This document shows, in pieces, positions 1 through 53,246 of a stretch of DNA of 53,246 nt. The notes below the pieces were generated by a model. It did not search any database, was not told the origin of the DNA, and worked only from the letters and a program-made list of their open reading frames with translations. The position numbers and the translations under genes were made by a program. How positions within the stretch are numbered: position 1 is the stretch's first letter; each line of letters starts with the position of its first letter. The stretch covers positions 1-53,246 of IMG/VR virus record IMGVR_UViG_3300043622_000001; one strand, given 5' to 3'. The DNA comes from a virus.

Positions 1-127
1 CGCAGCCCGCTCACCGGCCGGTGCCTCCGCACTGGCAGGGCCAGCCGCCGCAGATCCTGCACGGCGCCCGCAGGCCCCGCGGCCCGCTCGGGGCGGGCGA
101 GGGGACCGGGCCCGAAGGCCCGGCCCC
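1..127. repeat. Terminal direct repeat, copy 1 (identical to 53120..53246); circular-closure overlap
   Basis: Read directly: nt 1-127 (cgcagcccgctcaccggccg...gaaggcccggcccc) recur base-for-base at 53120-53246. Confidence 0.95.
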
Positions 128-129
128 TC
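99..129 (-). terminator. GC-rich hairpin with a UUCG loop on the minus-strand transcript (candidate terminator or attenuator ahead of the early operon)
   Basis: GAGGGG-a-CCGGGCC cgaa GGCCCGG CCCCTC: a 13-bp stem with one bulge. The loop reads UUCG on the minus strand. There is no U-tract. Confidence 0.35.
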
Positions 130-295
130 TCGCACCTCCACCGAGCATGGCGTCTACGGGGGTGCGGTCAAGAGGAGCGGTGGACCGGGCCGGCGATGTT
201 GCATCCCGCGCGCCGGGCACCGATCGCACCTCGGGACCCGCGTGCCAGCGAGCACCCGGGGAGGTAAAGGCCAGCACAGCGGGCCCGGAGGTGCG

Positions 296-321
296 TGGCG
301 ACCCGACCGAAGCCGGGCCGC
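296..321 (-). other. Second UUCG-capped hairpin in the non-coding leader (minus-strand RNA)
   Basis: Minus strand reads GGCGGCCCGGC uucg GUCGGGUCGCC: an 11-bp stem including 2 G-U pairs. On the plus strand these become A-C mismatches, so the structure favours the minus-strand RNA. Confidence 0.3.
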
Positions 322-471
322 CGAGAAAGGGATGAGGCCCAGAAGGTGCCGCCGCTGCTCGGCGCGACGGCTCGGTGTGCAGCGAGAATCTGAGCGAGGC
401 TCCCCCACCAGGCGCCTCCGCGCGGGCGATCGGCCGCCGAGCCGGTCGGTCGCCTGCCGGGTTGGTGTCGG

Positions 472-777
472 TCACGCCGCCGAGTCCTCGGGCGTCGGCG
501 GGTCCATCAGGCTGTCGATGACGGGATCGACCGGATACGCGTGGAGGTGATCGCGGATGCGGATCAGCACGTCGCCCGTCGGGCAGTAGCCGGGCCGCTT
601 GAAGATGTCCGTGACCGTCGAGGGCGAGAGCCGGGCAGGCTCCTTCATCAGGCTCGAACGGTTCAGGCCGCGGCGCTTGAGCTGGTACTCCAGCCGTTCG
701 GGGCTGAAGCCACCAGGCCGGGGGAGAGTTCGTGGCTGCGTCATGAGTATTGGGTAATTCTGCCTCATCTTCGACAC
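472..777 (-). CDS. Cro/CI-type HTH DNA-binding protein (candidate Cro-like early regulator)
   Basis: ORF track, 101 aa. HTH-like segment 'LNRSSLMKEPARLSPSTVTDIFKRPG'. Divergent from the XRE gene at 847. The start is ambiguous (GTG 777, ATG 768 or ATG 744). Confidence 0.7.
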   Translation of the reverse strand: MSKMRQNYPILMTQPRTLPRPGGFSPERLEYQLKRRGLNRSSLMKEPARLSPSTVTDIFKRPGYCPTGDVLIRIRDHLHAYPVDPVIDSLMDPPTPEDSAA

Positions 778-846
778 AAACGCGCACCGAATTTCAGGCA
801 GGAGCCTGACGACCGCTCCGACCCACCGATACGCTGTCCGCGCGCC
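778..846. promoter_or_regulatory. Divergent promoter/operator region of the lysogeny switch
   Basis: Locally AT-richer. Perfect palindrome TCAGGC-agga-GCCTGA at 794-809 overlaps a candidate TGACGA (807-812) - 17 bp - TACGCT (830-835) promoter for the plus-strand XRE gene. Confidence 0.45.
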
Positions 847-1194
847 ATGACAAAGAGGCCAGGCAGCACCGACCCCGAGTCACGCCGGCAGATCGAGCAA
901 CGACGTATCGCCGGCATGATCCGCGCCGCCCGCCGCCGGGCCGGCCTGACCCAGGAGGCACTCGCCCTCCGGATGACCCAGATGGGCACGCAGGCGACGC
1001 GCAGCCAGATATCGATGTGGGAGACGAGCCAGATGCCGGGCGCGTACAAGCTGGTCGCCCTCGTCCACGCCGTGGTCAGCGTGGGCCGGCCGCGGGGCGA
1101 GGGCGACCGGGAGCTGGACCGTCTCCTCGATGCCTTCGGCCAACTCGGGCGCCTGGATGACGACGACCGGCAGCCGCGACGGCGGGACGGCTGA
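847..1194 (+). CDS. XRE-family HTH transcriptional repressor (candidate CI-like immunity repressor)
   Basis: In-frame ATG at 847 inside ORF 541..1194. 'RRRAGLTQEALALRMTQMGTQATRSQISMWETSQ' is a canonical XRE/Cro-CI helix-turn-helix. Confidence 0.85.
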   Translation: MTKRPGSTDPESRRQIEQRRIAGMIRAARRRAGLTQEALALRMTQMGTQATRSQISMWETSQMPGAYKLVALVHAVVSVGRPRGEGDRELDRLLDAFGQLGRLDDDDRQPRRRDG

Positions 1195-1325
1195 CCCGCT
1201 ACCCTCCCGTTCGTCCCTTCCGAACAGGCGGGAATCGCGCTAGGGTAAGGGCCGCGCGACAGATGTGGCGGACGTGTTGCAGAGAGAGGGCAATCCGGGA
1301 GCTGGCGAGACGGGAGGTGCCAGGC

Positions 1326-1496
1326 ATGGAGTCCAAGGAGCAGATAGCAACTCTTCAGGTGGCGGTGGATGCGCTCCACAGCCCCGAGTACCTGGCCGAG
1401 CAGCTCGCGAGCCGCATGGCCGCTGACGGGTTCCCCGCCGGCCTTGTGATGATCGCCCAGGGCCTCCTGGAGACGATCCGCGCGGTCGGCACGTAG
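1326..1496 (+). CDS. Hypothetical protein (56 aa)
   Basis: In-frame ATG within ORF 1263..1496, preceded by a GGGAGG Shine-Dalgarno about 9 nt upstream. Protein-like composition ('MESKEQIATLQVAVDALHSPEYL'). Confidence 0.5.
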   Translation: MESKEQIATLQVAVDALHSPEYLAEQLASRMAADGFPAGLVMIAQGLLETIRAVGT

Positions 1497-1541
1497 TCGA
1501 TCCAGCGGAACGGGTCGGCGCAGTAATCGCTCCAGTGGAGT

Positions 1542-1615
1542 TCAGAACGGCCCAGCGGCCCGTCGGCTGCGGGATCGACTTCGGCAGCACAGATCGATCC
1601 ATCGGGCCGTTCTGA
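1542..1615. repeat. Nested inverted repeat upstream of the recombinase gene (attP arm/core or int control candidate)
   Basis: TCAGAACGGCCC (1542-1553) is the perfect reverse complement of GGGCCGTTCTGA (1604-1615). An inner pair is GGATCGA (1572-1578) / TCGATCC (1594-1600). Confidence 0.6.
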
Positions 1616-1683
1616 GCCCCTCCGAGCGCCTCGAATCCGGGGCGATCGTGCGATTTGTTCGCCCGATTTCCGGGGCAGCCGCC

Positions 1684-1695
1684 TAAAATTTCCTC
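1684..1695 (+). promoter_or_regulatory. Candidate -10 box (TAAAAT) giving a leaderless transcript for the recombinase gene
   Basis: TAAAAT at 1684-1689 with 6 nt to the GTG start at 1696 and no Shine-Dalgarno. The same geometry is seen at 50516-50528. Confidence 0.4.
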
Positions 1696-2658
1696 GTGGC
1701 CGAGGAACGGCTCCGAGCCATCGAGGTCGCGCCCCGAAACCGCTTGGCCGTCGCGGTCGACGAGTACCTGGCGGACTGCCGGGCTCGGGGTCTGCGCAGC
1801 AAGACCGTGCAGCGCTCGTACGCCTGGCCGCTGCGGCACCTCTTCCTCCCCTGGTGCGAGGCCGAGGGCGTCGATGACCCAGCCGCCCTGACCCGCGGCC
1901 TGGTCAACCGCTGGACCGTCAGCCTGCACGAGCAGGGCGGTGCCCGCGGCCACCTGAAGCCGGCGTCGATCCTGGCCTACGTCGAGCCGGTCAACCGCTG
2001 GCTGCGCTGGATGCACGAGCAGGGCGAGATGGAGCACCGGCTGAAGGCCCACCGGCCCCGGCTCCCCAAGCGCGTGGTCGAGGTGCTGACGCCGGCCGAG
2101 GTGGAGCGGATGGTGGACACGGCGCGCAACGTCCGCGACCGGCTCATCGTGCGCTGCCTGTGGCAGACGGGCTGTCGCGCCTCCGAGCTGCTCCACCTCC
2201 GCCTCGGCGACGTGACGGTCCACGACCGCCGGCCGGCGCTGCGGCTGCTGGCTCCCGACGTGGGCGGCGGGGCCAAGGGCGGCCGCGAGCGCCTGGTCCC
2301 CATCCCCCACCTCGCGCCGGAGCTCCGCCGCTACATCGAGCGGGCGCGGCCGGAGAGCTACAGCGACCGCCTGTGGCTGAGCCTGCGCCGGACGCCGGCC
2401 GGGGAGTTCGTCCCGCTGGAGCTGGGCGGCCTGGAGCAGATGATCCGCCAGCTCGCGCAGGACGCTGGGATCAAGCGCCGCGTCCACCCGCACCTCTTCC
2501 GGCACTCGGCGGTGACCCACTGGCTCCGGAAGGGCATGAGCCCGCTCCAGGTGGCGAACATCGTCGGCCACTCCAGCCTGAAGATGATCCACGAGATCTA
2601 CGGCCACCTGAACGTCGGGGACGCCTACGAAGCCCTGGCCCGGGTGCTGGACGAGTAG
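1696..2658 (+). CDS. int: Tyrosine recombinase/integrase (XerC/D-like), recombinase 1
   Basis: 320 aa. Catalytic signature 'GCRASELL' (Arg I), 'HPHLFRHSAV' (H-x-x-R), 'VGHSSLKMIHEIYGHL' (His/Tyr). Adjacent to the repressor pair. Confidence 0.9.
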   Translation: MAEERLRAIEVAPRNRLAVAVDEYLADCRARGLRSKTVQRSYAWPLRHLFLPWCEAEGVDDPAALTRGLVNRWTVSLHEQGGARGHLKPASILAYVEPVNRWLRWMHEQGEMEHRLKAHRPRLPKRVVEVLTPAEVERMVDTARNVRDRLIVRCLWQTGCRASELLHLRLGDVTVHDRRPALRLLAPDVGGGAKGGRERLVPIPHLAPELRRYIERARPESYSDRLWLSLRRTPAGEFVPLELGGLEQMIRQLAQDAGIKRRVHPHLFRHSAVTHWLRKGMSPLQVANIVGHSSLKMIHEIYGHLNVGDAYEALARVLDE

Positions 2659-2675
2659 GTCTCTGAATACGAAAA

Positions 2676-2695
2676 GGCCGGGGTTTCCCCCGGCC
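2676..2695. terminator. Bidirectional hairpin between the convergent int and GNAT genes
   Basis: GGCCGGGG-tttc-CCCCGGCC, preceded by AAAA on the plus strand. Lies between the stop codons at 2658 and 2772. Confidence 0.55.
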
Positions 2696-2771
2696 CTCCC
2701 GTAATCCAGCCAAAGCTCCTCTTGTTACGCCGCCAGCCCGGAGCGGGGCTTGCGGTCGGTCATGACAGGGA

Positions 2772-3392
2772 CTACCTCCTGATGGTGGCCGCCGACGGGG
2801 TGCCGGCGGCGCGAGGGTCGAGAATCCGGCGGGCGCGCTCCACGAGACGCGGAGGCGCGTAGTCCGCGGGCCTGACGTCCAGCCGCCCGGCGGGGCTCAG
2901 CGTCAGGCGCACGATCGGCCGGAAGCCGGCGTTGGCGTGCGCGGCCTGGCTGGGCTCGTTGTCGTCGAGGATGCCGTTCCACATGACGGCGCGGCCTTCG
3001 CGGGCCAGCTGCCAGCCGGCGCAGCGCAGAAGCCTGGGAGCCAGCCCGAGCCCGCGGTACTCCGGGACCGTGCCCACGTCCCAGCCGTGCACCTCGTCGG
3101 CGGCGAAGAAGAGCGGGCGCCCGAGCGGCCAGGCGTACTCGACGCCGGCGGACACCCAGAGCCAGGAGACGACCTCGCGCTGGCGGGTGACCACCCATGC
3201 CCGGCAGCCGCGGGCGAAGCGGCCGGCGACCTCGGCCTCGGTGGTCCTCATCGCGCGGGCCAGCGAGCGGACCTCGCGGACCTCGTCGGCGACGTACGCG
3301 CCGCACGCCTCCGGCCGCTGGACGCGGGCCAGGTCGAGCGCCCAGAGGGCGGCGTGGACGCGCTGCGGCTCGACGTGGGCCAGGGCTGTCAC
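2772..3392 (-). CDS. GNAT-family N-acetyltransferase
   Basis: 'VPEYRGLGLAPRLLRCAGWQLA' is the acetyl-CoA motif A (R-G-x-G-x-A). C-terminal 'AAHANAGFRP'. GTG 3392 overlaps the upstream stop (GTGA). Confidence 0.8.
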   Translation of the reverse strand: MTALAHVEPQRVHAALWALDLARVQRPEACGAYVADEVREVRSLARAMRTTEAEVAGRFARGCRAWVVTRQREVVSWLWVSAGVEYAWPLGRPLFFAADEVHGWDVGTVPEYRGLGLAPRLLRCAGWQLAREGRAVMWNGILDDNEPSQAAHANAGFRPIVRLTLSPAGRLDVRPADYAPPRLVERARRILDPRAAGTPSAATIRR

Positions 3393-3586
3393 GCCGGCAC
3401 CACGTGAATCGACAGGCCATCGACCACGTCGGCCCACTCCGCCCAGTCCACGCCAGGCCAGTTCGTTCCGAACCAGTCCTGGCCCAGGCGCTCGACGACG
3501 ACCGCCATCGCTCCCTCGGCGCAGTCACCCGGCGTGTCCGCCACGATGGTGGCGCCGATCAGCTCCCTCGCGTAGGCCCAGGCCAT
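3389..3586 (-). CDS. Hypothetical protein (65 aa, acidic, Trp-rich)
   Basis: ATG at 3586 overlaps the upstream stop (ATGA). 'MAWAYARELIGATIVADTPGDCAEG...'. Below or near the ORF-track cutoff within ORF 3389..3829. Confidence 0.55.
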   Translation of the reverse strand: MAWAYARELIGATIVADTPGDCAEGAMAVVVERLGQDWFGTNWPGVDWAEWADVVDGLSIHVVPA

Positions 3587-3894
3587 CACGCCGCCCTCCG
3601 CTCCAGCTCGGCGACCCGCCGCTCCAGCCTGACGACCTTCGGGTCCGGGCGGCCAGCACGCCACCAGCCGATGGCGAGCGCCGTGAGCGTGACCGGGACG
3701 ATCAGCGCAGGCAGCGCCCATTCGCCGTCGACGAGGCCCATCACGACGAGCCAGAGCTGGCTGACGGCGAGGCACACGCTGCCGGCGCGGCGCCGGTCGA
3801 AGGCCAGCAGCAGCAGGTAGCCCGACCACACCCAGGGCACGGCGGCCAGCGACGGCCAGGACGTCCGGATGGCCTCGGGCAGCAGCGGGTCCAT
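3586..3894 (-). CDS. Small integral membrane protein (102 aa)
   Basis: ORF track. Three hydrophobic segments followed by a charged helix 'RLERRVAELERRAA'. Confidence 0.65.
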   Translation of the reverse strand: MDPLLPEAIRTSWPSLAAVPWVWSGYLLLLAFDRRRAGSVCLAVSQLWLVVMGLVDGEWALPALIVPVTLTALAIGWWRAGRPDPKVVRLERRVAELERRAA

Positions 3895-3897
3895 GAC

Positions 3898-4341
3898 CTA
3901 CGGCCGCTCCGGCCAGAAGTGCTCGATGACGCCGTGCCCGATGAAGTACCCGGCCATGTTGCCGACCAGGACGATCGCGCCCGCGCTGGTCACCGTGCCG
4001 TGCAGGGTCGCGCCGTCGGGTCCGAGGGTCGGCTGGAACGTCACCCAGCCGAGGACCATCAGGGCGGTCAGCGCGGCGACGTCGATCGCGCTGTGGGCGT
4101 AGCGCACCACGAATGCACGGCGCCGGGACTCCAGGGGCTCCTCCTCCTCGATCAGCCGTTGCGTGCAGGGTCGGCAGAGCAGGGCTCCGGAGGCCACGTC
4201 ACGGAACGCGATCGGGCCGCCGCAGTGATCGCAGGGCTGGACCCACTCGCACGACTGGCACAGGGTGTCGTCCGGCAGCGCGGCGCACTCCGGGCACGGG
4301 CCCTCCTCGATCGGGTCGAGGTAGGTGTTCAGCGTCTCCAT
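3898..4341 (-). CDS. Cys-rich (zinc-ribbon-like) membrane protein (147 aa)
   Basis: ATG 4341 overlaps the translocase stop (ATGA). 'CPEC...CQSC...CDHC...CRPC' is followed by three hydrophobic segments. Confidence 0.65.
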   Translation of the reverse strand: METLNTYLDPIEEGPCPECAALPDDTLCQSCEWVQPCDHCGGPIAFRDVASGALLCRPCTQRLIEEEEPLESRRRAFVVRYAHSAIDVAALTALMVLGWVTFQPTLGPDGATLHGTVTSAGAIVLVGNMAGYFIGHGVIEHFWPERP

Positions 4342-6335
4342 CAGGAACTCCTCATCGCAACCACGGAAGGGATACCGGCCCGCCGCCACCGCGCACGCGC
4401 CACCCTGACTGCCTTGCCAGCGTCCCGCAGGCCCTCGAGCTTCTTGGCAACCCACGAGTCGCTCATCCCCGTCATCCGAACCAGCTCCGCACGCTCAACC
4501 CCCTCTTCAGGGGCCGCGTCGAGCAGCTCGAGCAGGCGGTCCAGCGGATCCAGGCGGGTAGCCGGATCCACGAGGTGCAGTGCAGGCCGGCCTGGCTCGG
4601 CAGCCGTGGTGGGCTCCGCAGGTGGCGGCAGCGGCCGGACGGAGAGGTTGCCCTCGGTGGCAACCCCCTCGTCCAGCGGCCGGGAGCCACGAGCGGCGGC
4701 GGCCAGGGCGGCGACCTCGGCCACCTTGGCGTCGTCGACCCAGTAGGTCTGCCAGCGGTCGGGCGAGTCGTAGACGCCCTGCCAGCGGACGTAGGCGAGG
4801 CCGGGCCGGTCGAGCAGATCGGTCCTCCAGCCGGCGCGCTTGGCGCCGTCGCCGAAGGACAACTCCTCGTCACCGGGGAGCATGTAGTACGAGACCGTGA
4901 GGCCGAGCTGCGACTTGGCGTCACCGGTCTGCCCGGAGCCGCCGGTCTTGGCCGCCGAGGCGCGCTGCGTGCAGAGGAGGAACCAGATCCCGGTGGCGCG
5001 CGCCTGCGCCAGCAGCACGTCGAGCAGATCCTTCGCCTTCGTCGGCAGCACGCCCCACTCGTCGACCACGAAGATGACCAGCGGCTCCGCGGCGGACGGA
5101 ACCCAGAAGCGCCGGCCTGCCGCGCGCAGGACGCCCCAGCGCCGCTTCATCTCCGCGGTCGCGCGCTCCAGCAGGACGATGGCCTCGTCGCCATCGATGG
5201 CCAGCTCGCGGAAGAGGGTCGCCCAGGGTGACAACTCGATCCCGCCCTTGGCGTCGACTCCCCAGTGCTCGACCTCGGCCAGCAGGGCCGTCTCAGCCAG
5301 CAGGCAGTTGACGAAGGACCCCTTGCCCCAGCCGGTCTGTCCGGTGACCTGGACGTGTGGCGCGAGCCGGCCGTCCTTGGGGTTGATGAGCGGCAGCAGC
5401 ACCGGCCGCCGGCCGCTGAACTCGCCGAGCCGGACGGGATCGGTCACCCGCCGCGGCGGCTTCGCCGGCCAGGGCAGCATCGCGGGCGGCGGCGCCATCT
5501 CGGCCACCGAACGGAACTCCAGCACGACCTCGTGGGCCAGCCCTTCGTCGGCTCGCTTGGGCCGCAGCGATCCCGGCCGCAGTCGCCACTCGGTCTCCAG
5601 CGCGCCGACGACCAGGCGGACGTCGTCGAGGGTCTTGCCCGAGCCCAACTCCAGGCGGACCCAGGCCGGGCCCGAGGGGTTCCAGTGGGCACCCACGAGG
5701 GCGCTGTTCGGCAGGTTGACTTGACGCATGCGCGACGTCCACGGCCACCTCTTCCCCATCCGCCCGAACTGCCGCGCCGCCCGGAGCTGGAGCCGGAGCG
5801 CCGACCGCAACTCCCTCGCGTACGCGCGCGTGACGCGCGCGCGAGGCCAGTCGATCGTCGGCAGCCGCCGGAGCCGCCGGTAGACGGCCCAGACCATCGC
5901 GAAGAGGGGAGCCCCAGCGGCCAGCGGCACGTCCAGCTCGGGGCGGTAGGGGCCGAGCTGCCAGGCCAGCGAGAGCCAGGCCACGGCCAGTACGCCCACC
6001 GTCCGGACGTAGCGCCGCTCCAGCATCCGCTCGTAGCGCTGGGTGCCGGTGCGGACCACGAGGGCGGCCATCAGGGAGGCCGCCCACCAGGCGTCGGGGT
6101 TCATGCGGGACCCCAGGAAGGACAGGACCAGGAGGGCGGTCGGCCCGGCCAGCGGGAGCCAGCCAGGGGACCAGAACCGGGCCAGCCCGGGGCCTGGTTC
6201 CGGACCTCCGGCGGCAAACGGTATTCCGGTATCGGTACCGGAGACCCCCGGCCCAAGGCGCGCGCGTGTGACGCCCGCGTACTCGCCCGCGCGCGCGAGG
6301 CTCGAAGCGCTGGTGGTCCGGGTGAAGAGGCCCAT
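4341..6335 (-). CDS. Membrane-anchored FtsK/SpoIIIE-family dsDNA translocase, TraB/Tra-like (conjugative-plasmid/AICE type)
   Basis: 664 aa. N-terminal hydrophobic segments, Walker A 'VTGQTGWGKGS', Walker B 'LVIFVVDEWG', 'LLCTQRAS', and a C-terminal winged-helix-like 'ELVRMTGMSDSWVAKKLEGLRDAGKAV'. Confidence 0.9.
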   Translation of the reverse strand: MGLFTRTTSASSLARAGEYAGVTRARLGPGVSGTDTGIPFAAGGPEPGPGLARFWSPGWLPLAGPTALLVLSFLGSRMNPDAWWAASLMAALVVRTGTQRYERMLERRYVRTVGVLAVAWLSLAWQLGPYRPELDVPLAAGAPLFAMVWAVYRRLRRLPTIDWPRARVTRAYARELRSALRLQLRAARQFGRMGKRWPWTSRMRQVNLPNSALVGAHWNPSGPAWVRLELGSGKTLDDVRLVVGALETEWRLRPGSLRPKRADEGLAHEVVLEFRSVAEMAPPPAMLPWPAKPPRRVTDPVRLGEFSGRRPVLLPLINPKDGRLAPHVQVTGQTGWGKGSFVNCLLAETALLAEVEHWGVDAKGGIELSPWATLFRELAIDGDEAIVLLERATAEMKRRWGVLRAAGRRFWVPSAAEPLVIFVVDEWGVLPTKAKDLLDVLLAQARATGIWFLLCTQRASAAKTGGSGQTGDAKSQLGLTVSYYMLPGDEELSFGDGAKRAGWRTDLLDRPGLAYVRWQGVYDSPDRWQTYWVDDAKVAEVAALAAAARGSRPLDEGVATEGNLSVRPLPPPAEPTTAAEPGRPALHLVDPATRLDPLDRLLELLDAAPEEGVERAELVRMTGMSDSWVAKKLEGLRDAGKAVRVARARWRRAGIPSVVAMRSS

Positions 6336-6345
6336 CAGGTTCCCG

Positions 6346-6729
6346 TCAGCGCCCCGGCTGGGAGGAGGTGTAGGTGGCCCAGAGGTTGCCCAGGTCGGCG
6401 TGGTGCTGGATGCCCCAGGAGAGCAGCGGGACCCCGACGAAGAGGATGACCAGCGCCTTGCCCAGGCCCTTCAGCATGCGGTCGCCGAAGTCGTGCAGGG
6501 GCGGGATGAAGTGGCACAGCCCGCCGGCCGCCAGCACGACCAGGGCGAAGGCGGCGCCCAGGGCCTGTGCGGTGGCGACCGGGTCCACGCCAACGTGCTG
6601 GATGGTGCCAAGGATGGTCGTACGGCCGGTCGGCCCGAGCAGGTAGAGGAGCCCGAACGCCAGGCCGCCGAGGATGATCGAGGCCCAGAACGGGTCCCGC
6701 TTCCAGAGTCCCGTCGCGAACTTATGCAT
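6346..6729 (-). CDS. Polytopic membrane protein (127 aa), Spd-like by context
   Basis: In-frame ATG 6729 (ATGA overlap) within shadow ORF 6346..7350. 'MHKFATGLWKRDPFWASIILGGLAFGLLYLLG...' has about 4 hydrophobic segments. Confidence 0.65.
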   Translation of the reverse strand: MHKFATGLWKRDPFWASIILGGLAFGLLYLLGPTGRTTILGTIQHVGVDPVATAQALGAAFALVVLAAGGLCHFIPPLHDFGDRMLKGLGKALVILFVGVPLLSWGIQHHADLGNLWATYTSSQPGR

Positions 6730-6980
6730 CAGAAAGACCTCCTGTTGAACCGGGCGACGAGGGCACGGACGGCCCAGGCGCCCCAGATGGCGGCCATCCA
6801 GAGGACGGCGATGACGAGGACGATCGGGATGCCGATGCACTTCCCGAGGAAGTCGGCGACCCGCTGCTGCTCCGGCCGCAGGACCGGCAGGTCGATGACC
6901 TCGGCGATCCCGTCGAGGATCAGCACGTGGTCGTCGTCGCCCTCCTCGGGCAGCTGGCCGGCGTAGTGGACGCCGCGCAT
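6729..6980 (-). CDS. Small membrane protein (83 aa)
   Basis: ORF track. Acidic N-terminus and a C-terminal TM 'IGIPIVLVIAVLWMAAIWGAWAV'. Confidence 0.6.
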   Translation of the reverse strand: MRGVHYAGQLPEEGDDDHVLILDGIAEVIDLPVLRPEQQRVADFLGKCIGIPIVLVIAVLWMAAIWGAWAVRALVARFNRRSF

Positions 6981-7456
6981 CAGGCCACCAGGTAGGAGCC
7001 GAAGGCCCCGGAGTTGTAGGTGGACCAGGCGTTCCAGTTCCGCCCGTAGTTCGAGATCCGGGCCGCGGCGCGCGCGGCGCAGCCCAGCTCCATCGCGCAG
7101 GCCGGCGAGACGTCCGGGTGCGCGAGCACGTTGATCTGCCAGGGTCCGTAGGACTGCTCCGGCGCCTGGCCGGGGACGCAGTTCGTAGGGCAGAGGTGGA
7201 CGGCATCCGAACGCCCGCCCGACTCGGCGCGAGCGATGGCGGCTCCGACCGGCGCGGCGGCCGGCGGCACCCCGGCGGCCTCAAGCGCGCCGACCAGCTC
7301 GGCGTAGCTGTAGACGACGCCCGGCCCGGACGAGTACAGGCGGACGTCACCCTGGCTGCGGAGCGCGTTGCAGCCGATCTGCACGACCAGCAGGAACGCG
7401 ATCACCTTCCAGTGCCGGAGGCAGAAGCTGATGACGGCGAGGGAGTCGGCGATCAC
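6980..7456 (-). CDS. Membrane-anchored lytic transglycosylase (SLT/lysozyme-like)
   Basis: N-terminal TM, then 'AIARAESGGRSDAV' (catalytic E-S) and 'YGPWQINVL', 'WSTYNSGAY-like' motifs of SLT domains. GTG start overlaps the upstream stop. Confidence 0.75.
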   Translation of the reverse strand: MIADSLAVISFCLRHWKVIAFLLVVQIGCNALRSQGDVRLYSSGPGVVYSYAELVGALEAAGVPPAAAPVGAAIARAESGGRSDAVHLCPTNCVPGQAPEQSYGPWQINVLAHPDVSPACAMELGCAARAAARISNYGRNWNAWSTYNSGAFGSYLVA

Positions 7457-7536
7457 CGGGACGCCCTCTCGACGGCGCGGTCCACGGCCCAGGCGATCAC
7501 GAGGGCGATGCAGCCGAAGACGATCAGGCCGGTCAC
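7453..7536 (-). CDS. Tiny single-TM peptide (27 aa)
   Basis: Not in the ORF track as such. GTG 7536 overlaps the upstream stop (GTGA). 'VTGLIVFGCIALVIAWAVDRAVERASR'. Confidence 0.35.
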   Translation of the reverse strand: MTGLIVFGCIALVIAWAVDRAVERASR

Positions 7537-7625
7537 CGCAGCACCCTCCCGGAGATCACCGAGCCGGCCGCCCAGATGAGGAGCGGGGCGGCGATCGCGA
7601 GCACGACGACGAGCGCGAGGGTCAT
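7533..7625 (-). CDS. Tiny single-TM peptide (30 aa)
   Basis: ATG 7625 overlaps the upstream stop (ATGA). 'MTLALVVVLAIAAPLLIWAAGSVISGRVLR'. Confidence 0.4.
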   Translation of the reverse strand: MTLALVVVLAIAAPLLIWAAGSVISGRVLR

Positions 7626-8569
7626 GCCGCCACCTCCGGGCCAGGGGTGAGTGCGATCGCCGGCGGCGACTCGCTCGCAATCTGCTTGCGAGCCGCGGTG
7701 AGAGCGCGCTTCGCGGCGTGCTCGCCGAGCCCGGTGGCGGCCGCGACCTTGTTCCAGTCGCCGCCGGCTCGCGCGATACGCAGGGCCTTGGGGTCGATGC
7801 GCTTCGTCCGTCCGTTGCGCAGCCCGGCCTCGGGAGGCTGCGATTCGTCGTGCGAGTCGACCGCCGCCTCCGCCGCGTCGTCCGCGCCCGAGACGTTCGC
7901 AGCCTCGCGCAGCTCCTCCAGCCGAGCGCGCTCGCGAAGGACCAGCTCGGTGACCGCGACCGCGAGGATGATCCCGATCCCGGGCACCATGGCCGCGATC
8001 AGGCGAACCCAGACGTCGGCGCGCGCGAGGTCGAGCAGCGAGAGGTCCAGATAGGGCTCGCCGTAGGTTGGCACCACAAGCGCACCGTGGAGCGCGTTGC
8101 CCGCGAGCGAGAGCGGCGCCGTCACGACGGTCACTGCGAACAGGCGCCACCGACGGGTGGCTGGCGACTTCCAGCGCGCGAGCAGGAACTGGCCGATCAC
8201 CGAGCACGTCAGCGGCGCGTCGAGCGCGACCGGCACCACGTGCGCAGGGCCGAAGGCGTAGCCCACGGCCATGAGCACGCCGACGAGGTTCCCGTAGGAG
8301 CCGTAGTAGCTCGACGCCAGCGTAGCCACGACGAGGAGCCACACGGTGGCCTCCAGCCAGTTGACCAGCGGCCAGTCGAGAGCGCGCCGCGACCAGCGCT
8401 CGCGCTCGCGCTGCGTTCGCCGCCGCCACGCGCCGATCCGATCGCCGAGCGAGGTGCCGGAGGGCCGCGGCGGCTTCGCGGGTCCGCTCGCGAGTTCCTT
8501 CGCAGGCTCGCTCGCGGTCGGTTCGTTCGCTGTTCGCATCCGCGATCGCAGGAGGCTCGCAAGTCGCAT
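7622..8569 (-). CDS. DUF2637-like membrane protein with a C-terminal HTH-like tail (first gene of the transfer-like operon)
   Basis: Start taken at ATG 8569 within ORF 7622..8692. Four hydrophobic segments with 'GPAHVVPVALDAPL', reminiscent of DUF2637 proteins that accompany FtsK-like genes in actinobacterial mobile elements. C-terminal 'GGDWNKVAAATGLGEHAAKRALTAARK'. Confidence 0.55.
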   Translation of the reverse strand: MRLASLLRSRMRTANEPTASEPAKELASGPAKPPRPSGTSLGDRIGAWRRRTQRERERWSRRALDWPLVNWLEATVWLLVVATLASSYYGSYGNLVGVLMAVGYAFGPAHVVPVALDAPLTCSVIGQFLLARWKSPATRRWRLFAVTVVTAPLSLAGNALHGALVVPTYGEPYLDLSLLDLARADVWVRLIAAMVPGIGIILAVAVTELVLRERARLEELREAANVSGADDAAEAAVDSHDESQPPEAGLRNGRTKRIDPKALRIARAGGDWNKVAAATGLGEHAAKRALTAARKQIASESPPAIALTPGPEVAA

Positions 8570-8651
8570 GGGCGCACATACTACACGATCTGGCGCACTT
8601 TGGCGCGTTAGATGGTATGGTTGGCGCGAAGTGCATGTACGATGCGCCCCA
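8570..8651. promoter_or_regulatory. Divergent control region with reiterated GGCGC(A/G)C boxes
   Basis: GGCGCAC at 8571 and 8592, GGCGCG at 8602 and 8623, and an inverted GGCGCA at 8643-8648. TANNNT boxes TATGGT (8616) and TACGAT (8638). Confidence 0.45.
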
Positions 8652-9335
8652 GTGCCGACGATCAAGTCCCTGGACGAAGCGGCGGAGATCACCGGGGTCC
8701 CGCGCCGAACCCTTCAGAGGTGGCTCAACGAGGGCAAGCTGACCCCTTGGACGATCGAGGGCGACCGGCGGCGCTTCGTGGACACCGACGAGATCAAGCT
8801 CCTACGGGAGCCGAAGCCAGCGCCCCGACCCGCCAAGGACCCGATCCCCCCGAAGCCGGTGGCCGCGGCGCGGACGCCCGGCCAGCGGCCGATGAGCGGT
8901 CCCGTCCACCCGCCGGTCGCGATGGCCGTCATCGTCCAGGCCGGCAAGGTGCTCATGACTCGACGTCGGTTCACGATCGACGTCGTAGGGGTTGGGCCGA
9001 CTCAGCTCTGGTCCTTCTGCTCCGGCGAGGTCGAGGTTGACGAGACGCCTGAGGCGGCGGCCATCCGCGAGACGGCCGAAGAGGTCGCGCTCGTGGTCCG
9101 CGCCGTGGACCGCATCGGCGAGCAGATCCACCCCAAGAGCCCAGACAAGCGCCTGTTCGTCTATGTCGCCTGCGAGGTGATCGCTGGCACGCCCCAGGTC
9201 ATCGACCACGAGGAACTGACCGAGTGGCGCTGGTGCACGCTGGAGGAGGCCGACGAGCTGGTGGCGATCATCGGCGGGTTCTACGGGCCCGTCCACGAGT
9301 ACCTGGAGCGCACGCTGGCGGGGGAGCGGACGTGA
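8652..9335 (+). CDS. MerR/excisionase-type HTH fused to a Nudix hydrolase (Pif-like)
   Basis: GTG 8652 within ORF 8346..9335 (alternative GTG 8631). N-terminal 'LDEAAEITGVPRRTLQRWLNEGKL'. Nudix box 'GEVEVDETPEAAAIRETAEEVAL'. Confidence 0.85.
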   Translation: MPTIKSLDEAAEITGVPRRTLQRWLNEGKLTPWTIEGDRRRFVDTDEIKLLREPKPAPRPAKDPIPPKPVAAARTPGQRPMSGPVHPPVAMAVIVQAGKVLMTRRRFTIDVVGVGPTQLWSFCSGEVEVDETPEAAAIRETAEEVALVVRAVDRIGEQIHPKSPDKRLFVYVACEVIAGTPQVIDHEELTEWRWCTLEEADELVAIIGGFYGPVHEYLERTLAGERT

Positions 9336-9919
9336 CCGCGCCGACCGACGAGCGAGCCGGCCTCTACCGGCTCTACGACGAGCACGACTTCCTGCTGTAC
9401 GTCGGCGTCAGCCTCTCGACCTTCCGCCGCCTGTCCGAGCACGCCCAGGGGAAGGGCTGGTGGCAGCAGGTGCGGAAGATCACGCTGGAACCTCAGTCCA
9501 GCAGGGCCGGCGCTCTCGCGGCAGAGGCGCGGGCCATCCTGGAGGAGTGCCCTCTCTACAACATCGCCGGCCAGCCCCTCGGGTTCGCGCCCGACGAGGA
9601 GTTGCCGCTCGCGGCTCCCGTTCTCGATCTCACTGGCTTGGCTCCGACCGACCTCGGCCAGGTCGCCTCCAGAGCCGCCGCAGGGTACGAGCGCCTCGGC
9701 TACTTCATCCTGCCGGCCTATCTGGTGATGAGCTGCATCGCCGCCTACGTCAACGGCGGGTCGCGGCAGGCTGCGCGAGACTGGATCGCAGGGGCCGTCC
9801 TCGTAGATGAGGTGGTCATGGGCATCGCGGCGGCGCTGGCCGTGGCCATGCTCATCTGGGTCCTCACGAAATGGCGGGCCGCGCGCAATGCCTCATTCGT
9901 CGAGGCGGTGGCGCCGTGA
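9332..9919 (+). CDS. GIY-YIG-type nuclease domain with two C-terminal transmembrane segments
   Basis: GTG 9332 overlaps the Nudix stop (GTGA). 'GLYRLYDEHDFLLYVGVS...RRLSEH...EARAILEECPLYN' fits GIY-(9-11)-YIG with conserved R, E and N. C-terminus has 'YFILPAYLVMSCIAAYV' and 'VVMGIAAALAVAMLIWVL'. Confidence 0.65.
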   Translation: MTAPTDERAGLYRLYDEHDFLLYVGVSLSTFRRLSEHAQGKGWWQQVRKITLEPQSSRAGALAAEARAILEECPLYNIAGQPLGFAPDEELPLAAPVLDLTGLAPTDLGQVASRAAAGYERLGYFILPAYLVMSCIAAYVNGGSRQAARDWIAGAVLVDEVVMGIAAALAVAMLIWVLTKWRAARNASFVEAVAP

Positions 9920-10080
9920 CCCGCCTCGCCCTGGAGCCCCTCTGGGTCGTCGTCGTGGTCCTATCGGGGCCGGTGGTCACGGCCACGCTGGCCGTGCTGC
10001 TGCACCTCACCGGCCGCCGGCTGAAGCGCCAAATCGACCTCCTTGCCGAGTACCTGCGGGAGTCGGAGACGCGAACGTGA
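9916..10080 (+). CDS. Small single-TM protein (54 aa), paralog of 10693..10938
   Basis: GTGA overlap. 'EPLWVVVVVLSGPVVTATLAVLLHLTGRRLKRQIDLLAEY' aligns with the product of 10693..10938. Confidence 0.55.
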   Translation: MTRLALEPLWVVVVVLSGPVVTATLAVLLHLTGRRLKRQIDLLAEYLRESETRT

Positions 10081-10307
10081 GCGACCTCATCGTCATCCGC
10101 TCCCGCTTCGAGGACCGCCTGCGGCGCATCAACGCCGATCTCCCGGTCGGTGCCACGGAGATCGGGGAGCTGTACACGATCCTGTACAACCATCGCCACG
10201 AGATCGCGGACATCGTCGCGGCGGCGCGCGAGCACTGGAGCGAGGGCGGCGACAGCGCCCGGTTGGCCAAGCAGGCGACTGACACGCTCCGGCGGCTGGA
10301 CTCGTGA
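10077..10307 (+). CDS. Hypothetical protein (76 aa)
   Basis: GTGA overlap at both ends. 'VSDLIVIRSRFEDRLRRINADLPVGATEIGELYTILYNHRHE'. Confidence 0.55.
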   Translation: MSDLIVIRSRFEDRLRRINADLPVGATEIGELYTILYNHRHEIADIVAAAREHWSEGGDSARLAKQATDTLRRLDS

Positions 10308-10693
10308 CCCTCTTCAGCGGTCCCGAGTACGCCTCGTACATCGCCCTCTGCCGCGAGCTGCGGCTGGAGCGGGATTTGCAGGAGGGCGATTGGTACTTCC
10401 ATGAGTCCCTTCGGCCCGATCAGGAAGAGGGCTGGGTACTGCTGGCCGCTGGCGACGAGCGCGCCGAGAGCTTCGAGGTCTGGCTCCCGCGCCTCGACCA
10501 GTGGCTCGCGATGCTGGAGGAGGCCGGAGCCGACTGCCCGGAGTTCGACCGCGAAACAACCACTGGTCACTACGTCCTCCGGCGTGGCATGCCCGACGAA
10601 TGGGGCCACAGTCAGTACGGAACCGGTCAAACCCGCGAGGAGGCCGCCGCCCGTCTCTGGAGGGCCGTGACCGGACGGACGGGGCCGGCGTAG
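10304..10693 (+). CDS. Hypothetical protein (129 aa)
   Basis: ORF track. Coupled start (GTGA). Acidic, soluble-looking. Confidence 0.6.
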   Translation: MTLFSGPEYASYIALCRELRLERDLQEGDWYFHESLRPDQEEGWVLLAAGDERAESFEVWLPRLDQWLAMLEEAGADCPEFDRETTTGHYVLRRGMPDEWGHSQYGTGQTREEAAARLWRAVTGRTGPA

Positions 10694-10938
10694 TGGAACC
10701 CCTCTGGGTCGACGTCGTGATCCTGTCCGGACTCCTGGCCGTGGCCGTGGCGCTCCTGGCTGTGCTGCTGAACCTGGCCGGTCGGCGGCTGCTGCGCTTG
10801 GAGCAGCGGCATGAACGCCTGGTCGCGATCGTGACGGCGCACCTCTCCGAGTGGCACTACGTCAGCTCGATGCCCGAGGCTCAGGCCGCCGACCAGCGCC
10901 AGATCGACCTCCTCGCCGCCTACAACCGCGAGGAGTAG
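10693..10938 (+). CDS. Small single-TM protein (81 aa), paralog of 9916..10080 with an internal insertion
   Basis: GTG 10693 overlaps the TAG of the upstream gene. 'EPLWVDVVILSGLLAVAVALLAVLLNLAGRRL...RQIDLLAAY'. Confidence 0.55.
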   Translation: MEPLWVDVVILSGLLAVAVALLAVLLNLAGRRLLRLEQRHERLVAIVTAHLSEWHYVSSMPEAQAADQRQIDLLAAYNREE

Positions 10939-11122
10939 GGCCTCGCTACCGAACGGACGCCCGGTGCCCGGCAGACGGATGCCACCCGCCTTCCTCCGGC
11001 GGCACAACGGCAGGCCGGTGCTCTTGAGGCGCTTGAGCTATGCCGGGCCGGGCGCCCTACGCCGACGCTGAGCCCGATCGTACGGGTTTGTACGGGTGCG
11101 TCCGACCCCGGAAAAGGAGAGA

Positions 11123-11152
11123 GACCCGGCCAGCCATCGGGCCAGCCGGGTC
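11123..11152. terminator. Structured element between convergent operons (candidate bidirectional terminator)
   Basis: GACCCGG (11123-11129) pairs with CCGGGTC (11146-11152). The interior holds a direct repeat GGCCAGCC-atcg-GGCCAGCC. Upstream tandem GTACGGGT at 11080 and 11090. Confidence 0.3.
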
Positions 11153-11185
11153 GCAGCGTGGGATCGGGGCGACGTCAGGTCAGGG

Positions 11186-11338
11186 TCAGTGCAGCCCCAG
11201 GTGCGGGAGGAGTTCGGTGAGAATCCAAGCCGCGAGCCCGAGCGCGATCAGGTTCACGCGGCCGATGGCGGGCACGAACATCGCGACCACGAAGGCCACG
11301 AAGCCGACGAACAGCAGGAGCGGGACGAGGATCGTCAC
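11186..11338 (-). CDS. Small two-TM membrane protein (50 aa), holin-like by position
   Basis: Translated by hand. GTG 11338 overlaps the upstream stop (GTGA). 'VTILVPLLLFVGFVAFVVAMFVPAIGRVNLIALGLAAWILTELLPHLGLH'. Confidence 0.45.
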   Translation of the reverse strand: MTILVPLLLFVGFVAFVVAMFVPAIGRVNLIALGLAAWILTELLPHLGLH

Positions 11339-11682
11339 CGCGCGCGAGCGTGCGCCGGTGCCGGCTGGTTGGGGACCACGAACACGCCGACCGCGGCCAG
11401 TGCGATCACGATGAGCTGCACGATCTCCGAGGTGGTCACCGGCCCGGCCACCAGGAAGCCCACGAGCGCGGTGGCGATGGCCATCAGCGCGGCCACGATC
11501 GCCTTCGAGTAGGCGGCGACACCCTCGGGCAGGTTGGGGACGATGACGACCCCGATCGCGCCGAGGCCGGCGATGGCGATGTTGACCAGCTCGACGCTGG
11601 TCACGTGCCCGTCGGTGACGGCCGCCGCGACCGCCGAGGCGACGGTGGCCAGGACCGCGGCGAGGAACTTGGCGTAGGTCAT
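11335..11682 (-). CDS. Holin-like polytopic membrane protein (115 aa)
   Basis: ATG 11682 is preceded by an AAGGAGG Shine-Dalgarno. About 4 hydrophobic segments. Immediately downstream of the peptidase gene. Confidence 0.6.
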   Translation of the reverse strand: MTYAKFLAAVLATVASAVAAAVTDGHVTSVELVNIAIAGLGAIGVVIVPNLPEGVAAYSKAIVAALMAIATALVGFLVAGPVTTSEIVQLIVIALAAVGVFVVPNQPAPAHARAR

Positions 11683-11693
11683 GAGGTCCTCCT

Positions 11694-12485
11694 TCAGACC
11701 TTGAGGTCGGCGAGCTGCTTCAGGTCGATGCCTTGGGATTTCAGCAGCACGTAGGTGGACAGGCGCATGCGCCCTGACCCGTGGTCGCCCCATTCATCCC
11801 CCCAGGAGTTCCGGAAGCGGATGACGCTGGCGTGCGGGTCGCGGTCGTCCCAGGACTCCAGGGCCTCGACGTAGACCTCGTGCCCACCGGCGACCGGCGT
11901 GTTCACCCAGCCGGGGTCGGAATCCACGAAGCCGTCAGCGTCGGGCTCGAACCACGCCTCCAGCCACGGCGTGCCCATGAGGACGCCGCCGCGCTGGAGC
12001 AGGGTTGCGAAGCCCTGCAGGCTCGTGGCCCAGACGTAGCGTCCGATCAAGCCGGCTGCCTTCAGCGCGCGGGCCACGCCCAGGCCGGAGGAGCCGGTGT
12101 CGTCGGGCGGGTAGGTGCCGGGGAAGCCGTCGTCCACGGTGGCATCCGAGTACAGCTCCACGGCCCACTTCTCGTCGAGTACCGCGTTCCCGCTGAGGGC
12201 GAGGTTGTGGAGCTGGAGCCGGTTCAGGCCCGCGGCGCCGACCAGCGCGGCCGTTGCGTAGGTGCCGGCGTTGCCGGTGCAGGAGCCGAGGTTGCCCTGG
12301 TCGAGCACGGGCAGCGGCGAGTGGTGGTCGGCAGGCCGGATGGAGACGCCGGCCAGAACCTCAAGCTCGCGCTCGATCGCGTAGGCCAGGGAGCGCGCAT
12401 CGAGGGCCAGGTGCCGGCCCAGCCGCTGCCCCTCGTGGACGACCTCCTCGAAGCGGTGCAGCAGGATGCCGTTGGTGACGAGCAT
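11694..12485 (-). CDS. Papain-like (C1 family) cysteine peptidase; candidate endolysin peptidase
   Basis: Catalytic triad context 'QGNLGSCTGNAG' (Cys), 'AGGHEVYV' (His), 'FRNSWGDEWGDHG' (Asn-Ser-Trp). Lies directly upstream of the holin-like genes. Confidence 0.8.
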   Translation of the reverse strand: MLVTNGILLHRFEEVVHEGQRLGRHLALDARSLAYAIERELEVLAGVSIRPADHHSPLPVLDQGNLGSCTGNAGTYATAALVGAAGLNRLQLHNLALSGNAVLDEKWAVELYSDATVDDGFPGTYPPDDTGSSGLGVARALKAAGLIGRYVWATSLQGFATLLQRGGVLMGTPWLEAWFEPDADGFVDSDPGWVNTPVAGGHEVYVEALESWDDRDPHASVIRFRNSWGDEWGDHGSGRMRLSTYVLLKSQGIDLKQLADLKV

Positions 12486-12555
12486 GGAGCCTCCTGCCGG
12501 CGGGCCGGCGCGGGTACTGGTACCCGGGGAACTACGCGGGGGTAGATCCGAGGAA

Positions 12556-13038
12556 CTACGTGGGGTTCAGGTACGCCGGCCAGGCGGCCAGCCACTTCGC
12601 GACGAGGTGGGCCTGAGCGTCCGCGAGGGTTGCCCGACCGGCGCAGACGTCCGCGTGCAGCGCGCCCTCGTCGCGGTCCTTCGGGTTCGAGAGCCCGAGC
12701 TCCGGGCTCAGGTTGTGCACGTCGCGCGTGGCGCCGCCGAGGCCGAGGGCCATCCGGTGGTCCTCCTCGTAGTCGTGCACCGTGCCGGGGAGTTGGAGCT
12801 CCACGAGCTGCCGCGCCTTGAGAGCGTCCGTGTAGTTCGACGAGGGCCTGACGGTCGCGGTCCAGCCGGCCACGCAGATGGTGGTAGCGATCGTCGCCTG
12901 AGCGACCGCCGGGTTGAGCTCGCAGAGGACGACGGCGCCCTGGTGGCAGGCCCCAGCCGGAGCCGAGGGTTGCGGCGATGGCGCGGGAGCTCCGCTCGGG
13001 CCGCAGACCACGAGGAGGGCGGCGAGGGCAAGCCTCAC
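12556..13038 (-). CDS. Secreted lipoprotein with an HNH-like (His-Me finger) motif
   Basis: GTG 13038 (GTGA overlap) within ORF 12556..13425. Lipobox 'ALLVVCG'. 'DYEEDHRMALGLGGATRDVHNLSPE' resembles D-H-x3-L-x2-GG-x5-N-L. Confidence 0.55.
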   Translation of the reverse strand: MRLALAALLVVCGPSGAPAPSPQPSAPAGACHQGAVVLCELNPAVAQATIATTICVAGWTATVRPSSNYTDALKARQLVELQLPGTVHDYEEDHRMALGLGGATRDVHNLSPELGLSNPKDRDEGALHADVCAGRATLADAQAHLVAKWLAAWPAYLNPT

Positions 13039-13394
13039 GGGTGCCGGGCCTCGGTGGGGCGCGGGGCTCGGCCGGGCTGGCTTCGACGGCGGGCGGACCA
13101 GTCCCGGACCCACCACACCAGCAGCAGCCAGCGGATGCCGCCGAGGCCGACGTAGGCCCCGATCAGCAGCGCCTCCGCCCAGATCGAGGGCGACGGCTGG
13201 TCGGTGATCACGTCCAGGCTGACGCCGATGACCCCGGCGTAGAGCGCGACCAGGGCCAGGGATTGCGTCCAGGTCAGCCAGGCCGGCAGCGACCGGAACG
13301 CGACACCCTTGCTCGGCGCCAACAGGATGACCAGCGCTAGCGGTGGCAGGATCGCGACCGCGGCCAGGCCGAGGCGGACCCACGCATAGGTCAC
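13035..13394 (-). CDS. Polytopic membrane protein (119 aa)
   Basis: ORF track. 3-4 hydrophobic segments. GTG start overlaps the upstream stop. Confidence 0.6.
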   Translation of the reverse strand: MTYAWVRLGLAAVAILPPLALVILLAPSKGVAFRSLPAWLTWTQSLALVALYAGVIGVSLDVITDQPSPSIWAEALLIGAYVGLGGIRWLLLVWWVRDWSARRRSQPGRAPRPTEARHP

Positions 13395-13804
13395 TTGCCC
13401 GACCCTGTCGCTCGCATCTCGGCACGGGCCGCGGCCAGCTCGGCGCGGGCGATGGCCAGCTCCGCTCGCGCCGACACCAGCTCTGCCCGGCTCGCCGTGA
13501 AGTCCCCCGTGAGCCGGGCCGTCTGGGCGCTGAGGATGCCGACCTGGCGATCGGCCACGCGGATGCGCTCCTCCAGCCCGATCACGACCAGCCGCTGCCG
13601 CTCCAACTCCTCGCGCAGCCCGCCCACCAACTCCTTGGCGGTGGTCACGAACTCGGAGTCCTCCTCCACCTTCGCCTTGCGGAGGTCGGAGGCCAACCGC
13701 CGCTTGTCCGATCGACGGTTGAGCAGAAAGTTGACGACCGCGAGCGCGGGCAGGGACACGATGAGCGTGGGCAGGATCGTGATCAGGGCGTTGGTCACGT
13801 TCAC
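13391..13804 (-). CDS. N-terminal TM plus coiled-coil protein (137 aa)
   Basis: GTG 13804 (GTGA overlap) within ORF 13391..14080. 'ITILPTLIVSLPALAVVNFLL' is followed by heptad-like 'SRAELVSARAELAIARAELAAARAEM'. Confidence 0.55.
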   Translation of the reverse strand: MNVTNALITILPTLIVSLPALAVVNFLLNRRSDKRRLASDLRKAKVEEDSEFVTTAKELVGGLREELERQRLVVIGLEERIRVADRQVGILSAQTARLTGDFTASRAELVSARAELAIARAELAAARAEMRATGSGK

Positions 13805-14214
13805 GGTGGGCGCGGCCCCGAGTTCAGGATCTCCTCGGCGGACAGACGCGCCGACTCCGAGCGCAGGCTGAGGCGCGCGCGGACGAGGCAGGCGATGGCC
13901 AGGGCCAGGAACATGGGACCGGTGACCAGGCCGCCGAGCCCGAGCCCGAGCAGGACGCTGACGCCGTACAGCGCGTACGCCGGCCCCAGCGTGCGCAGGC
14001 CCGCCCGCTCCAGCCAGGGCCTGCCGCCGTAGCGACCGGCGAGGGACGCCGCGCCGCTGACGAGGACCACGGCACCCCAAAGCCGCACGACCTCGGGCAC
14101 GTCGCCCAGCACGCGGGTCATGGCCGTGGAAACCGAGGCGCCGAGGACGATGGCCATGACCCCGATGGGGACCGCCGCCGCGCAGGCGGCGACCTGGAAG
14201 GGAGACTGAGCCAT
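13801..14214 (-). CDS. Polytopic membrane protein (137 aa)
   Basis: ATG 14214 within ORF 13801..14400. Four hydrophobic segments. Confidence 0.55.
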   Translation of the reverse strand: MAQSPFQVAACAAAVPIGVMAIVLGASVSTAMTRVLGDVPEVVRLWGAVVLVSGAASLAGRYGGRPWLERAGLRTLGPAYALYGVSVLLGLGLGGLVTGPMFLALAIACLVRARLSLRSESARLSAEEILNSGPRPP

Positions 14215-14255
14215 CCGGCCGCCGATGGTTGCCGCCTGCCGCGCCGACCTGGCTC

Positions 14256-14681
14256 CTACCCGTTGACGAGCCGCTTCTCGATCTCGTCTGCCGCCCACGC
14301 TCGCACCTGCTCTTCGGTGATCGACTCGCCCGGCGGGCCGGCGGGGCCGGGCTCCCCCGAGATCGCCATCTCGGCCGGCTGGGTGTCGATCACCTGCCAC
14401 TCCTGGATCACGCGGAAGTCATCGGCCGACATGACCTTCTGGCGCACCTTGTCGTCCGACCAGCGGGCCTCGAAGGAGAGGCGGTTGCCGTCGGTGTAGA
14501 CCTCGGGGCACACTGCCAGCCCGCCGGCCACGGTCAGGCCGGCGCCGGGAGCGCCGAGATCGCCGAGGGGCTTCTTGAAGCCGAGGATGTCGCCAGAACC
14601 GTTGTAGGCGCCCCAGTGCACGAGGCCGTCGTTGCCGACGTAGGCGCGGTGGAGGCGGCCAGCGAAGTTGATGCGGATCAC
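14256..14681 (-). CDS. Hypothetical protein with a short collagen-like G-X-Y run (141 aa)
   Basis: ORF track. 'GEPGPAGPPGE' near the C-terminus. Follows the glycoside hydrolase gene with an ATGA overlap. Confidence 0.6.
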   Translation of the reverse strand: MIRINFAGRLHRAYVGNDGLVHWGAYNGSGDILGFKKPLGDLGAPGAGLTVAGGLAVCPEVYTDGNRLSFEARWSDDKVRQKVMSADDFRVIQEWQVIDTQPAEMAISGEPGPAGPPGESITEEQVRAWAADEIEKRLVNG

Positions 14682-15295
14682 GAGTCACCTCCCAAGTAGG
14701 AGTGGCGGAAGGGGTCGGGCGGTGCCACCGGCTTCGGAGCGGTCAGCGCGAAGCCCGCGTCGTAGAACCCGGTGTCCACCGTGACGCCGTACTCCGAGTG
14801 CGAGCCCTGGCACTGCCAGGCGCACAGGCGCGGCGGGCGCGGCCCGGCGGCCGGGTCCCAGGACGCGCCCGAGCAGCCGGCGGACGGGTAGCGGGCGACG
14901 ATGTTGAAGGCGGCGTCCCTGCCTACCGGCTCGCCGGGCTCGTAGTGGACCGTGCCGAGGCCGTAGAGGCCGCAGGCTGCACGTCGGACCCAGTCCCGGA
15001 CCCAGGGGCCATCGTCGCGGATGCCGTGCTCGACGTCGACGCAGGCCCACAGGCCCCACGCCGCGGCCGTGTCCCGGATCCAGTCCGGGTTGTCCCAGCC
15101 GCTGCAGAACCCGATCGCGCGCATGCCGGCGTCCTGGATGACGGCGAACTGGGCGCGGCTCCAGCGCACGGCCAGGCCGAGGTTGGGAGCGCTCCCGATG
15201 TAGCCGCCCCAGACCCGGACGCCGTTGGCGTAGGCGGCGCGCGCCTGGGCCGGCGTGGGGACGCTGAAGGAGGAGTCGCAGCCCTCGTAGGTCAT
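14678..15295 (-). CDS. Glycoside hydrolase-like protein (DUF1906/Rv2525c-like); cell-wall hydrolase (endolysin or tail lysin)
   Basis: 205 aa. 'GCDSSFSVPTPAQARAAYANGVRVWGGYIG...FAVIQDAGMRAIGF' resembles the TIM-barrel DUF1906 family used in actinophage lysins. Sits between the tail and lysis genes. Confidence 0.5.
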   Translation of the reverse strand: MTYEGCDSSFSVPTPAQARAAYANGVRVWGGYIGSAPNLGLAVRWSRAQFAVIQDAGMRAIGFCSGWDNPDWIRDTAAAWGLWACVDVEHGIRDDGPWVRDWVRRAACGLYGLGTVHYEPGEPVGRDAAFNIVARYPSAGCSGASWDPAAGPRPPRLCAWQCQGSHSEYGVTVDTGFYDAGFALTAPKPVAPPDPFRHSYLGGDS

Positions 15296-15314
15296 CCGGC
15301 CAGCCCTTCGATCC

Positions 15315-15611
15315 TCACGGTTCCACCAGCTGCGTGTGCAGGGGTTCGGAGTTGGACCAGCCGCTCCAGGCCCCGACCGCGACCGGGAACAGGTTCCGCC
15401 AGATCTTGCCGTCCAGGCCGACGCCGATCAGCTCGATGCCGCTGCCGTCCCCGATCCACTCCGCGTCGATAGCGGTGACCAGCCCTCCGAGGTTCACCCA
15501 GGGCCCGAACCCCGGTGCCAGGTAGACCACTGACTGATCCGGCGCGATCGCGAAGTAGTCCCGCCGGGTGGTCCCCGGCTGCGCGGCGATCGCGATGTCC
15601 TGATGGCCCAT
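15315..15611 (-). CDS. Hypothetical protein (98 aa), beta-propeller-blade-like repeats
   Basis: ORF track. Two Gly/Trp-rich repeats ('GPWVNLGG', 'GAWSGWSN'). Confidence 0.55.
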   Translation of the reverse strand: MGHQDIAIAAQPGTTRRDYFAIAPDQSVVYLAPGFGPWVNLGGLVTAIDAEWIGDGSGIELIGVGLDGKIWRNLFPVAVGAWSGWSNSEPLHTQLVEP

Positions 15612-15626
15612 GCTGCCTCCCAGCCC

Positions 15627-17534
15627 TCAGCGGGCGGCGTAGGTGGTGGTCAGGAAGTCGAGCGCACGAACGAAGCGCTGGAACTCGGCCCGTCCGCTGC
15701 TCGACTCCGGGAACTGGGTCAACGTGTAGCTGGCGAAGCCCGAGGTCTCGTCGATCTTGTAGCCGACGATCTGCACCTTCTGGCGAACGATGCCCAGGGT
15801 CGGGAGGTGGACCGTGACGTAATCCAGCTCCACCGGTCCCCATCCGTTGTTCCAGCGCAGCAGCTTCTCGTCGCGTGCAACGGTGACCTCCACCGCGACC
15901 AGCGGCGCCATCTTGCGCGCCTGGATCAGCGCGGCGTAGCGCCGAAGCAGGGAAAAGCCCACCATGCCCACGTCGCTGACCGTGTCGACGAGGACCATGT
16001 CGCCGGGCGCTCCCACGCGTCGCCAAGTGATCGAGCCGCCCGAATCGGAGCCCGACCCGGCGGTGGGGACGGCGTTGACCCGAGCGTCTGAGGAGTAGAT
16101 CTCGGCGACGTTCACGAGCCGCGTGCCGGAGGGCTCGACGTTGACCCCCTCCTCGAAGGTCAGTGAGGAGCTGAGGTCGGTGCCCAGGCCGGCAGCCGAG
16201 TATGTGATCGTGTCGGCCTTGGCGCCGGCACCCGGCGTCTTGCGGACCTGGGCGCCGTCGAAGGCAGCCGACGACATGATCATGTCGAGGTGGGTCTGGC
16301 CCTGGCCGACGACCACGCTGCCCGGGTTGGTGGGATGGGCGGCACCGGTGATCGATGACTGGAAGCGGTCAGTGCCCCAGCTACTTCCGGTCCAGCCCGC
16401 GGTCTGGTTGGTCCGCGAGTTGAAGTGGAGCCGGTTGAAGTACGCCGTCGGCGACCCGCCCGCTGTGTACCGGAAGCTGAGCCCGATCCGCCCACCGGAG
16501 CCGGCGCTGATGGCGGCCGAGCAACTCGGGTCCTTCCCGTTGAGGATCACGCGCAGAGTCGGCGTGGTGGTCGTGAGGCCGGCTCCGGTGGCCGCCGGAC
16601 AGCGGATCGCGGTCAGCTCGAAGGGGAAGGTGGCGGGGACGTTGGTGAAGACGTTGGCGCTGCTGGCCACCGCCGTGAACACCGTGGCCGCGATCGAGAG
16701 GATGCGGACGTCCACGTTATAGAGGCCGCTCCCGCCCGAGGTCTGCTTCATCACGAACTCGATCAGGTAGCCGTTGGCCGCGGTCGCGTCGGCGGCCAGG
16801 TAGATCCCGACGTCGCCGGCGAACGTCGTGTCCGTACCCGCCACGCAGACGCCGGTGGCGGTGACCATGCAAGCGGCGAACTGGGTGTCCGACCACGTCG
16901 AGCCCCTGAGCAGGATCGCCGTCGAGCCGGTGGTGCTGACGGCGCTCTCGCCGAACAGCGCGTCCGTGGTCGATGACCAGGCTCCGCTGACCGCTGAGTA
17001 GTCGGTGCTGGCCGGGTGCCCGCTCGAGCTGGTTCCGCTCCAGTTGGCGAAGTCGTCGCCCCAGAGCACTTCTTGGGTCGCGCAGAAGACGGCGGCGGTG
17101 CGGCCTCCGGAGTTGCCGAGGACGACCTGCTCGCCCGGGATGACCTGGCTCTGCTGGAGCCAGTAGAGGGTGTCCATCCCGCTCAGGCGCCAGGAGTCGC
17201 TGGCGGCCAGGTCCATCTTTGTGATCACACCGCTCACCACCGGGACACCGGCTCCCACGCTGCCCATGTAGCCCTCGACCTTGAGTCCGATCCCGCGGTT
17301 GGTGGCGGCCAGGATGGCGTCGTATTGCGGGCGGTGCGCCCAGTGCTCGTCGGTCTGAGGACCGGGCAGGACGAGATCGAACTCGCCCATCGTGGAGGAG
17401 CCGGGGATCCCTGTCACGGGCGCGTTCACCGCCCACTGCGATTGGCGAAGGTGGTAGAGGTCGCTGACGACCACTGAGCCGCTGTTGGGGTCCCGGAGCA
17501 GGTAGGCCAGCTTGGGCTTCTCGCCGGCAGGCAT
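15627..17534 (-). CDS. Minor tail protein (635 aa), candidate receptor-binding or tail-tip protein
   Basis: ATG 17534 (ATGA overlap) within ORF 15627..17654. Ser/Thr/Gly/Ala-rich, beta-rich composition. Lies downstream of the tape measure. Confidence 0.6.
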   Translation of the reverse strand: MPAGEKPKLAYLLRDPNSGSVVVSDLYHLRQSQWAVNAPVTGIPGSSTMGEFDLVLPGPQTDEHWAHRPQYDAILAATNRGIGLKVEGYMGSVGAGVPVVSGVITKMDLAASDSWRLSGMDTLYWLQQSQVIPGEQVVLGNSGGRTAAVFCATQEVLWGDDFANWSGTSSSGHPASTDYSAVSGAWSSTTDALFGESAVSTTGSTAILLRGSTWSDTQFAACMVTATGVCVAGTDTTFAGDVGIYLAADATAANGYLIEFVMKQTSGGSGLYNVDVRILSIAATVFTAVASSANVFTNVPATFPFELTAIRCPAATGAGLTTTTPTLRVILNGKDPSCSAAISAGSGGRIGLSFRYTAGGSPTAYFNRLHFNSRTNQTAGWTGSSWGTDRFQSSITGAAHPTNPGSVVVGQGQTHLDMIMSSAAFDGAQVRKTPGAGAKADTITYSAAGLGTDLSSSLTFEEGVNVEPSGTRLVNVAEIYSSDARVNAVPTAGSGSDSGGSITWRRVGAPGDMVLVDTVSDVGMVGFSLLRRYAALIQARKMAPLVAVEVTVARDEKLLRWNNGWGPVELDYVTVHLPTLGIVRQKVQIVGYKIDETSGFASYTLTQFPESSSGRAEFQRFVRALDFLTTTYAAR

Positions 17535-17929
17535 CAGAGGGTGACCCTCCAGCCGAAGCGGTACTCGGTGGTGGCGGCAAGGGCCGTCGTGCTGGCCACC
17601 GCGAACTGCGCGAGCAGGCCGTTCTGGAGTTGAGCTACGACCTGGAACGCACACCCCGCGGGAGGGGCCGTCCAGGGCGTAAGGCCGATGTCCGGGGAGG
17701 CGAACGAGGCGGCGCTCGTGATCCCCGGGTAGGCTGCCGACTGGGTCGCCACATAGGCGTCCATGTCGGCGACCGGCTGCACGTCCAGCGTCACGAGGAC
17801 CAGAGGTCCGGCGGCGAGCCCCGAGGCGCCGGTGAGCAGTCTGAGGCGCCCTCGGAGTCCGGTGTCGTCGGCCTGGATCTGGGCCTGAGCACCCACGCCG
17901 GCGGCCGGCCGCGCCACGATGCTGACCAT
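17534..17929 (-). CDS. Hypothetical tail-module protein (131 aa)
   Basis: ATG 17929 (ATGA overlap) within ORF 17534..17968. Confidence 0.5.
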   Translation of the reverse strand: MVSIVARPAAGVGAQAQIQADDTGLRGRLRLLTGASGLAAGPLVLVTLDVQPVADMDAYVATQSAAYPGITSAASFASPDIGLTPWTAPPAGCAFQVVAQLQNGLLAQFAVASTTALAATTEYRFGWRVTL

Positions 17930-19851
17930 CAGCCCCTCGTGAGCCGCCGCTCGGCCACGAACGCCCACTGAGCCCAGATGTCGGCCGGGAAGTCGCCCTG
18001 GCCCAGGGTCGCGCTGCGCTTCGGCACCAGGACCGCCTGGTCGATGAACCAGTCGGTCGTCGTGGTTGCCGTCGTCACCGCTCGGAAGCGCATGTGGTGG
18101 GTCGCGGTCGGGGTCACGTCGGTGCAGATCCGAACCCAGACGTAGCTCGTGGACAGGCCAGCCGCGTTGGGCGCGTAGGTGGTGCTGGCGACGTACGCAC
18201 CGGAGCCGCCGCCGCCGTCATCGTCCCAGAGCCCGATCTGCATCTGCGAGGTGGAGCTGGCCACCGAGGCGACCCGCATCCGCACCCACGTGTCGTAGAC
18301 GCCGGCGGGCGGGATCCAGCTGGTGCCCCAGATATCGCGGTTGCCGGAGGCGGTACCGGAGGCGCACTTGGCGGCGTTGCCGCCGCTGGAGCCGGCGTCG
18401 GCAATCGAGGTCCAGCCCGTGCCCAACGTCCCACTCTCGGCCTCGGCCATCAGGCTCGCCGGCGTGGTGGAGAACGGGGCCGCGACGATGCCGTACTGCT
18501 TGGTGACGTTCTGGTTCGGCGAGGTCGTCTCCCCGAAGCCGACGTCCGTGGTGCTGCCGGCACCCGGCTGGCCAGCGTTGGGCGGGTTCTGCCAGAGCAG
18601 GCCCACGAGCGGCTCGTTGGCGGTGGAGCCGATGCCCACAGCCCAGCCGGCGTCCGCGGCCAGCCCCACGTTGGTCGGCCCGCCCTGCGTCGCCACGTCA
18701 TATGCCTGCGTCGAGTTCACCACCGCCTTGACCGCCGTCTGGAAGGCGAGGTCCAGCGCGTACGCGGTACTGGAATTCTGGGTGAGCGGGGTGTAGGCCA
18801 CCGAGGCGGCGTAGTGGCCGGCCGAGAGGCGCACGGCGAAGCTGGCGTAGTTCCCGGCCGAGGTGCCGAGCGTGATGTCCGCACGGGCGTCATAGGGGCC
18901 AACGCGGACGAGGTCGAAGCCCCGGATGGCGCCGGGGTTGCCGGAGTTGTCCTTCCACGAGAGCTGGGCTACGAAGTTCCAACCGGCCGTGCCCTGGGTG
19001 TTCCAGAGGTAGAGGTCTGGAGTCCCGTTCCCGCCCTGGTTGAAGCGGAGCAATAGCAGGCCGTTGGTAATCACGAGATCGCCGCTCAGCCCGTGCTTGG
19101 TGCCGTAGACCAGAACCCAGTTGGAGTTCGCGAAGCCGGCTCCCGCCGCTGGCACTGCGTTGCTGCCGGCGGTGATTGTGTCGTAGACCTTGACCCCGCC
19201 GGTGAAGAGGCCGGCTACCGTGCCCGGCTTGGCGAACCTGGCCGGATTCATCGACGACCCGGAGGCCAGGACGCTGACCGGGATCGTTCCTTCTCCGCCG
19301 GCCCGCGAGAGAGCGGTGGCCGGGACCTGCGTCGAGCCCACCGGGTAGGAGATCAGCGGAAGCGGGGTCGAGGTGTAGGTGCTGGTCAGAGCGCCGCCGG
19401 CCCAGCGGACGCCGAGCGGCGTCAGGGGAGGAGCTGTCCTTGTGAAGGTGGCCCTGGCCTCCACGGCGCCCCGCTGGTTGTACGTCTCGGGGTCGTAGGC
19501 GAGGGCGTCCAGCCAGTACCAGCCGTCGTGGGAGTCGCTACGAACGGGATAGACCGGGCTGGGCTGTGCGGTCTGGTAGGGCTGCAGGTAGACCGGCTGC
19601 ATCTCCGGGTTGGAACGCAACTCCTCGAGCTGGGCTTCGAGCAGACGCAGGGCAGCGAGGCTGTTGGCCGACTGCCCACCCAGGGCCTGCCACGCCTCGA
19701 TGCTGAACTCGACGTCCAGCTTCTCCACGTCCCCGCCCTGCGACCAGACGACCGGGCTGGAGCCGGCCACGGTGGCGCTGGCGAGCAGCTGTCCACCCTG
19801 GGTGACTACGTGGGCGGGCCGGCCGCCGAGGTCGACGTCGTTGATGATCAC
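17929..19851 (-). CDS. Minor tail protein (640 aa) with a C-terminal carbohydrate-binding-like domain
   Basis: Immediately follows the tape measure. The C-terminal segment 'AEAESGTLGTGWTSIADAGSSGGNAAKCASGTASGN...WVRMRVAS' resembles CBM-type lectin modules. Confidence 0.6.
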   Translation of the reverse strand: MIINDVDLGGRPAHVVTQGGQLLASATVAGSSPVVWSQGGDVEKLDVEFSIEAWQALGGQSANSLAALRLLEAQLEELRSNPEMQPVYLQPYQTAQPSPVYPVRSDSHDGWYWLDALAYDPETYNQRGAVEARATFTRTAPPLTPLGVRWAGGALTSTYTSTPLPLISYPVGSTQVPATALSRAGGEGTIPVSVLASGSSMNPARFAKPGTVAGLFTGGVKVYDTITAGSNAVPAAGAGFANSNWVLVYGTKHGLSGDLVITNGLLLLRFNQGGNGTPDLYLWNTQGTAGWNFVAQLSWKDNSGNPGAIRGFDLVRVGPYDARADITLGTSAGNYASFAVRLSAGHYAASVAYTPLTQNSSTAYALDLAFQTAVKAVVNSTQAYDVATQGGPTNVGLAADAGWAVGIGSTANEPLVGLLWQNPPNAGQPGAGSTTDVGFGETTSPNQNVTKQYGIVAAPFSTTPASLMAEAESGTLGTGWTSIADAGSSGGNAAKCASGTASGNRDIWGTSWIPPAGVYDTWVRMRVASVASSTSQMQIGLWDDDGGGGSGAYVASTTYAPNAAGLSTSYVWVRICTDVTPTATHHMRFRAVTTATTTTDWFIDQAVLVPKRSATLGQGDFPADIWAQWAFVAERRLTRG

Positions 19852-21716
19852 GTGGCCACCAGGTAGCGGGACAGGCGCCGGTCGACGGCCATCGCCACCG
19901 CCTCGGGGTTGGTCGCCCCGTTGACCGTCACGTTGACCGAGACCGAGGGCGTGGCCCGGCCCGAGGCGTGAGGGATGACGAAGCCACCGGCGCCCGGGCC
20001 CATGACCAGCGTCTCCGGCCCGTTCTCGCCCACCGTGTAGACCCGCCCCGGGAGGGCGGGGCCGCCGGTCGCCAGCCCGGCCTGGATGCCGCCGGCCTGG
20101 TTCACCCGCTGGTCCTGCACGATCCTGACATGGGTCGTGATCTCGCGCGGGATCTGGGTGTTGAGCTGGTCGATGTAGCCCTGGAGAGATGTCCGCAGCG
20201 GTGAGCCCGGGGCCAGGGTCGCCGCCACCTGCTCCAAGGCCCCGCGCTGGTTCCGAAGACTATCGGTCGCCGTGTAGCCGGCGCCGGCCTGCTCGTTCCA
20301 CTTCTGGTGGAGTTGGTCGGCGGCGGCGGCCTCCGAGAGGGCGGACTGCTGGGCGTCGAGCTGAGCCTTGGCCACGGCCTCGGTCGCGTCCTTGGCCTGC
20401 TGGCTGTTCGGCCCGTACGCCTGCACGGCGTCGGTCAGCGCCTTGACCGCCTCGTTGTAGCTGGACACCGAGTCTCGCGCCGAGAGGACCGACTGCTGGT
20501 ACTGGAGGTCGGCGTTGAAGGTGCCCAGGAGGACGTCGTGGTTCTTCTGGAGCGCGTCCGAGTTCGCCTTGATGGCGTCGGTCGCCGCGTGCACAATGTC
20601 CGATCCCGTGACCTTGCCGCTGTTGTAGTCGGTCTGGGCTTTGGTCCCTTCCTTCTGCTTCCCGCTCAGGATCTCGATGCCGAGCTGGGCCTGAGCGAGC
20701 GGATCGATCAGCGCTCGGGCGTTCACGACCATCTGCGCCCAATCGGGCAGCTTGCCGCTGCCGCCGGCGTCCTTGGCGGCGCCGCTGACCTTCCCGAAGG
20801 CGTCGGCGACGGTCAGCGCGGCACTCGTCACCTTGACGAACTCCGGAAGCACCTGCGTCCCCAGGCTGACCTGGAGGTTGTCCATCTCGGCGCTGAGGGC
20901 GCGGGTGTTCGAGGCCAGGGTGCCGCCTGAGCGCGCGACGTCGTTCTGCTGGGTCGCGGTCTGGGCCAGGATCAGGTTGATCGTGGCCGCCGCCTTGGCC
21001 TGAGCTGAGATCTGACTCGTCGAAGTGGCCAGCCCCTCCTTCACGGCCTCTTCCGCCACCGCCGCGGCGTTCAGGTGAACCCCGAAGCGCTCCAGGGGGT
21101 CGAACTCGCCGCGGAGCGCCGCTTGGATCCCGTCCAGCGCCTCGGAGACGGGGATGTTGGAGAAGGAGGAGAGGTCGGTGGCCAGGGAGGTCAGCGTGGT
21201 GCTGACCTTGAGCAGGCTGGCGTCGGTGAACCCAACCGCCTTGAGGCCGGTGGCGATCGAGGTGGTCGCCTGGAGCGCGTCCTTCTCCGAGAGGCCGGCC
21301 GCGGCCATGCTCTTCGCATACTGCTCGGCGGCGCCGGCACTGGCGCCGAAGACCACCCGGCTGGCGGTCAGCTGCTCGTTGAGGTTGGAGGCCGCCGTCG
21401 CCAGCTTGAAGCCGATCGCGACCGCACCAGCGGCGGCCGCCACCGTCATGGTGGCGAGGCCGCCGGCCGCCGCCTCCCCGCCCAGGCCCACGCTCTCCAG
21501 TCCGCCGGCCACATTGGACCCCACTGGCCCGAACTTCTGGAGGTCGTCGGTGAGCCCGCCGAAGACCCGGCTGAGCTTCCCGCCCTTGGTGCCCGCCTTG
21601 TCGAACTCGTCCCCGATCCCCTTGGAGGCGGAGGACGCCCGCTTCTGGCCAGCCGAGAGGTCTGAGGTGTCGAGCGTGAGCCGGGCCTTCAGCTCGCGGA
21701 GCGCGGTATCGGCCAC
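19848..21716 (-). CDS. Tape measure protein
   Basis: 622 aa, Ala/Gly/Gln-rich helical composition. Directly downstream of the G/G-T chaperone pair. GTG start at 21716. Confidence 0.85.
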   Translation of the reverse strand: MADTALRELKARLTLDTSDLSAGQKRASSASKGIGDEFDKAGTKGGKLSRVFGGLTDDLQKFGPVGSNVAGGLESVGLGGEAAAGGLATMTVAAAAGAVAIGFKLATAASNLNEQLTASRVVFGASAGAAEQYAKSMAAAGLSEKDALQATTSIATGLKAVGFTDASLLKVSTTLTSLATDLSSFSNIPVSEALDGIQAALRGEFDPLERFGVHLNAAAVAEEAVKEGLATSTSQISAQAKAAATINLILAQTATQQNDVARSGGTLASNTRALSAEMDNLQVSLGTQVLPEFVKVTSAALTVADAFGKVSGAAKDAGGSGKLPDWAQMVVNARALIDPLAQAQLGIEILSGKQKEGTKAQTDYNSGKVTGSDIVHAATDAIKANSDALQKNHDVLLGTFNADLQYQQSVLSARDSVSSYNEAVKALTDAVQAYGPNSQQAKDATEAVAKAQLDAQQSALSEAAAADQLHQKWNEQAGAGYTATDSLRNQRGALEQVAATLAPGSPLRTSLQGYIDQLNTQIPREITTHVRIVQDQRVNQAGGIQAGLATGGPALPGRVYTVGENGPETLVMGPGAGGFVIPHASGRATPSVSVNVTVNGATNPEAVAMAVDRRLSRYLVAT

Positions 21717-21717
21717 G

Positions 21718-22217
21718 TCAGCCTCCGGCCCGGTTCATCGCGGCCTCGGCGTCGAGGAGCGCGAACAGCTGCGCGGGGGTCATTCGGAGGAACTCGGCAT
21801 GGGAGCGGCCGAAGCGGACGGTGGCGAGGTAGTAGTGCTGCGCCCAGGGGAGCCGCTCGTCTCCCCGTCGTCTTTTCCCTCGCGGCCCTTGCGCGGCGGG
21901 ATCGCCTCCTGCCACGCCCCGACGATGGCGGCGTGGTACTCGTTGAGGCGCTCCGGCTCGATCGGCGGCTGGAGACACTCCAGGACTACCTCCGGCGGCA
22001 TGCCGGTGTGGCTCAGGCCCGCCGTCAGGGCCACCCGGATCATCTTCAGCATCCGGCCTCGGTAGCCGTCGTCGAGCGCTTCGGTGAACCCATGGAGGCC
22101 GCCGAACTCCTCCTCGATCTGCTCCAGCGCGGGGTAGTCGAAGACGAGCCGTAGCCGCTCGCCGCCCAGCTCGACGTGGGCGCCGAGGGCCAGCACCCGC
22201 TGAGCCTCGGTGGCCAT
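21718..22217 (-). CDS. Tail assembly chaperone, -1 frameshift extension product (G-T-like)
   Basis: After G_GGA_AAA the -1 frame reads 'GKRRRGDERLPWAQHYYLATVRFGRSHAEFLRMTPAQLFALLDAEAAMNRAGG', matching ORF 21718..21978. It ends 1 nt before the tape measure start. Confidence 0.75.
21780..22217 (-). CDS. Tail assembly chaperone (G-like, 145 aa)
   Basis: ATG 22217 (ATGA overlap with the major tail gene). Contains the slippery heptamer near its 3' end. Confidence 0.8.
   Translation of the reverse strand: MATEAQRVLALGAHVELGGERLRLVFDYPALEQIEEEFGGLHGFTEALDDGYRGRMLKMIRVALTAGLSHTGMPPEVVLECLQPPIEPERLNEYHAAIVGAWQEAIPPRKGREGKDDGETSGSPGRSTTTSPPSASAAPMPSSSE
21873..21879 (-). promoter_or_regulatory. Programmed -1 ribosomal frameshift slippery heptamer G_GGA_AAA
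   Basis: Plus strand ttttccc at 21873-21879. Codon phase checked against both stop codons (21780 and 21718). Confidence 0.75.
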
Positions 22218-22789
22218 CAAGCCACAGCGACGAGCGTCTCGTTGGCCACGTACGTCAGCCAGGCGTTGGCCGGGTTCGAGGCCGGCGTCCCGATCGTCGG
22301 CACGGCCATGAAGTCGAAGGACTGGATGTCGTAGTCCTCCTCCTCCAGGCCCACGGGCATCGAGCCCGGCATCGCCTTCCAGAAGATGATGTGGACGTCG
22401 CCGCCGACGTAGTCGGTCTGCAGGGTCTGGGCCTCCACCTTGGCGAAGGCGGGCAGCGTGGACTGCGAGATGGCCATCGTGACCGTCTGGTTGGGCGTGG
22501 TGCCGGCGTCGGTGGCGAGGGCGTTCGTCAGGGCCGTCCAGATGTCGAAGCTGAAGCGCGCGTACTCCACGGTGCCGCTGATCTCGCTGAGCACGGAGTC
22601 CGCCGAGAGCAGCGTGTTGTCGCCGCGCAGGGTCTTGGTGTCCACCGAGAGCGTGGTCTTGAGGGACTTCACGCCCGGGACGTCCACGGCCGCGGCGTAG
22701 GTCGGCGCCGTGGCCGCCACGTCGGTGCTCAGCTTGTGGATCTTGGCGTCGTTCACGCCGTACTTCTTGGTGGTGTGGCCGAGTGCCAT
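22217..22789 (-). CDS. Major tail protein
   Basis: 190 aa. Position between the tail terminator and chaperones, and an abundant-protein-like composition. Confidence 0.7.
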   Translation of the reverse strand: MALGHTTKKYGVNDAKIHKLSTDVAATAPTYAAAVDVPGVKSLKTTLSVDTKTLRGDNTLLSADSVLSEISGTVEYARFSFDIWTALTNALATDAGTTPNQTVTMAISQSTLPAFAKVEAQTLQTDYVGGDVHIIFWKAMPGSMPVGLEEEDYDIQSFDFMAVPTIGTPASNPANAWLTYVANETLVAVA

Positions 22790-22831
22790 GGGGACTCCTT
22801 CGCCAGCTCGGCCGGCGGCAGATACCGCTCG

Positions 22832-23194
22832 TCAGGAGGAGGGACGGACGAGCGAAACGTCCTGGTTGGACCTGATCTCCAGGTCCGCCGACACCCAGCG
22901 GGGGCGGTGGCAGTGCGGGCAGCGGACGCAGATCGGAAGGTCGGCCTCGCGCAGCAGGCCCAACCCGATCGGAGCGATCCGGCCGCCGGCAGGAGCGAAC
23001 TCGCGGCCGGTCATCTCGTAGGCCAGGCTGCGCTCCTGTCGGCTGCTCTCGTCGACGCGCTCCAGGATGCCCTTGCGCCAGGTCCACCCCCGCTGGATCT
23101 TCCACACGGCCCTGGGGCGTCCGCTGACGATCGACAGGCCGACCTCCCCCAGCGGCTTCCCGCAGTGGGTGGTGGCGCAGAGGACGGTGGGCAT
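22832..23194 (-). CDS. Zinc-ribbon-like hypothetical protein (120 aa)
   Basis: ORF track. 'CATTHCGK' ... 'CVRCPHCH'. High third-position GC supports coding. Confidence 0.6.
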   Translation of the reverse strand: MPTVLCATTHCGKPLGEVGLSIVSGRPRAVWKIQRGWTWRKGILERVDESSRQERSLAYEMTGREFAPAGGRIAPIGLGLLREADLPICVRCPHCHRPRWVSADLEIRSNQDVSLVRPSS

Positions 23195-23625
23195 CAGGTG
23201 TCCCGGCGGAGCACGACCGCGTAGGTCTTGCGGATGATGTTGGCGTCCGCGGTGCCCAGCTCCCGAGGGCCGTCGGTGAGGTGACAGCCGTAGATCCGAC
23301 GGGCCGGGGAGCCGAAGGTTCCCAACGAGGCGCCCGCGAGGCTGCGCGCCAGCGCGTAGGGCAGGGTGTAGCTCTCGACACGGCTGCCGCTCGAGGGCGT
23401 GTCGGCGTACATGAAGAGGTCCACCTGCAGCTCCTCGCTTACCGGGGAGCTGCCGCCCAGCGCCGCGCCGCCGTCCTCGGTGCCTTCGACCGAGGAGCTG
23501 ATCCCCTCGTGGATGACGATGTAGGGCAGGGCCTGAGCGGGAGGCGGCGACCGGACGAAGATGGGCGTGGCCAGGCTCTGCGTCTCAAGGTAGACCTTGA
23601 GCGCGCCGCCCGTCGTGCTCGCCAT
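23194..23625 (-). CDS. Tail terminator-like protein (DUF3168-like)
   Basis: 143 aa. 'ALKVYLETQSLATPIFVRSPPPAQALPYIVIHEG' resembles DUF3168/gp11-type terminators. Position is upstream of the major tail gene. Confidence 0.6.
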   Translation of the reverse strand: MASTTGGALKVYLETQSLATPIFVRSPPPAQALPYIVIHEGISSSVEGTEDGGAALGGSSPVSEELQVDLFMYADTPSSGSRVESYTLPYALARSLAGASLGTFGSPARRIYGCHLTDGPRELGTADANIIRKTYAVVLRRDT

Positions 23626-23646
23626 CAGCGACTGGGTCCTTCCGCC

Positions 23647-23859
23647 ATGCTCGCGCGTTGTGCGGTCATGACATTGATCGTCCTCGGCTTCCTCGCGGCG
23701 GCCATCGCCCAGACACTCCTCATCGGAGGTCTCGTGTCCGGTACGCCCGGCGGACTCCGGTATCTGGCCCTGCTGGTCATGTTCGGAGTCGCGGCCAACG
23801 CCTTCGTCTACATCTGGGCCGATCGCCGGCTGGCTACTGCGCGGCGAACGCCTGCCTGA
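23647..23859 (+). CDS. Opposite-strand small two-TM membrane protein (70 aa; alternative start 23668)
   Basis: In-frame ATGs within ORF 23281..23859. It fills a 208-nt gap in the minus-strand structural operon. 'MTLIVLGFLAAAIAQTLLIGGLVSG...LALLVMFGVAANAFVYIW'. No clear Shine-Dalgarno. Confidence 0.45.
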   Translation: MLARCAVMTLIVLGFLAAAIAQTLLIGGLVSGTPGGLRYLALLVMFGVAANAFVYIWADRRLATARRTPA

Positions 23860-24274
23860 ACTTGCGCAGGGCCGCCGTCCACGCCGGCCGGAAGAAGGGC
23901 CGCGGCCTGGCGCCGGCGACCTGCTCGACCGGATGGCGGAGGCCGCCCGCCAGCACCTGAGCCTTGCGGGGGGTGATGGGCCGGTGGCCGGGGCCGAAGA
24001 CGCCGGTTCCGAACTCGGTCATCATCCAGCGGAAGTGGTTGGTCCTGATCTCGATGAAGTCCCGGCCTCCACTGATACGAAGACTGGCCGCCAGCTCGCG
24101 GTCGTTGCCCAGCCGCCGCTGCATGTCGTGGAAGGCCGACTCCCCGGTCACCTGGATCGCCTTGTTGGCATCGCCATGGAACGCGTCCACGGCATCGTCG
24201 AGGGAGCCCAGGAACTCGGTGTCGTCGAACTCGACGCCGATGGAGCGATGGATGGAGCCGCGGCGGCGGGCCAT
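23834..24274 (-). CDS. HK97 gp10-family head-tail joining (neck) protein
   Basis: 146 aa. 'MMTEFGTGVFGPG' and 'RPFFRPAW' are typical of the HK97 gp10 family. Confidence 0.75.
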   Translation of the reverse strand: MARRRGSIHRSIGVEFDDTEFLGSLDDAVDAFHGDANKAIQVTGESAFHDMQRRLGNDRELAASLRISGGRDFIEIRTNHFRWMMTEFGTGVFGPGHRPITPRKAQVLAGGLRHPVEQVAGARPRPFFRPAWTAALRKFRQAFAAQ

Positions 24275-24624
24275 CAGGCTTCCTCCATGTCCAGCTCCTG
24301 GCAGTCCAGGACCAGCTCGCGGTGCCCCTCCTGGGAGTCCGTCACGGACTGGATGTCGAAGATCCGGGAGCCGTAGAGGAGCCGGTTCCGGGCGGTGATG
24401 CCGCGGCTCCGGTTCTCACCACGGAGCCTGACGCGATGGGTGAGCGTGGTCTGCGCCTGCGCCGCCAGGAGCGCCTCGCGACCCTGGAGCGGCTCGATCG
24501 CCGCCCAGAGCGTGGCCACGGTAGCCCAGGGGGTGCTCGTGCGGCCCTCGGCGTCCGTGCTGGACGTCTGGGCCTGGAGTTGGACTCGGCGGTTGAGGGC
24601 GCCGGCGCGCGGGACCGGGCTCAC
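24274..24624 (-). CDS. Head-tail adaptor (head closure) protein
   Basis: 116 aa. 'RRVQLQ...WATVATLWAAIEPLQGRE...THRVRLR...IFDIQSV' matches the Phage_H_T_join pattern. Confidence 0.75.
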   Translation of the reverse strand: MSPVPRAGALNRRVQLQAQTSSTDAEGRTSTPWATVATLWAAIEPLQGREALLAAQAQTTLTHRVRLRGENRSRGITARNRLLYGSRIFDIQSVTDSQEGHRELVLDCQELDMEEA

Positions 24625-25196
24625 GCCAGCAGTACCGGCGCGTAGTGCTCCATCAGGTCGCGGACGCCGAACTCGACCTCCTTGGAGATCGACCCTGTGA
24701 AGACGGCCTCCCGGTCGGCGTAGTAGTGGGCGACGAGCATGAGGAGGGCCTGTCGGATCTCGTCCGGGACCAGCTCAGGGGTCGTCCAGCCGGCGACGTA
24801 GGTCACCTTGACAGCACCCGGCAGCCAGGCCGTGGTAGGCCAGGCCACTCCGATCCCCGAAGCCAGCCGGGCCGGCTCGCTGTCCTTATCGACCACGTAG
24901 AACGCGGAGCTCCACGTCTGGCTGGCGCCGGCGGCGTCGAGGTAGACGACCGAGGTCACGGACTGGACCGGCGGGCGCAATTCGATCCAGCCGCAGGGGA
25001 ACCCGTCACGGATGAGCACGAGCGTCTGGGTCAGCAGCGCGAGGCCGTAGTGGCGCTCGATGTAGCGGCGCGAGGCCCGGATGGCGTTCTGGATCTGGGC
25101 GTCGGTGTCGCTGACGTCCACCGAGAGATGCGTCTTCGTCTCCGCCAAGCCCAACGGCTCGACGAGCGGACGGACGGACACCAGCGTCGAGGCCAT
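24621..25196 (-). CDS. Head-tail connector protein (gp6-like)
   Basis: 191 aa. N-terminal 'LGLAETKTHLSVDVSDTDAQIQNAIRASRRYIERHYGLALLTQT' is the classical gp6-like connector signature. Confidence 0.75.
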   Translation of the reverse strand: MASTLVSVRPLVEPLGLAETKTHLSVDVSDTDAQIQNAIRASRRYIERHYGLALLTQTLVLIRDGFPCGWIELRPPVQSVTSVVYLDAAGASQTWSSAFYVVDKDSEPARLASGIGVAWPTTAWLPGAVKVTYVAGWTTPELVPDEIRQALLMLVAHYYADREAVFTGSISKEVEFGVRDLMEHYAPVLLA

Positions 25197-26086
25197 CAGG
25201 CCGCCGCCCTCTCGCGCAGCGCCATCTCGATGCCCTCCTCCAGGGTGACCTTGGGCTGGTAGTAGCGGGAGAGGAGCGTCGTGTCGGCCACCCGGTAGCG
25301 GACGCCCGTCGGCTTGTCCGTCTCGTGGCGGAACTCCGGTTCGTAGCCCGCGGCCCGAGTCATCAGCCGAGCGAGTTCGTTGAAGCTGGTCGGCCGCCCA
25401 GCCCCTAGGTTCACGGGTCCGTCCACGGCCGCCTCGACGAGCGCCAGCGTGCCGGCCACCACGTCGCTCACGTGGATGAAGTCGCGGACCTGCTCGCCGT
25501 CGCCCCAGATCGTGAAGGGGTCCTCACAGCGCCGTGCCCGCTCCAGGAAGGCGCGGAAGGGGTAGGCCGGGTCCTGGTCGGCTCCGTAGCCACTGAAGGG
25601 CCTGACGACCGTGACGGGGACGCCGGCGTCCCGGGCGTGGGCCGCCAACAGCTCCCCGGTCAGCTTCGTCCAGCCGTAGAGGAAGTCGGGCGCCATCGGG
25701 TCGTCCAGCAGGATGTCCTCTTCGCACAAGCGATAGCCCGCCTCCCAGACGCCGTCCTGGAGGCAGACCGGGTAAGCCGCCGAGCTGCTGACGTAGACCA
25801 CCCGACCGGGCCGCGTCCGCGCCGCCCAGCCGAAGTACTCGGCGTCCAGGCTCAGGTCCACGGCCAGGCTGAGGGGCGAGCCCTCGATGCCCTGACGGCC
25901 GCCCACGACCGCGGCGCAGTGGATGGCGAGATCGACCTGGGTGCTCACGTGCCGGAAGTAGTCGCGGGCGTCCCAGGGCTCACGGTCGGCGATGTCCACC
26001 CGCCGGACCTCGTAGCCGCGCTGCTGGAGCGCGCGGACGAAGTGGCGACCGAGGAAACCGCTGGAGCCGGTGACCAGGGCCTTCAC
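25196..26086 (-). CDS. NAD-dependent sugar epimerase/dehydratase (extended SDR)
   Basis: GTG 26086 (GTGA overlap) within ORF 25196..26290. Rossmann 'LVTGSSGFLGRH', 'SSSAAY', catalytic 'YGWTK'. Confidence 0.9.
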   Translation of the reverse strand: MKALVTGSSGFLGRHFVRALQQRGYEVRRVDIADREPWDARDYFRHVSTQVDLAIHCAAVVGGRQGIEGSPLSLAVDLSLDAEYFGWAARTRPGRVVYVSSSAAYPVCLQDGVWEAGYRLCEEDILLDDPMAPDFLYGWTKLTGELLAAHARDAGVPVTVVRPFSGYGADQDPAYPFRAFLERARRCEDPFTIWGDGEQVRDFIHVSDVVAGTLALVEAAVDGPVNLGAGRPTSFNELARLMTRAAGYEPEFRHETDKPTGVRYRVADTTLLSRYYQPKVTLEEGIEMALRERAAA

Positions 26087-26646
26087 CGGCTCCCCCAGAG
26101 CTGGAACGAGTAGATCCCGCCGGCCGGGTGTTCGAGCACCTTGTGCAGCTCCGGCGTCCAGCCCGTCGCCTCCAGCATCCGGCCGACCTCCTCGCAGTCC
26201 CAACTCCAGATGTGCTCCGGATTGCCGGCGCCGTTCTCGCCGTCGGGAGTGCTGAGCACCAGCGCCTTCGCTCGCCGTCGGATCTCGCACAGCACCATCT
26301 CCGGGTCGTCGAGGTGCTCGAGCGTCTCCGAGAGGACCCAGAGGTCCACCGCGTCAGGCGCGATGCACTGGATCGTCTCTTCGATACGGCCCTGGTACTC
26401 GTAGCCGGCCGCGTAGTCGCCGAGGATGGCGTGCGCCGCGTGGGTGGCCTGCAGGCTCCGGGCGATGGCCGCGTCGCCGCAGCTCAGGTCCGCCACCGTC
26501 CCGCCCTTGGGCAGGAGCGCCTCGGCCATCCTGATCGTCTGGTCCACGCGGATGATGTGGTCCGCCCAGCGCGTGTGGTCGTGCGGGCGCGGGTAGAGGA
26601 GCAGCATCTCCATCTCGTTCGGCGCTGGACGCAGGCGGACTCGCAT
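26083..26646 (-). CDS. Class I SAM-dependent methyltransferase 1
   Basis: ATG 26646 (ATGA overlap) within ORF 26083..26991. Motif I 'VADLSCGDAAIA', 'LSETLEHLDDPE'. Confidence 0.8.
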   Translation of the reverse strand: MRVRLRPAPNEMEMLLLYPRPHDHTRWADHIIRVDQTIRMAEALLPKGGTVADLSCGDAAIARSLQATHAAHAILGDYAAGYEYQGRIEETIQCIAPDAVDLWVLSETLEHLDDPEMVLCEIRRRAKALVLSTPDGENGAGNPEHIWSWDCEEVGRMLEATGWTPELHKVLEHPAGGIYSFQLWGSR

Positions 26647-26945
26647 CAGACCGGGCCTCGCTGTCGGTCCCAGTCCGCACCGCATGTCGTGCAGCTCAGA
26701 TTGCGATCCGACCACAAGCGGAAGCTCATCAGGGATCGGCAGTACCGACACCGCATGGTGACCCACGAGTCGGGCGAGGTGTAGATGTTCGGCGGAAAGG
26801 CTCTCTGGCACTCGGCCAACTCGTCCCGGCCGATCGGCGGGTAATGGCCGGTGTACGCTGGCGGCGCTGGTCGCGCAGGCCGCGGCGGAATCGGTGCCGG
26901 GTTTACCAGGCTCGTTCCGTGCTTCCGCCGGAGCCTCACGCGCAT
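26646..26945 (-). CDS. Zinc-ribbon protein (99 aa)
   Basis: ATG 26945 within shadow ORF 26646..27518. 'MRCRYCRSLMSFRLWSDRNLSCTTCGADWD' (CxxC...CxxC). Confidence 0.55.
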   Translation of the reverse strand: MRVRLRRKHGTSLVNPAPIPPRPARPAPPAYTGHYPPIGRDELAECQRAFPPNIYTSPDSWVTMRCRYCRSLMSFRLWSDRNLSCTTCGADWDRQRGPV

Positions 26946-27523
26946 ACGGCGGTTGCCACCTGGAACCAGTCCACTCGCTCGTGCCTGACAACCCGGTATC
27001 CGGCCTGCTCCAGCAGCTCCCGGTAGCCTTCCTCGTCGAAGGCCCAGAGGTGGTGCTCGTAGTGCTGCTGGTCCGTCTCGGTCGCCGGCGAGGAGGCCAC
27101 GATCACCCGGCAGTGCTCGGCCACCTGGCGGACGAAGGCGTGAGGGTCCACGAGGTGCTCCAGGACCTCGGTGCAGACCGCCAGCTCCGCCCACTCGATG
27201 GGCACGTCCATGAAGTCGGCGTAGCGGACGGCGACCCCACGCTCGTAGGTTGCCGCCGCGACGTTGGCCGGGCAGAGATCGTATCCCCAGCGCGGGATGT
27301 CGCGCGGCAGCAGCGAGAGCAGGCCACCGTCGCCGGCTCCGAGGTCTACGACGGAGTGGATGCCCAGCTCCTCTCGTGCCCGTAGAACGTGGTTGGCGGC
27401 GGCGAGGAGACGGTTCCGCTGCGGGCCGAACTGCTCCAGGTGCGGCGCTCGCTCGCGTGGTCGGTGCCACTCGCGCGTTACGCACTCGGGGACCGTGCCC
27501 TCGGGGAAGAGGCGCCACTGCAT
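26936..27523 (-). CDS. Class I SAM-dependent methyltransferase 2
   Basis: 195 aa. Motif I 'VVDLGAGDGGLL', 'CTEVLEHLVDP'. Confidence 0.85.
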   Translation of the reverse strand: MQWRLFPEGTVPECVTREWHRPRERAPHLEQFGPQRNRLLAAANHVLRAREELGIHSVVDLGAGDGGLLSLLPRDIPRWGYDLCPANVAAATYERGVAVRYADFMDVPIEWAELAVCTEVLEHLVDPHAFVRQVAEHCRVIVASSPATETDQQHYEHHLWAFDEEGYRELLEQAGYRVVRHERVDWFQVATAVCA

Positions 27524-28266
27524 CAGGCCGACGCCTTCGCCGCGATCAGCTCCCGAAGCTTAGCCAGGGCCGCCGGGCTCTCCTCGCGGACCCAGCGCAG
27601 GAAGGTGGCGTGGTCGCGGGCGTACATCGCCTGGCTGTTCACCTCCCGGTAGCCGGCGTCCCACTCGGCGCTCCTGGCCAGCGGGTGGAGGTGCTCGATC
27701 ACGACGTCGTCGAGGTAGCGGATGCAGCCGAGCGCCTGACCCAGCCCGAGCCAGAAGTTGTCCATGAAGAGGTGGATCAGGCCGGGCGGGACCATGTAGC
27801 CGAGCGTCCGGATGATGTCGGAGGTCATCACGACCGCGGTGGGCAGGGCTTCGCGCTGGAAGAGGTCGTTGCCGTAGACGATGCCGGTGCCCATCTCCCG
27901 GAGGGCAGCCACCATCCGCTCGTCCCAGCCGGGGGTTCGCGGGCGGTGGTCGTCGCCCATGAAGCCGATGGCGAAGTACTCCGAGGCGTAGGTGCCTGAG
28001 TGTCTGTTCAGGGTTGGCCCGAGACGTTCGCGTGGTTCGTGGACCAGCGCTTGCGCTCGCCCCGACCCGCTCGTGGGCGGGAACTTCCGATACGCCTCGG
28101 CATAGCGCTCCAGGTCAGGGTCGTCCAGATCGGTGACCACCAGGAGGGCCGAATCCCCGGCCACGGTAGCCTTCCACGACTCCAGCAGCTGCGCCACGTT
28201 CTCTGGGCGCCCGCGCGACGGCACAATCACCAGGAGGTCAGACACGACGTCGCATCCGGAGCCCAC
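27523..28266 (-). CDS. GT-A fold glycosyltransferase (family-2-like)
   Basis: 'LLVIVPSRGRPENV' (N-terminal nucleotide-sugar fold), 'FMGDDH' (DxD-like), 'IEHLHP'. Start is GTG 28266 or GTG 28245. Confidence 0.75.
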   Translation of the reverse strand: MGSGCDVVSDLLVIVPSRGRPENVAQLLESWKATVAGDSALLVVTDLDDPDLERYAEAYRKFPPTSGSGRAQALVHEPRERLGPTLNRHSGTYASEYFAIGFMGDDHRPRTPGWDERMVAALREMGTGIVYGNDLFQREALPTAVVMTSDIIRTLGYMVPPGLIHLFMDNFWLGLGQALGCIRYLDDVVIEHLHPLARSAEWDAGYREVNSQAMYARDHATFLRWVREESPAALAKLRELIAAKASA

Positions 28267-28296
28267 GGAGGTAGCCGAGGGGATTCTTGGTCTGCG

Positions 28297-29121
28297 TCAC
28301 CGGGCAGCCTCCTGGGTCGGAGCCTCCTCGGGCTCGGGCTCCACCGGCGGCGGGTCCACGGCGCGCTCGCGCCAGTAGGTGCGTTCCCCCACCCACGTCT
28401 CCTTGTGGTGGCTGGTGGGGACGCCCGTGTGCACGAACACGGGGATGTCGAGCGCTCCCGCCCGCAGGCAGAAGCTGAGATCCTCGCTGACCATCTGGCC
28501 GGTGCTGGGGTTGGGCGCGCGGTTGTACCAGACCGGCCCGAAGCGCTCCAGCATCCGCACCAGCACCGAGCGATGGATGAGAACGCAGGCGGCGCCCGTG
28601 CCGTGGCACTTGACCAGGGCGTCGGGCGGGTAGTCCCAGACCACGGCGAAGCCCTGCTGGCCCTGGTGCTGCGTCCACCGGTAGATGGTGGGCACGGCGC
28701 CGGTGTGGTGGCCGCCCATGCCGTCCAGGTCCAGCTCCCGCTGCCCGAAGCAGAGCGCGCCGACGATGGGCCGCTCCTGGGAATGGGCGGCGCCGAAGAG
28801 ACGGTCCACCGTCTCCGGGGCGAAGCCCATGTCGGTGTCCACCCACCAGAGCCAATCGCCGCGGTCCTCCTGGAGGAACTCGGCGACCGCCTTGTTCCGG
28901 CTCTCGATCAGGCCGTCGGTGCCGTACTTGATCGAGATGAAGCCGCCGGCCAGCACCCGACCGTGATTGGCCATGTCCCAGCCGACGAGCTGGATCATCG
29001 AGTGGTACCACGAGTAGGACACCTTGCTGTCGTGCACGTAGGCGACGACGACGGCCTGCGTCCGGTCGGGCTGCTGGCCCGGCGCGGACGGCGCCCAGGC
29101 TTCGGGGATGGCTTCACTCAT
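28297..29121 (-). CDS. Glycosyltransferase (GT2-like), paralog A
   Basis: ATG 29121 (ATGA overlap). 'WWVDTDMGF' (DxD), 'GTGAACVLIHR', 'EDLSFCLR'. Clearly paralogous to 29118..29825. Confidence 0.8.
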   Translation of the reverse strand: MSEAIPEAWAPSAPGQQPDRTQAVVVAYVHDSKVSYSWYHSMIQLVGWDMANHGRVLAGGFISIKYGTDGLIESRNKAVAEFLQEDRGDWLWWVDTDMGFAPETVDRLFGAAHSQERPIVGALCFGQRELDLDGMGGHHTGAVPTIYRWTQHQGQQGFAVVWDYPPDALVKCHGTGAACVLIHRSVLVRMLERFGPVWYNRAPNPSTGQMVSEDLSFCLRAGALDIPVFVHTGVPTSHHKETWVGERTYWRERAVDPPPVEPEPEEAPTQEAAR

Positions 29122-29825
29122 GGGGCGGTCGTGACCTCGGGGGGATCGCTCAGCCACACGTTCTTCATGTGGTTGGTCCTGATCCCGGTGTGGACGTGGA
29201 CGGGGATGCCGGCGACGGCGCAGCGGAGGCAAAACGAGAGATCCTCACCGACCACGCCGCCCGTGGTCGGGTTGGGCACCGGGTCGTACCAGGCCGAGCC
29301 CGGCTGGGTGGCCGAGATGCACTCGAACACCCGGCGATGGACCAGGATGCAGGCCGACCCCGTGCCGGCCACGCGGATCAGCTCGTCGGGAGGGTAGGAC
29401 TCGTGGTTGACGAAGCCCTTGAACTCCTCGTCGCTGTGCCACTGGTAGATGGTCGGGATGGACTCCGACCGCCACCCGTTGAGGCCGTCGTCCTCGGGCA
29501 GCTTCTGAGCGAAGCAGAGGGCGCCCACGACCGGCCTCTCGATGGGGTCGGCGGCGGCCAGCAGCCGATCGACGGTGTCAGGCGTGAAGCCCATGTCGGT
29601 GTCCGTCCAGAGCATCCAGTCGATGCCCTCGACGCCGAGGAAGCGGCGGACGCCCTCGTTGCGCGCGGCCGGTACGCCCTGGAAGCCGCAGCGGATGAGG
29701 AGGTCGCCGGCCACCCGACCTTCGTGCTGAGCATCGTGGCGGATCAGGCCGAGCACGCTCCGGTGCCAGCAATGGGCGACCTCGTGGCCGTGGACGTAGG
29801 CGAGGATGACTCGGCCGTCAGCCAC
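29118..29825 (-). CDS. Glycosyltransferase (GT2-like), paralog B
   Basis: GTG 29825 chosen within ORF 29118..29888. 'LWTDTDMGF', 'GTGSACILVHR', 'EDLSFCLR'. Confidence 0.8.
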   Translation of the reverse strand: MADGRVILAYVHGHEVAHCWHRSVLGLIRHDAQHEGRVAGDLLIRCGFQGVPAARNEGVRRFLGVEGIDWMLWTDTDMGFTPDTVDRLLAAADPIERPVVGALCFAQKLPEDDGLNGWRSESIPTIYQWHSDEEFKGFVNHESYPPDELIRVAGTGSACILVHRRVFECISATQPGSAWYDPVPNPTTGGVVGEDLSFCLRCAVAGIPVHVHTGIRTNHMKNVWLSDPPEVTTAP

Positions 29826-30075
29826 GCGGGCGGACGTTGCGCCTCTCGCCGGGGCCGGCGGTGGCCTGCTCGACGGTACCCTCAGCATCCTCCGGGGGAG
29901 GCACGCTGTAGCTCATCCCGTAGCGCGCATCGGAACTGAAGAGGTCAGGCCGCGCGACCACGACCGGGTCCGTGGTCGGCCAGTGCTCGCCCTTCCTGAT
30001 CGTCACCGAGTGGCCTGCGGCCATGGCCACCGAGCATGTCGCGGTGGCGTACACGACCTGGAGGGATCCGCTCAC
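29818..30075 (-). CDS. Hypothetical head-module protein (85 aa)
   Basis: GTG 30075 (GTGA overlap), C-terminal part of shadow ORF 29818..31410. 'VSGSLQVVYATATCSVAMAAGHSVTIRKGEHWPTTDPVVV'. Confidence 0.5.
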   Translation of the reverse strand: MSGSLQVVYATATCSVAMAAGHSVTIRKGEHWPTTDPVVVARPDLFSSDARYGMSYSVPPPEDAEGTVEQATAGPGERRNVRPRG

Positions 30076-30365
30076 CCTTCGACCTCGTAGCCCAGCTCCC
30101 TCAGCTCCTTGCGGATGTTCTTCCGGTCCTCCTCGGCAGCCTGGCGGTCGGTGTCGGCCAGAGTGGCGGCCTGGTCGTGGCTCTCCAGCGTCAGCCGGTG
30201 GGCCTCCAGGCGAGCGAGGAGTTGGTGCACACGGGGGTCGCTGGACTCTCCGGGCGAAGGGCGGACGGGGCCGGTCCTGATCACGCTGCGGCTCTCGCTG
30301 GAGGTACCGCTGGTGGCCTCGGGCTGCTTCGCCTCGGACTTGGGCTCGGACTTCTGCTCGGGCAT
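30072..30365 (-). CDS. Hypothetical head-module protein (97 aa), charged/coiled
   Basis: ORF track. Follows the capsid gene after a hairpin. Confidence 0.6.
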   Translation of the reverse strand: MPEQKSEPKSEAKQPEATSGTSSESRSVIRTGPVRPSPGESSDPRVHQLLARLEAHRLTLESHDQAATLADTDRQAAEEDRKNIRKELRELGYEVEG

Positions 30366-30385
30366 CCTCTCTCTCCCTGTGCGGC

Positions 30386-30408
30386 GGGGCGGGCATCACG
30401 CCCGCCCC
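30386..30408 (-). terminator. Hairpin immediately downstream of the major capsid gene
   Basis: GGGGCGGGC-atcac-GCCCGCCCC (9-bp perfect stem) in the 81-nt gap after the capsid stop. Confidence 0.5.
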
Positions 30409-30446
30409 TGGCGTGGTGGGTGTTGACCGAAGTTGCGGAGGGGGAC

Positions 30447-31925
30447 CTAGGCGTTCACAAGTAGGCGGAACGCTAGGTCGTTGACGCTGTTCCCGCCGAT
30501 GCGGGCGTAGGCGAACCAGCCCCGCTGGCCGGTCGGCAGGTTGTTCGTGACGTCGAACATCATCGGGATCAGCTCCACGCTCATCCCGCCGCGGCGCGCC
30601 ACGACGTAGTTGCTGAAGTCGCCGACCACGGCCAGGCCGGTCGTGGCGGCGGTGCCGGTCGTCGTGGAAGGCATGTACGGCGACTCGTACACGGGGCTGT
30701 TGAAGAGGGCGTCCGTCCAGCCCTCGGGCAGGCCCACGGTGAATCCGTGGTACACGTTCGCGGTGCCCAGCTGGCGGATGGCGTTGTTGACGCCCACGCT
30801 CATCATCCAGGCCGCGTTGCGCCGGAAGCGCTGCGGGATCGCCTGCCAGACCTTGTAGGGGTCGGGCGAGCCCAGCGCGCCGCCGGTGGTCAGCGTGACC
30901 CGGACGTTGGTGTTCGCCGAGAGCGCCGTCAGGATGCCTCGGGGCTCGCCGGTGCCGCTGCCCTGGGTGAACTTGTCGACCAGGAGCTCGTCGTAGCCCT
31001 CGGCCAGCAGCCGGCTCATCTCCTGGGCGAAGCCGGGGTAGTCCTGACCCAGCTCGATGCTGTAGGGGATGAACCCGCGGGCCATGTAGACCGTCACGGT
31101 GGGCTGGGCCAGGGTCGGCGAGTCGTCGCTGACCGCCGCCGCCTCGGAGTCGAAGGACCAGCTCACGCCGGCCGAGGAGACGCCCTTCCAGACGTTGGTG
31201 TTGACGTCGACGCTCCTCGCGATCTGAAGGAACGGGTTCCCCGAGCCCTGGGCGGTCAGGATGATGCTGGGGTCGATGAACACCGGAATTCCGAACCCGC
31301 CCGCGGTGGTCGTGCCCTCGGACATGGCCCGGTACTCCTGGAAGGCGCGGACGGCGTCCGTCTCCTCCTGGGAGAGGAAGGGGTGGGGCTGGGTCACCAG
31401 CTTCATCCACGCCTCGCGGTACTCGGTCGTCTCGGTGACCAGGACCCGGCGGGCGATGTCGCCGTTGCGGCTGACCAGGCGTTCGACCTGGTCGCGCTGG
31501 TCCGCCTTCAGGTGGGCGGTGGCGTGGCGGTCGTCGAGCCGACGCAGCGCCCGGTCGCGGGCCTCGGCGGTGGTCAGCCGGCGGACATCACTGAAGGGGT
31601 CGTTGGGGTCCACGCCCAGGCTCCGCAGCGCCACGTTGACGCGCTCGGGGCGGCGCCGCAGCACCTCCTCGACCTTGCGGTGCTCCTCCAGCCTGCCCAG
31701 CACCTGCTGGCGGAGGCTGATCAGGGAGCGGAAGGCGGTGTCCTCGTCGGCCTCCAGCTCGCGGATGCCTCCCCGCTCGTCCATGTGCAGGGTCTGGATG
31801 TGGGCGTCGAGCACGGGGACCATCTGCTCCAGCTCGAGCGGGGTCTTGCCGCGGAGGTCGTTGATGAGGTTGGGGTAGGCGACGGCGGCGTCGATCGGTG
31901 TCGTGGGAGCGTTCTCTTCAGGCAC
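30447..31925 (-). CDS. Major capsid protein (HK97 fold) with a long N-terminal delta/scaffold-like domain
   Basis: 492 aa, directly after the prohead protease. Coiled N-terminal ~190 aa, then a Phage_capsid-like body ('GGFGIPVFIDPSIIL...', 'GRGWFAYARIGG'). Confidence 0.9.
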   Translation of the reverse strand: MPEENAPTTPIDAAVAYPNLINDLRGKTPLELEQMVPVLDAHIQTLHMDERGGIRELEADEDTAFRSLISLRQQVLGRLEEHRKVEEVLRRRPERVNVALRSLGVDPNDPFSDVRRLTTAEARDRALRRLDDRHATAHLKADQRDQVERLVSRNGDIARRVLVTETTEYREAWMKLVTQPHPFLSQEETDAVRAFQEYRAMSEGTTTAGGFGIPVFIDPSIILTAQGSGNPFLQIARSVDVNTNVWKGVSSAGVSWSFDSEAAAVSDDSPTLAQPTVTVYMARGFIPYSIELGQDYPGFAQEMSRLLAEGYDELLVDKFTQGSGTGEPRGILTALSANTNVRVTLTTGGALGSPDPYKVWQAIPQRFRRNAAWMMSVGVNNAIRQLGTANVYHGFTVGLPEGWTDALFNSPVYESPYMPSTTTGTAATTGLAVVGDFSNYVVARRGGMSVELIPMMFDVTNNLPTGQRGWFAYARIGGNSVNDLAFRLLVNA

Positions 31926-32811
31926 GGATGATTCCTCGTATCAGCAGGTCGCGGTGGCGCTGCTGGGCCGACTGGGATGATGGTCGGTCGCCGTTCCCTG
32001 GCGCCGTGCCGGAGGAGTCACCGCCGCCCGCGCTCCCCGCGTCGAGCCGCCCGGTGATGTCTGGTATCGAGTCGAGCGCCGAGCGCACGGTGGCCGTGGT
32101 CGGCTCGTAGGCCGGGAAGACGACCGGGCCAAGCTCGCGGACGTCGATGTCCGTCAGCGTGCGCAGCCGCGGCCGATCCCGACGATCGGCCCACGTCTCA
32201 CCGTCAGGCGGGACGCTGAACCGGAAGGACATGCCGTTCACGGCGCCGTCGCGGACGGCATCGCGGACGGGCTGGATGAGCCAATTGTCGGAGAGGCGAG
32301 CCTGGATGAAGACGCCCTTGCGGTCCTCCTCGGCCCGCTGGATGACCCCCAGCGGCATGTCCCCGATGAGCGGGTGCTTGCCGTGGTTGAACATCAGGAC
32401 CGGCGTCCGCTCGCCAAGCGTGCGGGCAAAGGCCCCGCGAGCGATCGTCTCGTCGAACTCGCCCTCCCAGCTGGAGATCCGGGTCGGCGAGTTGAAGACC
32501 GCGGCGTAGCCCTCGAGCGTCAGCCCGTCTCTCGACGAGGCCATCTCAAACGCCACCGCGCGGACCAGGTCGCCCTCGACACCGGCGGAGTTCATTCCGC
32601 TCATCCACGTGGACGGCAGGGCCGAATCCGGGCACCCGAGGGCGCGCTTGGCCTTCATGACGTGGGCCTTCACCTGGTCGAAGCTGTATTTCTTGGAGTG
32701 GTGCGCGAGCCGGGCCGCGCTGGTGACCTCGGCGCAGCTGCTGATGGGATAGCTGCCATCGGCCATGGCGTACTTGGCATCCGCCCGGACGGCCTCGGGG
32801 TCGTAATCCAT
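31918..32811 (-). CDS. Prohead protease (HK97/S78 family)
   Basis: ATG 32811 with a GGAGAGAGG Shine-Dalgarno. 'LEGYAAVFN', 'LMFNHGKHPLIGDMPLG', 'VNGMSFRF'. Confidence 0.85.
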   Translation of the reverse strand: MDYDPEAVRADAKYAMADGSYPISSCAEVTSAARLAHHSKKYSFDQVKAHVMKAKRALGCPDSALPSTWMSGMNSAGVEGDLVRAVAFEMASSRDGLTLEGYAAVFNSPTRISSWEGEFDETIARGAFARTLGERTPVLMFNHGKHPLIGDMPLGVIQRAEEDRKGVFIQARLSDNWLIQPVRDAVRDGAVNGMSFRFSVPPDGETWADRRDRPRLRTLTDIDVRELGPVVFPAYEPTTATVRSALDSIPDITGRLDAGSAGGGDSSGTAPGNGDRPSSQSAQQRHRDLLIRGIIRA

Positions 32812-32825
32812 GGCCTCTCTCCGAA

Positions 32826-34229
32826 TCAGGCGCCTTGGGGCGCGGGTAGTGCTGACGTGCCGTTCGCGGAAGCCGGCTGCATCACCGTGCCGGGCGGCTG
32901 AAGCTGGACGCTGAGCAGGCCCGAGTGGATGAGCAGGCTCATGTTCTGGCCCATCACGGCCGCCAGCGCCGACTTGGGGTCGAAGCCGCCGTTGACCAGG
33001 GCGACGATCGTGCTCGCCTTGATCTGCTCGATCTCGGCAGCGTCCTTGGCGTCCTCGCGCAGCAGGGGCATGTCCCCGGTGTCGAACCACAGCTCGGCAT
33101 CGGAGGGCACCTGTACCAGCGGCGCAAGGGCGGCAGAGACGTCCTGCAGCGTCGGGTAGACCCAGCTGTCGGCGAAGATGCGGCGGGCCATCCCGAAGTT
33201 GCCGGCGTTGAGGCTGGAGCCGGCCAGCCCCTCGGAGATCCCGAGGATCGGGGCCGGCACCCGGCTCAGGAAGGCGATCCGCGTCTCGCCCGCGCCCTGG
33301 GTGGCCTTGAAGTCGAGCTGCTTCAGGTCGCTCCCGACCACGGTGACGTCGGCGCCGGCCGTCAGGTACAGCGTCCGGTAGGCGTTGGCAACCCCGGCGT
33401 GGCTGGCCTCCAGGGTCGCCACGATCTCGTCGAACTTCTCCTTGGTCGCGGCCGGGATGCCCTTGACCACCATGTTCGGAGTGGCGCCGTGGCGGAAGAA
33501 CTGGAGCTTGTGGAGCGTGGCCGCCTCGTCGCCCTGCATCTCGCGTACCGCCGGGGTGATCCACGACATGCCCAGGCCGGGGGACTCGGGGTCGGGGATC
33601 GGTGACCAGTGGGCCACGTCCGCCGGGAGCAGGGTGTTGGGCGCGTAGCCGCTCGACCAGCCGCCGTTCTGGTAGGCGTAGCCCAGCAGCTCGCCGTCGA
33701 GGGCGTGACCGGGGTCGTCAGGCTCCCGCTGGCTCCCGTAGACGATGCCGACCCAGTCCGGGCGCAGGACCCGCAGGCGGCTGGACTGGCGGTAGACGTA
33801 GGCGTTGCCGGCCAGGCCCGCGTGCCACTCCATCCGGCTCAGCAGCTCACCCGTGGTCGCGTTCGTCCAGGGCCGCTCCAGCACGCCCAGATCCCGCGTG
33901 CCGAACGTCCTCCGGGGAGTGGGGGAGGAGGGTCGGTTGCGGAAGGTGAAGCGGGCCTGGCTGAGCACCAGCGCCCGGACCATCTCGGCCGCGAAGGCCG
34001 GTGGGCAGCGCCGGAGCGCGGCCGAGTAGCCGGGCAGGGTGGCCGAGATCTCCTGCACCCTGGCGCCCGGCAGCGTGGTCTGGACGCCAGTCCCGAAGCC
34101 GTACTGGCTGGAGCCGAAGCCGAAGGAGCCGCCGGAGGGAAGCAGGTAGTCCTGGATCCACGTGTCGATGGGATATGACCGCTCCTCGGTTCGGTGAACC
34201 GCCGCAGCGACCCTTTCAGGAAGGCCCAA
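32826..34229 (-). CDS. Portal protein (HK97 family)
   Basis: 467 aa. Canonical position between the large terminase and the protease. Confidence 0.85.
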   Translation of the reverse strand: MGLPERVAAAVHRTEERSYPIDTWIQDYLLPSGGSFGFGSSQYGFGTGVQTTLPGARVQEISATLPGYSAALRRCPPAFAAEMVRALVLSQARFTFRNRPSSPTPRRTFGTRDLGVLERPWTNATTGELLSRMEWHAGLAGNAYVYRQSSRLRVLRPDWVGIVYGSQREPDDPGHALDGELLGYAYQNGGWSSGYAPNTLLPADVAHWSPIPDPESPGLGMSWITPAVREMQGDEAATLHKLQFFRHGATPNMVVKGIPAATKEKFDEIVATLEASHAGVANAYRTLYLTAGADVTVVGSDLKQLDFKATQGAGETRIAFLSRVPAPILGISEGLAGSSLNAGNFGMARRIFADSWVYPTLQDVSAALAPLVQVPSDAELWFDTGDMPLLREDAKDAAEIEQIKASTIVALVNGGFDPKSALAAVMGQNMSLLIHSGLLSVQLQPPGTVMQPASANGTSALPAPQGA

Positions 34230-34461
34230 ACGTCCGCCTCGGCCTCAGCTCCTCGCGGGGTCGCTGGGCGTCCTGCCAGCCTACCTTGACCGCGGCGAAG
34301 GACCAGGCGACGGACGCCCAGAGGACGCGGCAGATCGTGCCGGCCGTCCAGCCGATCAGCCAGAAGAAGCCCAGCAGAACGGTGAGGGCGACTCGGCGAA
34401 AGCTGATCCGCTCGGCCTCGGCAGCGATGCGGTCGACGTCGACTCGCTCGAGGAGGGTCAT
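34216..34461 (-). CDS. Small membrane protein (81 aa) between terminase and portal
   Basis: ORF track. 'VALTVLLGFFWLIGWTAGTICRVLWASVAWSFAAV'. Confidence 0.55.
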   Translation of the reverse strand: MTLLERVDVDRIAAEAERISFRRVALTVLLGFFWLIGWTAGTICRVLWASVAWSFAAVKVGWQDAQRPREELRPRRTFGPS

Positions 34462-34470
34462 GGCTGGCTC

Positions 34471-35913
34471 CTATCGACCCCAGGCACCGAAGAACGGCTC
34501 GGGCTCGACTGGTACTAGTGCTGCCGCAGCCGTGGTGTGGGCCATGGCCGCAGCGGTGAGGGCGTCGATCACGCGGCGATCCTGCTCAGCGCTGACGCGG
34601 TTCTGGGCAGGTCGCTCGAAGCGGGCGCCACCGTGAGGCAGGACCCGGGCGATGGCGTTGAGCGCGTGCCTGGTCAACTCAGCGTCACCGGAGTGGTGGA
34701 GGTGGCCGAGACGCAAAGCCTCCATGAAGCGCTCGTAGTCCATGGCCGCGAAGGCGTTGCCCTGACCGCGGTCGATGACCTCGGCGCCCAGCTCGGAGCG
34801 GATCCACTCGGCCAGCTGCTCAGCCCTGTTGGTGTCCATGACCACGGTGTGGAGCGGATTGCGGTGGTGGATCTGGATCAACGCGGCCTCGACCAGGTGC
34901 GGGTCGAGCGAGGTGCCGTCACGAGGCGGGGTCAGGATGCGGGCAGGGCCGAAGAGACGGAACTCGGGCTCGCGGATCCAGAGCGGGACCGCGGCCGTCG
35001 TGTCCCACTTCCAGGCCACGTCCAGCCCGAGCCAGATCGGTTCCCCGACCGGGATCTCCTCGGTCGTCGCCGCCGCGTGCCACTCGGCCTCCTGGATCGC
35101 CGCCCGCTCGCCGCGGGTGGGCAGATTGCAGACGAACCGGCGCCAGTGCTGGTCAGTCATGGTCGGGCTCTCGTGTTTGCGTCGAAGCATGGCCGGGGTG
35201 ACGCCGCTGAAGGGGTTGGCCGCCTTGACCAGCTTCAGATCCTTGACGTCGCCCTTCTCCGGCACGGCCCACTCGTGGAGCACCAGACGATCTGAGGCGG
35301 CGCGCAGGAAGGTCGCTCGACGGTTCACGTCGGTTGCCTGCTGACGGATCCGCTCTCTCGTCTCCTCGAACTCTCCGCCCGGCTCGCCAGAGGTGGAGAT
35401 GGTCACGATCTGGCCCTGACGCTTCTCCAGCTTGCCCCGCCAGGTCCGGTAGAGACGGAGATCGTGAGCCCGATGCAACTCGTCGATGATGCAGAGGGTG
35501 GGGATGACTCCATCACCCGTCCGGTCATCGGCGGCGAAGACTTGGATGCGACTGCCCATGTCGTCGCAGCGGATGCGGCGGTAACCCTCCAGGCACTTGA
35601 AGTGCGGCTGGAGGTGCGGCGTTCGAAGCACGAAGCCCTCGGCCTGGCGGTACAGGATCTCCGCCTGCTCTCGGGAGGCCGCCGCCACCGGAACCTGACC
35701 CGACATCCGGTGGCGGATGTGATACAGCGCCAGGCCAGCCACCAACGTCGTCTTGCCGTTCCCCTCGGGGATCACCAGCCAGCATTCGGGGACGCCGGCG
35801 AAGACGTCGCGCAGGAAGCTGGACTGGAACGCTTCCACGCTCCAGGGCTCCTCGGTGTCGAGGATCAGGGTCCGCGCCCAGGCCCGGAAGTGGGGCAGCG
35901 TGAAGGGCCGCAC
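34471..35913 (-). CDS. Terminase large subunit
   Basis: 480 aa. Walker A 'VIPEGNGKTTLVAG', Walker B 'LCIIDELH', and a C-terminal nuclease-like half. GTG start at 35913. Confidence 0.9.
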   Translation of the reverse strand: MRPFTLPHFRAWARTLILDTEEPWSVEAFQSSFLRDVFAGVPECWLVIPEGNGKTTLVAGLALYHIRHRMSGQVPVAAASREQAEILYRQAEGFVLRTPHLQPHFKCLEGYRRIRCDDMGSRIQVFAADDRTGDGVIPTLCIIDELHRAHDLRLYRTWRGKLEKRQGQIVTISTSGEPGGEFEETRERIRQQATDVNRRATFLRAASDRLVLHEWAVPEKGDVKDLKLVKAANPFSGVTPAMLRRKHESPTMTDQHWRRFVCNLPTRGERAAIQEAEWHAAATTEEIPVGEPIWLGLDVAWKWDTTAAVPLWIREPEFRLFGPARILTPPRDGTSLDPHLVEAALIQIHHRNPLHTVVMDTNRAEQLAEWIRSELGAEVIDRGQGNAFAAMDYERFMEALRLGHLHHSGDAELTRHALNAIARVLPHGGARFERPAQNRVSAEQDRRVIDALTAAAMAHTTAAAALVPVEPEPFFGAWGR

Positions 35914-35916
35914 GGG

Positions 35917-36336
35917 TCAGGCGATGAAGGTCGGTCGGAGATCTCTCGCCCGGGTATCTCTCGCGGAAATCTGGAATTGGGTCCGCTGGGGAGCAGGCTC
36001 CCCGCCGTCACCCCGCCCCCCTCCGGCGTCCCGCTTACGACTGTTGCACGCGCGACACAACACTCCAACGTTGCCTCTCGTACTCGTGCCGCCGGCCGAC
36101 AGGGGGATGGCGTGGTCACCAGTCAGGTCGGTGGCCGGGTGGGGGGGTACCTGCCAGCCAGGGCACACCCACCCCTCTCGGGCCACGTGCTCGGCCACCA
36201 CCAGGTCGCGCACTCGCTGCCACTCCACCCCGTATCCCCTGGCCGTGGCGCTCCCTCTCCGCTGCTCCATGGCCGTCTGGTGAACAGGGCACCTGGTCCC
36301 GGCAGTGGGGGTACCGCAGTCGATGCACGCCCTCAT
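35917..36336 (-). CDS. HNH endonuclease (packaging-associated)
   Basis: 'DHAIPLSAGG...NVGVLCRACNSRK' with an N-terminal 'CIDCG...C'. Start ATG 36336 (upstream ATG 36426 or GTG 36435 also possible). Abuts TerL as in HK97-like cos phages. Confidence 0.9.
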   Translation of the reverse strand: MRACIDCGTPTAGTRCPVHQTAMEQRRGSATARGYGVEWQRVRDLVVAEHVAREGWVCPGWQVPPHPATDLTGDHAIPLSAGGTSTRGNVGVLCRACNSRKRDAGGGRGDGGEPAPQRTQFQISARDTRARDLRPTFIA

Positions 36337-36435
36337 GGTCGGCACCCTCGGCACGTACCCCGGTGATCCGGGGGAGGCACGGTCCCTGCTTGCCACCCCC
36401 GACATCAGGCCATGGCCATCCGGCATGTCCACCAC

Positions 36436-36720
36436 CTACTCGCCCACCGCGAACAGGAGGCAGGAGTCCCGGGCGATGCCGGTCCCGATCAGGGAGACGA
36501 CGGTGTTGGTGGCGATGGTGCTCACGGCAGGGGTGGCGGTGCGGTTGCTGGTGGGCGCGGTGAACGCGTGCGTGACCGTGACGAAGGGCAGGGTCAGGGT
36601 CGCGAGGTCGAAGGTGTCGCCCGTCGTCACGTTCTGGAAGCTGAGCACGACCCAGCGCGGGACGCCACTACCGCCACCGCTGGCCAACACCACTGGCCCA
36701 GTCAGGACCGCCACGGGCAC
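36436..36720 (-). CDS. Hypothetical beta-rich protein (94 aa)
   Basis: ORF track. Thr/Val-rich ('FDLATLTLPFVTVTHAFTAPTSN'). Confidence 0.5.
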   Translation of the reverse strand: MPVAVLTGPVVLASGGGSGVPRWVVLSFQNVTTGDTFDLATLTLPFVTVTHAFTAPTSNRTATPAVSTIATNTVVSLIGTGIARDSCLLFAVGE

Positions 36721-36724
36721 CTAC

Positions 36725-37165
36725 CTACGCCCGCTCGGTCGGAGTGCCCACCGAGACGTTAAGGTCGGCGGCCTGGCTGGCGATCACCTCCACCTCGAGC
36801 GTGCCGGTCAGGCTGGTCACGCCCTCGCCCAGGTCGGCGTCCGCGGTCACGGTCACAGTGGCCGTGCCCAGGGTTCCGGTCGTGACCACGTCGGCGGTCA
36901 GGCCGTCCTCGGTGGGGGAGACGGTGATGACGCTGGTGTCGCTGGACTCCCAGGTCGGCACGCCGTCGACCGAGGCCGGGTTGCCGGCGCGGTCCTGGGG
37001 CGCGATCGTGGCCCGCGCCTCTTGGACGTCGGTGAGCTGGACAGATGCCATGAGAGCCTCCTCGGTGGGCGGGAGCGAGCGCTCCCTGACGGGGCCGAAG
37101 GTGATCGGCAGCTCGGGCGCCGATACCTCGACCGTGATCGGGCTGAGCCGAACGGTGAACTTCAT
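36725..37165 (-). CDS. Bacterial Ig-like (Big_2-type) domain protein (146 aa)
   Basis: ATG 37165 (ATGA overlap; alternative ATG 37050). 'VPTWESSDTSVITVSPTEDGLTADVVTTGTLGTATVTVTADADLG'. Confidence 0.6.
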   Translation of the reverse strand: MKFTVRLSPITVEVSAPELPITFGPVRERSLPPTEEALMASVQLTDVQEARATIAPQDRAGNPASVDGVPTWESSDTSVITVSPTEDGLTADVVTTGTLGTATVTVTADADLGEGVTSLTGTLEVEVIASQAADLNVSVGTPTERA

Positions 37166-37473
37166 CGGGGACCAGGCCCGACCCGCAGCCCGATCGAGCG
37201 TGCCGGCTTGCGGAAGACCTTGAACCAGGGCGGGATGGACTGCGCCCACCAAAAGTGCGCGGCCAGCGACCCGATGCCCAAGCCCAAGGCGAACGCCACC
37301 CCGGTCATGAGGTAGATGTGCTGGCCCTGGAAGCGCGCCTCCTCCCACGTGATCGGCGGCATGATCGCGGTCGTGAGGCTGATGGCCTCGTAGACCAGCA
37401 GGATGATGAAGCCGAGAAGCACGACCGCGATGCCCGCGAAGATGTAGCCGACGGGGCTCTTGCGCTGGGTCAC
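37162..37473 (-). CDS. Membrane protein (103 aa)
   Basis: GTG 37473 (GTGA overlap) within ORF 37162..37602. Three hydrophobic segments. Confidence 0.55.
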   Translation of the reverse strand: MTQRKSPVGYIFAGIAVVLLGFIILLVYEAISLTTAIMPPITWEEARFQGQHIYLMTGVAFALGLGIGSLAAHFWWAQSIPPWFKVFRKPARSIGLRVGPGPR

Positions 37474-37660
37474 GCCAGATCCGCCGGGATGTCCACGACC
37501 ACGTACCCGTCGTTGGGCCAGCTCTCCACCGCACCTCCACTGAACGTCACCCGCCACTCCGCCTTGTAGACGCCTCGAGTCAGGGTGTCGGCCGCCTGCC
37601 ACTGGTACTGGACCTGACCGGTGGCGTCGAGCGCCCCGAATCCGGCGGCAGAGAGGCGAC
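37470..37660 (-). other. Coding-looking beta-sandwich segment (BppU-N-like) in the -1 frame with no credible start of its own
   Basis: 'LDATGQVQYQWQAADTLTRGVYKAEWRVTFSGGAVESWPNDGYVVVDIPADLA' is the C-terminus of ORF 37470..37859. The upstream part of that frame is Arg/Cys-rich and looks like noise. Confidence 0.4.
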
Positions 37661-37870
37661 TACCTCGGCAAAGGCGTCCGCACTCCAGTTGTCGAATCGC
37701 CTGCGCTGGATCCGCTCGCGGATGTCGAACGCATCGTGGACCTCCCGCGAGATGTGCGACGTCTGGAGAACGGCCAACGCCCACGCATGGCTGTTCAAGA
37801 TCGAGTGGAATCGCTTGTGCGTGGACTGATCTTCGACCAGCACTCCGCAATCCGGACACACCTCAGGCAC
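37580..37870 (-). CDS. Zinc-ribbon hypothetical protein (96 aa as written; possibly the N-terminal part of a frameshifted gene)
   Basis: GTG 37870 with a GGGAG Shine-Dalgarno about 10 nt upstream. 'PEVCPDCGVLVEDQSTHKRFH'. The last ~25 aa (Pro/Ser/Arg-rich) look non-native. Confidence 0.55.
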   Translation of the reverse strand: MPEVCPDCGVLVEDQSTHKRFHSILNSHAWALAVLQTSHISREVHDAFDIRERIQRRRFDNWSADAFAEVVASLPPDSGRSTPPVRSSTSGRRPTP

Positions 37871-38223
37871 GCTTCGTCGCTCCCATCATTCACTCGCCTC
37901 CCATCTCGTTCTCGTTCGGCCCGCCGCCGTCTACCCCGGTTGGGTCCGCCTCCGCCCGTCGTGCGGTTCGCTCCGCCGCCTCGCATCCTGTTGAACACAC
38001 GCGGGTCGGTGGCCAGGCGCCGGGGGTCGACCTCGGCCGAGTCCGGGACCAGCGACGTGGTCGTCAGCTTGATCGGGTTGACCAGCTTGCAGTAACCGGA
38101 GAGCAGGCTCCGGGGATCGAGCACGCCCAGTCGGAGATGCTCCAGGTCCCGCCGGAGATCGCCGCGCAGATCACGCAGGCGGACCCCGCCGCGGAACGGC
38201 GCGAGGCGATCGAGCGCGGGCAT
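37795..38223 (-). CDS. Hypothetical protein (142 aa), basic C-terminal half
   Basis: ATG 38223 with a GAGGAGG Shine-Dalgarno. Overlaps the next gene by 76 nt, so the C-terminus is uncertain. Confidence 0.55.
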   Translation of the reverse strand: MPALDRLAPFRGGVRLRDLRGDLRRDLEHLRLGVLDPRSLLSGYCKLVNPIKLTTTSLVPDSAEVDPRRLATDPRVFNRMRGGGANRTTGGGGPNRGRRRRAERERDGRRVNDGSDEACLRCVRIAECWSKISPRTSDSTRS

Positions 38224-38318
38224 GACGCCTCCTCGGCGGGTGGGGAAAGGTCAGGGGCTCAGTTCGTCGCCCAGCCGCCGCGCAGCTCGCGGTGCCAGCC
38301 CTGCCCACAGGGACAGGT

Positions 38319-38486
38319 TCAGCGCCAATAGGTCCAGCGCGAGTCGACGTCAGGGTCCGGCGGATGACAGCGGTGGGCGCGTCCGGCGTGGTCGATGCGG
38401 TCCTGCACTCGCTCCAGGCGCTCGCAGGCCAGAACGTGCTCGATCAGGTCTTCGAGCTGTAGGTCGAGCGCTGGGGCCTCAGCCAT
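38319..38486 (-). CDS. Hypothetical protein (55 aa)
   Basis: Hand-translated: 'MAEAPALDLQLEDLIEHVLACERLERVQDRIDHAGRAHRCHPPDPDVDSRWTYWR'. 8-nt overlap with the upstream gene. Confidence 0.45.
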   Translation of the reverse strand: MAEAPALDLQLEDLIEHVLACERLERVQDRIDHAGRAHRCHPPDPDVDSRWTYWR

Positions 38487-38694
38487 CGCCTCGTCTCCGG
38501 AGCCGCCGAACTTCCCCCAGCGCCTCGGTCCACGCCGTCGCCGGCGAGATCGGCATCGCCCCGGCGAACAACCCGAGCGCCTCGCGGAGCTGGACGATCA
38601 TCGAGTGACTCGTCGGCCATCCGGCCCACGTCTCGATGTCGCGGTCACTGACGCGCAGCTGCTCGGCGAGCTGGAGGTCAAAGGGTGCGGCCAT
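38479..38694 (-). CDS. Hypothetical protein (71 aa), first gene after the AT-rich control region
   Basis: ORF track with protein-like composition. Confidence 0.55.
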   Translation of the reverse strand: MAAPFDLQLAEQLRVSDRDIETWAGWPTSHSMIVQLREALGLFAGAMPISPATAWTEALGEVRRLRRRGDG

Positions 38695-38836
38695 GGCGGC
38701 TTCCTCCTGCCGGGTTCTGGGCCATGGTAACCATCACTTACCGCTGGTCACGATAAGAGGTGTTATCATTAAGATCGTATTCAGTTAGACGTGCGCGAGG
38801 CCGTTTTCGGGGCCTCGGAAGGAGCGTAGCCGCACC
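38695..38836. promoter_or_regulatory. AT-rich divergent control region (late operon / recombinase-2 cassette)
   Basis: Lowest-GC stretch nearby. Two similar inverted repeats, GGTAA-n7-TTACC (38726-38742) and GATAA-n6-TTATC (38752-38767). Hairpin GAGGCC-n8-GGCCTC (38797-38816) ahead of a GGAAGGAG Shine-Dalgarno. Confidence 0.5.
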
Positions 38837-39088
38837 ATGACGATCGCTACCGCCAAGAAGCCCTGGGCGGACCCGCAGCCGGGCGACGTTCTGACGACCG
38901 CCGATGGGCGCGCCTACACGGTCACCGGCCGCGAGCGCATCTTTCGTGGTCAGGAGCGCGTCCAGTACCGCTACGTCAATGCCGTCGGCCATCGGCGTCG
39001 GGGCAATGCGGTGCTGGAGTCGACCTGGCTCGGGATCATTCGCCGCGAGCTGGCCAAGGGCGGCTCGTACGTCCACCGCCAGTCTTGA
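38837..39088 (+). CDS. Hypothetical protein (83 aa) co-transcribed with recombinase 2
   Basis: ORF track. GGAAGGAG Shine-Dalgarno. The stop overlaps the TTG start of the recombinase (TTGA). Confidence 0.6.
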   Translation: MTIATAKKPWADPQPGDVLTTADGRAYTVTGRERIFRGQERVQYRYVNAVGHRRRGNAVLESTWLGIIRRELAKGGSYVHRQS

Positions 39089-40038
39089 CCGACCTCACCC
39101 CCATCTCGCTCGCCACCCACCTCGTCCCCTGGGTCGACGCCACGACCCGCTTCCTACGAACGCTGGACAGCGACAACACCCGGCGGGCCTACGGCCGCTG
39201 GCTCACCCATGCCGGGGTCGTGCTGGGCGAGCCGCCGCTGGCCAGCCTCGACAGCGCCATGCTGGGCGACTACCGGGCTGCGGTCATGAGCGACGACGAG
39301 GGCCTCGGTCCTGCGTCGCAGTCCCAGGCGGTCGCCGCGCTGCGCAGCTTCGTGCGCTGGGTCCGCGGCTTGGACGGCGGCCGGCATCTGCCGCTGGTAA
39401 CGCTGGAGACCATGGAGGTCGCCCTGAAGATGCCGCGGGCCGAGGTCCGCCGGCCCTACTCGGTGCTGTCCGACAAGGAGGCGGCCCGGATGATCGAGCG
39501 CACCGGCACGACGCGCGACCGGGCGCTGCTCAGCGTCATGCTGGGCGCCGGCCTGCGGGTGTCGGAGGTCGTCAAGCTCGCGGTCGCCGATGTGCTCGCA
39601 GACCAGGAGGGCGGCGCCGTGATCTGGGTCCGCCAGGGCAAGGGCCGCAAGGACCGCTCGGTCCCGATCCAGCCTGACGTGCTGGAGGCCGTCCTGGCCT
39701 ACCTGGCGGCGACCGGCCGTCGACTGAGCGGCTCCGGGGTGCTGTTCCGGTCCTACGACCACGTCGAGCACCGCCGGGTCCGGGCCGAAGGCATGACCGA
39801 GAGCGCCGTATGGCAAGCCGTACGGAAGGCCGTCTCGGTCGCCCACATCGTCGGCAAGGCGGTCAGTCCGCACACGCTGCGCCACACCTTCGCCATCCGG
39901 TTCCTGCGGGCTCACGGCAGCGCAGCGGCGCTCCAGAAGGTGCTCGGCCACGCCTCGCTCACCACGACCCAGCGCTACCTCGACCACTTCGAGCTCGCCG
40001 AGCTGCGGCGGATGATGCCGCGGCTGCCGAAGGGCTGA
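39085..40038 (+). CDS. Tyrosine recombinase (XerC/D-like), recombinase 2
   Basis: 317 aa. 'GAGLRVSEV' (Arg I), 'HTLRHTFA' (H-x-x-R), 'LGHASLTTTQRYLDH' (His/Tyr). SAM-like N-terminal core-binding domain. Confidence 0.9.
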   Translation: MTDLTPISLATHLVPWVDATTRFLRTLDSDNTRRAYGRWLTHAGVVLGEPPLASLDSAMLGDYRAAVMSDDEGLGPASQSQAVAALRSFVRWVRGLDGGRHLPLVTLETMEVALKMPRAEVRRPYSVLSDKEAARMIERTGTTRDRALLSVMLGAGLRVSEVVKLAVADVLADQEGGAVIWVRQGKGRKDRSVPIQPDVLEAVLAYLAATGRRLSGSGVLFRSYDHVEHRRVRAEGMTESAVWQAVRKAVSVAHIVGKAVSPHTLRHTFAIRFLRAHGSAAALQKVLGHASLTTTQRYLDHFELAELRRMMPRLPKG

Positions 40039-40090
40039 GATCCAGCCCTTTGGGCATGCGTGTAGGCGCGGTTGAGTATAAATCGCTTGA

Positions 40091-40759
40091 TTAAGGCCGT
40101 CGATCATCCGACCTGATGACATTGCTGAGCCGGCGGATCTTCGAGCGGCCTCGGCTCAGGTACGCCTCCACCGTCTCGATCGCCATGGGCATCCCGAAGC
40201 GCTTCCGGCGCTGGTCCATGAGGTCCCTCACCTCCTCGGCGCTGCGGACCTCGCCGGCCTCGTTGGGCGTCAGCCAGTAGTTGATCGCATCCCTCTCCGG
40301 CGGCGTCAATCCGGCCAGTCCGCCGACCCAGGCGCCCTCAAGGTCGGTGTAGCCCAGGACCGCGTCGAGGAGGTCCGGACCCAGCAGCGCCACCCGGACG
40401 GCCTCGTCGAGGTCGGGCGGCAGGCGATCCGCGGACAGTCCGACCGGACCCCGCGCCGCCTCCTGGAGCTGCGCCATGCGGACCTGCCGGTACTCGTCGG
40501 CGCTCCAGGGCGGGAGCTGGCGGTGAGGAGCGGCCACCGCCGCCAGCATGTCGTCGCACCACTCCAGCAAGACCTTCAGCTCGGCCAGGCGGATGTGCAG
40601 CTCTCCCTGCTGGCTCCAGTGATGCCGGGACTGACGCTCCGAGATGATGCCTCCTGCGTCGCGGCCCTTCCAGTCGGCCGGCTTGTTCGCCATCGTGCGC
40701 CAGCGCTGGAGGCGAGCCGCTTCGTCCTGCGGGGTGCGCAGTGGGTCCGTGGCGATCAC
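40091..40759 (-). CDS. Sigma-70 region-4-like / LuxR-type HTH regulator (candidate late-gene activator)
   Basis: GTG 40759 (GTGA overlap; alternative ATG 40693). C-terminal 'LTPPERDAINYWL...MAIETVEAYLSRGRSKIRRL'. Last gene of the early operon. Confidence 0.45.
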   Translation of the reverse strand: MIATDPLRTPQDEAARLQRWRTMANKPADWKGRDAGGIISERQSRHHWSQQGELHIRLAELKVLLEWCDDMLAAVAAPHRQLPPWSADEYRQVRMAQLQEAARGPVGLSADRLPPDLDEAVRVALLGPDLLDAVLGYTDLEGAWVGGLAGLTPPERDAINYWLTPNEAGEVRSAEEVRDLMDQRRKRFGMPMAIETVEAYLSRGRSKIRRLSNVIRSDDRRP

Positions 40760-41322
40760 CTCCCGGGCCCGGCGGGCTCGCGGAGCAGGGCGGCGATGCG
40801 CGGCAGCTCTTCCGGCGCCCATCCCGCGAACGACCGCGGCGTGATCGCCTCGTGGCCGGCATAGCGTCCAACGCTCACCAACCGCCGCACCTCCGCTTCC
40901 AGCTCGGCCAGTTCAGTCCGCTGGGCGGCGATGCGGCGCTCCTGCGCCGAAATGGTCTCGGCCGCCGGGTCGTACCCCCGCTGGAGTTCCTTCCTGAGCC
41001 GCTCGTTCTCCGCCTTCGTGGATCGCAGGCGGCGCTCCAGGTCCGGGACGCGCTCCAGGGCGGCCAGGATGGCGGGGAGCTGTATGAGGATCAGATCCGT
41101 CTCGGCGCCCGAGAGCAAGTCGTGACCTCGCGTCTCGACCTCCAGCCGCCGAAGCGCGCCCAGGTCCAGGCCAGCCACGGTCCCCTCCTCGCCGTCCACG
41201 GCCAGCGTCCGGACGTATCGCGCCAGCCGCTCGGCCTCCTCGGTCGTCATGTCCGGCGGCGCCACGATCTCGGCCGTGACGTCCGGGCGGAGCGGAAACG
41301 GGAAGTGCACTAGGCGGGTCAT
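40756..41322 (-). CDS. Hypothetical coiled-coil protein (188 aa)
   Basis: ORF track. 'LERRLRSTKAENERLRKELQ...AELEAEVRRL'. Confidence 0.6.
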   Translation of the reverse strand: MTRLVHFPFPLRPDVTAEIVAPPDMTTEEAERLARYVRTLAVDGEEGTVAGLDLGALRRLEVETRGHDLLSGAETDLILIQLPAILAALERVPDLERRLRSTKAENERLRKELQRGYDPAAETISAQERRIAAQRTELAELEAEVRRLVSVGRYAGHEAITPRSFAGWAPEELPRIAALLREPAGPGR

Positions 41323-41325
41323 GGC

Positions 41326-41568
41326 TCAGCCCTCCTCGGGGTCCACCCGCCGAGCCGGGCACGTCGGGCTCGCGAACAGCCCCTCGCGGCGCTGGCCTGC
41401 CCGCTCCGAGACGGTCCAGTGGCACCGGCAGTCGGGGCAGCGGCGCCAGGACGGCCAGCGGTCGGAGCGCACCAGGCGGCCGTTGCAGCCGAAGCACGCA
41501 CAGTGGCCCTGGTCCAGCAGTGCCACGGCGACCGCGGCGTTGAAGCGCGAGCGGACGGTCAGCGTCAC
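41326..41568 (-). CDS. Cys-rich zinc-finger-like protein (80 aa)
   Basis: GTG 41568 (GTGA overlap). 'HCACFGCNG...CPDCRCH'. Confidence 0.5.
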   Translation of the reverse strand: MTLTVRSRFNAAVAVALLDQGHCACFGCNGRLVRSDRWPSWRRCPDCRCHWTVSERAGQRREGLFASPTCPARRVDPEEG

Positions 41569-42098
41569 GCCGGGTACCTCCAGACCCACAGCGACTTCGG
41601 ACCTCGGCGGACATCGCCGGCCTCGTACTTCGCCCAGGTCGCCGTCTTGCCCGGCGGGTGGCCAGCGTCAGTTCGGACCCGCTCCCAGCCGTCGAAGCGA
41701 TACAGGTCGCCCCGGTGGTGCGCGTTCTGGCTGTACGACACGGCCGCCAGCACCGGCCAGTCCGGCCAGCGCTGCGCGAACACCTCGCGCCAGAGCCGGA
41801 TCATCACCCGACTGGCCCACGACTGGCCGGGAGCCGAGCACAACCTGGCCAGCTCGACGGCCTGGTCGCGCCGCAGATCGGCCACGGTGCCGCTGACGGC
41901 GCTCGCCGACATCGCAAGGCTGATCGGGCGGCCATCGACGAACAGTCCGTAGGCCCGCTGGCTGAACGGACGGTTCAACGGCCCTAGCCGATGCTGCCAC
42001 GCCACCAGCAGCGCGTTCGCCTCGGCCACCGACATCGTCTCCGCGGACACCGGCGCCGTCGCCAGAAGCGGGAGCTGAGCGATCACGGCAGCCCTCAC
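41565..42098 (-). CDS. Hypothetical protein; possible GNAT-fold Mom-like DNA-modification enzyme
   Basis: 177 aa. The pattern 'WQHRLGP...AYGLFVDGRPISLAM...VELARLC...VSYSQNAHHRGDLYRFDGW' recalls Mom/XF1763-type proteins. Recalled from memory, not searched. Confidence 0.3.
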   Translation of the reverse strand: MRAAVIAQLPLLATAPVSAETMSVAEANALLVAWQHRLGPLNRPFSQRAYGLFVDGRPISLAMSASAVSGTVADLRRDQAVELARLCSAPGQSWASRVMIRLWREVFAQRWPDWPVLAAVSYSQNAHHRGDLYRFDGWERVRTDAGHPPGKTATWAKYEAGDVRRGPKSLWVWRYPA

Positions 42099-42571
42099 GC
42101 CGGCCTCCTCCCCGCCTCGTTGCGGTAGTGCTCGAGCAGCCGGTCGAACTGCTCCGGAGCCGTCTTGCTCGTCGCCATCAGGTCCGGCAGCACGGTCAAC
42201 GGGACCCGGTAGCCGGTCGAGCGCAGCAGGTCGACCACGGCCTGCTGGCGGCGGCGGTGCTCCGCGGTCTGTCGGGCCGCCACCTCGGCCAGCACCTTGC
42301 GGTGCTCCTCGGGGCTGAGCGGGTCGATGTCCGCGGGCGGCAGAGCGGCCACGGCCTGGCGCTCGAAGCTCAGCGCGGTGCTGTACAGCGTCCCCGAGTC
42401 CGGCCGGTGCGAGCGGGGCGAACGGGCCAGCAGCGTGATCGCCCGGTCGCAGGCCCTGGCGTCGACCGACTGCACGATGCGCCAGTACTCATCGACCGCC
42501 GCGGCGCTCATCTCGGGCGGCCACAGCAGCGAGATCCGGTCGGACATGACGGCCCACTCGTCGCCGGTCAT
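42095..42571 (-). CDS. Hypothetical protein (158 aa) downstream of the replisome organiser (possible helicase-loader role)
   Basis: ATG 42571 (ATGA overlap). Function is suggested by position only. Confidence 0.5.
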   Translation of the reverse strand: MTGDEWAVMSDRISLLWPPEMSAAAVDEYWRIVQSVDARACDRAITLLARSPRSHRPDSGTLYSTALSFERQAVAALPPADIDPLSPEEHRKVLAEVAARQTAEHRRRQQAVVDLLRSTGYRVPLTVLPDLMATSKTAPEQFDRLLEHYRNEAGRRPA

Positions 42572-43518
42572 GCCTGGAGCTCCGGGCGCTGCGGCCCATC
42601 GATCTGCGCCGCCCACGCCTTGAGTCGGGCCCGCCGGGCCTCGTCGGCGGTCGCCTCCTGGACCAGGCCGATGTCGCCCTGGCCGAGCCCGATGAGCGTG
42701 TCGAGCATCCCCGAGTCCAGCACGTGCTTAGGGTCGTTCAACGGGACTTGGAGCTTGTTGAGGCCCATGTGGTGCTTCGACATCGCCACCCCCCGAGCGG
42801 CGGCTTCGAGTTCAGCGGCGGTGCGGCCGTCCCGGCGCCGCTCGAGGTACAGGCCCCGACTCACCGCATCGCCGCGGAACGAGCGACCGGTGGCAGCGTT
42901 CAGCGTGGCCAGGAACTGCCCATAGCCGTCAGCGAGGTGGTCGTCCGTCGGCTGCTTCCATGGCCCGTTCGGAGGGGGGTCGGGGGGTGGGTTCTTGAGC
43001 GAAGCGAAAGAACCTGTCTCTGTCTCTGTCTCTGTCTCTGTCTGGTGCTTCGTTTGCTTCGTGTTTTCCGGAAGCACATCCGAAGCACCTGCTTCGCCGT
43101 TGCTTGAAGCACCTGCTTCGCGTCTGCTTCGACCGGACGCCATCCCGCCCTCGCGTCCGGCGCGCTGCTTGGCCTCCGCCTTGCCCTCGATCTCCTCGCG
43201 GGTGTCCTGCCACTTCCGGTACTTCAGGATCAGCACCTCGTCGGCCAGCAGCTCCACGAGCTTGACGTCCTCGGCGGCCAGCGCGGCCAGGAAGGTGGTC
43301 ACCTTGTGAGGGGGGTGCTCCATCTTCCGGCCGATCGTGTGGGCGATCCGCATGGGAACGCGGCCGTCGGTGCGCTTGTCGCGGCTCCAGCCGTTGAGAG
43401 CCGCGAGGAAGAGGAAGGCGCTGTCGCGCAGCTTGGGTGGTATCGCCTGATACTTCTCGTCGTCGGGGAAGGTGGCGTCCCACCGGATGTAGAGCCGGTC
43501 GAGCTTCTTGGCCGTCAC
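42568..43518 (-). CDS. Replication initiation / replisome organiser protein with an internal origin
   Basis: 316 aa. N-terminal wHTH-like domain, a low-complexity linker ('TETETETE'), and a C-terminal 'GYGQFLATLNAATGRSFRG...LYLERRRDGRTAAELEAAARGV' resembling the conserved phage replication C-terminal domain. Iterons lie inside the linker-coding DNA. Confidence 0.6.
   Translation of the reverse strand: MTAKKLDRLYIRWDATFPDDEKYQAIPPKLRDSAFLFLAALNGWSRDKRTDGRVPMRIAHTIGRKMEHPPHKVTTFLAALAAEDVKLVELLADEVLILKYRKWQDTREEIEGKAEAKQRAGREGGMASGRSRREAGASSNGEAGASDVLPENTKQTKHQTETETETETGSFASLKNPPPDPPPNGPWKQPTDDHLADGYGQFLATLNAATGRSFRGDAVSRGLYLERRRDGRTAAELEAAARGVAMSKHHMGLNKLQVPLNDPKHVLDSGMLDTLIGLGQGDIGLVQEATADEARRARLKAWAAQIDGPQRPELQA
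43015..43131. repeat. Iteron cluster / candidate origin of replication inside the organiser gene
   Basis: (TGTCTC)x5 at 43015-43044, then TGCTTCG at 43046, 43055, 43090, 43114 and 43125. Palindromes CGAAGCACCTGCTTCG (43081-43096) and GAAGCACCTGCTTC (43106-43119). Locally reduced GC. Confidence 0.6.
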
Positions 43519-43748
43519 CGCGCCTCCTGCGCGGCCCGCAGCGCCCGCACGACCTCGGCGACGAACGCCGACTGCTCCGCCTGCCCGAAGCTCAGGCCGG
43601 CCCTGTGGCGCCGCTCGCGCTCACGAGGAAGGGCGGCCCTGATGGCCGCCCACTCCTCGTGGCTGTACGGAGAGCCGGTGTCGACGGGCGGCTCCGGCAT
43701 GCGCGCCTCCTCCAGCGGCAGCTCGAGCACGACGGCCGCCTCAGCCAT
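43515..43748 (-). CDS. Hypothetical protein (77 aa)
   Basis: ORF track with coupled overlaps at both ends. Confidence 0.55.
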   Translation of the reverse strand: MAEAAVVLELPLEEARMPEPPVDTGSPYSHEEWAAIRAALPRERERRHRAGLSFGQAEQSAFVAEVVRALRAAQEAR

Positions 43749-44331
43749 CTGAGTTGGCCTCCAGCGCCTTGCCGGAGCCAGCGGGCGCGAGAGTCGCCGG
43801 CGGCGTGGGCCGATACACCGCCAGCATTGATGCGAAGAACGGCCTGCCTACCGTCGTTCCGTCCCTCCCGATGAATCGCTGGCGCCCGCGTATGAACCGG
43901 ACCTCGGCGAAGGGCAGCACCAGATCGTGGAACCAGTCACGGTCGGTCCGCGCGGGCAGCAGGCAGACCACGAGGCTTCCTTCCGCCGCTGCAACCCGCG
44001 CCTGCTGCAGCCACTCCGCGACCGACGAGTAGGGCGGGTTGCAGAACGTGCGCGCCGGCGCCCACCGCAGCCGCAACCCGTCATCCGCTTCCGTGAAGAA
44101 CCGCGGCGCCTTGGCCGTGCGCGGCGTGGCGCACGGGTCCAGCTCGAACGGCCCGAACTCGGCCTCGAGTGCGTACACAACCTCCCAAGGCGTCTCCCAA
44201 TGGTCGGGAGTCCAGTCCTCGCGACCCCAGGGAGCGATCTCCTCGGCGAGCGGGAGCTGGCCCGCAGCCGCCACCCTTCGCTGGCGCGCGTCGTAGATGG
44301 CTCGGCCACGCCGGCCTTGCGCCACCATCAC
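43741..44331 (-). CDS. DNA N6-adenine methyltransferase (phage Dam family)
   Basis: 'DHWETPWEVV', 'FELDPCAT', 'FCNPPYS', 'LLPARTDRDWFH', 'RFIRGRQRF': the full phage Dam-family motif set. Confidence 0.9.
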   Translation of the reverse strand: MMVAQGRRGRAIYDARQRRVAAAGQLPLAEEIAPWGREDWTPDHWETPWEVVYALEAEFGPFELDPCATPRTAKAPRFFTEADDGLRLRWAPARTFCNPPYSSVAEWLQQARVAAAEGSLVVCLLPARTDRDWFHDLVLPFAEVRFIRGRQRFIGRDGTTVGRPFFASMLAVYRPTPPATLAPAGSGKALEANSDG

Positions 44332-44891
44332 CGTTCACGCTCCCCCGCCCGCATGGCCGCCAGCCGCCGGCGCCAGGTCGGCCACACGCGCCAGCAGGTC
44401 CCCCGGGCGACGCACACGAGCCCGGCCGGCAGCAGCCGCCGCATGACCTCCAGCTGGTCCGCCGTCTCCCGGTCGACATCCGCGCACGGAACGCCTTCGC
44501 CCTGGTCGGCGAGCCACTCGCAGACCGCCTCCCACTGGTCCATCTCCTCGGCGTCGAAGGTGTCCGGAACCCGGGCCTTCGCTGGCTCCGGCTCGCGCAG
44601 CCGGAACAGCAGCTCCTGCACGTCGAACACCGCGTCCAACGCTGCCTGCGTGCGCACGCCGTCGGCGAACCCCGGCCGGTACTCGCGCGGCAGCGTGGCC
44701 AGCAGGCGCCGGACCTCCACCAGCCGCCAGTGAGGGACCGTCGCCACGTCGGCGAGGTTCAGCCCCTCCAGGAGCCACAGGCAGCGGTCGGTGGCCGCCA
44801 CCCAGGTCGGGAACCGGTAGCGCCGCTCGTTGGCCTGCGCGACCTCCTCGCGCGCCGTAGCGACCGCCAGGGACGCTCCTGACAGGCTCAC
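44328..44891 (-). CDS. Hypothetical protein (187 aa)
   Basis: GTG 44891 (GTGA overlap) within ORF 44328..44960. Confidence 0.55.
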   Translation of the reverse strand: MSLSGASLAVATAREEVAQANERRYRFPTWVAATDRCLWLLEGLNLADVATVPHWRLVEVRRLLATLPREYRPGFADGVRTQAALDAVFDVQELLFRLREPEPAKARVPDTFDAEEMDQWEAVCEWLADQGEGVPCADVDRETADQLEVMRRLLPAGLVCVARGTCWRVWPTWRRRLAAMRAGERER

Positions 44892-45658
44892 GACGCCGAC
44901 CCCACCGCCGCCACCGCGGCCCGAGCCTCGCGGACGACGTCGAGCGCGCCGCACGTGCACTCCTCGCCGTAGCTGCGGTGGAACGCCATCGGGCAGCCGG
45001 CGCGCTCGGAGTGGTTGACCAGCGCGAGCATCCGCTCGACGAGGTCGTCGAGGCGGCGCACCTCATCGTCACGTGAGGCGCGTCCCAGCCCAAACAACGC
45101 GTCTCCGATCCGCCGGTCGACCTCCTTGTCGGGCTCGCTCAGCATGTGGTACGGCACGAGCCACGAGGGCTTGGGATTGGGCTGCTCCTCGGCCCAGGCG
45201 ATCCAGACGGCGCGCACCAGCGCCCCTCGATCGTCCCGGGCCGTGGGCGATGCGGCCTCCATCGCCGCCTCCAGCGGTCCGAGCTTGTTGAGGTAGCCGT
45301 CCATGTCGCGAACCGCGGCCTCGTAGTCCTCGCGAAGCTGGTCGATCTCGCCCAGCAGGAACTCGATGTCCGCCGGGGCGTTGGCGATCAGCTCAGCGTC
45401 GGGGTGGACGACGTCGATCACGTCGTCCCGGTAGGGCACCTCGCGCACGGCGAACTTGCGGATGGACTCGAGCAGGCCGCCGGCGTTCACGCGGAAGGAG
45501 GTCCAGTGGAACCCGGCCCGCTCGGGTGCCAGCACGACGTCCCCGAAGCGCCCGCCGCGCAGCTCGATGCCCTGGTTCAGGTATCCACGCCAGCGCCACG
45601 GCCCCGGCGTTGCCGCCGACAGCCGCGCCTTGATCTGATCGATCCGGTCCTCAGCCAC
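44888..45658 (-). CDS. Hypothetical protein (256 aa), Ead/Ea22-like N-terminus
   Basis: ORF track. 'RLSAATPGPWRWRG' is a motif common in early phage proteins. Confidence 0.6.
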   Translation of the reverse strand: MAEDRIDQIKARLSAATPGPWRWRGYLNQGIELRGGRFGDVVLAPERAGFHWTSFRVNAGGLLESIRKFAVREVPYRDDVIDVVHPDAELIANAPADIEFLLGEIDQLREDYEAAVRDMDGYLNKLGPLEAAMEAASPTARDDRGALVRAVWIAWAEEQPNPKPSWLVPYHMLSEPDKEVDRRIGDALFGLGRASRDDEVRRLDDLVERMLALVNHSERAGCPMAFHRSYGEECTCGALDVVREARAAVAAVGSAS

Positions 45659-46514
45659 GGTCGTTGTCTCCGGGCCCGTCCTCGGCCCCTCCCCCGCTCG
45701 TCGCGCCCGCCTGCTCCGCGATGGAGCCCTGCACGACGTTCTCCGGCCGCAGGCCGCTCCCGGGGGTCCAGATCGACGCGCGCTCGTCGCCGGCCAGGGC
45801 CGCGTTCCACTCGATCGACGCGGGCATGTACTTCTTGCCCTGGAGCACGCAGGTCTTCTCGGCCATCTCGTCGAAGTTGGTCCGCCACGGCGAGGACGCG
45901 TCCTTCTGCTGGTAGGAGCGGCTGTAGCGCTGGGCGTGCTCCTCGACGTCCTCGCGGGTCATGAACTCGATGTGGCGCCCGCCGTTGACGTAGCGAACGA
46001 CCGCGTAGTACGCGTAGGCGGGACCGCGGCGGCCCCGCGTCGGCCGCTTGTGCCCGACGACGTTGGCGCCCTGGTCGTAGAAGAACTCGTCGCCCTCGCA
46101 CACGCTGGCGGCGTTGATGTCTTGGAGCAGCGCCGATCGCCACGCGAGCTGGACGACGCCGGGGTAGCCGAGCACGAAGGTGGCCACGCCCTTGAAGGGC
46201 AGGATCCAGGCGTGCCCGAGGGCGGGTCCGGGCTCCAGCTTGACCGTGGCGCACTGCAGGAGCGCGCCGGCCATGCTCTGCCAGGAGCACTCGGCGAGCT
46301 TGGGGATGCGCTGCGTCTCCGTCAGGCCGGCCTGAAGGAAGCGGCGGACCATGTCCTTGTCGTTGAGGGTCCGCATCATCTCGCCGCGGAAGGCTTCGTA
46401 CTGGAACAGCTGCATGACGTTGGCCGGCCGCGCGCCGGGCTTCGCCATCTGGGTGCCGGCCTGCTGCGCGGCGTCCGCCTGGCGCAGGCGGTCCACCAGT
46501 TCACTCCCGGCCAT
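45651..46514 (-). CDS. recT: RecT-family single-strand annealing protein
   Basis: 287 aa. 'LLQCATVKLEPG...HAWILPF...VLGYPGVVQLA...YYAVVRYVNGG...FMTREDVE...SPWRTNFDEMAEKT'. Paired with the upstream exonuclease. Confidence 0.9.
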   Translation of the reverse strand: MAGSELVDRLRQADAAQQAGTQMAKPGARPANVMQLFQYEAFRGEMMRTLNDKDMVRRFLQAGLTETQRIPKLAECSWQSMAGALLQCATVKLEPGPALGHAWILPFKGVATFVLGYPGVVQLAWRSALLQDINAASVCEGDEFFYDQGANVVGHKRPTRGRRGPAYAYYAVVRYVNGGRHIEFMTREDVEEHAQRYSRSYQQKDASSPWRTNFDEMAEKTCVLQGKKYMPASIEWNAALAGDERASIWTPGSGLRPENVVQGSIAEQAGATSGGGAEDGPGDNDRG

Positions 46515-47424
46515 CTTCGATACCTCCCACCACGGTGAGCTTTCGGTACTCCGTGGCCTTGACGGTGTAGCCCTTGCGCTGGATCAGCGGCCAGCGCACG
46601 ACCGGACGCCCGCCGACGGTCCCGACCTCGGCATCGCCCATGAGGGCCATCAGCTTGTTGGCGGCCGTCTGCCTGCGGTCCTTGGCCTCTCGCTCGGCCA
46701 TGGATGCGCGCAGGAAGTCGGCGATGAGCGCGGTGGCCGTGGCCGGCAGCTCCGTCGTGTCGCGTGACGGACGGGCGAACGCAGCCCGCAGCGCCTCGGC
46801 GGTCTTGGTCGAGCCGTCCACGTCGGGTGGCTCGCCGCCGAGCACGTTCTTGCGCCAGAAGCGCTCCTCCATCTCCATCAGCTCGGAGATGGCGCCCTCG
46901 TCGCGGTCAATCTGGAACCAGAGGAAGGAGTCGCCGCGCAGCAGCACGGCCACGTAGGCGCGCTCCGCCTCGTCCACGGCGATCTGGTGCTGGGCCTGGA
47001 TGACGATGTGCAGCGGCACCCCGTCCGTCCACTGCCCGTCCAGGCCGTTCGACGTCTTGACCTCGACCACGCCGAAGGGCGGGGCCTGATGACCGTCAGA
47101 GTCCTGATAGGCCCGACCGTCGAGGGTGGCCCGCATCCACTCGTAGCCCGGACGCACGATGGCGATCTGGCGGTCGCGGACCTCGATGCCGGTGTCCTCG
47201 GTGAACCACTCGATGACGACGGGCTCCAGCAGCCGGCCCGCGCGCCGCGCCCGGTCCTCCGGGCGCTCCAGCGGGATCAGGCCCCGCTTGTCCGCCCAGA
47301 CGGTCCAGGGGTTGCCGAAGGGCGACAGGCCGACCACGGCGGCGGCGTCCGAGCCGCCGATGCCCTCGCGCCTCCACTCCAGCCAGTCGTGGCGGTTGCT
47401 CTGGACGACGTGCAGGACGCTCAT
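46501..47424 (-). CDS. YqaJ/lambda-Exo-like recombination exonuclease
   Basis: ATG 47424 (ATGA overlap) within ORF 46501..47709. 'WLEWRREGIGGSDAAAVVGLSPFGNPWTVWADKRG', 'VVEVKTS', 'IQAQHQIAV'. Confidence 0.85.
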   Translation of the reverse strand: MSVLHVVQSNRHDWLEWRREGIGGSDAAAVVGLSPFGNPWTVWADKRGLIPLERPEDRARRAGRLLEPVVIEWFTEDTGIEVRDRQIAIVRPGYEWMRATLDGRAYQDSDGHQAPPFGVVEVKTSNGLDGQWTDGVPLHIVIQAQHQIAVDEAERAYVAVLLRGDSFLWFQIDRDEGAISELMEMEERFWRKNVLGGEPPDVDGSTKTAEALRAAFARPSRDTTELPATATALIADFLRASMAEREAKDRRQTAANKLMALMGDAEVGTVGGRPVVRWPLIQRKGYTVKATEYRKLTVVGGIEDGRE

Positions 47425-47678
47425 CCCCGCCCTCCCAGCTGCTCCACGTCGGCGTGCACCGTGCCCGGAGCCACGTCCTCGACGCGCTCGGCCTGCTGGC
47501 GGACGATCCGCTGCAGCGAGCGCACGGTTGCCACCAGCCGCCGCGCCTCCTCCAGATCCGGAGCGATCCCGGAGCGGAGCCGGCACTCGATGTCGGCGAG
47601 GGCGACCGGCAGCAGCACGGCCGGCTCGACGCGGGGCCTGACGCCGGCGTTCCAGGCGGCGTGGGCCGGGCGGGTCAC
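47421..47678 (-). CDS. Hypothetical protein (85 aa)
   Basis: ORF track, coupled. Confidence 0.5.
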   Translation of the reverse strand: MTRPAHAAWNAGVRPRVEPAVLLPVALADIECRLRSGIAPDLEEARRLVATVRSLQRIVRQQAERVEDVAPGTVHADVEQLGGRG

Positions 47679-48031
47679 GATGCCCTCCGGAGCAGCGCGA
47701 TGACGTCATCCTTCGACCGGCCTACGGCGTCGTTCCACAGCCCGAGCACGTCGAGCAGGTAGCTGGTGTCGTGGTCGTCGGCGTCGTCCGGGTCGGCCGG
47801 CATCACTTCGAGGCCGAGAGCGTCGATGGCCTCCCGCACCGCCGGCGTCCACACGTCGAGGTCGTCGACGAAGAGGAGTGCCTTGGGGTCGAGATCGAAG
47901 GCGCCGATGATGGCGCCAGCCAGGCAGACCTGGCCGAACTCGTCGACGAAGGCGCTCTGGCACCAGCCGCGGTCCTCGATGATCTGGGCGGCGCGCTCGC
48001 GCCAGGCGGTAGCGACGGCGTCCTGCTTCAC
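47675..48031 (-). CDS. Hypothetical protein (118 aa), conserved actinophage/Streptomyces small-protein type
   Basis: GTG 48031 (GTGA). 'RGWCQSAFVDEFGQVCLAGAI...LWNDAVGRSKDDVIALL'. Confidence 0.55.
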   Translation of the reverse strand: MKQDAVATAWRERAAQIIEDRGWCQSAFVDEFGQVCLAGAIIGAFDLDPKALLFVDDLDVWTPAVREAIDALGLEVMPADPDDADDHDTSYLLDVLGLWNDAVGRSKDDVIALLRRAS

Positions 48032-48456
48032 GACCCCTCCTCCCCGTTCAGCCGCGCGACCACCAGCCGCGGCGGCTCCCAGCCGGTGTCCTCGGGGATC
48101 GCCGAGGACCACCACGAGGCCCGGCCACCGTCGCTGAGCCGGCGGTTCCCGCCCGCGTTCTGCACCAGCCACGCCGACACCTGCTCCGAGGTCAGGTGGC
48201 CGATCAGCTTGCGCATCTCGGGCGCGATGGCGAAGCCCCACCGGCCGTGGCCGTCGATGAGCGCCGCGCCGTAGTGCTGGACCAGCGTCTCCAGCGCCAG
48301 GCGCCGGTCGCGCTCCTCGTCGAAGCGGCGGTGCCAGAGCAGGCCCGCCCGGTCGGCCTCGACGCACTCGCGGCGCAGGCGGATGTTCGTGATCGCCAGG
48401 CCCAGCGCGATCCCGACGACCGCGAGCAGGAGGACCAGCAGGACGATGACCTGCAT
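48028..48456 (-). CDS. N-terminally membrane-anchored hypothetical protein (142 aa)
   Basis: ATG 48456 with an AAGGAGG Shine-Dalgarno. 'MQVIVLLVLLLAVVGIALGLAI'. Confidence 0.55.
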   Translation of the reverse strand: MQVIVLLVLLLAVVGIALGLAITNIRLRRECVEADRAGLLWHRRFDEERDRRLALETLVQHYGAALIDGHGRWGFAIAPEMRKLIGHLTSEQVSAWLVQNAGGNRRLSDGGRASWWSSAIPEDTGWEPPRLVVARLNGEEGS

Positions 48457-49052
48457 CACGACCCCTCCTTGGCGTGGCCCTGGATGGCCGGCATGACGAC
48501 GGTCTCCATCCACGTCCTGGCGTGGGCGCCGGACTGGAGCAGCTCGCCCAGTCGGTCGTACCGGTCTTCGCCACCGTGGACGTCGCCGGTGAACTCGTTC
48601 CGCCAGCTCCAACGAACGCCCTTTGCGTCCAGCCACAGCCCGAGCCGGGCCACGAGCCGCGCGTGCAGGTCGCCGCAGCCGCCGTGCTCGTCGGCATAGC
48701 TGTAGGCGGTGTCGAAGTCGATGTCCAGCCAGCACGCGACCGGGTGGTAGACGCCGTCGCAATCTGGCTCGCACCATTCGTCGTGCTTGGCCGCCTGCTC
48801 CTGCGTCCGGAACGGCGCGCCCGGCCGGTAGTTGACCAGCAGCCAGGCGGGCAGGCCCTGGCCGGCATCGTTGCAGATCGTCCAGTAGCCATCTGGCTTG
48901 ACGATCCGCTCGCTGTCCGGGCCGTACCTCAGCAGCTCCTGCTGATTCGTGAAGCTGATTCGAGGCGTGCAGCCGAGCAGCTCGCGGCAGAAGTGGAACG
49001 CCTCCTCGGCCGCGATCTCATCGAGCACGTAGACATGGGTGGACAGGGTCAC
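48456..49052 (-). CDS. Hypothetical protein (198 aa)
   Basis: GTG 49052 (GTGA) within ORF 48456..49274. Cys/Trp/Asp-rich, globular-looking. Confidence 0.55.
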   Translation of the reverse strand: MTLSTHVYVLDEIAAEEAFHFCRELLGCTPRISFTNQQELLRYGPDSERIVKPDGYWTICNDAGQGLPAWLLVNYRPGAPFRTQEQAAKHDEWCEPDCDGVYHPVACWLDIDFDTAYSYADEHGGCGDLHARLVARLGLWLDAKGVRWSWRNEFTGDVHGGEDRYDRLGELLQSGAHARTWMETVVMPAIQGHAKEGS

Positions 49053-49309
49053 GACCCCTCCTCGACGAGCCGGTATCCGGTGCTCGTCGGCCTGAAGCGG
49101 TCGACGCGGATCTCCAGCCACCGGCCGACCGGCTCTCGGTTGGGGCCGACGAGCCGTCGGCACCGTGCGATCGGAACGCTGACGGCGCGGTTGTCGCGCG
49201 TCCAGACGGTCTGCTCGTCCAGTGCGTAGACCTTCAGGAGGCGCTCGCCGCTCCGCTTGTCGTTGTCCTTCCACACCTGGCCGACGCGGACCCCGGGCTG
49301 CTCAGCCAT
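49049..49309 (-). CDS. Hypothetical protein (86 aa)
   Basis: ORF track. 'VRVGQVWKDNDKRSGERLLKVYALD', SH3-like small beta protein. Confidence 0.55.
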   Translation of the reverse strand: MAEQPGVRVGQVWKDNDKRSGERLLKVYALDEQTVWTRDNRAVSVPIARCRRLVGPNREPVGRWLEIRVDRFRPTSTGYRLVEEGS

Positions 49310-49568
49310 GGCAGGCCGCCTCCGTCTCGATGGCGGCCCGGGCCGCCATCGCCGCGATCTGGACGAGCTCGACCCACATCGAGGCGGGGCGGCGCTCCGA
49401 TCTCCGCTTCCGCACCTCCTCCCAGTACTCGTCGAGTTCCTCGAGGATCACGGCATATGCTTCGTGGGAGCTGTTCATCGGCGCGTGCAAGGACTGCGCA
49501 CGCTCGAGCTCGTCGGCGACGGCCTCCAAGAAATCGCCTGCTCCCAGCCGCACCTCGGGCGTGGTCAC
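49302..49568 (-). CDS. MazG-like nucleotide pyrophosphohydrolase (88 aa)
   Basis: GTG 49568 (GTGA). 'HEAYAVILEELDEYWEEVRKR...ELVQIAAMAARA' resembles all-alpha NTP-PPase cores. Confidence 0.4.
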   Translation of the reverse strand: MTTPEVRLGAGDFLEAVADELERAQSLHAPMNSSHEAYAVILEELDEYWEEVRKRRSERRPASMWVELVQIAAMAARAAIETEAACHG

Positions 49569-49885
49569 GACCCCTCCTCGGAGGCATCGGCCTCGCGCCG
49601 CCGGTCCTCGGACGCCACGGCCTCGGCGCTCTCGACCAGCAGCAGGTAGTCCGTCAGCCGGTCGCGCAGCCGCTCGACCGCGCGCGGCCCGCCCTCGAAG
49701 TGGAGCGTCAGCGATCCGTGACCGAGGCCCTTGAACGACAGCAGCGGCTGCAGATCGACGCCGTACTCCAGCGTCGTGATCTCGATGCCGGTCGCGGGCT
49801 TGATGAAGAAGCCGGCCGAGCACGTCGGCGGCTCGGCGGCCGCCGGCACGTCGCTCAGCTCCAGGTCCGTGCGGTACTCGCTCAC
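49565..49885 (-). CDS. Hypothetical protein (106 aa)
   Basis: GTG 49885 (GTGA) within ORF 49565..49972. Confidence 0.5.
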   Translation of the reverse strand: MSEYRTDLELSDVPAAAEPPTCSAGFFIKPATGIEITTLEYGVDLQPLLSFKGLGHGSLTLHFEGGPRAVERLRDRLTDYLLLVESAEAVASEDRRREADASEEGS

Positions 49886-50112
49886 CGCTCCACCGCCTCG
49901 ATGTAGCGGTCGACCGCCCGGCCGAGCGCCGTCATCTCGCGCTCGGTGCGGTCGACGTCTCGGGCGGACCAAGCCGCGCGCGTCCGGTCCACGCGCTCGA
50001 TGACCTCGCGCAGCTCCGGGAACAGGCGGGCGATGACGCGCCTCCGGATGACCGTGGCGTCGAGGCCGGCGGGGACCAGCCGCCCGTCCACCCGGTTGAT
50101 CCGGACGGGCAT
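49882..50112 (-). CDS. Hypothetical protein (76 aa)
   Basis: ATG 50112 (ATGA) within ORF 49882..50127. Confidence 0.5.
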   Translation of the reverse strand: MPVRINRVDGRLVPAGLDATVIRRRVIARLFPELREVIERVDRTRAAWSARDVDRTEREMTALGRAVDRYIEAVER

Positions 50113-50378
50113 CAGACGGCCACCCACTCGAACTGCACGGCCGCCTCGGGCACGGCGGTCAGCCCGACCGCCGCGAGCGTGGCCATCACGAGGTCCCAGG
50201 GCTGCTTGGGCTGGATGCGCTCGGTGGCGTCGGGGCTGACGACCGTCCAGTGGTCGCCCAGCGGGGCCACGGCGTACGGCTCGGGCTCGGTGACCGCGCC
50301 GGCCATCTCGGCCACGAGTTCCGCGCGGCGCCTGCGGGCGCGGTCGGCGCGGTCCTGCTGCAGCTGTGCCAAACTCAT
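50112..50378 (-). CDS. Hypothetical protein (88 aa), first gene of early operon E2
   Basis: ATG 50378 with an AAGGAGA Shine-Dalgarno 8 nt upstream. C-terminal part of shadow ORF 50112..50801. Confidence 0.55.
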   Translation of the reverse strand: MSLAQLQQDRADRARRRRAELVAEMAGAVTEPEPYAVAPLGDHWTVVSPDATERIQPKQPWDLVMATLAAVGLTAVPEAAVQFEWVAV

Positions 50379-50527
50379 GCGAACACGTCTCCTTGATGTG
50401 GTGGCCGTCGCGGGCTTTCTCAGGGCTTCCGCGGCGGCCTTTCTGTGTTCACGATTATTGCACGATAGACTGCGCTGTGCCAGCCGGATGCTTGCGTGAT
50501 TCGTGCTGGATGGAGTAGGATCGGCGC
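50379..50527. promoter_or_regulatory. Second divergent control region (operon E2 / MerR-like gene)
   Basis: AT-richer. CACGAT repeated at 50450 and 50461 (11-bp phasing). TTGCGT (50492-50497) - 18 bp - TAGGAT (50516-50521), 6 nt before ATG 50528, predicts a leaderless plus-strand transcript. Confidence 0.5.
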
Positions 50528-50758
50528 ATGGCCGTTGCGAATCCGTCGCTAGACTGGTGCACGGTGGGCGCACCCATCCCTCTCGATGATGTGGCGAAGG
50601 AGTTCGCCGTCTCCCCCCGGACGCTGTGGACGTGGGTTGGTCAGTTCGGCCTGACGAAGTACCGGATGCCCGGGAAGGGCAAGCTGACCTACCTCGACCC
50701 GGACGAAGTTCGACGGAAGGTGAAGGCCGTGCCCAAGCAGCCCCGGTCTGCTGGGTAG
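50528..50758 (+). CDS. MerR/excisionase-type HTH protein (76 aa): candidate excisionase or regulator
   Basis: 'LDDVAKEFAVSPRTLWTWVGQFGLTKYRMPGKGKLTYLDPDEV' is a typical actinophage MerR-like/Xis HTH. Confidence 0.7.
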   Translation: MAVANPSLDWCTVGAPIPLDDVAKEFAVSPRTLWTWVGQFGLTKYRMPGKGKLTYLDPDEVRRKVKAVPKQPRSAG

Positions 50759-50766
50759 GCGTCCTC

Positions 50767-50988
50767 TCAGCCACCCGCCCTCCCGCGCGCGGCCAACTCA
50801 ACCCGCGCGAACTTCGCCACCCGGACCTCCGCTCGCCGCAGCTCGGCGAACAGCACCGCGTCCGGTAGCGCCTGGGCGCAGTAGATGCCCATCGCCGGCC
50901 GGCAGTCCTTGCACCCGCCCGGGCCGCCGTTGCAGTGCTCGCGCAGGCGGGCGAGGACGGCAGCAGAGGGCTGAGCGGTTTGCTGCAT
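50767..50988 (-). CDS. Cys-rich hypothetical protein (73 aa)
   Basis: ORF track. 'HCNGGPGGCKDCRPAMGIYC'. Confidence 0.5.
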   Translation of the reverse strand: MQQTAQPSAAVLARLREHCNGGPGGCKDCRPAMGIYCAQALPDAVLFAELRRAEVRVAKFARVELAARGRAGG

Positions 50989-50991
50989 CGT

Positions 50992-51666
50992 TCAGGCCCT
51001 GGCCTCCGCCGTGTTCAGGACGCGACGGAGCGCGGCGCCGATGAACTCGGTGTAGGCCGGCGGGATGGCCTGGCGGGCCCCGCGCGCGGTGATCCACTCG
51101 ACACCGATCGCGGCCCGCCGCTCGGCCTCCGTGTATCGCGGCGGCATGCGCCGGCCAGCGGCCACACGTCCAGCCACGCGGTGGCCGATCAGCTCACCGG
51201 AGGCGACCCGGCCGCGACAGGAGCAGGGCGGCAGGAGCACGAGGGGCGGCTGGGGATGCAGCTCGAACAGTCGGTGCCGGCGCACCCGGAGCCCGAACAT
51301 CGTTCCGCACAGCAACACGGGGTTGACCAGCGGCGCACCGGGGACGTTCTCGATGACGAAGGGCAGGCCCGCTGCCAAGAGCTGAGGCCGCAGGGGCGTG
51401 ACCAGGTCGATGTGCGCGGCCTGCGTCGCCCGGTGGAGCGACGTGAAGAGCAGGCACGGCGGCGACGCGTGAATCGCGTCGAACGGGCCCAGCTCGCGCA
51501 GGAGCGCCGGCAGCCCCACCTCCATGATGTCCGCCTGGCAGAAGTGGTCCCCGGCGTACCGCGGCTGCGGCAGGATGTCCACGCCCGTGACGTGGAACCC
51601 GGCGAGTTGGTAGCCGCGAGCGGCCCCGCCGGCGGCGCTGAAGAGGTCCAGGAGCCGAGGCTGCAT
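50992..51666 (-). CDS. Compact DNA (cytosine-5)-methyltransferase
   Basis: ATG 51666 (ATGA overlap; the ORF track extends to GTG 51669). Motif I 'LDLFSAAGG', motif IV 'HASPPC', motif VI 'FVIENV', motif X-like 'QAIPPAYTEFIG'. Only 224 aa. Confidence 0.85.
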   Translation of the reverse strand: MQPRLLDLFSAAGGAARGYQLAGFHVTGVDILPQPRYAGDHFCQADIMEVGLPALLRELGPFDAIHASPPCLLFTSLHRATQAAHIDLVTPLRPQLLAAGLPFVIENVPGAPLVNPVLLCGTMFGLRVRRHRLFELHPQPPLVLLPPCSCRGRVASGELIGHRVAGRVAAGRRMPPRYTEAERRAAIGVEWITARGARQAIPPAYTEFIGAALRRVLNTAEARA

Positions 51667-51791
51667 CACCCCTTCCCCGCCTCCCGCGCGGCCGCCATCA
51701 GCAGCACGACCCCGCTGAGCGCGACCGTGCCGCCGGCGACGAAGGCCATCGCGAGGTAGGTCAGCAGCAGCCAGGCGGGGAGGTGGATCAC
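51666..51791 (-). CDS. Tiny membrane protein (41 aa)
   Basis: GTG 51791 (GTGA). 'VIHLPAWLLLTYLAMAFVAGGTVALSGVVLLMAAA'. Confidence 0.4.
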   Translation of the reverse strand: MIHLPAWLLLTYLAMAFVAGGTVALSGVVLLMAAAREAGKG

Positions 51792-52048
51792 AGGTGGTCC
51801 TCGCCGCTCGCCAGCGCCGCCTCGGCCTCCTGCTGGAGCAGGTCCACCCCGTCGCGCCGGTACTGCGCCGCGTGCTCCCGGCACCAGCGCACCCACTGCT
51901 CCTGCGTGCACGAGCACTTGATTCCCTCGCGCTCGTAGGACATCGGGCTCAGGGGCCAGCCGTCCAGGACCGTCCGCGAGGGCAGGGAGCCCGCGATCGC
52001 CACGTCACCGGCGCGCGGGCGCTCGAAGCAGCGGAGCGGCCGGGTCAC
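51788..52048 (-). CDS. Hypothetical protein (86 aa)
   Basis: GTG 52048 (GTGA) within ORF 51788..52090. Confidence 0.5.
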   Translation of the reverse strand: MTRPLRCFERPRAGDVAIAGSLPSRTVLDGWPLSPMSYEREGIKCSCTQEQWVRWCREHAAQYRRDGVDLLQQEAEAALASGEDHL

Positions 52049-52362
52049 GCCACGTCCTCGGAACTTGCCCAGGCTGTCGGCTTGCCCCAATCACGGCCAC
52101 AGCCCGCACAGTGGGCATTCCGAGTCCCGCCCTCGGTCACGATCTCGAACGGCGCCCCGTGAACCGGGCAGAACCCCTCGCTGAAGTCGGCCTTGGCCAC
52201 GCGGAAGGCTCGCTCCCGGAGGTCGCGAGGAGCGTCGGTCGCCCGCAGGATCGCGCGGACGGTCACGTCGGTTCGCCGCGCCCGAGTCATCGCCACCTGA
52301 AGAAGCCAGCGGGCCTCCGGATCGCGGTCGCCGGGCGGGCGGTAGCGGAGGCGGCGGGTCAC
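52045..52362 (-). CDS. Zinc-ribbon hypothetical protein (105 aa)
   Basis: GTG 52362 (GTGA) within ORF 52045..52656. 'CPVHGAPFEIVTEGGTRNAHCAGCG'. Confidence 0.5.
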   Translation of the reverse strand: MTRRLRYRPPGDRDPEARWLLQVAMTRARRTDVTVRAILRATDAPRDLRERAFRVAKADFSEGFCPVHGAPFEIVTEGGTRNAHCAGCGRDWGKPTAWASSEDVA

Positions 52363-52763
52363 CGGGGGTCCGCCAGGTAGACGACGATCACTGAGTGCTC
52401 CGGCTCCCGCGTCGGGACCTGGAGCTGCGCCACGCTGACGACGCTGCACCAGCGCGGGGAGTCGTCCACGACGAGGACGCCCTTCAGCCCGTCGAGCAGC
52501 GGCTTGACGGACGCCCAGGCGTTGTCCGTGTCCAGCAGGCGGTGCCGGTGCAGCGTGAAGGCGACCCAGCGCGGCGCCGGCTCGACGCGGTCCAGCGGCG
52601 GCCAGCCGGCCGCATTGCGGGCGCTCTGAGCGAGAGTCCAGGCGAGCTGCTTCCACCGGTCCTTGCGGGCGTGCAGCGCCATGTGGTGGCCGCGCTCGTT
52701 CGTCCAGGCCGGCGGCACGCCGGGGATCAGGACGCGGGCGGTCGTGGCCATGGCGGCGCTCAT
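52359..52763 (-). CDS. rusA: RusA-family Holliday junction resolvase
   Basis: 134 aa. 'LLDTDNAWASVKPLLDGLKGVLVVDDS' matches the RusA D-x-D-N...K...D...DD core. Confidence 0.8.
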   Translation of the reverse strand: MSAAMATTARVLIPGVPPAWTNERGHHMALHARKDRWKQLAWTLAQSARNAAGWPPLDRVEPAPRWVAFTLHRHRLLDTDNAWASVKPLLDGLKGVLVVDDSPRWCSVVSVAQLQVPTREPEHSVIVVYLADPR

Positions 52764-52885
52764 CGCCCGCTCCCGTGCAGAACGAGCTGGACCAGGAACG
52801 TGCCGACGAACACGACCGGCCCGAGCACGATGAGCGCGGCCGCGATGGCCAAGCCCTCGACCACGCCGAGCGCGAAGTCCCTCAC
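52760..52885 (-). CDS. Tiny membrane protein (41 aa)
   Basis: GTG 52885 (GTGA). 'VRDFALGVVEGLAIAAALIVLGPVVFVGTFLVQLVL'. Confidence 0.4.
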   Translation of the reverse strand: MRDFALGVVEGLAIAAALIVLGPVVFVGTFLVQLVLHGSGR

Positions 52886-53112
52886 GCCGCCGCGCGGTTC
52901 TTGCCGCCGCCAGCGCCGCCGGGAGCGTCGGGGTCCGGCTTCTTGCCGTTGGGGTTCGGGTCGGGGTTGGGGTTCGTGGCCAGCTCGCCTCGGTAGCACG
53001 CCAGGGCCTCGCTGGGGCTCGCGTGCCAGCAGCGGCACTCGCCCGGGTGCCCGTTCAGCGAGGTCCAGCGGACCTGCCGGCGGGAACCGCTCGCCGCGTG
53101 GTCCTGACCCAT
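52882..53112 (-). CDS. Hypothetical protein (76 aa), first gene of early operon E1
   Basis: ATG 53112 within ORF 52882..53181. Cys/His N-terminal half and a 'NPNPDPNPNGKKPDPD' low-complexity tail. Confidence 0.5.
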   Translation of the reverse strand: MGQDHAASGSRRQVRWTSLNGHPGECRCWHASPSEALACYRGELATNPNPDPNPNGKKPDPDAPGGAGGGKNRAAA

Positions 53113-53119
53113 CACGAAC

Positions 53120-53246
53120 CGCAGCCCGCTCACCGGCCGGTGCCTCCGCACTGGCAGGGCCAGCCGCCGCAGATCCTGCACGGCGCCCGCAGGCCCCGCG
53201 GCCCGCTCGGGGCGGGCGAGGGGACCGGGCCCGAAGGCCCGGCCCC
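53120..53246. repeat. Terminal direct repeat, copy 2 (identical to 1..127)
   Basis: Read directly. See copy 1. Confidence 0.95.

Follow-up and report, generated by a model that had tools for sequence, protein, structure and literature searches.

Eleven minus-strand genes, g1 to g11, run from position 8569 to 2772 of the window, as we term the entire 53,246-nucleotide stretch of DNA analysed here, and are joined by overlapping stop and start codons or by gaps of 10 nt or less (Table 1). The overlaps are of the ATGA type at the g1/g2, g4/g5, g5/g6, g7/g8 and g9/g10 junctions and of the GTGA type at g2/g3, g3/g4 and g10/g11, with gaps of 10 nt at g6/g7 and 3 nt at g8/g9. GC3 frame plots back all eleven reading frames and, together with the coordinates and junctions, agree with the single coupled operon proposed in the first-pass annotation. 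In the predicted promoter/operator region upstream of g1, the repeat TTGGCGCG occurs at 8600 and 8621 with a spacing of 21 bp, and nowhere else in the whole genome; a third, degenerate copy lies at 8590. A -10-like hexamer, TAGTAT, located 8 nt upstream of the g1 ATG suggests a leaderless transcript, and a scan of this region for the sigma-70 consensus found nothing. The region is ~98% identical in a second contig, L014, although the body of g1 has been exchanged between the two, and it probably serves as a promoter. At the other end of the operon, the hairpin between g11 and the convergent integrase gene, which is also kept in L014, is the likely terminator. The coupled genes, promoter region and terminator match the published description of spd/tra operons, in which overlapping stop/start codons are likewise described (PMC4447253).

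Table 1. Genes and predicted signals of the operon and its flanks
Feature	Position	Strand	Basis
int1, tyrosine integrase	1696..2658	+	PF00589 3.4e-26
GC-rich hairpin GGCCGGGG-GAAA-CCCCGGCC, then TTTT	2676..2695	-	sequence
g11, GNAT-type acetyltransferase (weak assignment), last operon gene	2772..3392	-	PF00583 3.6e-5, 24.5 bits
g10, 65-aa acidic Trp-rich soluble protein	3389..3586	-	sequence
g9, 102-aa protein, two TM segments	3586..3894	-	TM prediction
g8, 147-aa protein, Cys-rich N-terminus and TM segment	3898..4341	-	sequence
g7, predicted TraB/Tra-like dsDNA translocase, 664 aa	4341..6335	-	PF01580, plasmid_TraB, AF2
g6, 127-aa protein, three TM segments	6346..6729	-	TM prediction; conservation
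g5, 83-aa protein, single TM	6729..6980	-	TM segment; conservation
g4, membrane-anchored SLT_3 lysozyme-like peptidoglycan hydrolase	6980..7456	-	PF18896 SLT_3 1.3e-15; N-terminal TM segment
g3, 27-aa micro-protein, single TM	7453..7536	-	GTGA overlaps both sides; TM segment
g2, 30-aa micro-protein, single TM	7533..7625	-	ATGA overlap with g1; TM segment
g1, 315-aa divergent DUF2637-family membrane protein, C-terminal HTH-like domain	7622..8569	-	distant homologs, AF2
Predicted divergent promoter/operator region	8570..8651	.	repeat TTGGCGCG
Excisionase/MerR-type HTH fused to Nudix hydrolase (HTH::Nudix)	8652..9335	+	Pfam, NCBIfam

In the AF2 model of the ATPase encoded by g7 (pLDDT 82.7), residues 1-51 are disordered and lead into four helices (60-157) and a long helix (170-202); the motor, which has the FtsK fold, occupies 212-549 and is joined by a disordered linker (554-593) to the winged HTH at 597-652. 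The Walker A (GQTGWGKGS, 332-340) and Walker B (VIFVVDEW, 420-427) motifs and the C-terminal winged helix reported earlier are thus present. The N-terminal TM segments reported with them are less certain: the four helices are confident in the model but only moderately hydrophobic, with a best 19-residue Kyte-Doolittle mean of 1.3-1.5 against a TM threshold of 1.6, and hydropathy does not clearly mark them as transmembrane. Besides PF01580 (25.4 bits), the protein recovers plasmid_TraB (NF041214) as its only NCBIfam match (3.9e-19), with a score of 68.6 bits that lies far below the curated equivalog cutoff of 800 bits and marks it as only a distant relative of curated TraB. Within its family, 34 of 35 members match plasmid_TraB (best 9.8e-59) and 22 match the FtsK profile (best 3e-13). 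An hhalign comparison with pIJ101 Tra (97.4% probability) aligns residues 327-644 collinearly with 312-631, the C-terminal HTH included, and the top Foldseek matches are an FtsK motor with dsDNA (5.7e-17) and the conjugative coupling protein TcpA (8.4e-17). FtsK-like translocases of isolated actinophages and Bacillus phages (Mycobacterium phage Baka gp205, WXIN) likewise have a phage-encoded FtsK/SpoIIIE P-loop motor, but they are motor-only proteins of ~430-440 aa, 45-48% identical to cellular FtsK, and WXIN is matched at 33% over only 24% of the length of g7, which has extra N- and C-terminal domains. In a distance tree these proteins cluster with FtsK; g7 does not group with them, and its identification as a soluble phage FtsK-like protein was rejected. 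NCBIfam, hhalign and the distance tree together support placement of g7 in the TraB/Tra branch, in line with its original annotation, rather than with cellular FtsK or the isolated-phage proteins.

The product of g1 had been described as a DUF2637-like membrane protein. There is no Pfam DUF2637 match to it even at E=10, and the label holds only through distant homologs (P0221 and P0222, 32-34% identity) that carry PF10935; in its family DUF2637 is matched by 4 of 22 members and Sigma70_r3 by 9 of 22. Its AF2 model contains helices at 41-101, 118-132, 137-162 and 184-238 and a three-helix HTH at 260-299 (pLDDT ~96), and two TM segments exceed the Kyte-Doolittle threshold. Close homologs are also found in T4SS-type ICE contexts. 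We suggest that g1 may correspond in function to the DNA-binding membrane proteins of the Spd type. In g4, the AESGG and GPWQIN motifs, the TM segment and the SLT_3 match bear out the membrane-anchored lytic transglycosylase of the first-pass annotation. The same slot is filled by an M23 peptidase in the relative L001, and the presence of two unrelated hydrolases in one slot implies that a cell-wall hydrolase is needed there.

Seven further products had been listed as small or Cys-rich membrane proteins, and this stands for g2, g3, g5, g6, g8 and g9 but not for g10, in which no TM segment is predicted. L014 has a 30-aa gene at the place of g2, a g3 that is 87% identical over 23 residues and a g9 that is 89% identical, whereas its 76-aa gene at the place of g10 reaches only 41%. 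The g5 gene is kept in L014, L005, L006 and L007/8, and g6 always lies directly upstream of the ATPase gene, with 49-97% identity across all relatives and a dN/dS of 0.09 against L014. The N-terminus of g8 has four CxxC pairs and is zinc-ribbon-like, with Zn_ribbon_3 matched at 0.027 only; its homologs come after the ATPase gene in L005 and L006, and the gene is absent from L014. The GNAT assignment of g11, 78-80% identical in L014, is above the PF00583 cutoff of 20.7 bits but weak.

Transcribed divergently from the operon is the HTH::Nudix gene, which had escaped the first-pass annotation. Its product matches NUDIX (4.8e-20), HTH_17 (1.4e-7) and MerR (9.5e-7) in Pfam and scores 29.9 bits against TIGR01764 excise (cutoff 28.8); it is 94-95% identical to its L014 counterpart (dN/dS 0.13). 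L006 has an XRE-HTH::Nudix at this position, so that Nudix domains are fused to two HTH classes in one slot. An HTH-Nudix gene has been noted on a Streptomyces ICE (PMC9513070), and Pif of pSAM2, an exclusion factor, is a Nudix protein (PMC2440964). This gene is the most AICE-specific neighbour of the operon, and its product is a candidate regulator and/or Pif-like transfer-immunity factor.

The replicon carrying these genes is a complete temperate tailed phage of the siphovirus type. A 127-bp terminal redundancy points to a circular genome of 53.1 kb, which encodes TerL (34471-35913; phrog_9, 2.6e-60), confirmed as the separate terminase claimed earlier, as well as portal, protease, MCP, adaptor, neck and major tail proteins, RecT/YqaJ and integrases. 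Its putative host is a high-GC soil actinomycete. The operon sits on the lysogeny-side arm, immediately following the lysis cassette and preceding the lysogeny genes and integrase; there, int1 (98% identical in L014, dN/dS 0.07), convergent with the operon, adjoins immunity-type HTH genes (916-1194 and 472-777). L014, a ~52-kb contig from another sample, reproduces this layout across the 13.5 kb compared, which extends from the holin to the early genes. Its layout and its 93% identical TraB-like protein (dN/dS 0.21) argue against both an assembly chimera and a decaying remnant. Other phage genes give dN/dS values of 0.07-0.24 against L014, and by these ratios the core module genes are under purifying selection. 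The block is also mosaic, with the g1 allele exchanged and the plus-strand block 9332-10938 missing from L014. The first-pass annotation had weighed the prospect that the block is common in strictly lytic phages; none of 50,697 isolated phage records contains it, which indicates that it is not.

In the conjugative plasmids of Streptomyces, such as pIJ101 and pSVH1, too, one FtsK-fold protein of ~650 aa serves as the motor, its N-terminal part helical (membrane) and its C-terminus a winged HTH; small membrane-protein genes with overlapping stop/start codons flank its gene (tra-spdA-spdB-kilB and traB-spd, respectively), and a regulator is transcribed divergently. Likewise, the pIJ101 layout of korA followed by tra-spdA-spdB-orf-kilB is matched by the operon in the window. 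However, g7 is ~27% identical to pIJ101 Tra and below the NF041214 cutoff, and for the small operon proteins no similarity to any named Spd protein could be detected, neither to SpdA nor to SpdB (16% identical when aligned), nor any to KilB. The regulator is HTH::Nudix and not GntR, no GntR Kor regulator being found in the block or beside the operon, and the block further includes a DUF2637/HTH protein and an SLT_3 hydrolase of its own. The replicon is also a tailed phage of 53 kb, and the clustered 8-mer TraB recognition repeats of a clt locus, for which the earlier annotation had proposed a search, were not identified in it: a repeat search found no clt-like cluster of 7-9-mers in or near the module, and the best clusters elsewhere in the genome have a density at or below background or resemble replication iterons.

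AICEs of the pSAM2, SLP1 and pMEA300 type (te Poele 2008; Ghinet 2011) are integrative elements in which a tyrosine integrase adjoins a Tra-type translocase, with small Spd-like genes and a Nudix (Pif-like) gene. They differ in that the Nudix domain of the window is fused to an HTH and the unit belongs to a phage that also encodes capsid, tail and lysis functions; no RepSA, RepAM, Prim-Pol or other Rep gene was found in the block by Pfam and NCBIfam profile searches, nor were att repeats delimiting a 9-24-kb element found around it. The 53-kb phage genome exceeds the size of most AICEs, which counts against the reading of the block as a transfer module. A tailed phage encoding an FtsK/SpoIIIE-type Tra is already known in pZL12/phage ZL12 (GQ919031; Zhong et al. 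2010, J Bacteriol 192:3747), where Tra is pZL12.71c with adjacent membrane-protein genes; conjugal transfer of pZL12 needs tra and two adjacent genes, according to a secondary citation (PMC3583192). This Tra is remotely homologous to the window ATPase family (hhalign 99% probability, E 2.4e-18), ~17% identical to g7 and not significant in pairwise BLASTP. Furthermore, pZL12 is an extrachromosomal plasmid-prophage of 90 kb with ParAB, has a GntR regulator and lacks the DUF2637/SLT_3/Nudix arrangement, whereas the window phage is 53 kb and integrative and carries an AICE-like module. The virion-independent lifestyle initially called poorly described is thus better called rare, with a precedent in pZL12 as far as that secondary account goes; the combination of phage and Tra being known, what is new here is an integrative phage with an AICE-like module.

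Given the observed gene structure, fold and family affinities, conservation, purifying selection and phage context, we lean, with confidence a little above even, to the reading that the block constitutes a complete TraB/Spd-type module for dsDNA transfer and spread, kept by selection in an integrative temperate siphovirus. The TraB/Tra affinity, the tra/spd-like layout and the phage context partly support the earlier proposal of naked-dsDNA movement; clt, Kor and Rep, none of them found, do not. From homology and layout we infer that the module may transfer phage DNA, and the substrate, direction, biological role and each step of the following mechanism are conditional on the same grounds, with mycelial growth of the host assumed. 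The excised or replicating circular phage genome would be bound by the C-terminal winged helix of a membrane-anchored TraB-like hexamer, which would drive dsDNA, unprocessed, through the envelope to an adjacent hypha or compartment. The membrane-anchored SLT_3 hydrolase would open the peptidoglycan, and the DUF2637/HTH membrane protein and six small TM proteins could act as an Spd spreading complex. The divergent HTH::Nudix might repress the operon and/or confer Pif-like immunity against redundant transfer, and the phage genome would establish itself in the recipient via its own integrase and replication genes. If this is true, the phage has two transmission routes, virions and conjugation-like transfer.

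A narrower alternative, to which we give a minor but real chance, is that the module serves intramycelial spread only, carrying replicating phage DNA past hyphal cross-walls while the phage grows lytically or once it is induced, with no cell-to-cell conjugation; the territory converted into virions would then be larger. This would suit the definition of Spd functions by spread through septal cross-walls (PMC4447253), a module made up mostly of small membrane proteins and a peptidoglycan hydrolase, and its place directly after the lysis cassette. However, the late operon has its own terminator (11152-11123) and is separated from the module by a plus-strand block, which argues for a promoter of its own and against a simple late gene set, and the Pif-like Nudix suggests that donor and recipient are told apart. 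This alternative and the transfer-module explanation cannot be distinguished from sequence alone.

It is distinctly unlikely, in our view, that the block is accreted AICE-derived passenger cargo, acquired by recombination and providing the lysogen with exclusion of or defence against incoming conjugative elements or phages, or mobilising DNA other than the phage genome. Exclusion would need less than an entire 11-gene transfer operon that includes a motor, a hydrolase and channel-like proteins, and the core genes are under purifying selection, even if the moron-prone location between lysis and integrase, the mosaicism (g1 exchanged, g8 present or absent, 9332-10938 absent from L014), the Nudix kinship with the exclusion factor Pif (PMC2440964) and a clt not found on the phage would fit such cargo. 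PADLOC gave weak matches of the Nudix to PDC-S07 (1.4e-14), the HTH to mad1 and the P-loop to SspH/mad8 (1e-6 to 1e-7), but these concern generic domains and the block matches no known defence system architecture. Finally, a nested AICE (int1, module and Nudix) integrated in the phage and moving alone, or an assembly mis-join, is highly improbable: a second tyrosine recombinase, int2 (39085-40038; 27% identical to int1), the slightly higher GC of the module (0.72-0.735 against ~0.70 in late genes) and relatives of the module in non-phage-looking contexts (L001, for instance, has a ParA-like gene and a Tn3 transposase) might suggest it, but flanking direct repeats reach only 13-14 nt against 14-15 nt in shuffles, the block has no detected Rep gene, a tRNA predicted near one border is probably spurious, int1 is in the canonical phage position beside immunity genes, and both junctions, on the holin side and on the integrase/immunity/early-gene side, recur in the independent contig L014.

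In a codon-usage gene call nearly all genes of the window (53,246 bp, ~70% GC) lie on the minus strand, and their order is that of a standard temperate siphovirus, with the module under study sitting in the lysis-to-integrase arm (see table). This one replicon has the predicted gene set of a tailed temperate phage (Caudoviricetes): TerL, portal, prohead protease, HK97-type MCP, head-tail adaptor, major tail protein, lysis genes, integrase and immunity genes. Also encoded in the late region are three proteins of 620-640 aa, one of which weakly resembles tape-measure proteins. The ends share an exact 127-bp direct repeat (1-127 = 53120-53246), which implies a genome of 53,119 bp that is either circularly assembled or terminally redundant, and since TerL is at most ~27% identical to that of any isolated phage, the genome represents a new lineage. 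A second tyrosine recombinase, int2 (39085-40038, +), 27% identical to the integrase int1, lies between the early and late operons in the segment 38479-40038; it is preceded by an 83-aa ORF (38837-39088), with a divergent 71-aa ORF (38479-38694) on the other side of an unusually AT-rich stretch (38700-38800). It may serve as a second integration system, resolve dimers or belong to an inserted element.

Predicted features of the phage genome and position of the proposed transfer module within it
Feature	Coordinates	Strand	Location or basis
Early region	53133 to 40091	-	codon-usage gene call
YqaJ exonuclease	46501-47424	-	early region
RecT	45651-46514	-	early region
Late region	37473 to 11186	-	codon-usage gene call
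TerL	34471-35913	-	late region
Portal	32826-34229	-	late region
Prohead protease	31918-32811	-	late region
Major head protein (HK97-type MCP)	30447-31925	-	late region
Head-tail adaptor	24621-25196	-	late region
Neck protein	23834-24274	-	late region
Major tail protein	22217-22789	-	late region
Peptidase-type lysin	11694-12485	-	late region
Holin-like genes, multi-TM	11186-11682	-	TM prediction
Late-block terminator, hairpin-plus-T	11152-11123	-	terminator scan
Short plus-strand block	8652-10938	+	between late-block terminator and module
HTH::Nudix gene	8652-9335	+	divergent from module
Proposed transfer module, g1-g11	8569 to 2772	-	lysis-to-integrase arm
ATPase g7	4341-6335	-	module
Tyrosine integrase int1	1696-2658	+	beyond module, convergent with it
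Small HTH genes	916-1194 and 472-777		beyond int1

Judged from its sequence, the module is a real, well-delimited and conserved feature. The first-pass annotation is confirmed in its eleven genes, in their frames and in the junctions, of which five are ATGA overlaps, three are GTGA overlaps and two are gaps, of 10 nt and 3 nt; the motifs quoted there are found in the sequence. The operon is preceded by an 82-bp divergent intergenic region (8570-8651) containing two copies of TTGGCGCG, 21 bp apart, which are absent from the rest of the genome; a TAGTAT hexamer stands 8 nt 5' of the ATG of the first gene (g1), and a sigma-70 promoter scan gave no match. At the 3' end of the operon stands a GC-rich hairpin (2676-2695) with TTTT behind it on the minus strand; with no more than these four T, it escaped the terminator scan. 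Directly past the stop codon of the last gene, encoding the GNAT protein, a possible twelfth micro-gene is seen at 2725-2763 (-), with AGGAGG 12 nt 5' of its ATG and a 12-codon ORF, MTDRKPRSGLAA; in L014, a sister phage genome from another sample, this frame is kept at 16 codons despite a 12-nt insertion.

The ATPase of the module, g7, has Walker A at 332-340 and Walker B at 420-427. In Pfam it is barely over threshold for FtsK_SpoIIIE (PF01580, 25.4 bits vs a cutoff of 24), and the same search gave no FtsK_4TM, FtsK_alpha or FtsK_gamma. Its sole NCBIfam match is to plasmid_TraB (NF041214, E 3.9e-19, residues 227-549 on positions 150-477 of 639), and at 68.6 bits vs an equivalog cutoff of 800 it is a distant TraB relative, not an equivalog. 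A profile search run exhaustively over 1.84 billion representatives recovered 103 clusters below E 1e-30 and 1,397 below 1e-10, the best matches being mostly ~600-aa proteins aligned from ~180 through the C-terminus. The plasmid_TraB model is matched by 34 of 35 of these proteins, the window's included (best 9.8e-59), and the FtsK model by only 22 of the same 35 (best 3e-13). An hhalign comparison of the close g7 family with pIJ101 Tra gave 97.4% probability, with 327-644 aligned on 312-631, from the motor into the C-terminal HTH. In the AlphaFold2 model of g7 (pLDDT 82.7) residues 1-51 are disordered; four confident helices (60-157) and a further, long one lead up to an alpha/beta motor (212-549), which a disordered linker joins to a winged HTH (597-652, pLDDT >90; helices 597-606, 615-622 and 626-638, strands 642-646 and 649-652). 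In pIJ101 Tra the aligned counterpart of this winged HTH is that protein's own HTH region, which matches MarR_2. The best PDB matches in Foldseek are the dsDNA-bound FtsK motor (6t8b, 5.7e-17) and TcpA, the conjugative coupling protein of pCW3, in agreement with a PDB sequence-profile search that gave FtsK at 1e-13. Kyte-Doolittle 19-mers in the four helices at 60-157 reach 1.3-1.5 at best, which is short of the 1.6 threshold and on a level with a buried motor segment; with hydropathy giving no clear TM call, an N-terminal membrane anchor is only probable. The JGI gene call P0001 (4341-6101) starts this ATPase at Met78 and names it 'biotin operon repressor'; this is evidently an error caused by the winged helix at the C-terminus, and four relatives share the longer N-terminus (MGLF...).

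FtsK-like translocases of the Omegavirus/Herelleviridae type are motor-only and close to cellular FtsK, whereas g7 is neither. Those of mycobacteriophages and Bacillus phages, likewise motor-only, are 45-48% identical to cellular FtsK, and a tblastn search of 50,697 isolated phage records returned one weak g7 match, from Mycobacterium phage WXIN (24% of the length aligned, at 33% identity). A grouping of g7 with soluble phage FtsK-like proteins had been named in the first-pass annotation as an outcome that would speak against a transfer motor; in a neighbor-joining tree of the motor core, which has no bootstrap and long branches, the Baka and WXIN proteins cluster instead with FtsK, away from the window clade.

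Among the neighbors of g7, the g1 product, earlier called DUF2637-like, gives no match to the Pfam model (PF10935) even at E=10, but homologs at 32-36% identity do match it (the distant homologs P0221 and P0222 and a protein of the related contig L001, 26 bits vs 22.8), and the label can be kept for g1 as a divergent relative by transitive homology. Its AlphaFold2 model predicts long helices and a confident C-terminal three-helix bundle. One close g1 homolog adjoins Prim-Pol and a TraG/TrwB coupling protein, and another a VirB4-like ATPase and an M23 peptidase; both contexts are those of T4SS-type actinobacterial ICEs. The g4 product is lysozyme-like (SLT_3) and has a TM segment at its N-terminus, and in L001 its slot is occupied by an M23 peptidase; two unrelated wall hydrolases in one slot argue that the module would need to cut peptidoglycan. 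As for the small membrane proteins, g2, g3, g5, g6, g8 and g9 each have 1-3 predicted TM segments but g10 has none. Four CxxC pairs are seen in g8, and g11 gives a weak GNAT match. The gene transcribed divergently from the operon encodes an excisionase/MerR-type HTH fused to a Nudix hydrolase, and an XRE-HTH::Nudix occupies this slot in the related contig L006. The transfer-immunity factor Pif of pSAM2, an actinomycete integrative and conjugative element (AICE), is a Nudix protein, and AICEs often carry Nudix genes (PMC2440964); one Streptomyces ICE is on record with an HTH-Nudix gene (PMC9513070). The window's Nudix domain differs from the Pif-like form in its fusion to an excisionase-type HTH. 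Elsewhere in the plus-strand block, two small proteins with a single TM segment each, encoded at 9916-10080 and 10693-10938, are paralogs (segments of 38-53 nt match at 77-79% nucleotide identity), and a GIY-YIG-like/TM protein is encoded at 9332-9919, in a part of the block that L014 lacks.

Only eight close g7 homologs were found among 5.8 billion clustered proteins; single-protein and profile searches of IMG/VR and GTDB representative genomes gave no g7 relatives, and a scan of JGI metagenomes gave only three short contigs. The results of a profile search in a word-indexed protein database were dominated by cellular FtsK, with the intermediate relatives absent. On the contigs with related modules, L001-L009, the core order is kept: DUF2637-like protein, micro-proteins, wall hydrolase, a protein of ~80 aa, one of ~127 aa, ATPase and Cys-rich protein. 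One of these contigs (L005) runs on into phage-family genes (phrog_4652, 4.5e-53), and another (L001) carries a ParA-like gene and a Tn3 transposase; such varied contexts indicate that the module family circulates outside phages too.

The sister genome L014, covered over the leading 13.5 kb of its 52,259-bp contig (unrelated run ERR11553390), matches the layout of the window on both flanks of the module. It carries, in order, the peptidase and holins, HTH::Nudix (94%), the DUF2637 protein, micro-proteins, SLT_3, the 84-aa protein, the 127-aa protein (97%), the ATPase (93%), the 103-aa and 76-aa proteins, GNAT, the convergent integrase (98%), the 56-aa and 92-aa regulators (96% and 93%) and early genes (58-95%). 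This two-sided match is a strong argument against an assembly chimera and shows that phages of this type carry the module stably. Between the two genomes, identity is ~98% in the g1/Nudix intergenic region and through ~20 codons at the start of g1 (window 8500-8700 vs L014 2520-2720) and drops to 34% of amino acids in the remainder of g1; the drop marks a sharp recombination breakpoint, where one allele of the DUF2637-like g1 has been exchanged for another. The module is also mosaic in that L014 has neither g8 nor the plus-strand block 9332-10938. Its core genes are under purifying selection: Nei-Gojobori dN/dS between window and L014 (dS ~0.2) is 0.21 for g7, 0.09 for g6 and 0.13 for HTH::Nudix, next to 0.07 for the integrase int1 and 0.13-0.24 for two other phage genes; the smaller module genes, with few sites, give 0.4-0.9.

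TraB proteins form a hexameric pore that moves unprocessed dsDNA between hyphae. For membership in this class we used the plasmid_TraB model NF041214 and the architecture described by Vogelmann 2011. The accompanying Spd proteins are defined as small, mostly membrane proteins with overlapping stop/start codons and no conserved sequence signature (PMC4447253), and the window has six small TM products coupled by ATGA/GTGA overlaps. These show no sequence similarity to SpdA, SpdB and KilB of pIJ101, nor does the Spd definition require any. By its layout and the affinities of its motor, the module would be a TraB/Spd-type dsDNA transfer module, as in pIJ101, pSVH1 and the AICEs.

An AICE unites Int, Tra and Rep in one compact element (Ghinet 2011), a discrete unit of 9-24 kb bordered by att direct repeats, usually at a tRNA gene. 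The window has Int and a Tra-like gene, and Rep is absent from the scanned proteins: RepSA, RepAM and Prim-Pol gave no match among the proteins of 2772-9919 and 10304-10693. The longest exact direct repeats across the module are 13-14 nt vs 14-15 nt in shuffles, and hence no att borders stand out. A tRNA-Tyr called by ARAGORN at 10864-10954 (-, 91 nt) overlaps a CDS, has neither Rfam support nor a partial second copy and is very probably spurious. With no flanking repeats above chance, no Rep in the module and a very probably spurious tRNA, a separately integrated AICE is unlikely despite the presence of int2, and one nested at a phage tRNA was rejected. In the neighborhood of the operon, no adjoining GntR gene for a Kor repressor was found. 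Thus, short of the TraB equivalog score, of the AICE triad with Rep and att borders and of an adjoining GntR Kor, the module would work like such systems without being a member of them. A defense-system reading was discarded, PADLOC having given generic-domain matches only.

The cis-acting clt locus of TraB systems, in which clustered direct repeats of 7-9 bp are recognized by the wHTH, was sought through the density of repeats. Exact 8-mer clusters reached at most 3 copies per 200 bp everywhere, one-mismatch clusters reached 5 copies at only four places, none of them in the module, and in or near the module nothing rose above background, clustered k-mers shared across relatives included. The only candidate shared across relatives, a GTGATCG cluster at 7405-7500, was rejected as in-frame Val-Ile codons with strong strand bias. 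Denser repeats are present at 43020-43140, inside a gene at 42568-43518 (-), where six GAAGCA/TGCTTC half-sites, including two CGAAGCAGGTGCTTCG palindromes, are followed by a (GACAGA)5 tandem run. These look like replication-origin iterons inside an initiator gene and may also serve as a clt/TraB recognition locus.

Virion-independent spread of a phage is known but very rare, the precedent being the Streptomyces plasmid-phage pZL12 (ZL12, GQ919031). Listed among Caudoviricetes, it carries genes for membrane proteins and a GntR regulator next to that of its FtsK/SpoIIIE-type Tra (pZL12.71c); its conjugal transfer is reported, second-hand in PMC3583192, to need tra and two adjacent genes, and it has been called a singleton without close relatives (PMC7157519). 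Homology of this Tra to the window family is remote (hhalign 99%, ~17% identity). The two phages differ in that pZL12 is a ParAB plasmid-prophage of 90 kb and the window phage an integrative one of 53 kb, whose module is of another, AICE-like kind that includes DUF2637, SLT_3 and Nudix.

We consider it most likely, with modest confidence, that the TraB/Spd-type module would move the phage's own circular dsDNA by conjugation-like transfer, by intramycelial spread or by both, with HTH::Nudix acting as a repressor or immunity factor. More tentatively, one lineage of integrative temperate siphoviruses of soil actinomycetes could be 'conjugative prophages', in which an inbuilt AICE-like TraB/Spd apparatus with an HTH::Nudix gate passes the entire 53-kb genome as naked dsDNA to neighboring hyphae, so that new cells are lysogenized or infected without virions or receptors and the phage has a choice of horizontal routes. 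AICEs mobilize chromosomal DNA. If the module is active, prophages could behave as conjugative elements and perhaps do the same, the host range and spread of phages in mycelial bacteria would be freed from the limits of receptors and virion production, and the single cultured example, pZL12, would be extended to integrative phages. The module is a solid comparative-genomics lead for virion-independent phage spread, and its compact operon of motor, hydrolase and channel proteins with a Nudix switch offers a system for dissecting TraB-type wall crossing.

Apart from the module, the genome carries a glycosylation-type cassette (25196-29825) between the major head protein and head-tail adaptor genes, with three glycosyltransferase-like genes, one methyltransferase-like gene and a nucleotide-sugar epimerase (phrog matches 1e-15 to 1e-52), which suggests a modified virion or host surface.

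Follow-up and report, generated by a model that had tools for sequence, protein, structure and literature searches.

A divergent HTH::Nudix regulator gene with variable cargo, including a candidate membrane-anchored GIY-YIG nuclease, beside the TraB-like operon of an actinobacterial phage

The window analyzed, that is, the whole stretch of 53,246 nt, is the complete and circular genome of an uncultivated actinobacterial phage, with a 127-bp terminal repeat, that also bears plasmid-like DNA-transfer genes. Six plus-strand genes (8631/8652-10938) read as coding in the GC3 frame analysis. The phase of the GC3/GC2 frame plot shifted exactly at all proposed gene junctions, the same ORFs were found by a second, independent GC3-based gene caller, and the JGI gene calls matched the lengths of genes 1, 2 and 5 (P0121, P0001 and P0133). 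The initial annotation had described six genes chained by GTGA overlaps in a segment starting at 8570. The six genes were confirmed, but the sequence showed four GTGA overlaps (9332-9335, 9916-9919, 10077-10080 and 10304-10307) and one TAGTG junction with a 1-nt overlap (10691-10695, genes 5/6), and coding starts at GTG 8631 or 8652, with 8570-8630 being the divergent control region. Since 4- or 1-nt overlaps were present in 47 of the 81 same-strand gene pairs genome-wide, such coupling is the genome default and the overlaps alone mark no functional unit. The 3' boundary of the operon is set by a GC-rich, T-tailed minus-strand terminator hairpin (11123..11152, from terminator scan and sequence), which ends the convergent lysis/late operon.

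Gene 1 (8631..9335, plus strand) encodes a protein of 234 aa from GTG 8631, which lines up with the ATG of two orthologues, or of 227 aa from GTG 8652. It had been read as an excisionase/MerR-type HTH fused to a Nudix box, and the profile searches bore this out: Pfam NUDIX matched with 2e-20, HTH_17 (1e-7), MerR (4e-7) and MerR_1 each exceeded the cut-off, and the TIGR01764 excisionase domain was also matched. The Nudix moiety is MutT/NudG-like, with PDB sequence matches to MutT and CTP pyrophosphohydrolase. Its box (G125-x5-E131-x7-R139-E140-x2-E143-E144, numbered from the 8652 start) is intact, with only the final G changed to A, and its residues are invariant. The orthologues P0122, P0123 and P0125 share 43-61% identity over the full length.

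The six-gene operon diverges from a minus-strand membrane-protein/SLT_3/TraB-like operon, in agreement with the initial reading. The first gene of the latter (7622..8569, GC3 frame and hydrophobic segments) encodes a multi-pass membrane protein of 315 aa whose C-terminus is HTH-like. The remainder (4341..7456; Pfam, NCBIfam and hydropathy) encodes an SLT_3 lysozyme-like protein (6980-7456, Pfam SLT_3 1e-15), two small membrane proteins predicted from hydropathy (6729-6980 and 6346-6729) and a TraB/FtsK-like translocase (4341-6335), which matched Pfam FtsK_SpoIIIE at 1e-5 and NCBIfam plasmid_TraB at 4e-19, the latter far below that model's cut-off. The 315-aa protein takes the position that DUF2637 proteins hold in relatives (the one in L087 matches PF10935 DUF2637); direct sequence similarity to these positional counterparts was looked for and was absent.

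The two operons are separated by a back-to-back control region between the divergent start codons (8570..8630). Three or four TGGCGCR repeats (GGGCGCA, 8570-8576; TGGCGCA, 8591-8597; TGGCGCG, 8601-8607 and 8622-8628) flank two -10-like boxes, TAGTAT on the minus strand (reverse complement of 8578-8583) and TATGGT on the plus strand (8616-8621), and the direct repeat TTGGCGCG occurs in copies 21 bp apart. The boxes were placed by eye following the actinobacterial TAnnnT rule; a sigma-70 consensus scan of the region found no promoter. L087 and L001 carry the same HTH, and in an alignment of the three loci the repeats, both boxes and both start codons, including that of the 7622..8569 gene, were conserved. 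Relatives with an XRE-type HTH have a different palindrome at this place (CGCCAC-ATAGC-N9-GCTAT-GTGGCG), and the operator-like repeats vary with HTH type among relatives. We infer promoter and operator roles for these elements. The kil-kor regions of conjugative plasmids from Streptomyces (korA-tra of pIJ101, traR-traB of pSN22/pSVH1) have a small repressor gene divergent from a TraB-type transfer operon, with overlapping promoters and repeated operator sequences. The divergent layout with repeats is shared by the locus studied here, where the conserved repeats are what points to repression. Kor and TraR belong to the GntR family and lack a Nudix domain, whereas the gene 1 protein carries one and is not of the GntR family.

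Gene 2 (9332..9919, plus strand) encodes 195 aa with a GIY-YIG domain and a hydrophobic tail. The Pfam GIY-YIG match was sub-threshold (0.003), and PHROG endonuclease families 16880/3312 matched with 7e-17 and 6e-14. Residues 9-80 were modeled by AF2 at pLDDT ~97, the top Foldseek match being the UvrC GIY-YIG N-domain (1yd6, prob 1.0). Y12, R13, Y23, G25, R33, H37 and E65 are all invariant, with N77 almost so. Together, these data supported the proposed GIY-YIG assignment as a genuine, catalytically complete fold. The domain (aa 9-80) is followed by a low-confidence linker (81-121, ~40 aa), a hydrophobic helical hairpin and a basic C-terminal tail. The hairpin comprises hydrophobic segments 122-140 and 151-183 (Kyte-Doolittle 1.83 and 2.53), with the second helix at aa ~161-181. 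It corresponds to the two TM helices initially described and is a predicted anchor, according to hydropathy and to AF2 helices at pLDDT 50-75. No N-terminal signal sequence was seen on sequence inspection. The tail region retains coding-type GC3 and had zero homologues among 1.84 billion representatives.

The N-domain family of gene 2 is widespread in phages (more than 116 IMG/VR loci), where its members are annotated as (homing) endonucleases; identity to mycobacteriophage and Gordonia phage proteins was 34-43%. The common architecture is GIY-YIG plus a soluble C-terminus of ~100 aa. Hydrophobic tails were found in three of 120 homologues and in none of 80 IMG/VR loci, so that the near-unique anchored architecture could be a recent accident. 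The gene 2 protein resembles I-TevI-type and free-standing phage GIY-YIG (homing) endonucleases in having an N-terminal catalytic domain of ~75 aa that a flexible linker joins to a targeting module at the C-terminus, but has a hydrophobic hairpin in the place of their HTH, Zn-finger, GntR or PhD-like domain.

Genes 3 (9916..10080) and 6 (10693..10938), both on the plus strand and delimited by GC3 frame, encode predicted single-pass membrane proteins of 54 and 81 aa, with hydrophobic segments at aa 3-33 (KD 2.54) and 1-34 (KD 3.06), respectively. They are paralogous, as initially proposed for two of the four small genes: the local alignment scored z = 13.8 relative to shuffled sequences, the genes can also be aligned as DNA, and the motifs EPLWV, GRRL and QIDLLA-Y are shared and kept in frame, with gene 6 having a ~34-aa insertion in the predicted cytoplasmic tail. 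Gene 3 had no Pfam, PHROG, NCBIfam or PADLOC match. The same four resources gave no family match for gene 4 (10077..10307, plus strand, GC3 frame), coding for a 76-aa soluble protein, which also had no tblastn match in any fetched locus. Gene 5 (10304..10693, plus strand) encodes a 129-aa member of a widespread phage family (79 metagenomic homologues, all devoid of Pfam domains), whose genes occupy unrelated positions in early-gene blocks of other phages. Its AF2 model (pLDDT 87) has a two-fold alpha-beta3 fold that weakly resembles dsRBD, HicB and "phage ABA sandwich" (E >= 0.015).

The initial annotation had put forward the operon as a candidate entry-exclusion or defence module. What it said of gene 1 class and of the gene 2 nuclease fold and predicted anchor held, while a joint set of six genes did not, as genes 2-6 are not conserved together. 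Within the set, conservation in place is limited to gene 1, and the conservation data gave no support for six genes acting as one system. The genes 3' of the Nudix gene were different in every relative, and genes 3, 4 and 6 had zero relatives in any of ~250 fetched loci. The closest relative phage, L002 (84-93% nucleotide identity in common parts), has no genes 2-4 at the site: its Nudix stop is followed by 35 nt that remain of gene 5, an unrelated gene for a 44-aa membrane protein and the same lysis cassette. A GIY-YIG gene was present within 10 kb of the Nudix gene in 5 of ~82 Nudix-anchored loci (~6%). L004 and L211 have the two genes side by side, and in S. ambofaciens (L251) ~0.5 kb separates them; each of these three GIY-YIG proteins bears an HTH or GntR domain. 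PADLOC matched the six genes to no named defence system, and the initial annotation had recognised none.

The surroundings of gene 1 are better kept. In L001, L002/L003, L004 and L087, an HTH::Nudix orthologue diverges from genes for a multi-pass membrane protein, small membrane proteins and a peptidoglycan hydrolase of the CHAP, M23 or SLT_3 type. Classical AICEs also place HTH::Nudix back-to-back with a membrane/peptidoglycan-hydrolase/(TraB) operon. The nearest genomic relatives of gene 1 (40-48% identity) are from Streptomyces, Kitasatospora, Dactylosporangium and Nonomuraea, several of them a few kb from TraB, and TraB-like matches lie upstream of the Nudix gene in several genome and viral loci. 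A Dactylosporangium AICE has an XRE::Nudix and a second Nudix at ~2 kb from TraB, which is on the other strand, and similar Nudix arrangements occur in genomes of Streptomyces, Kitasatospora and Nonomuraea. A Nudix gene is present in most AICEs, often beside an XRE regulator, and the conjugal immunity conferred by Pif depends on its Nudix motif (PMC2440964, PMC3218068). The Pif-like label given to gene 1 was thus appropriate, its product being an AICE-type Nudix, the class of Pif, fused to a DNA-binding domain and in the typical TraB-adjacent position. Like pSAM2 Pif/KorSA and the AICE nud-xre pair, which are carried by mobile elements of mycelial actinomycetes, gene 1 has an intact Nudix box and a regulator and TraB/FtsK-type gene alongside. 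It differs in joining regulator and Nudix in one polypeptide and in its excisionase/MerR-type HTH, instead of GntR or XRE; it is also carried by the complete genome of a tailed phage, whereas an AICE is an element of 10-25 kb.

For gene 2, the closest known concept is SNIPE. This GIY-YIG nuclease sits at the membrane and cuts phage DNA as it is injected (PMC13190303), and it provides an experimental precedent for a membrane-held GIY-YIG nuclease destroying incoming DNA. Both have a conserved nuclease domain, predicted on the cytoplasmic side, and a poorly conserved membrane-targeting region with one or two predicted TM helices. The logic would be alike, but the architecture is different: in gene 2 the order is reversed (nuclease N-terminal, anchor C-terminal), and its 195 aa are less than half the size of SNIPE, whose catalytic Glu is residue 414. 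It also has no DUF4041-like DNA/tape-measure-binding module and hence no evident means of targeting incoming DNA. Comparison with the SNIPE and PADLOC models yielded nothing past weak PDC-S14 matches, and PADLOC/Pfam linked the two proteins by nothing beyond the superfamily. Unlike SNIPE, gene 2 is a phage gene in an operon headed by a Nudix regulator, and any function against incoming DNA is putative.

The reading that we tentatively prefer, at somewhat less than even confidence, is that the phage is a temperate actinophage with an AICE-like transfer module, of which the locus would be the regulatory and accessory arm, with a Kor/Pif-like regulator and a variable cargo whose anchored nuclease may plausibly exclude incoming DNA.

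A rather unlikely but serious alternative is that there is no joint function, gene 1 being a regulator and genes 2-6 hitch-hiking ORFs in a recombination hotspot, with gene 2 being a free-standing homing endonuclease, in decay or domesticated, in which a hydrophobic GC-rich tail took the place of the DNA-binding domain by chance. This would fit the very widespread phage endonuclease family of its N-domain (PHROG 16880/3312, mycobacteriophages), the soluble C-terminus that is the family norm and the ORFan tail, as well as the lack of relatives of genes 3, 4 and 6 in the fetched loci, the mobility of gene 5 among other phages, the L002 site without genes 2-4 and the default nature of the overlapping junctions. 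However, gene 2 keeps its full set of catalytic residues and its tail has coding-type GC3. In the orthologue P0002 the tail has independently diverged and is also hydrophobic, which argues for selection on hydrophobicity, and the gene 3/gene 6 duplication is kept in frame with conserved motifs. Moreover, an untethered non-specific nuclease would be expected to be harmful; SNIPE without its membrane anchor could not be cloned constitutively and needed a controlled promoter (PMC13190303).

We consider it improbable that genes 2-6 are Spd-like accessories of a TraB-like transfer/spreading apparatus, with the anchored nuclease processing element DNA at the pore. The operon does adjoin and diverge from the TraB-like/SLT_3/membrane-protein operon, and a membrane location is predicted for three of the five cargo proteins. 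The Spd genes of Streptomyces plasmids (pSVH1/pIJ101) are comparable, being small, hydrophobic, translationally coupled and hardly conserved. However, genes 2-4 and 6 are missing from relatives that retain both the Nudix regulator and the divergent membrane/hydrolase operon, Spd-like candidates already sit with TraB on the minus strand, the pSVH1-type TraB recognition 8-mer was not enriched, and we know of no GIY-YIG nuclease required for TraB-type transfer. Least probable is a toxin-immunity/abortive-infection cassette in which a gene 3-6 protein restrains an anchored nuclease toxin, freed on infection or element loss: the operon is tight with small partners, P0069 and P0112 fuse GIY-YIG to PhD/YefM antitoxin-like domains and the gene 5 fold is weakly HicB-like, but its fold matches are not significant, none of the six proteins matched toxin-antitoxin or Abi families (Pfam, PHROG, PADLOC and NCBIfam), and the partners are not kept with the closest gene 2 orthologue, whose neighbours in L088 are an XRE gene and a Cys-rich gene.

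Under the preferred AICE-like reading, the gene 1 protein would most likely bind the TGGCGCR repeats over two back-to-back, nearly leaderless promoters, and thereby control its own operon and the divergent membrane/peptidoglycan-hydrolase/TraB-like operon in a kil-kor-type manner. Genes 2-6 would be recently assembled, dispensable cargo co-transcribed with gene 1, with gene 2 as the sole recognisable effector. The soluble DNA-binding C-terminus usual in the family of gene 2 would have given way to a membrane hairpin, which may keep an otherwise non-specific nuclease at the cytoplasmic membrane face, off the nucleoid, where it would cut DNA arriving via phage injection or the TraB pore. The catalytically intact Nudix domain of gene 1 may in turn give Pif-like immunity or a signal-degrading activity. 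NrtR, a regulator of NAD metabolism, has an N-terminal Nudix domain, often with a degenerate box, and a C-terminal winged HTH. Gene 1 differs from it in the reverse domain order, the intact MutT/NudG-like box and the mobile-element setting, but both join Nudix and DNA-binding HTH in a single polypeptide, which by analogy suggests that gene 1 could exert a nucleotide-responsive control of transcription.

Six plus-strand genes of the window form an operon that diverges from a minus-strand operon carrying a TraB-like gene, as the initial annotation had described. The six genes were backed by a GC3/GC2 frame plot, with phase shifts falling exactly at the junctions, and by an independent gene caller. 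The operon itself stood, with a corrected start: it does not begin at 8570, as had been proposed, and gene 1 starts at a GTG at either 8631 or 8652 and ends at 9335. It is followed by genes 2 (9332-9919), 3 (9916-10080), 4 (10077-10307), 5 (10304-10693) and 6 (10693-10938). The chaining of the genes by GTGA overlaps held for four junctions, the remaining one being a TAGTG overlap. We have considered the overlapping stop/start chain as a mark of a functional unit and rejected it, since 47 of the 81 same-strand gene pairs across the genome (58%) overlap likewise. Such junctions are the default of this genome and do not mark a special unit.

The window (70% G+C) carries an exact 127-bp direct terminal repeat (1-127 and 53120-53246) and thus represents a complete circular assembly of ~53.1 kb; its length points to an overlap left by assembly more than to a biological terminal repeat. 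The genes for an HK97-type capsid, portal, TerL, RecT/YqaJ, two tyrosine recombinases, tail and lysis functions identify the element as a temperate-type tailed phage; its tape measure protein is encoded at 19848-21716. No close cultured relative was found, and bases 1-12600 gave no megablast match to cultured phages and plasmids. The genes of the tyrosine recombinases (317-320 aa) lie next to the immunity region (1696-2658, plus strand) and between the late and early genes (39085-40038, plus strand), with integration and dimer resolution as candidate roles. An early gene (42568-43518, minus strand) contains a perfect (CTGTCT)x5 repeat at 43014-43043 and a 24-nt tandem repeat (two copies) at 43082-43129, which may be iterons or an origin, or encode a repetitive peptide. 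Within the structural module, a minus-strand sugar-modification cluster (25196-29825) contains the genes of an NAD-dependent epimerase/dehydratase and of two SAM methyltransferases, as well as two GT2 glycosyltransferase matches that are weak and fall below threshold. Virion glycosylation has been described in some actinophages, and by analogy the cluster could serve this function.

The two divergent operons have the integrase/immunity region on one side and the lysis cassette on the other. The minus-strand operon (4341-8569) encodes a 315-aa multi-pass membrane protein (7622-8569, minus strand), an SLT_3 lysozyme-like protein, two small membrane proteins and a TraB/FtsK-like translocase (NCBIfam plasmid_TraB, 4e-19). 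Among 50,697 cultured phage records there was a single TraB-like match, a weak one, and the pSVH1-type TraB recognition 8-mer GACCCGGA was not enriched. An AICE combines Int, Rep and an FtsK/TraB-type Tra in 9-25 kb without virion genes. The window contains the Int and the TraB-like gene, and the element as a whole falls outside this definition. Because it is a circular 53-kb element encoding capsid, portal, TerL, tail and lysis proteins, we regard it as a phage with an AICE-like module, not as an AICE. It may be a phage/conjugative-element chimera that also spreads through the mycelium without virions.

Profile searches confirmed that gene 1 fuses an excisionase/MerR-type HTH to a Nudix domain. 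The latter scored 73.5 bits against Pfam PF00293 (cut-off 21.1; E = 2e-20). In the Nudix box (GX5EX7REUXEEXGU), residues G125, E131, R139, E140, E143 and E144 are all retained and do not vary among relatives, with the replacement of the final G by A as the only deviation. Box and profile together point to a member of the Nudix hydrolase superfamily, MutT/NudG-like in sequence, with MutT and the CTP pyrophosphohydrolase as the nearest solved sequences. The N-terminal domain scored as a MerR-type winged HTH with PF00376 (30.0 bits, cut-off 28.2), PF13411 (28.5, cut-off 21.6), PF12728 HTH_17 (32.6, cut-off 27) and the TIGR01764 excisionase domain (29.9, cut-off 28.8). The long antiparallel coiled-coil dimerisation helix and the effector-binding C-terminus of MerR proteins are absent from gene 1. 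The MerR_1 match is limited to profile positions 2-42 of 69, and a Pro-rich linker leads from the HTH to the Nudix domain, so that gene 1 is more aptly said to carry an excisionase/MerR-superfamily HTH than to be a MerR regulator.

Relatives of gene 1 are few and consist of full-length orthologues (43-61% identity) and of versions in which an XRE-type HTH takes the place of the MerR-type one. All lie back-to-back with a multi-pass membrane protein (of the DUF2637 family in locus L087), after which come very small membrane proteins and a peptidoglycan hydrolase (CHAP or M23; SLT_3 in the window). The 315-aa protein of the window had no BLASTP similarity to the L087 protein and no Pfam match, and is thus a positional analogue only of the DUF2637 proteins. 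A scan for the neighbouring peptidase returned two phages, both without the Nudix arrangement. With tblastn, gene 1 found generic Nudix matches among phages and Streptomyces Nudix genes in uninformative contexts among plasmids.

The best genomic relatives of the Nudix domain (40-48% identity) came from Streptomyces, Kitasatospora, Dactylosporangium, Nonomuraea and Asanoa. These are often arranged as an HTH::Nudix gene and a Nudix gene in tandem, in several cases with a TraB-like gene 3-7 kb upstream on the opposite strand, as in the classical AICE-like locus of Dactylosporangium roseum. The tandem pair recurs widely in actinomycete proviruses and AICE-like loci (L009-L039 and L172-L207, at about position 10000-10800); its first Nudix is divergent and often HTH-fused, and its second is 40-47% identical to gene 1. 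The window has the fused copy and no second tandem Nudix. Its TraB-like gene lies ~2.3 kb from gene 1 in the divergent operon, and the AICE-like loci L173, L184 and L195 combine Nudix, regulator and TraB in a comparable way. A Nudix hydrolase is found in most AICEs, frequently beside an XRE regulator, and this agrees with the genomic setting of gene 1 (PMC2440964, PMC3218068). The blocking of redundant transfer between element-carrying cells is established as a phenotype only for Pif of pSAM2, whose conjugal immunity needs the Nudix motif by a mechanism that is unsolved (PMC2440964, PMC3218068). Within this AICE Nudix/regulator class, gene 1 represents a new member, in which the two parts are fused.

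The repeats GGGCGCA, TGGCGCA, TGGCGCG and TGGCGCG lie in the 61 bp between the divergent start codons and surround two -10-like hexamers, TAGTAT on the minus strand and TATGGT on the plus strand. The repeats, both hexamers and both start codons are conserved in L087 and L001, the loci with the HTH of gene 1, so that 8569 (minus strand) and 8631 (plus strand) are the likely starts and nearly leaderless transcripts are predicted, beginning near 8572 (minus strand) and 8628 (plus strand). A scan with the sigma-70 consensus found no promoter. Two XRE-type loci carry at the same place the palindrome CGCCAC-ATAGC-N9-GCTAT-GTGGCG. The operator-like sequence thus switches with the HTH type, with the Nudix domain remaining constant. 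This swap is the best evidence here that the HTH::Nudix proteins regulate the divergent promoters, presumably by binding this region, an arrangement that can be likened to the divergent-promoter control of kil-kor.

The 80 N-terminal residues of gene 2 (195 aa) form a bona fide GIY-YIG domain. They matched PHROG endonuclease families (7e-17 and 6e-14), and residues 9-80 were modelled by AF2 as a beta-beta-alpha-alpha-beta-alpha fold with a pLDDT of ~97. The nine best Foldseek hits were UvrC GIY-YIG N-domains (1yd6, 1ycz and related; probability 1.0, target TM-score 0.60-0.69). In a 43-sequence alignment the catalytic residues Y12, Y23, R33, H37 and E65 are invariant and N77 is conserved in at least 90%; the Pfam PF01541 score was below cut-off (18.2 vs 22.6 bits). 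The family is large and phage-borne, with 197 matches in the protein collection, matches to mycobacteriophage "GIY-YIG endonucleases," and more than 116 IMG/VR loci (32-72% G+C) found with a trimmed five-sequence N-domain alignment as query. Its usual build, resembling I-TevI, is a catalytic domain followed by a soluble tail of ~100 aa, often an HTH_17, XRE, GntR, Zn-ribbon or PhD-like domain.

The tail of gene 2 consists of a low-confidence linker, two hydrophobic helices (aa 122-140, KD 1.83, and ~161-181, KD 2.53) and a terminal KWRAAR. As there is no signal sequence and the protein ends in basic residues, the likely topology, predicted from hydropathy, the positive-inside pattern and the AF2 helices, is an N-in/C-in hairpin that leaves the nuclease in the cytoplasm. 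The initial annotation of a GIY-YIG protein with two TM helices was thus borne out for the fold and catalytic residues; the two helices are hydrophobic, and their membrane topology is a prediction. The tail had no homologue among 1.84 billion representative proteins, and a strongly hydrophobic segment was present in 3 of 120 family members and in none of 80 viral loci. The nearest orthologue (P0002, encoded in locus L088) is 63% identical in the N-terminal half and has a hydrophobic but diverged tail, and a scan of metagenomes gave one weak relative only. Gene 2 is read here as a rare derivative of a phage GIY-YIG endonuclease, with a predicted membrane anchor.

The combination of genes had not been recognised as a named defence system, and our searches agreed, with no match of the component proteins to the named anti-phage systems of PADLOC-DB v2. 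Matches were at the domain level only, of the Nudix domain to the candidate PDC-S07 (1e-14), of the HTH to mad1 and of the GIY-YIG domain to PDC-S14 (1.6e-4); genes 3-6 had none. SNIPE (PD-lambda-1), a GIY-YIG nuclease bound to the membrane, has been shown to cut phage DNA as it is injected (PMC13190303). It is built from an N-terminal TM segment, a DUF4041 domain that is required for defence and binds DNA and the tape measure, and a C-terminal GIY-YIG domain, and its authors failed to clone the anchor-less protein constitutively (PMC13190303). Gene 2 shares with SNIPE a nuclease held, by prediction, at the inner face of the membrane. Unlike SNIPE, it has no Pfam match to DUF4041 at E <= 0.1, with only the low-confidence linker between nuclease and anchor; its domains come in the opposite order, with GIY-YIG at aa 9-80 ahead of hydrophobic segments at aa 122-183, it is less than half the size and it does not match the PADLOC model of SNIPE / PD-lambda-1. 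Gene 2 is not a SNIPE and could, by analogy, work like one.

Genes 3 and 6 encode single-pass membrane proteins that are paralogues of each other (z = 13.8), as had been noticed, with the common motifs EPLWV, GRRL and QIDLLA-Y and a ~34-aa insertion in gene 6. No relatives of gene 4 were detectable. In an exact look-up with the start codons used here, genes 3, 4 and 6 were not on record, which different start calls may explain. A 91-nt tRNA-Tyr called by ARAGORN over the 3' end of gene 6 (10864-10954, minus strand) was discarded as a false positive, since Rfam, searched up to E <= 10, did not recover a tRNA there. The family of gene 5 comprises 79 uncharacterised proteins from metagenomes, whose genes lie in the early-gene blocks of other phages and are not linked to Nudix or GIY-YIG genes. 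The confident model of gene 5 (pLDDT 87) contains two alpha-beta3 units, with only non-significant resemblance to dsRBD, HicB and "ABA sandwich" folds.

The six genes do not travel together in relatives, and co-conservation of the set, a check proposed in the initial annotation, went against it. The closest relative phage (L002), 84-93% identical in nucleotide sequence in shared segments, retains directly after its Nudix stop codon a 35-nt remnant (3717-3751) of the gene 5 3' end (window 10643-10677), followed by an unrelated 44-aa membrane gene, after which terminator and lysis cassette are again the same as in the window; elsewhere in that phage, beyond the lysis peptidase, gene 5 is present in full. 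The remnant is a footprint of cargo deletion or rearrangement, a process in which the duplication of gene 3/gene 6 around genes 4-5 of the window may also have a part. In other relatives, the small genes behind the Nudix gene are different ones. A Cys-rich small protein (C-x2-C-GGHL-x5-C-x2-CGC; L088 946-1152 and L001 9205-9510) is encoded downstream of Nudix or GIY-YIG genes in two of the relatives; the window lacks it.

Searched with a GIY-YIG HMM, 5 of ~82 Nudix-anchored loci had a family member within 10 kb. Direct Nudix-GIY-YIG adjacency recurs in locus L004, with a GIY-YIG-HTH protein, and in Streptomyces sp. WAC08241, with a GIY-YIG::GntR fusion; in S. ambofaciens a GIY-YIG::GntR gene lies ~0.5 kb after the Nudix tandem. 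The GIY-YIG::GntR fusions near Nudix genes in integrated Streptomyces elements (L211 10344-11072 and L251 9001-9795) recall the pairing of a GntR regulator and a Nudix protein in korSA-pif of pSAM2, and raise the question whether certain Kor-type repressors have an N-terminal GIY-YIG domain. The association is sporadic and hints that HTH, Nudix and GIY-YIG modules form a loose functional neighbourhood in actinomycete mobile elements.

The proposal of a Pif-like regulator acting with a membrane-held nuclease was thus upheld in part for genes 1 and 2 individually and not for the six genes as a system. We tentatively favour, at somewhat less than even chances, a conserved Kor/Pif-like regulator gene driving variable, dispensable cargo, with the rare anchored GIY-YIG derivative as its one recognisable effector. 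For this nuclease, exclusion of incoming DNA would be the most plausible role, itself rather doubtful. The main rival, a cargo without joint function, is likewise possible rather than probable. A Spd-like transfer role for the cargo, set opposite a TraB-like translocase, appears improbable. A toxin or Abi role, for which genes 3-6 offered no PADLOC match, is very unlikely.

A more far-reaching and rather unlikely reading can also be formulated. Gene 2, possibly with genes 3 and 6 as adaptors, would be a minimal, phage-encoded and C-terminally anchored SNIPE analogue, independently derived from a homing-endonuclease-type GIY-YIG domain, that cuts dsDNA entering the mycelium by injection from a superinfecting phage or through a TraB pore. 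Gene 2 and the Pif-like HTH::Nudix regulator would then jointly give a phage/AICE chimera, able to spread as virions as well as by conjugation-like transfer, a dual immunity that keeps out both further copies of itself and its competitors.

Should the cargo lack a joint function, the locus would be a typical moron hotspot beside a known regulator type. If the anchored nuclease does exclude DNA, the use of membrane placement for self/non-self discrimination, so far represented by SNIPE in E. coli, would have evolved independently, in a much smaller version with reverse topology, in a phage of mycelial actinomycetes, to which dsDNA is delivered by both phage injection and TraB-type conjugation. 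The complete tailed-phage genome with its TraB-like transfer module is an unusual phage/conjugative-element chimera, and its HTH::Nudix gene and conserved operator-like repeats provide a tractable route into the unsolved mechanism of Pif-type conjugal immunity.

Follow-up and report, generated by a model that had tools for sequence, protein, structure and literature searches.

O-glycosylation of virion proteins is described in mycobacteriophages, where passages of PMC11600133 and PMC12363180 name Che8 gp108-110, Corndog gp35-38 and Myrna and, citing Freeman et al. 2023 (Cell Host Microbe 31:1216), report that the Corndog methyltransferase and glycosyltransferases modify the capsid and the tail tube. 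Corndog carries a methyltransferase and three glycosyltransferases within its head operon, near the capsid gene. The glycans of the mycobacteriophage system are reportedly attached to capsid and tail-tube subunits at their C-termini. The viral DNA analysed here, a stretch of 53,246 nt (the window), resembles that system in its phage-encoded glycosyltransferases and Actinomycetota hosts, and resembles Corndog in its O-methyltransferase and in the location of the genes within the head-morphogenesis operon, beside the capsid gene. In Che8/Corndog, according to those passages, the enzymes act on structural proteins of the phage itself, and the same kind of target is proposed here. A comparison with the known mycobacteriophage virion enzymes, suggested by the initial annotation, detects no homology, by sequence or by profile, between Che8 gp108-110 or Corndog gp35-38 and any window enzyme, and neither phage appears among the best 50 BFVD fold matches. 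The C-terminal acceptor logic is also missing: the C-termini of the window's major capsid protein (MCP) and tail tube contain no Ser/Thr, and the candidate acceptor lies in an internal MCP loop. Unlike in Che8/Corndog, the window transferase belongs to the core genes of an entire capsid lineage, and a nucleotide-sugar SDR and a second methyltransferase are present in addition.

The phage is a temperate actinobacterial siphophage from soil, and its cassette is located on the minus strand in the late head operon, between the MCP gene (30447-31925) and a gp6-like connector gene (24621-25196), with all the features below on the same strand. The MCP is followed by two small ORFs, p97 and p85, before the cassette. 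p85 (29818..30075) is a small conserved head-module ORF that matches phrog_9538 'head-tail connector' (E=2.7e-5) and has weak homologues in transferase-less relatives as well. The cassette comprises the GT-A-fold glycosyltransferases GT1 (29118..29825; 235 aa) and GT2 (28297..29121; 274 aa), a GT2-type glycosyltransferase with VIVPSRGRPE and GDDH motifs, termed GT-A (27523..28266; 247 aa), a class I SAM methyltransferase, MT1 (26936..27523; 195 aa; DLGAGDGG), a zinc-ribbon ORF (26646..26939), a second class I SAM methyltransferase, MT2 (26083..26646; 187 aa; DLSCGD), and an extended SDR (25196..26086; 296 aa). All the motifs and boundaries quoted in the initial annotation are found on the minus strand at these positions, and the enzyme classes that it named are confirmed by Pfam, phrog, PDB, NCBIfam and Foldseek comparisons. 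The coupling by ATGA/GTGA overlaps holds only in part: 4-nt overlaps occur at GT1/GT2 and MT2/SDR, and at MT1/zinc-ribbon if the zinc-ribbon ORF starts at GTG 26939, while the other junctions are 1-nt overlaps (GT-A/MT1, zinc-ribbon/MT2 and SDR/connector) or a 30-nt gap (GT2 to GT-A). The p85 stop and the GT1 start overlap by 8 nt. Prediction on the coding strand from 21.5 to 36.5 kb yields neither a sigma-70-like promoter nor an intrinsic terminator, which, together with the overlaps, bears out a co-oriented, tightly packed arrangement in the late head operon. The six enzyme genes are intact ORFs with a GC3 of 0.88-0.93, similar to their neighbours, and none of the cassette proteins contains a transmembrane segment.

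Six of the seven cassette genes (GT1, GT2, GT-A, MT1, MT2 and SDR) are well supported, and the coding status of the zinc-ribbon ORF is doubtful. This ORF, which bears a CxxC-x17-CxxC motif, is the one open frame in its interval whose GC3 is raised (0.79), but its GC1 is below GC2. A search of 5.8 billion proteins finds no homologue of it, and related loci contain nothing that matches it at the DNA or protein level. In L045, one of three relatives with the same architecture, MT1 abuts MT2 and leaves no space for it. An orphan that is missing from related loci and left out of the public gene call, it is unsupported as a cassette gene.

Capsid linkage was assessed in 48 informative IMG/VR loci, each with 4 kb or more of sequence downstream of an MCP that is 61-72% identical to that of the window. 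p85 and a GT1/GT2-family gene follow the MCP in 48/48 of these loci, and p97 is variable or absent. The MCP-p85-transferase order is also present in prophages of Streptomyces, Kribbella, Nonomuraea, Frankia and Microthrixaceae and in one Chloroflexota MAG. In Bacillota prophages, which have a different PF05065 capsid, the transferase again lies directly behind the capsid gene, and in transferase-less relatives (MCP about 40% identical) the transferase slot is empty. The capsid link is thus stronger than the initial annotation could show. Because this family follows the capsid gene in all 48 loci and recurs in Bacillota, GT2 is a core gene of the head module and ancestral to it, and one cassette transferase is a fixed member of the head genes across a large set of uncultured phages. 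The proposed seven-gene insertion therefore stands as to its position between the capsid and connector genes, but only the GT-A, methyltransferase and SDR set is a mobile accessory unit. This trio is also seen far from capsid genes and adjoins lysogeny genes in a Lentzea prophage. The six-gene architecture is shared with three other contigs (L045, L073 and L091).

GT1 and GT2 are 45% identical (E=4e-69), in agreement with their description as tandem paralogous enzymes with DTDMGF and EDLSFC motifs, and belong to a family of 653 clusters at E<=1e-30. The DxD-type and ED catalytic motifs are carried by both paralogues and show no variation in the 61-sequence alignments made for the two transferase families; in GT1 (DTD at 29586-29603, EDLSFC at 29229-29246), D75, D77, E194 and D195 are invariant among 61 homologues. 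GT1 orthologues are restricted to loci with two tandem copies, and the single-copy transferases of relatives match GT2 more closely than GT1. By sequence, GT2 is the orthologue of the lineage's single-copy core transferase after the capsid gene, and GT1 an extra paralogue of the capsid-linked family. The AF2 model of GT1 (pLDDT 92.7) finds mostly protein-glycosylating GT-A enzymes as its best PDB matches in Foldseek, namely Mnn9, LH3, ppGalNAc-Ts and ColGalT1 (TM 0.55-0.62, E 2e-8 to 1e-6); a TM of about 0.6 is evidence for the GT-A fold of the model, not for acceptor specificity. The ppGalNAc-transferases (GT27), the collagen enzymes LH3/ColGalT1 and Mnn9 share the DxD-type metal/nucleotide-sugar site of GT1, but are only 11-17% identical to it, and GT1 has no lectin or accessory domains. 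One GT1-family member (L022) occurs in a non-phage context, beside ThiF and SDR genes.

GT-A (GDDH at 27946-27957) matches phrog_14945 (E=2e-49) and is probably a glycan-extending enzyme. Foldseek matches of its AF2 model (pLDDT 94) include Chlorella virus HAS, AvpGT, the WrtF fucosyltransferase, SpsA, TarS/TarP, RmlT and polysaccharide synthases. MT1 passes the PF13489 cut-off (E=4e-13) and is probably a sugar O-methyltransferase. MT2 is sub-threshold on its own (20.9 bits, cut-off 27), is related to MT1 (E=1.5e-7) and has orthologues with 43-53% identity in related cassettes. Across the 48 loci, methyltransferases are present only alongside GT-A and SDR. The cassette enzymes are tied into one pathway by natural fusion proteins that join their domains: P0382 combines GT2-family, GT-A and MT1 domains in the gene order of the window, P0172 combines GT-A and MT1, and P0335, from the same GT-A/MT1-like/GT2-family set, contains a fused GT-A-type domain. 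P0253 and P0258 join a transferase to a rhamnosyl O-methyltransferase domain.

The SDR carries TGSSGFLG (residues 6-13) and YGWTK (residues 137-141), matches PF01370 (E=4.7e-33) and phrog_540 (E=1.6e-51), and has full-length PDB matches in 7ll6/8du0 (E~2e-20) and 2c5e. By these comparisons it is an NDP-sugar epimerase/reductase whose best matches are GDP-L-fucose synthase and GDP-mannose 3,5-epimerase, and it has the GxxGxxG and S...YxxxK motifs in common with them. Unlike Fcl, it scores far under the equivalog cut-off (79.5 bits against NF047922, cut-off 500) and has Ala at the aligned position of the catalytic Cys. A gene for a partner 4,6-dehydratase is missing, which leaves the host as the necessary source of the substrate.

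The initial annotation pointed to a Thr-rich MCP stretch, PSTTTGTAATTG (residues 419-430, window 30636-30671, minus strand), as an acceptor. The 13-residue loop around it, MPSTTTGTAATTG (residues 418-430, window 30636..30674, minus strand), upholds that candidacy for an O-glycan: it is conserved, specific to transferase-bearing capsids and S/T-enriched about threefold, with an S+T fraction of 0.45 in 65 distinct transferase-linked loops against 0.19 in 27 transferase-less relatives, a contrast that is essentially one evolutionary split and whose statistics ignore phylogeny. Among 85 distinct clade sequences, 86-98% have S or T at positions 422, 423, 425 and 426. S and T interchange at these four near-invariant hydroxyl positions, and the loop sequence varies more than the MCP as a whole. 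The corresponding loop of the Bacillota capsids is not S/T-rich. Similarly dense S/T windows occur in several further proteins of the same genome, and the p97 N-terminus is S/T-rich.

From the gene content, folds, motifs, operon packing, lineage-wide capsid linkage, fusions and loop composition we infer, with somewhat better than even confidence, that the cassette is expressed late, builds a glycan and glycosylates the phage's own virion, probably the capsid, with the MCP as leading acceptor; the acceptor, the sugars, the order of steps and glycosylation itself all belong to this genomic inference. GT2 would transfer a sugar from a host nucleotide-sugar to virion-protein hydroxyls in the cytoplasm during head assembly, with the conserved Thr/Ser cluster around residues 421-428 of the MCP as its best candidate site. 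GT1 may add a second sugar or act on a second site. GT-A would lengthen the glycan by a sugar, possibly an epimerised or 6-deoxy hexose, that the Fcl/GME-like SDR supplies, and the two SAM methyltransferases would O-methylate the sugars. We count in favour the enzyme identities, the invariant catalytic motifs, the lack of transmembrane segments, the head-operon packing and capsid adjacency, the S/T-rich loop limited to transferase-linked capsids, the domain fusions, the protein-glycosyltransferase fold matches of GT1 and the Corndog precedent. Counted against are the lack of Che8/Corndog homology, the Ser/Thr-free C-termini, the Bacillota loop, the S/T windows elsewhere, the GT-A+MT+SDR trio away from capsid genes and the Stanwilliamsviridae GT-A homologues in a replication module.

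Methylated deoxyhexoses are typical of actinobacterial envelopes, and the cassette could instead modify a host cell-envelope glycopolymer, either late, masking receptors against progeny loss on debris, or as lysogenic conversion or superinfection exclusion. The wall-teichoic-acid enzymes TarS/TarP, RmlT and the polysaccharide synthases among the fold neighbours of GT-A, and the Lentzea trio beside lysogeny genes, would fit such a role. We nevertheless consider it unlikely: the proteins have no membrane anchor, their genes belong to the late head operon rather than to a lysogeny module, and the core transferase stays by the capsid gene in Actinomycetota, Chloroflexota and Bacillota, whose envelopes differ greatly, so that a phage-internal target fits better. 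That target could be soluble yet absent from the virion (an assembly factor that is discarded, such as the scaffold-like MCP N-terminal domain or p97), or the substrate could be a host protein or a small molecule. AvpGT, a small-molecule (nucleoside) glycosyltransferase, is among the top GT-A fold matches, the S/T-rich p97 N-terminus and the L022 context are compatible with this, and the MCP is itself only a candidate acceptor. It is improbable in our judgement, as it is the capsid gene that the transferase accompanies throughout the lineage, p97 is not constant in relatives, and the conserved hydroxyl cluster of the mature MCP domain would be left unexplained.

Glycosylation of a hypermodified base in phage DNA for restriction evasion is suggested only by GT-A, whose cultured-phage relatives (about 41-43% identical) lie among the replication/nucleotide-metabolism genes of large phages of Streptomyces and Arthrobacter, accompanied by a second glycosyltransferase and a cytidylyltransferase-like gene. 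The closest, gp77 of the Streptomyces phage Blueeyedbeauty (Stanwilliamsviridae; 43% identity, hhalign E=8e-62), belongs to gp76-78, a glycosyltransferase and nucleotidyltransferase pair in the DNA replication/nucleotide module which, unlike the window, has no capsid linkage, methyltransferase or SDR. The concern that the closest glycosyltransferase homologues act on DNA thus applies possibly to GT-A alone and not to the capsid-linked family, which is next to the capsid gene in every informative locus (48/48). The window genes lie in the head operon rather than an early/replication region. The Pfam-scanned genes include no hydroxymethylase or other base-hypermodification enzyme and show only RecT/YqaJ, integrases, GNAT and an FtsK-like protein. 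Classical T4 DNA glucosyltransferases adopt the GT-B fold, unlike the GT-A-fold enzymes here, and a DNA target is very improbable. Least credible of all is that the cassette, in whole or part, is a decaying passenger without current function, as might be read from the orphan zinc-ribbon ORF, the sub-threshold MT2 and the Ala in the SDR; the six enzymes are intact ORFs with the GC3 of their neighbours, their catalytic motifs are conserved, and the six-gene architecture is retained in L045, L073 and L091.

The cassette occupies the minus strand between the major capsid protein gene (MCP; 30447–31925, −) and a gp6-like connector gene (24621–25196, −). The MCP gene is followed by two small ORFs, p97 (30072–30365, −) and p85 (29818–30075, −), and then by the paralogous glycosyltransferase genes GT1 (29118–29825, −; phrog_34859, E=1.7e-20) and GT2 (28297–29121, −; phrog_34859, E=1.8e-15). 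Downstream lie GT-A, a separate GT2-type glycosyltransferase gene (27523–28266, −; phrog_14945, E=2e-49), the methyltransferase gene MT1 (26936–27523, −; PF13489, E=4e-13), a zinc-ribbon ORF with a CxxC...CxxC motif (26646–26939, −), a second methyltransferase gene, MT2 (26083–26646, −), which is weak alone and related to MT1, and the SDR gene for an extended epimerase/reductase (25196–26086, −; PF01370, E=4.7e-33; phrog_540, E=1.6e-51). The junctions are overlaps of 1, 4 or 8 nt, except for a 30-nt gap ahead of GT-A. Between 21.5 and 36.5 kb the coding strand has neither a predicted sigma-70-like promoter nor a predicted intrinsic terminator, and the GC content is the same as that of the flanks. 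All the motifs quoted in the initial annotation are found in the window, and Pfam, PHROGs, NCBIfam and AlphaFold2/Foldseek agree with its assignment of an SDR, SAM methyltransferases and GT-A-fold glycosyltransferases. Six of the seven genes that it counted are supported, and the zinc-ribbon ORF is an orphan.

GT1 and GT2 are 45% identical. AlphaFold2 models of GT1 and GT-A, built from 61-sequence alignments, have pLDDT values of 92.7 and 94.0, respectively, and show the GT-A alpha/beta/alpha fold, with 168 (GT1) and 408 (GT-A) Foldseek matches in the PDB at E<=1e-3; the 50 best listed for each are GT-A enzymes throughout. The best PDB matches of GT1 are Mnn9, collagen LH3/ColGalT1 and polypeptide GalNAc-transferases (TM 0.55–0.62); among viral proteins (BFVD) it comes closest to GT-A proteins from uncultured Caudovirales, with TM up to 0.81. 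The fold of GT-A resembles glycan-extending GT2-type enzymes, which include Chlorella virus hyaluronan synthase, SpsA, the WrtF fucosyltransferase and TarS/TarP. The DxD-type motif (D75-T-D77) and E194-D195 are carried by both paralogues and are invariant in 61 GT1/GT2-family sequences, and the acidic motif D105-D106-H107 of GT-A is invariant across its homologues. The PF00535 gathering threshold of 23.3 bits is missed by GT-A (22.5) and GT1 (17.0), and GT2 has no match; these are divergent families. Sequence searches with GT1, GT-A, MT1 and MT2 against PDB chains gave no usable match. A GT-A homologue is also found in Streptomyces phage Blueeyedbeauty gp76–78 (L004:7375–9081), beside a second glycosyltransferase and a cytidylyltransferase-like gene; this trio lies within the replication/nucleotide module of large phages (130 kb in Streptomyces, 190 kb in Arthrobacter), and its target could be DNA or a wall polymer.

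The SDR scores 115 bits against PF01370 (cut-off 20.9) and contains TGSSGFLG at residues 6–13, SSS at 100–102, Y137 and K141. Over its full length it aligns best with GDP-L-fucose synthase and GDP-mannose 3,5-epimerase. It fails the Fcl equivalog test of NCBIfam (79.5 bits, cut-off 500), and the position of the Fcl catalytic cysteine for epimerisation is alanine in the alignment with 7ll6. The protein is a predicted NDP-sugar epimerase or reductase, and its precursors must be supplied by the host because no dehydratase or nucleotidyltransferase partner is encoded. MT1 carries the motif I sequence DLGAGDGG and scores 49.8 bits against PF13489 (cut-off 27). MT2 carries DLSCGD, scores 20.9 bits, which is under the same cut-off, and is similar to MT1 at E=1.5e-7; motif I, together with the Pfam domain in MT1 and this similarity in MT2, places the two in the class I SAM methyltransferases.

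The zinc-ribbon ORF is doubtful as a gene: it has an atypical codon-position GC pattern, is skipped by public annotation and has no homologue among 5.8 billion proteins, and a search of related cassettes for counterparts or small CxxC ORFs found nothing convincing. At one related locus (L045) MT1 abuts MT2, leaving no space for it. The ORF (CxxC-x17-CxxC; 26646–26939, up to 26945, −) begins with MRVRLRR, similar to the MRVRLRP start of MT2, whose reading frame is likewise open through the interval. Rather than a gene, it could represent a small duplicated or inserted segment.

The GT1/GT2 family has 839 matches in the 5.8-billion-protein set, and in the 1.84-billion representative set it comprises 653 clusters when the limit is E<=1e-30, rising to 2,481 with E<=1e-10. 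Scanning IMG/VR with the capsid alignment yielded 80 loci whose MCP is 61–72% identical to that of the window. Wherever at least 4 kb is available downstream of MCP (48 loci), p85 and then a GT1/GT2-family gene follow (48/48), the latter starting at a median of 814 nt past the MCP stop. The remainder of the cassette varies: the transferase stands alone at 22 of the 48 loci, with GT-A at 8, with GT-A, MT2 and SDR at 6 and with SDR at 4; all six genes, including both transferases, recur in the arrangement of the window at 3 (L045, L073 and L091), and 5 have other architectures. Single-copy transferases are closer to GT2 than to GT1, which marks GT2 as ancestral, the core gene, and GT1 as the added copy. 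The same arrangement is present in prophages of Streptomyces, Kribbella, Nonomuraea, Frankia, Nocardioides, Micromonosporaceae and Microthrixaceae and in a Chloroflexota MAG. In Bacillota prophages, distant family members likewise sit right behind a capsid gene, there of another PF05065 type; the exceptions in the distant family are two loci with the gene between terminase and portal and one non-phage locus. Relatives with about 40% MCP identity (43 IMG/VR loci, Gordonia phage RavenCo17 and prophiGD02-2) carry no transferase, methyltransferase or SDR in the capsid slot. The unit of GT-A, methyltransferase and SDR also occurs elsewhere in actinophage genomes (Lentzea prophage L162 and contig L163). 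Because the core linkage is constant, the remainder is variable and this unit travels elsewhere, the cassette combines a core transferase, linked to the capsid gene, with a tailoring module that is mobile. The seven-gene insertion initially described does sit between the capsid and connector genes, but it is not a single insertion.

Natural fusions link the enzymes into one predicted pathway. A 671-residue protein (P0382) joins a GT2-family transferase, GT-A and MT1 in the order of the window genes; P0172 joins GT-A to MT1, P0335 joins GT-A to a transferase, and in P0253 and P0258 the core transferase is fused to a rhamnosyl O-methyltransferase/CmcI domain. Further fusion proteins bear FkbM or LicD domains. 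At none of the 48 loci do the methyltransferases occur without GT-A and SDR, which supports methylation of sugars rather than protein and a putative glycan of at least two residues.

The initial annotation had pointed to the stretch PSTTTGTAATTG of the capsid protein as a candidate acceptor. This stretch sits in an MCP loop bounded by the near-invariant motifs VYESPYMP and VVGDF. The Ser+Thr fraction of the loop is 0.45 in 65 distinct transferase-linked sequences and 0.19 in 27 distinct transferase-less ones (Mann-Whitney p=5e-12), a comparison that represents essentially one phylogenetic split; the whole-protein background is 0.14–0.15 in both groups. In 85 distinct close-clade sequences, Ser or Thr occupies MCP positions 422, 423, 425 and 426 in 94, 86, 98 and 87%, respectively, and residue identity is 0.50 in the loop versus 0.70 for MCP overall, so the hydroxyls rather than the exact residues are conserved. 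Such conservation would be the expected appearance of a clustered O-glycosylation site. The patch itself (7 Ser/Thr in 12 residues) is not exceptional within the genome, where several proteins reach 7–8, and only the comparative loop test is therefore informative. The loop result is limited by those similar windows and by the Bacillota capsids carrying the transferase, which lack the Thr loop. Two of these prophage capsids have a C-terminal Big_2 Ig-like domain (L034:6384–8033 and L035:8157–9890), which might instead serve for display or as an acceptor surface. A homologue of MCP has a solved structure (PDB 9lw6, E=1e-68), for which no published paper was found; the Douge paper was set aside as a guide to the loop because the Douge capsid is a different one. 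Among the structural proteins, the densest Ser/Thr window, TSGSPGRSTTTS, lies at residues 121–132 of 146 in a putative tail assembly chaperone (21780–22220, −), where a frameshift extension would be expected.

To our knowledge, glycosylated phage particles have been experimentally shown in just a few mycobacteriophages, in which the glycans change how antibodies recognise the particle. The glycans reportedly reside at Ser/Thr-bearing C-termini of capsid and tail-tube subunits. The genomic logic of the window has a precedent in Corndog, whose gp35 (methyltransferase) and gp36–38 (glycosyltransferases) are encoded within the head operon, ahead of the capsid gene. The resemblance to the known mycobacteriophage virion glycosyltransferases (Freeman 2023, as cited in PMC11600133, PMC12363180 and PMC11652166) does not extend to homology or a near fold: BLASTP of the window enzymes against Che8 gp108–110 and Corndog gp36–38 gave nothing below E=0.09, hhalign of the 61-sequence profiles against each Che8 or Corndog protein gave probabilities below 7%, and the 50 best fold matches in BFVD include neither phage. 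In contrast to Corndog gp41 (...PLVGS) and gp49 (...IKGDS), which end in Ser, the MCP (...FRLLVNA) and tail tube (...TLVAVA) of the window have C-termini without Ser/Thr. Given the lack of both enzyme homology and C-terminal Ser/Thr, the window system may work like the Che8/Corndog type but is not a member of it. Its enzyme families appear unrelated to the known mycobacteriophage ones and to form a core transferase with a modular tailoring set.

The best reading, which we consider slightly more probable than not, is that the cassette is a capsid-linked glycosylation system; this partly supports, and sharpens, the original proposal of virion glycosylation. For GT-A, a role in modifying the host envelope is plausible in view of its TarS/TarP-like fold and of the Lentzea setting of the GT-A, methyltransferase and SDR unit, but such a role fits poorly with a capsid-gene linkage kept across phyla and with the lack of transmembrane segments in the cassette proteins. 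Glycosylation of DNA is suggested by a sole pointer, the GT-A homologues in the replication module of Stanwilliamsviridae; a term search of the paper on glycosylated 5-hydroxycytosine DNA returned no mention of Streptomyces, actinobacteria or GT-A. However, the cassette genes are late and lie in the head operon, not in the early or replication module expected of T4-type or hypermodified-pyrimidine systems, and the 20 non-structural window proteins scanned contain no base hydroxymethylase or hypermodification domain. The enzymes may instead have a non-virion target or the cassette may be decaying, which would leave both the conserved hydroxyl loop and the intact, conserved active sites unexplained.

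Extending the capsid-linked reading, we tentatively propose a large, so far uncultured lineage of soil actinophages with obligatorily glycosylated capsids, paralleled by Bacillota prophages and unrelated to the mycobacteriophage system. Every capsid subunit would be decorated on its conserved mucin-like Thr cluster by a dedicated GT-A enzyme whose gene immediately follows that of the capsid, and swappable accessories (the GT2-type transferase, O-methyltransferases and sugar SDR) would diversify the glycan. If true, capsid glycosylation would be a core structural trait and not an occasional add-on. The capsid-linked system is widespread and has no cultured representative; the locus points to an unrelated enzyme family fixed beside the capsid gene in uncultured phages and prophages of Actinomycetota, which number in the hundreds, and once more in Bacillota, and it names a specific conserved candidate acceptor loop. 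Confirmation would make glycan-coated capsids a common ancestral trait of soil phages, would raise the question of what the coat does where no animal host is involved, with stability of the particle, stickiness, resistance to proteases and recognition of the host as candidate roles, and would offer a compact toolkit for glyco-engineering of phage heads, with one core transferase and modular tailoring enzymes.

The window is a circular assembly of 53,119 bp with about 70% GC, and an identical contig is present in a public Logan assembly. Positions 1–127 are an exact copy of 53120–53246, an assembler overlap of a circular or terminally redundant genome. The minus-strand structural genes (TerL, portal, S78 protease, HK97-type capsid protein, connectors, tail tube and tape measure), together with two tyrosine integrases, RecT/YqaJ, GNAT and an FtsK-like protein, identify a temperate siphophage genome of actinobacterial type. 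By MCP, the nearest cultured phages are Gordonia phages and M. abscessus prophages (about 42% identity), and the best match among 50,697 phage records is 43% identical; the MCP clade of the window and L039–L118 (80 IMG/VR loci, 61–72% identity) has no cultured representative. When the 50,697 records were searched with the cassette by megablast, no match was found, and tblastn of GT1 yielded nothing beyond hypotheticals of cyanomyovirus or uncultured origin at <=29% identity, so no cultured relative informs its function. The integrases are separate genes (1696–2658, +, and 39085–40038, +; PF00589, E=3e-26 and 5e-31), and RecT (PF03837, E=4e-39) and the YqaJ exonuclease (PF09588, E=1e-23) form a recombination pair at 45651–47424 (−). 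An ORF at 50992–51669 (−) starts with DLFSAAGG, which resembles motif I of C5 DNA methyltransferases, and has no Pfam match at E<=1e-3. A single tRNA-Tyr (anticodon GTA; 10864–10954, −) lies amid small early-region ORFs. The FtsK/SpoIIIE-like protein (664 aa; 4341–6335, −) is grouped with the GNAT acetyltransferase (2772–3392, −) and an SLT_3 lysozyme-like protein (6980–7456, −); its gene is unusual for a siphophage and reminiscent of the transfer genes of actinomycete conjugative elements.
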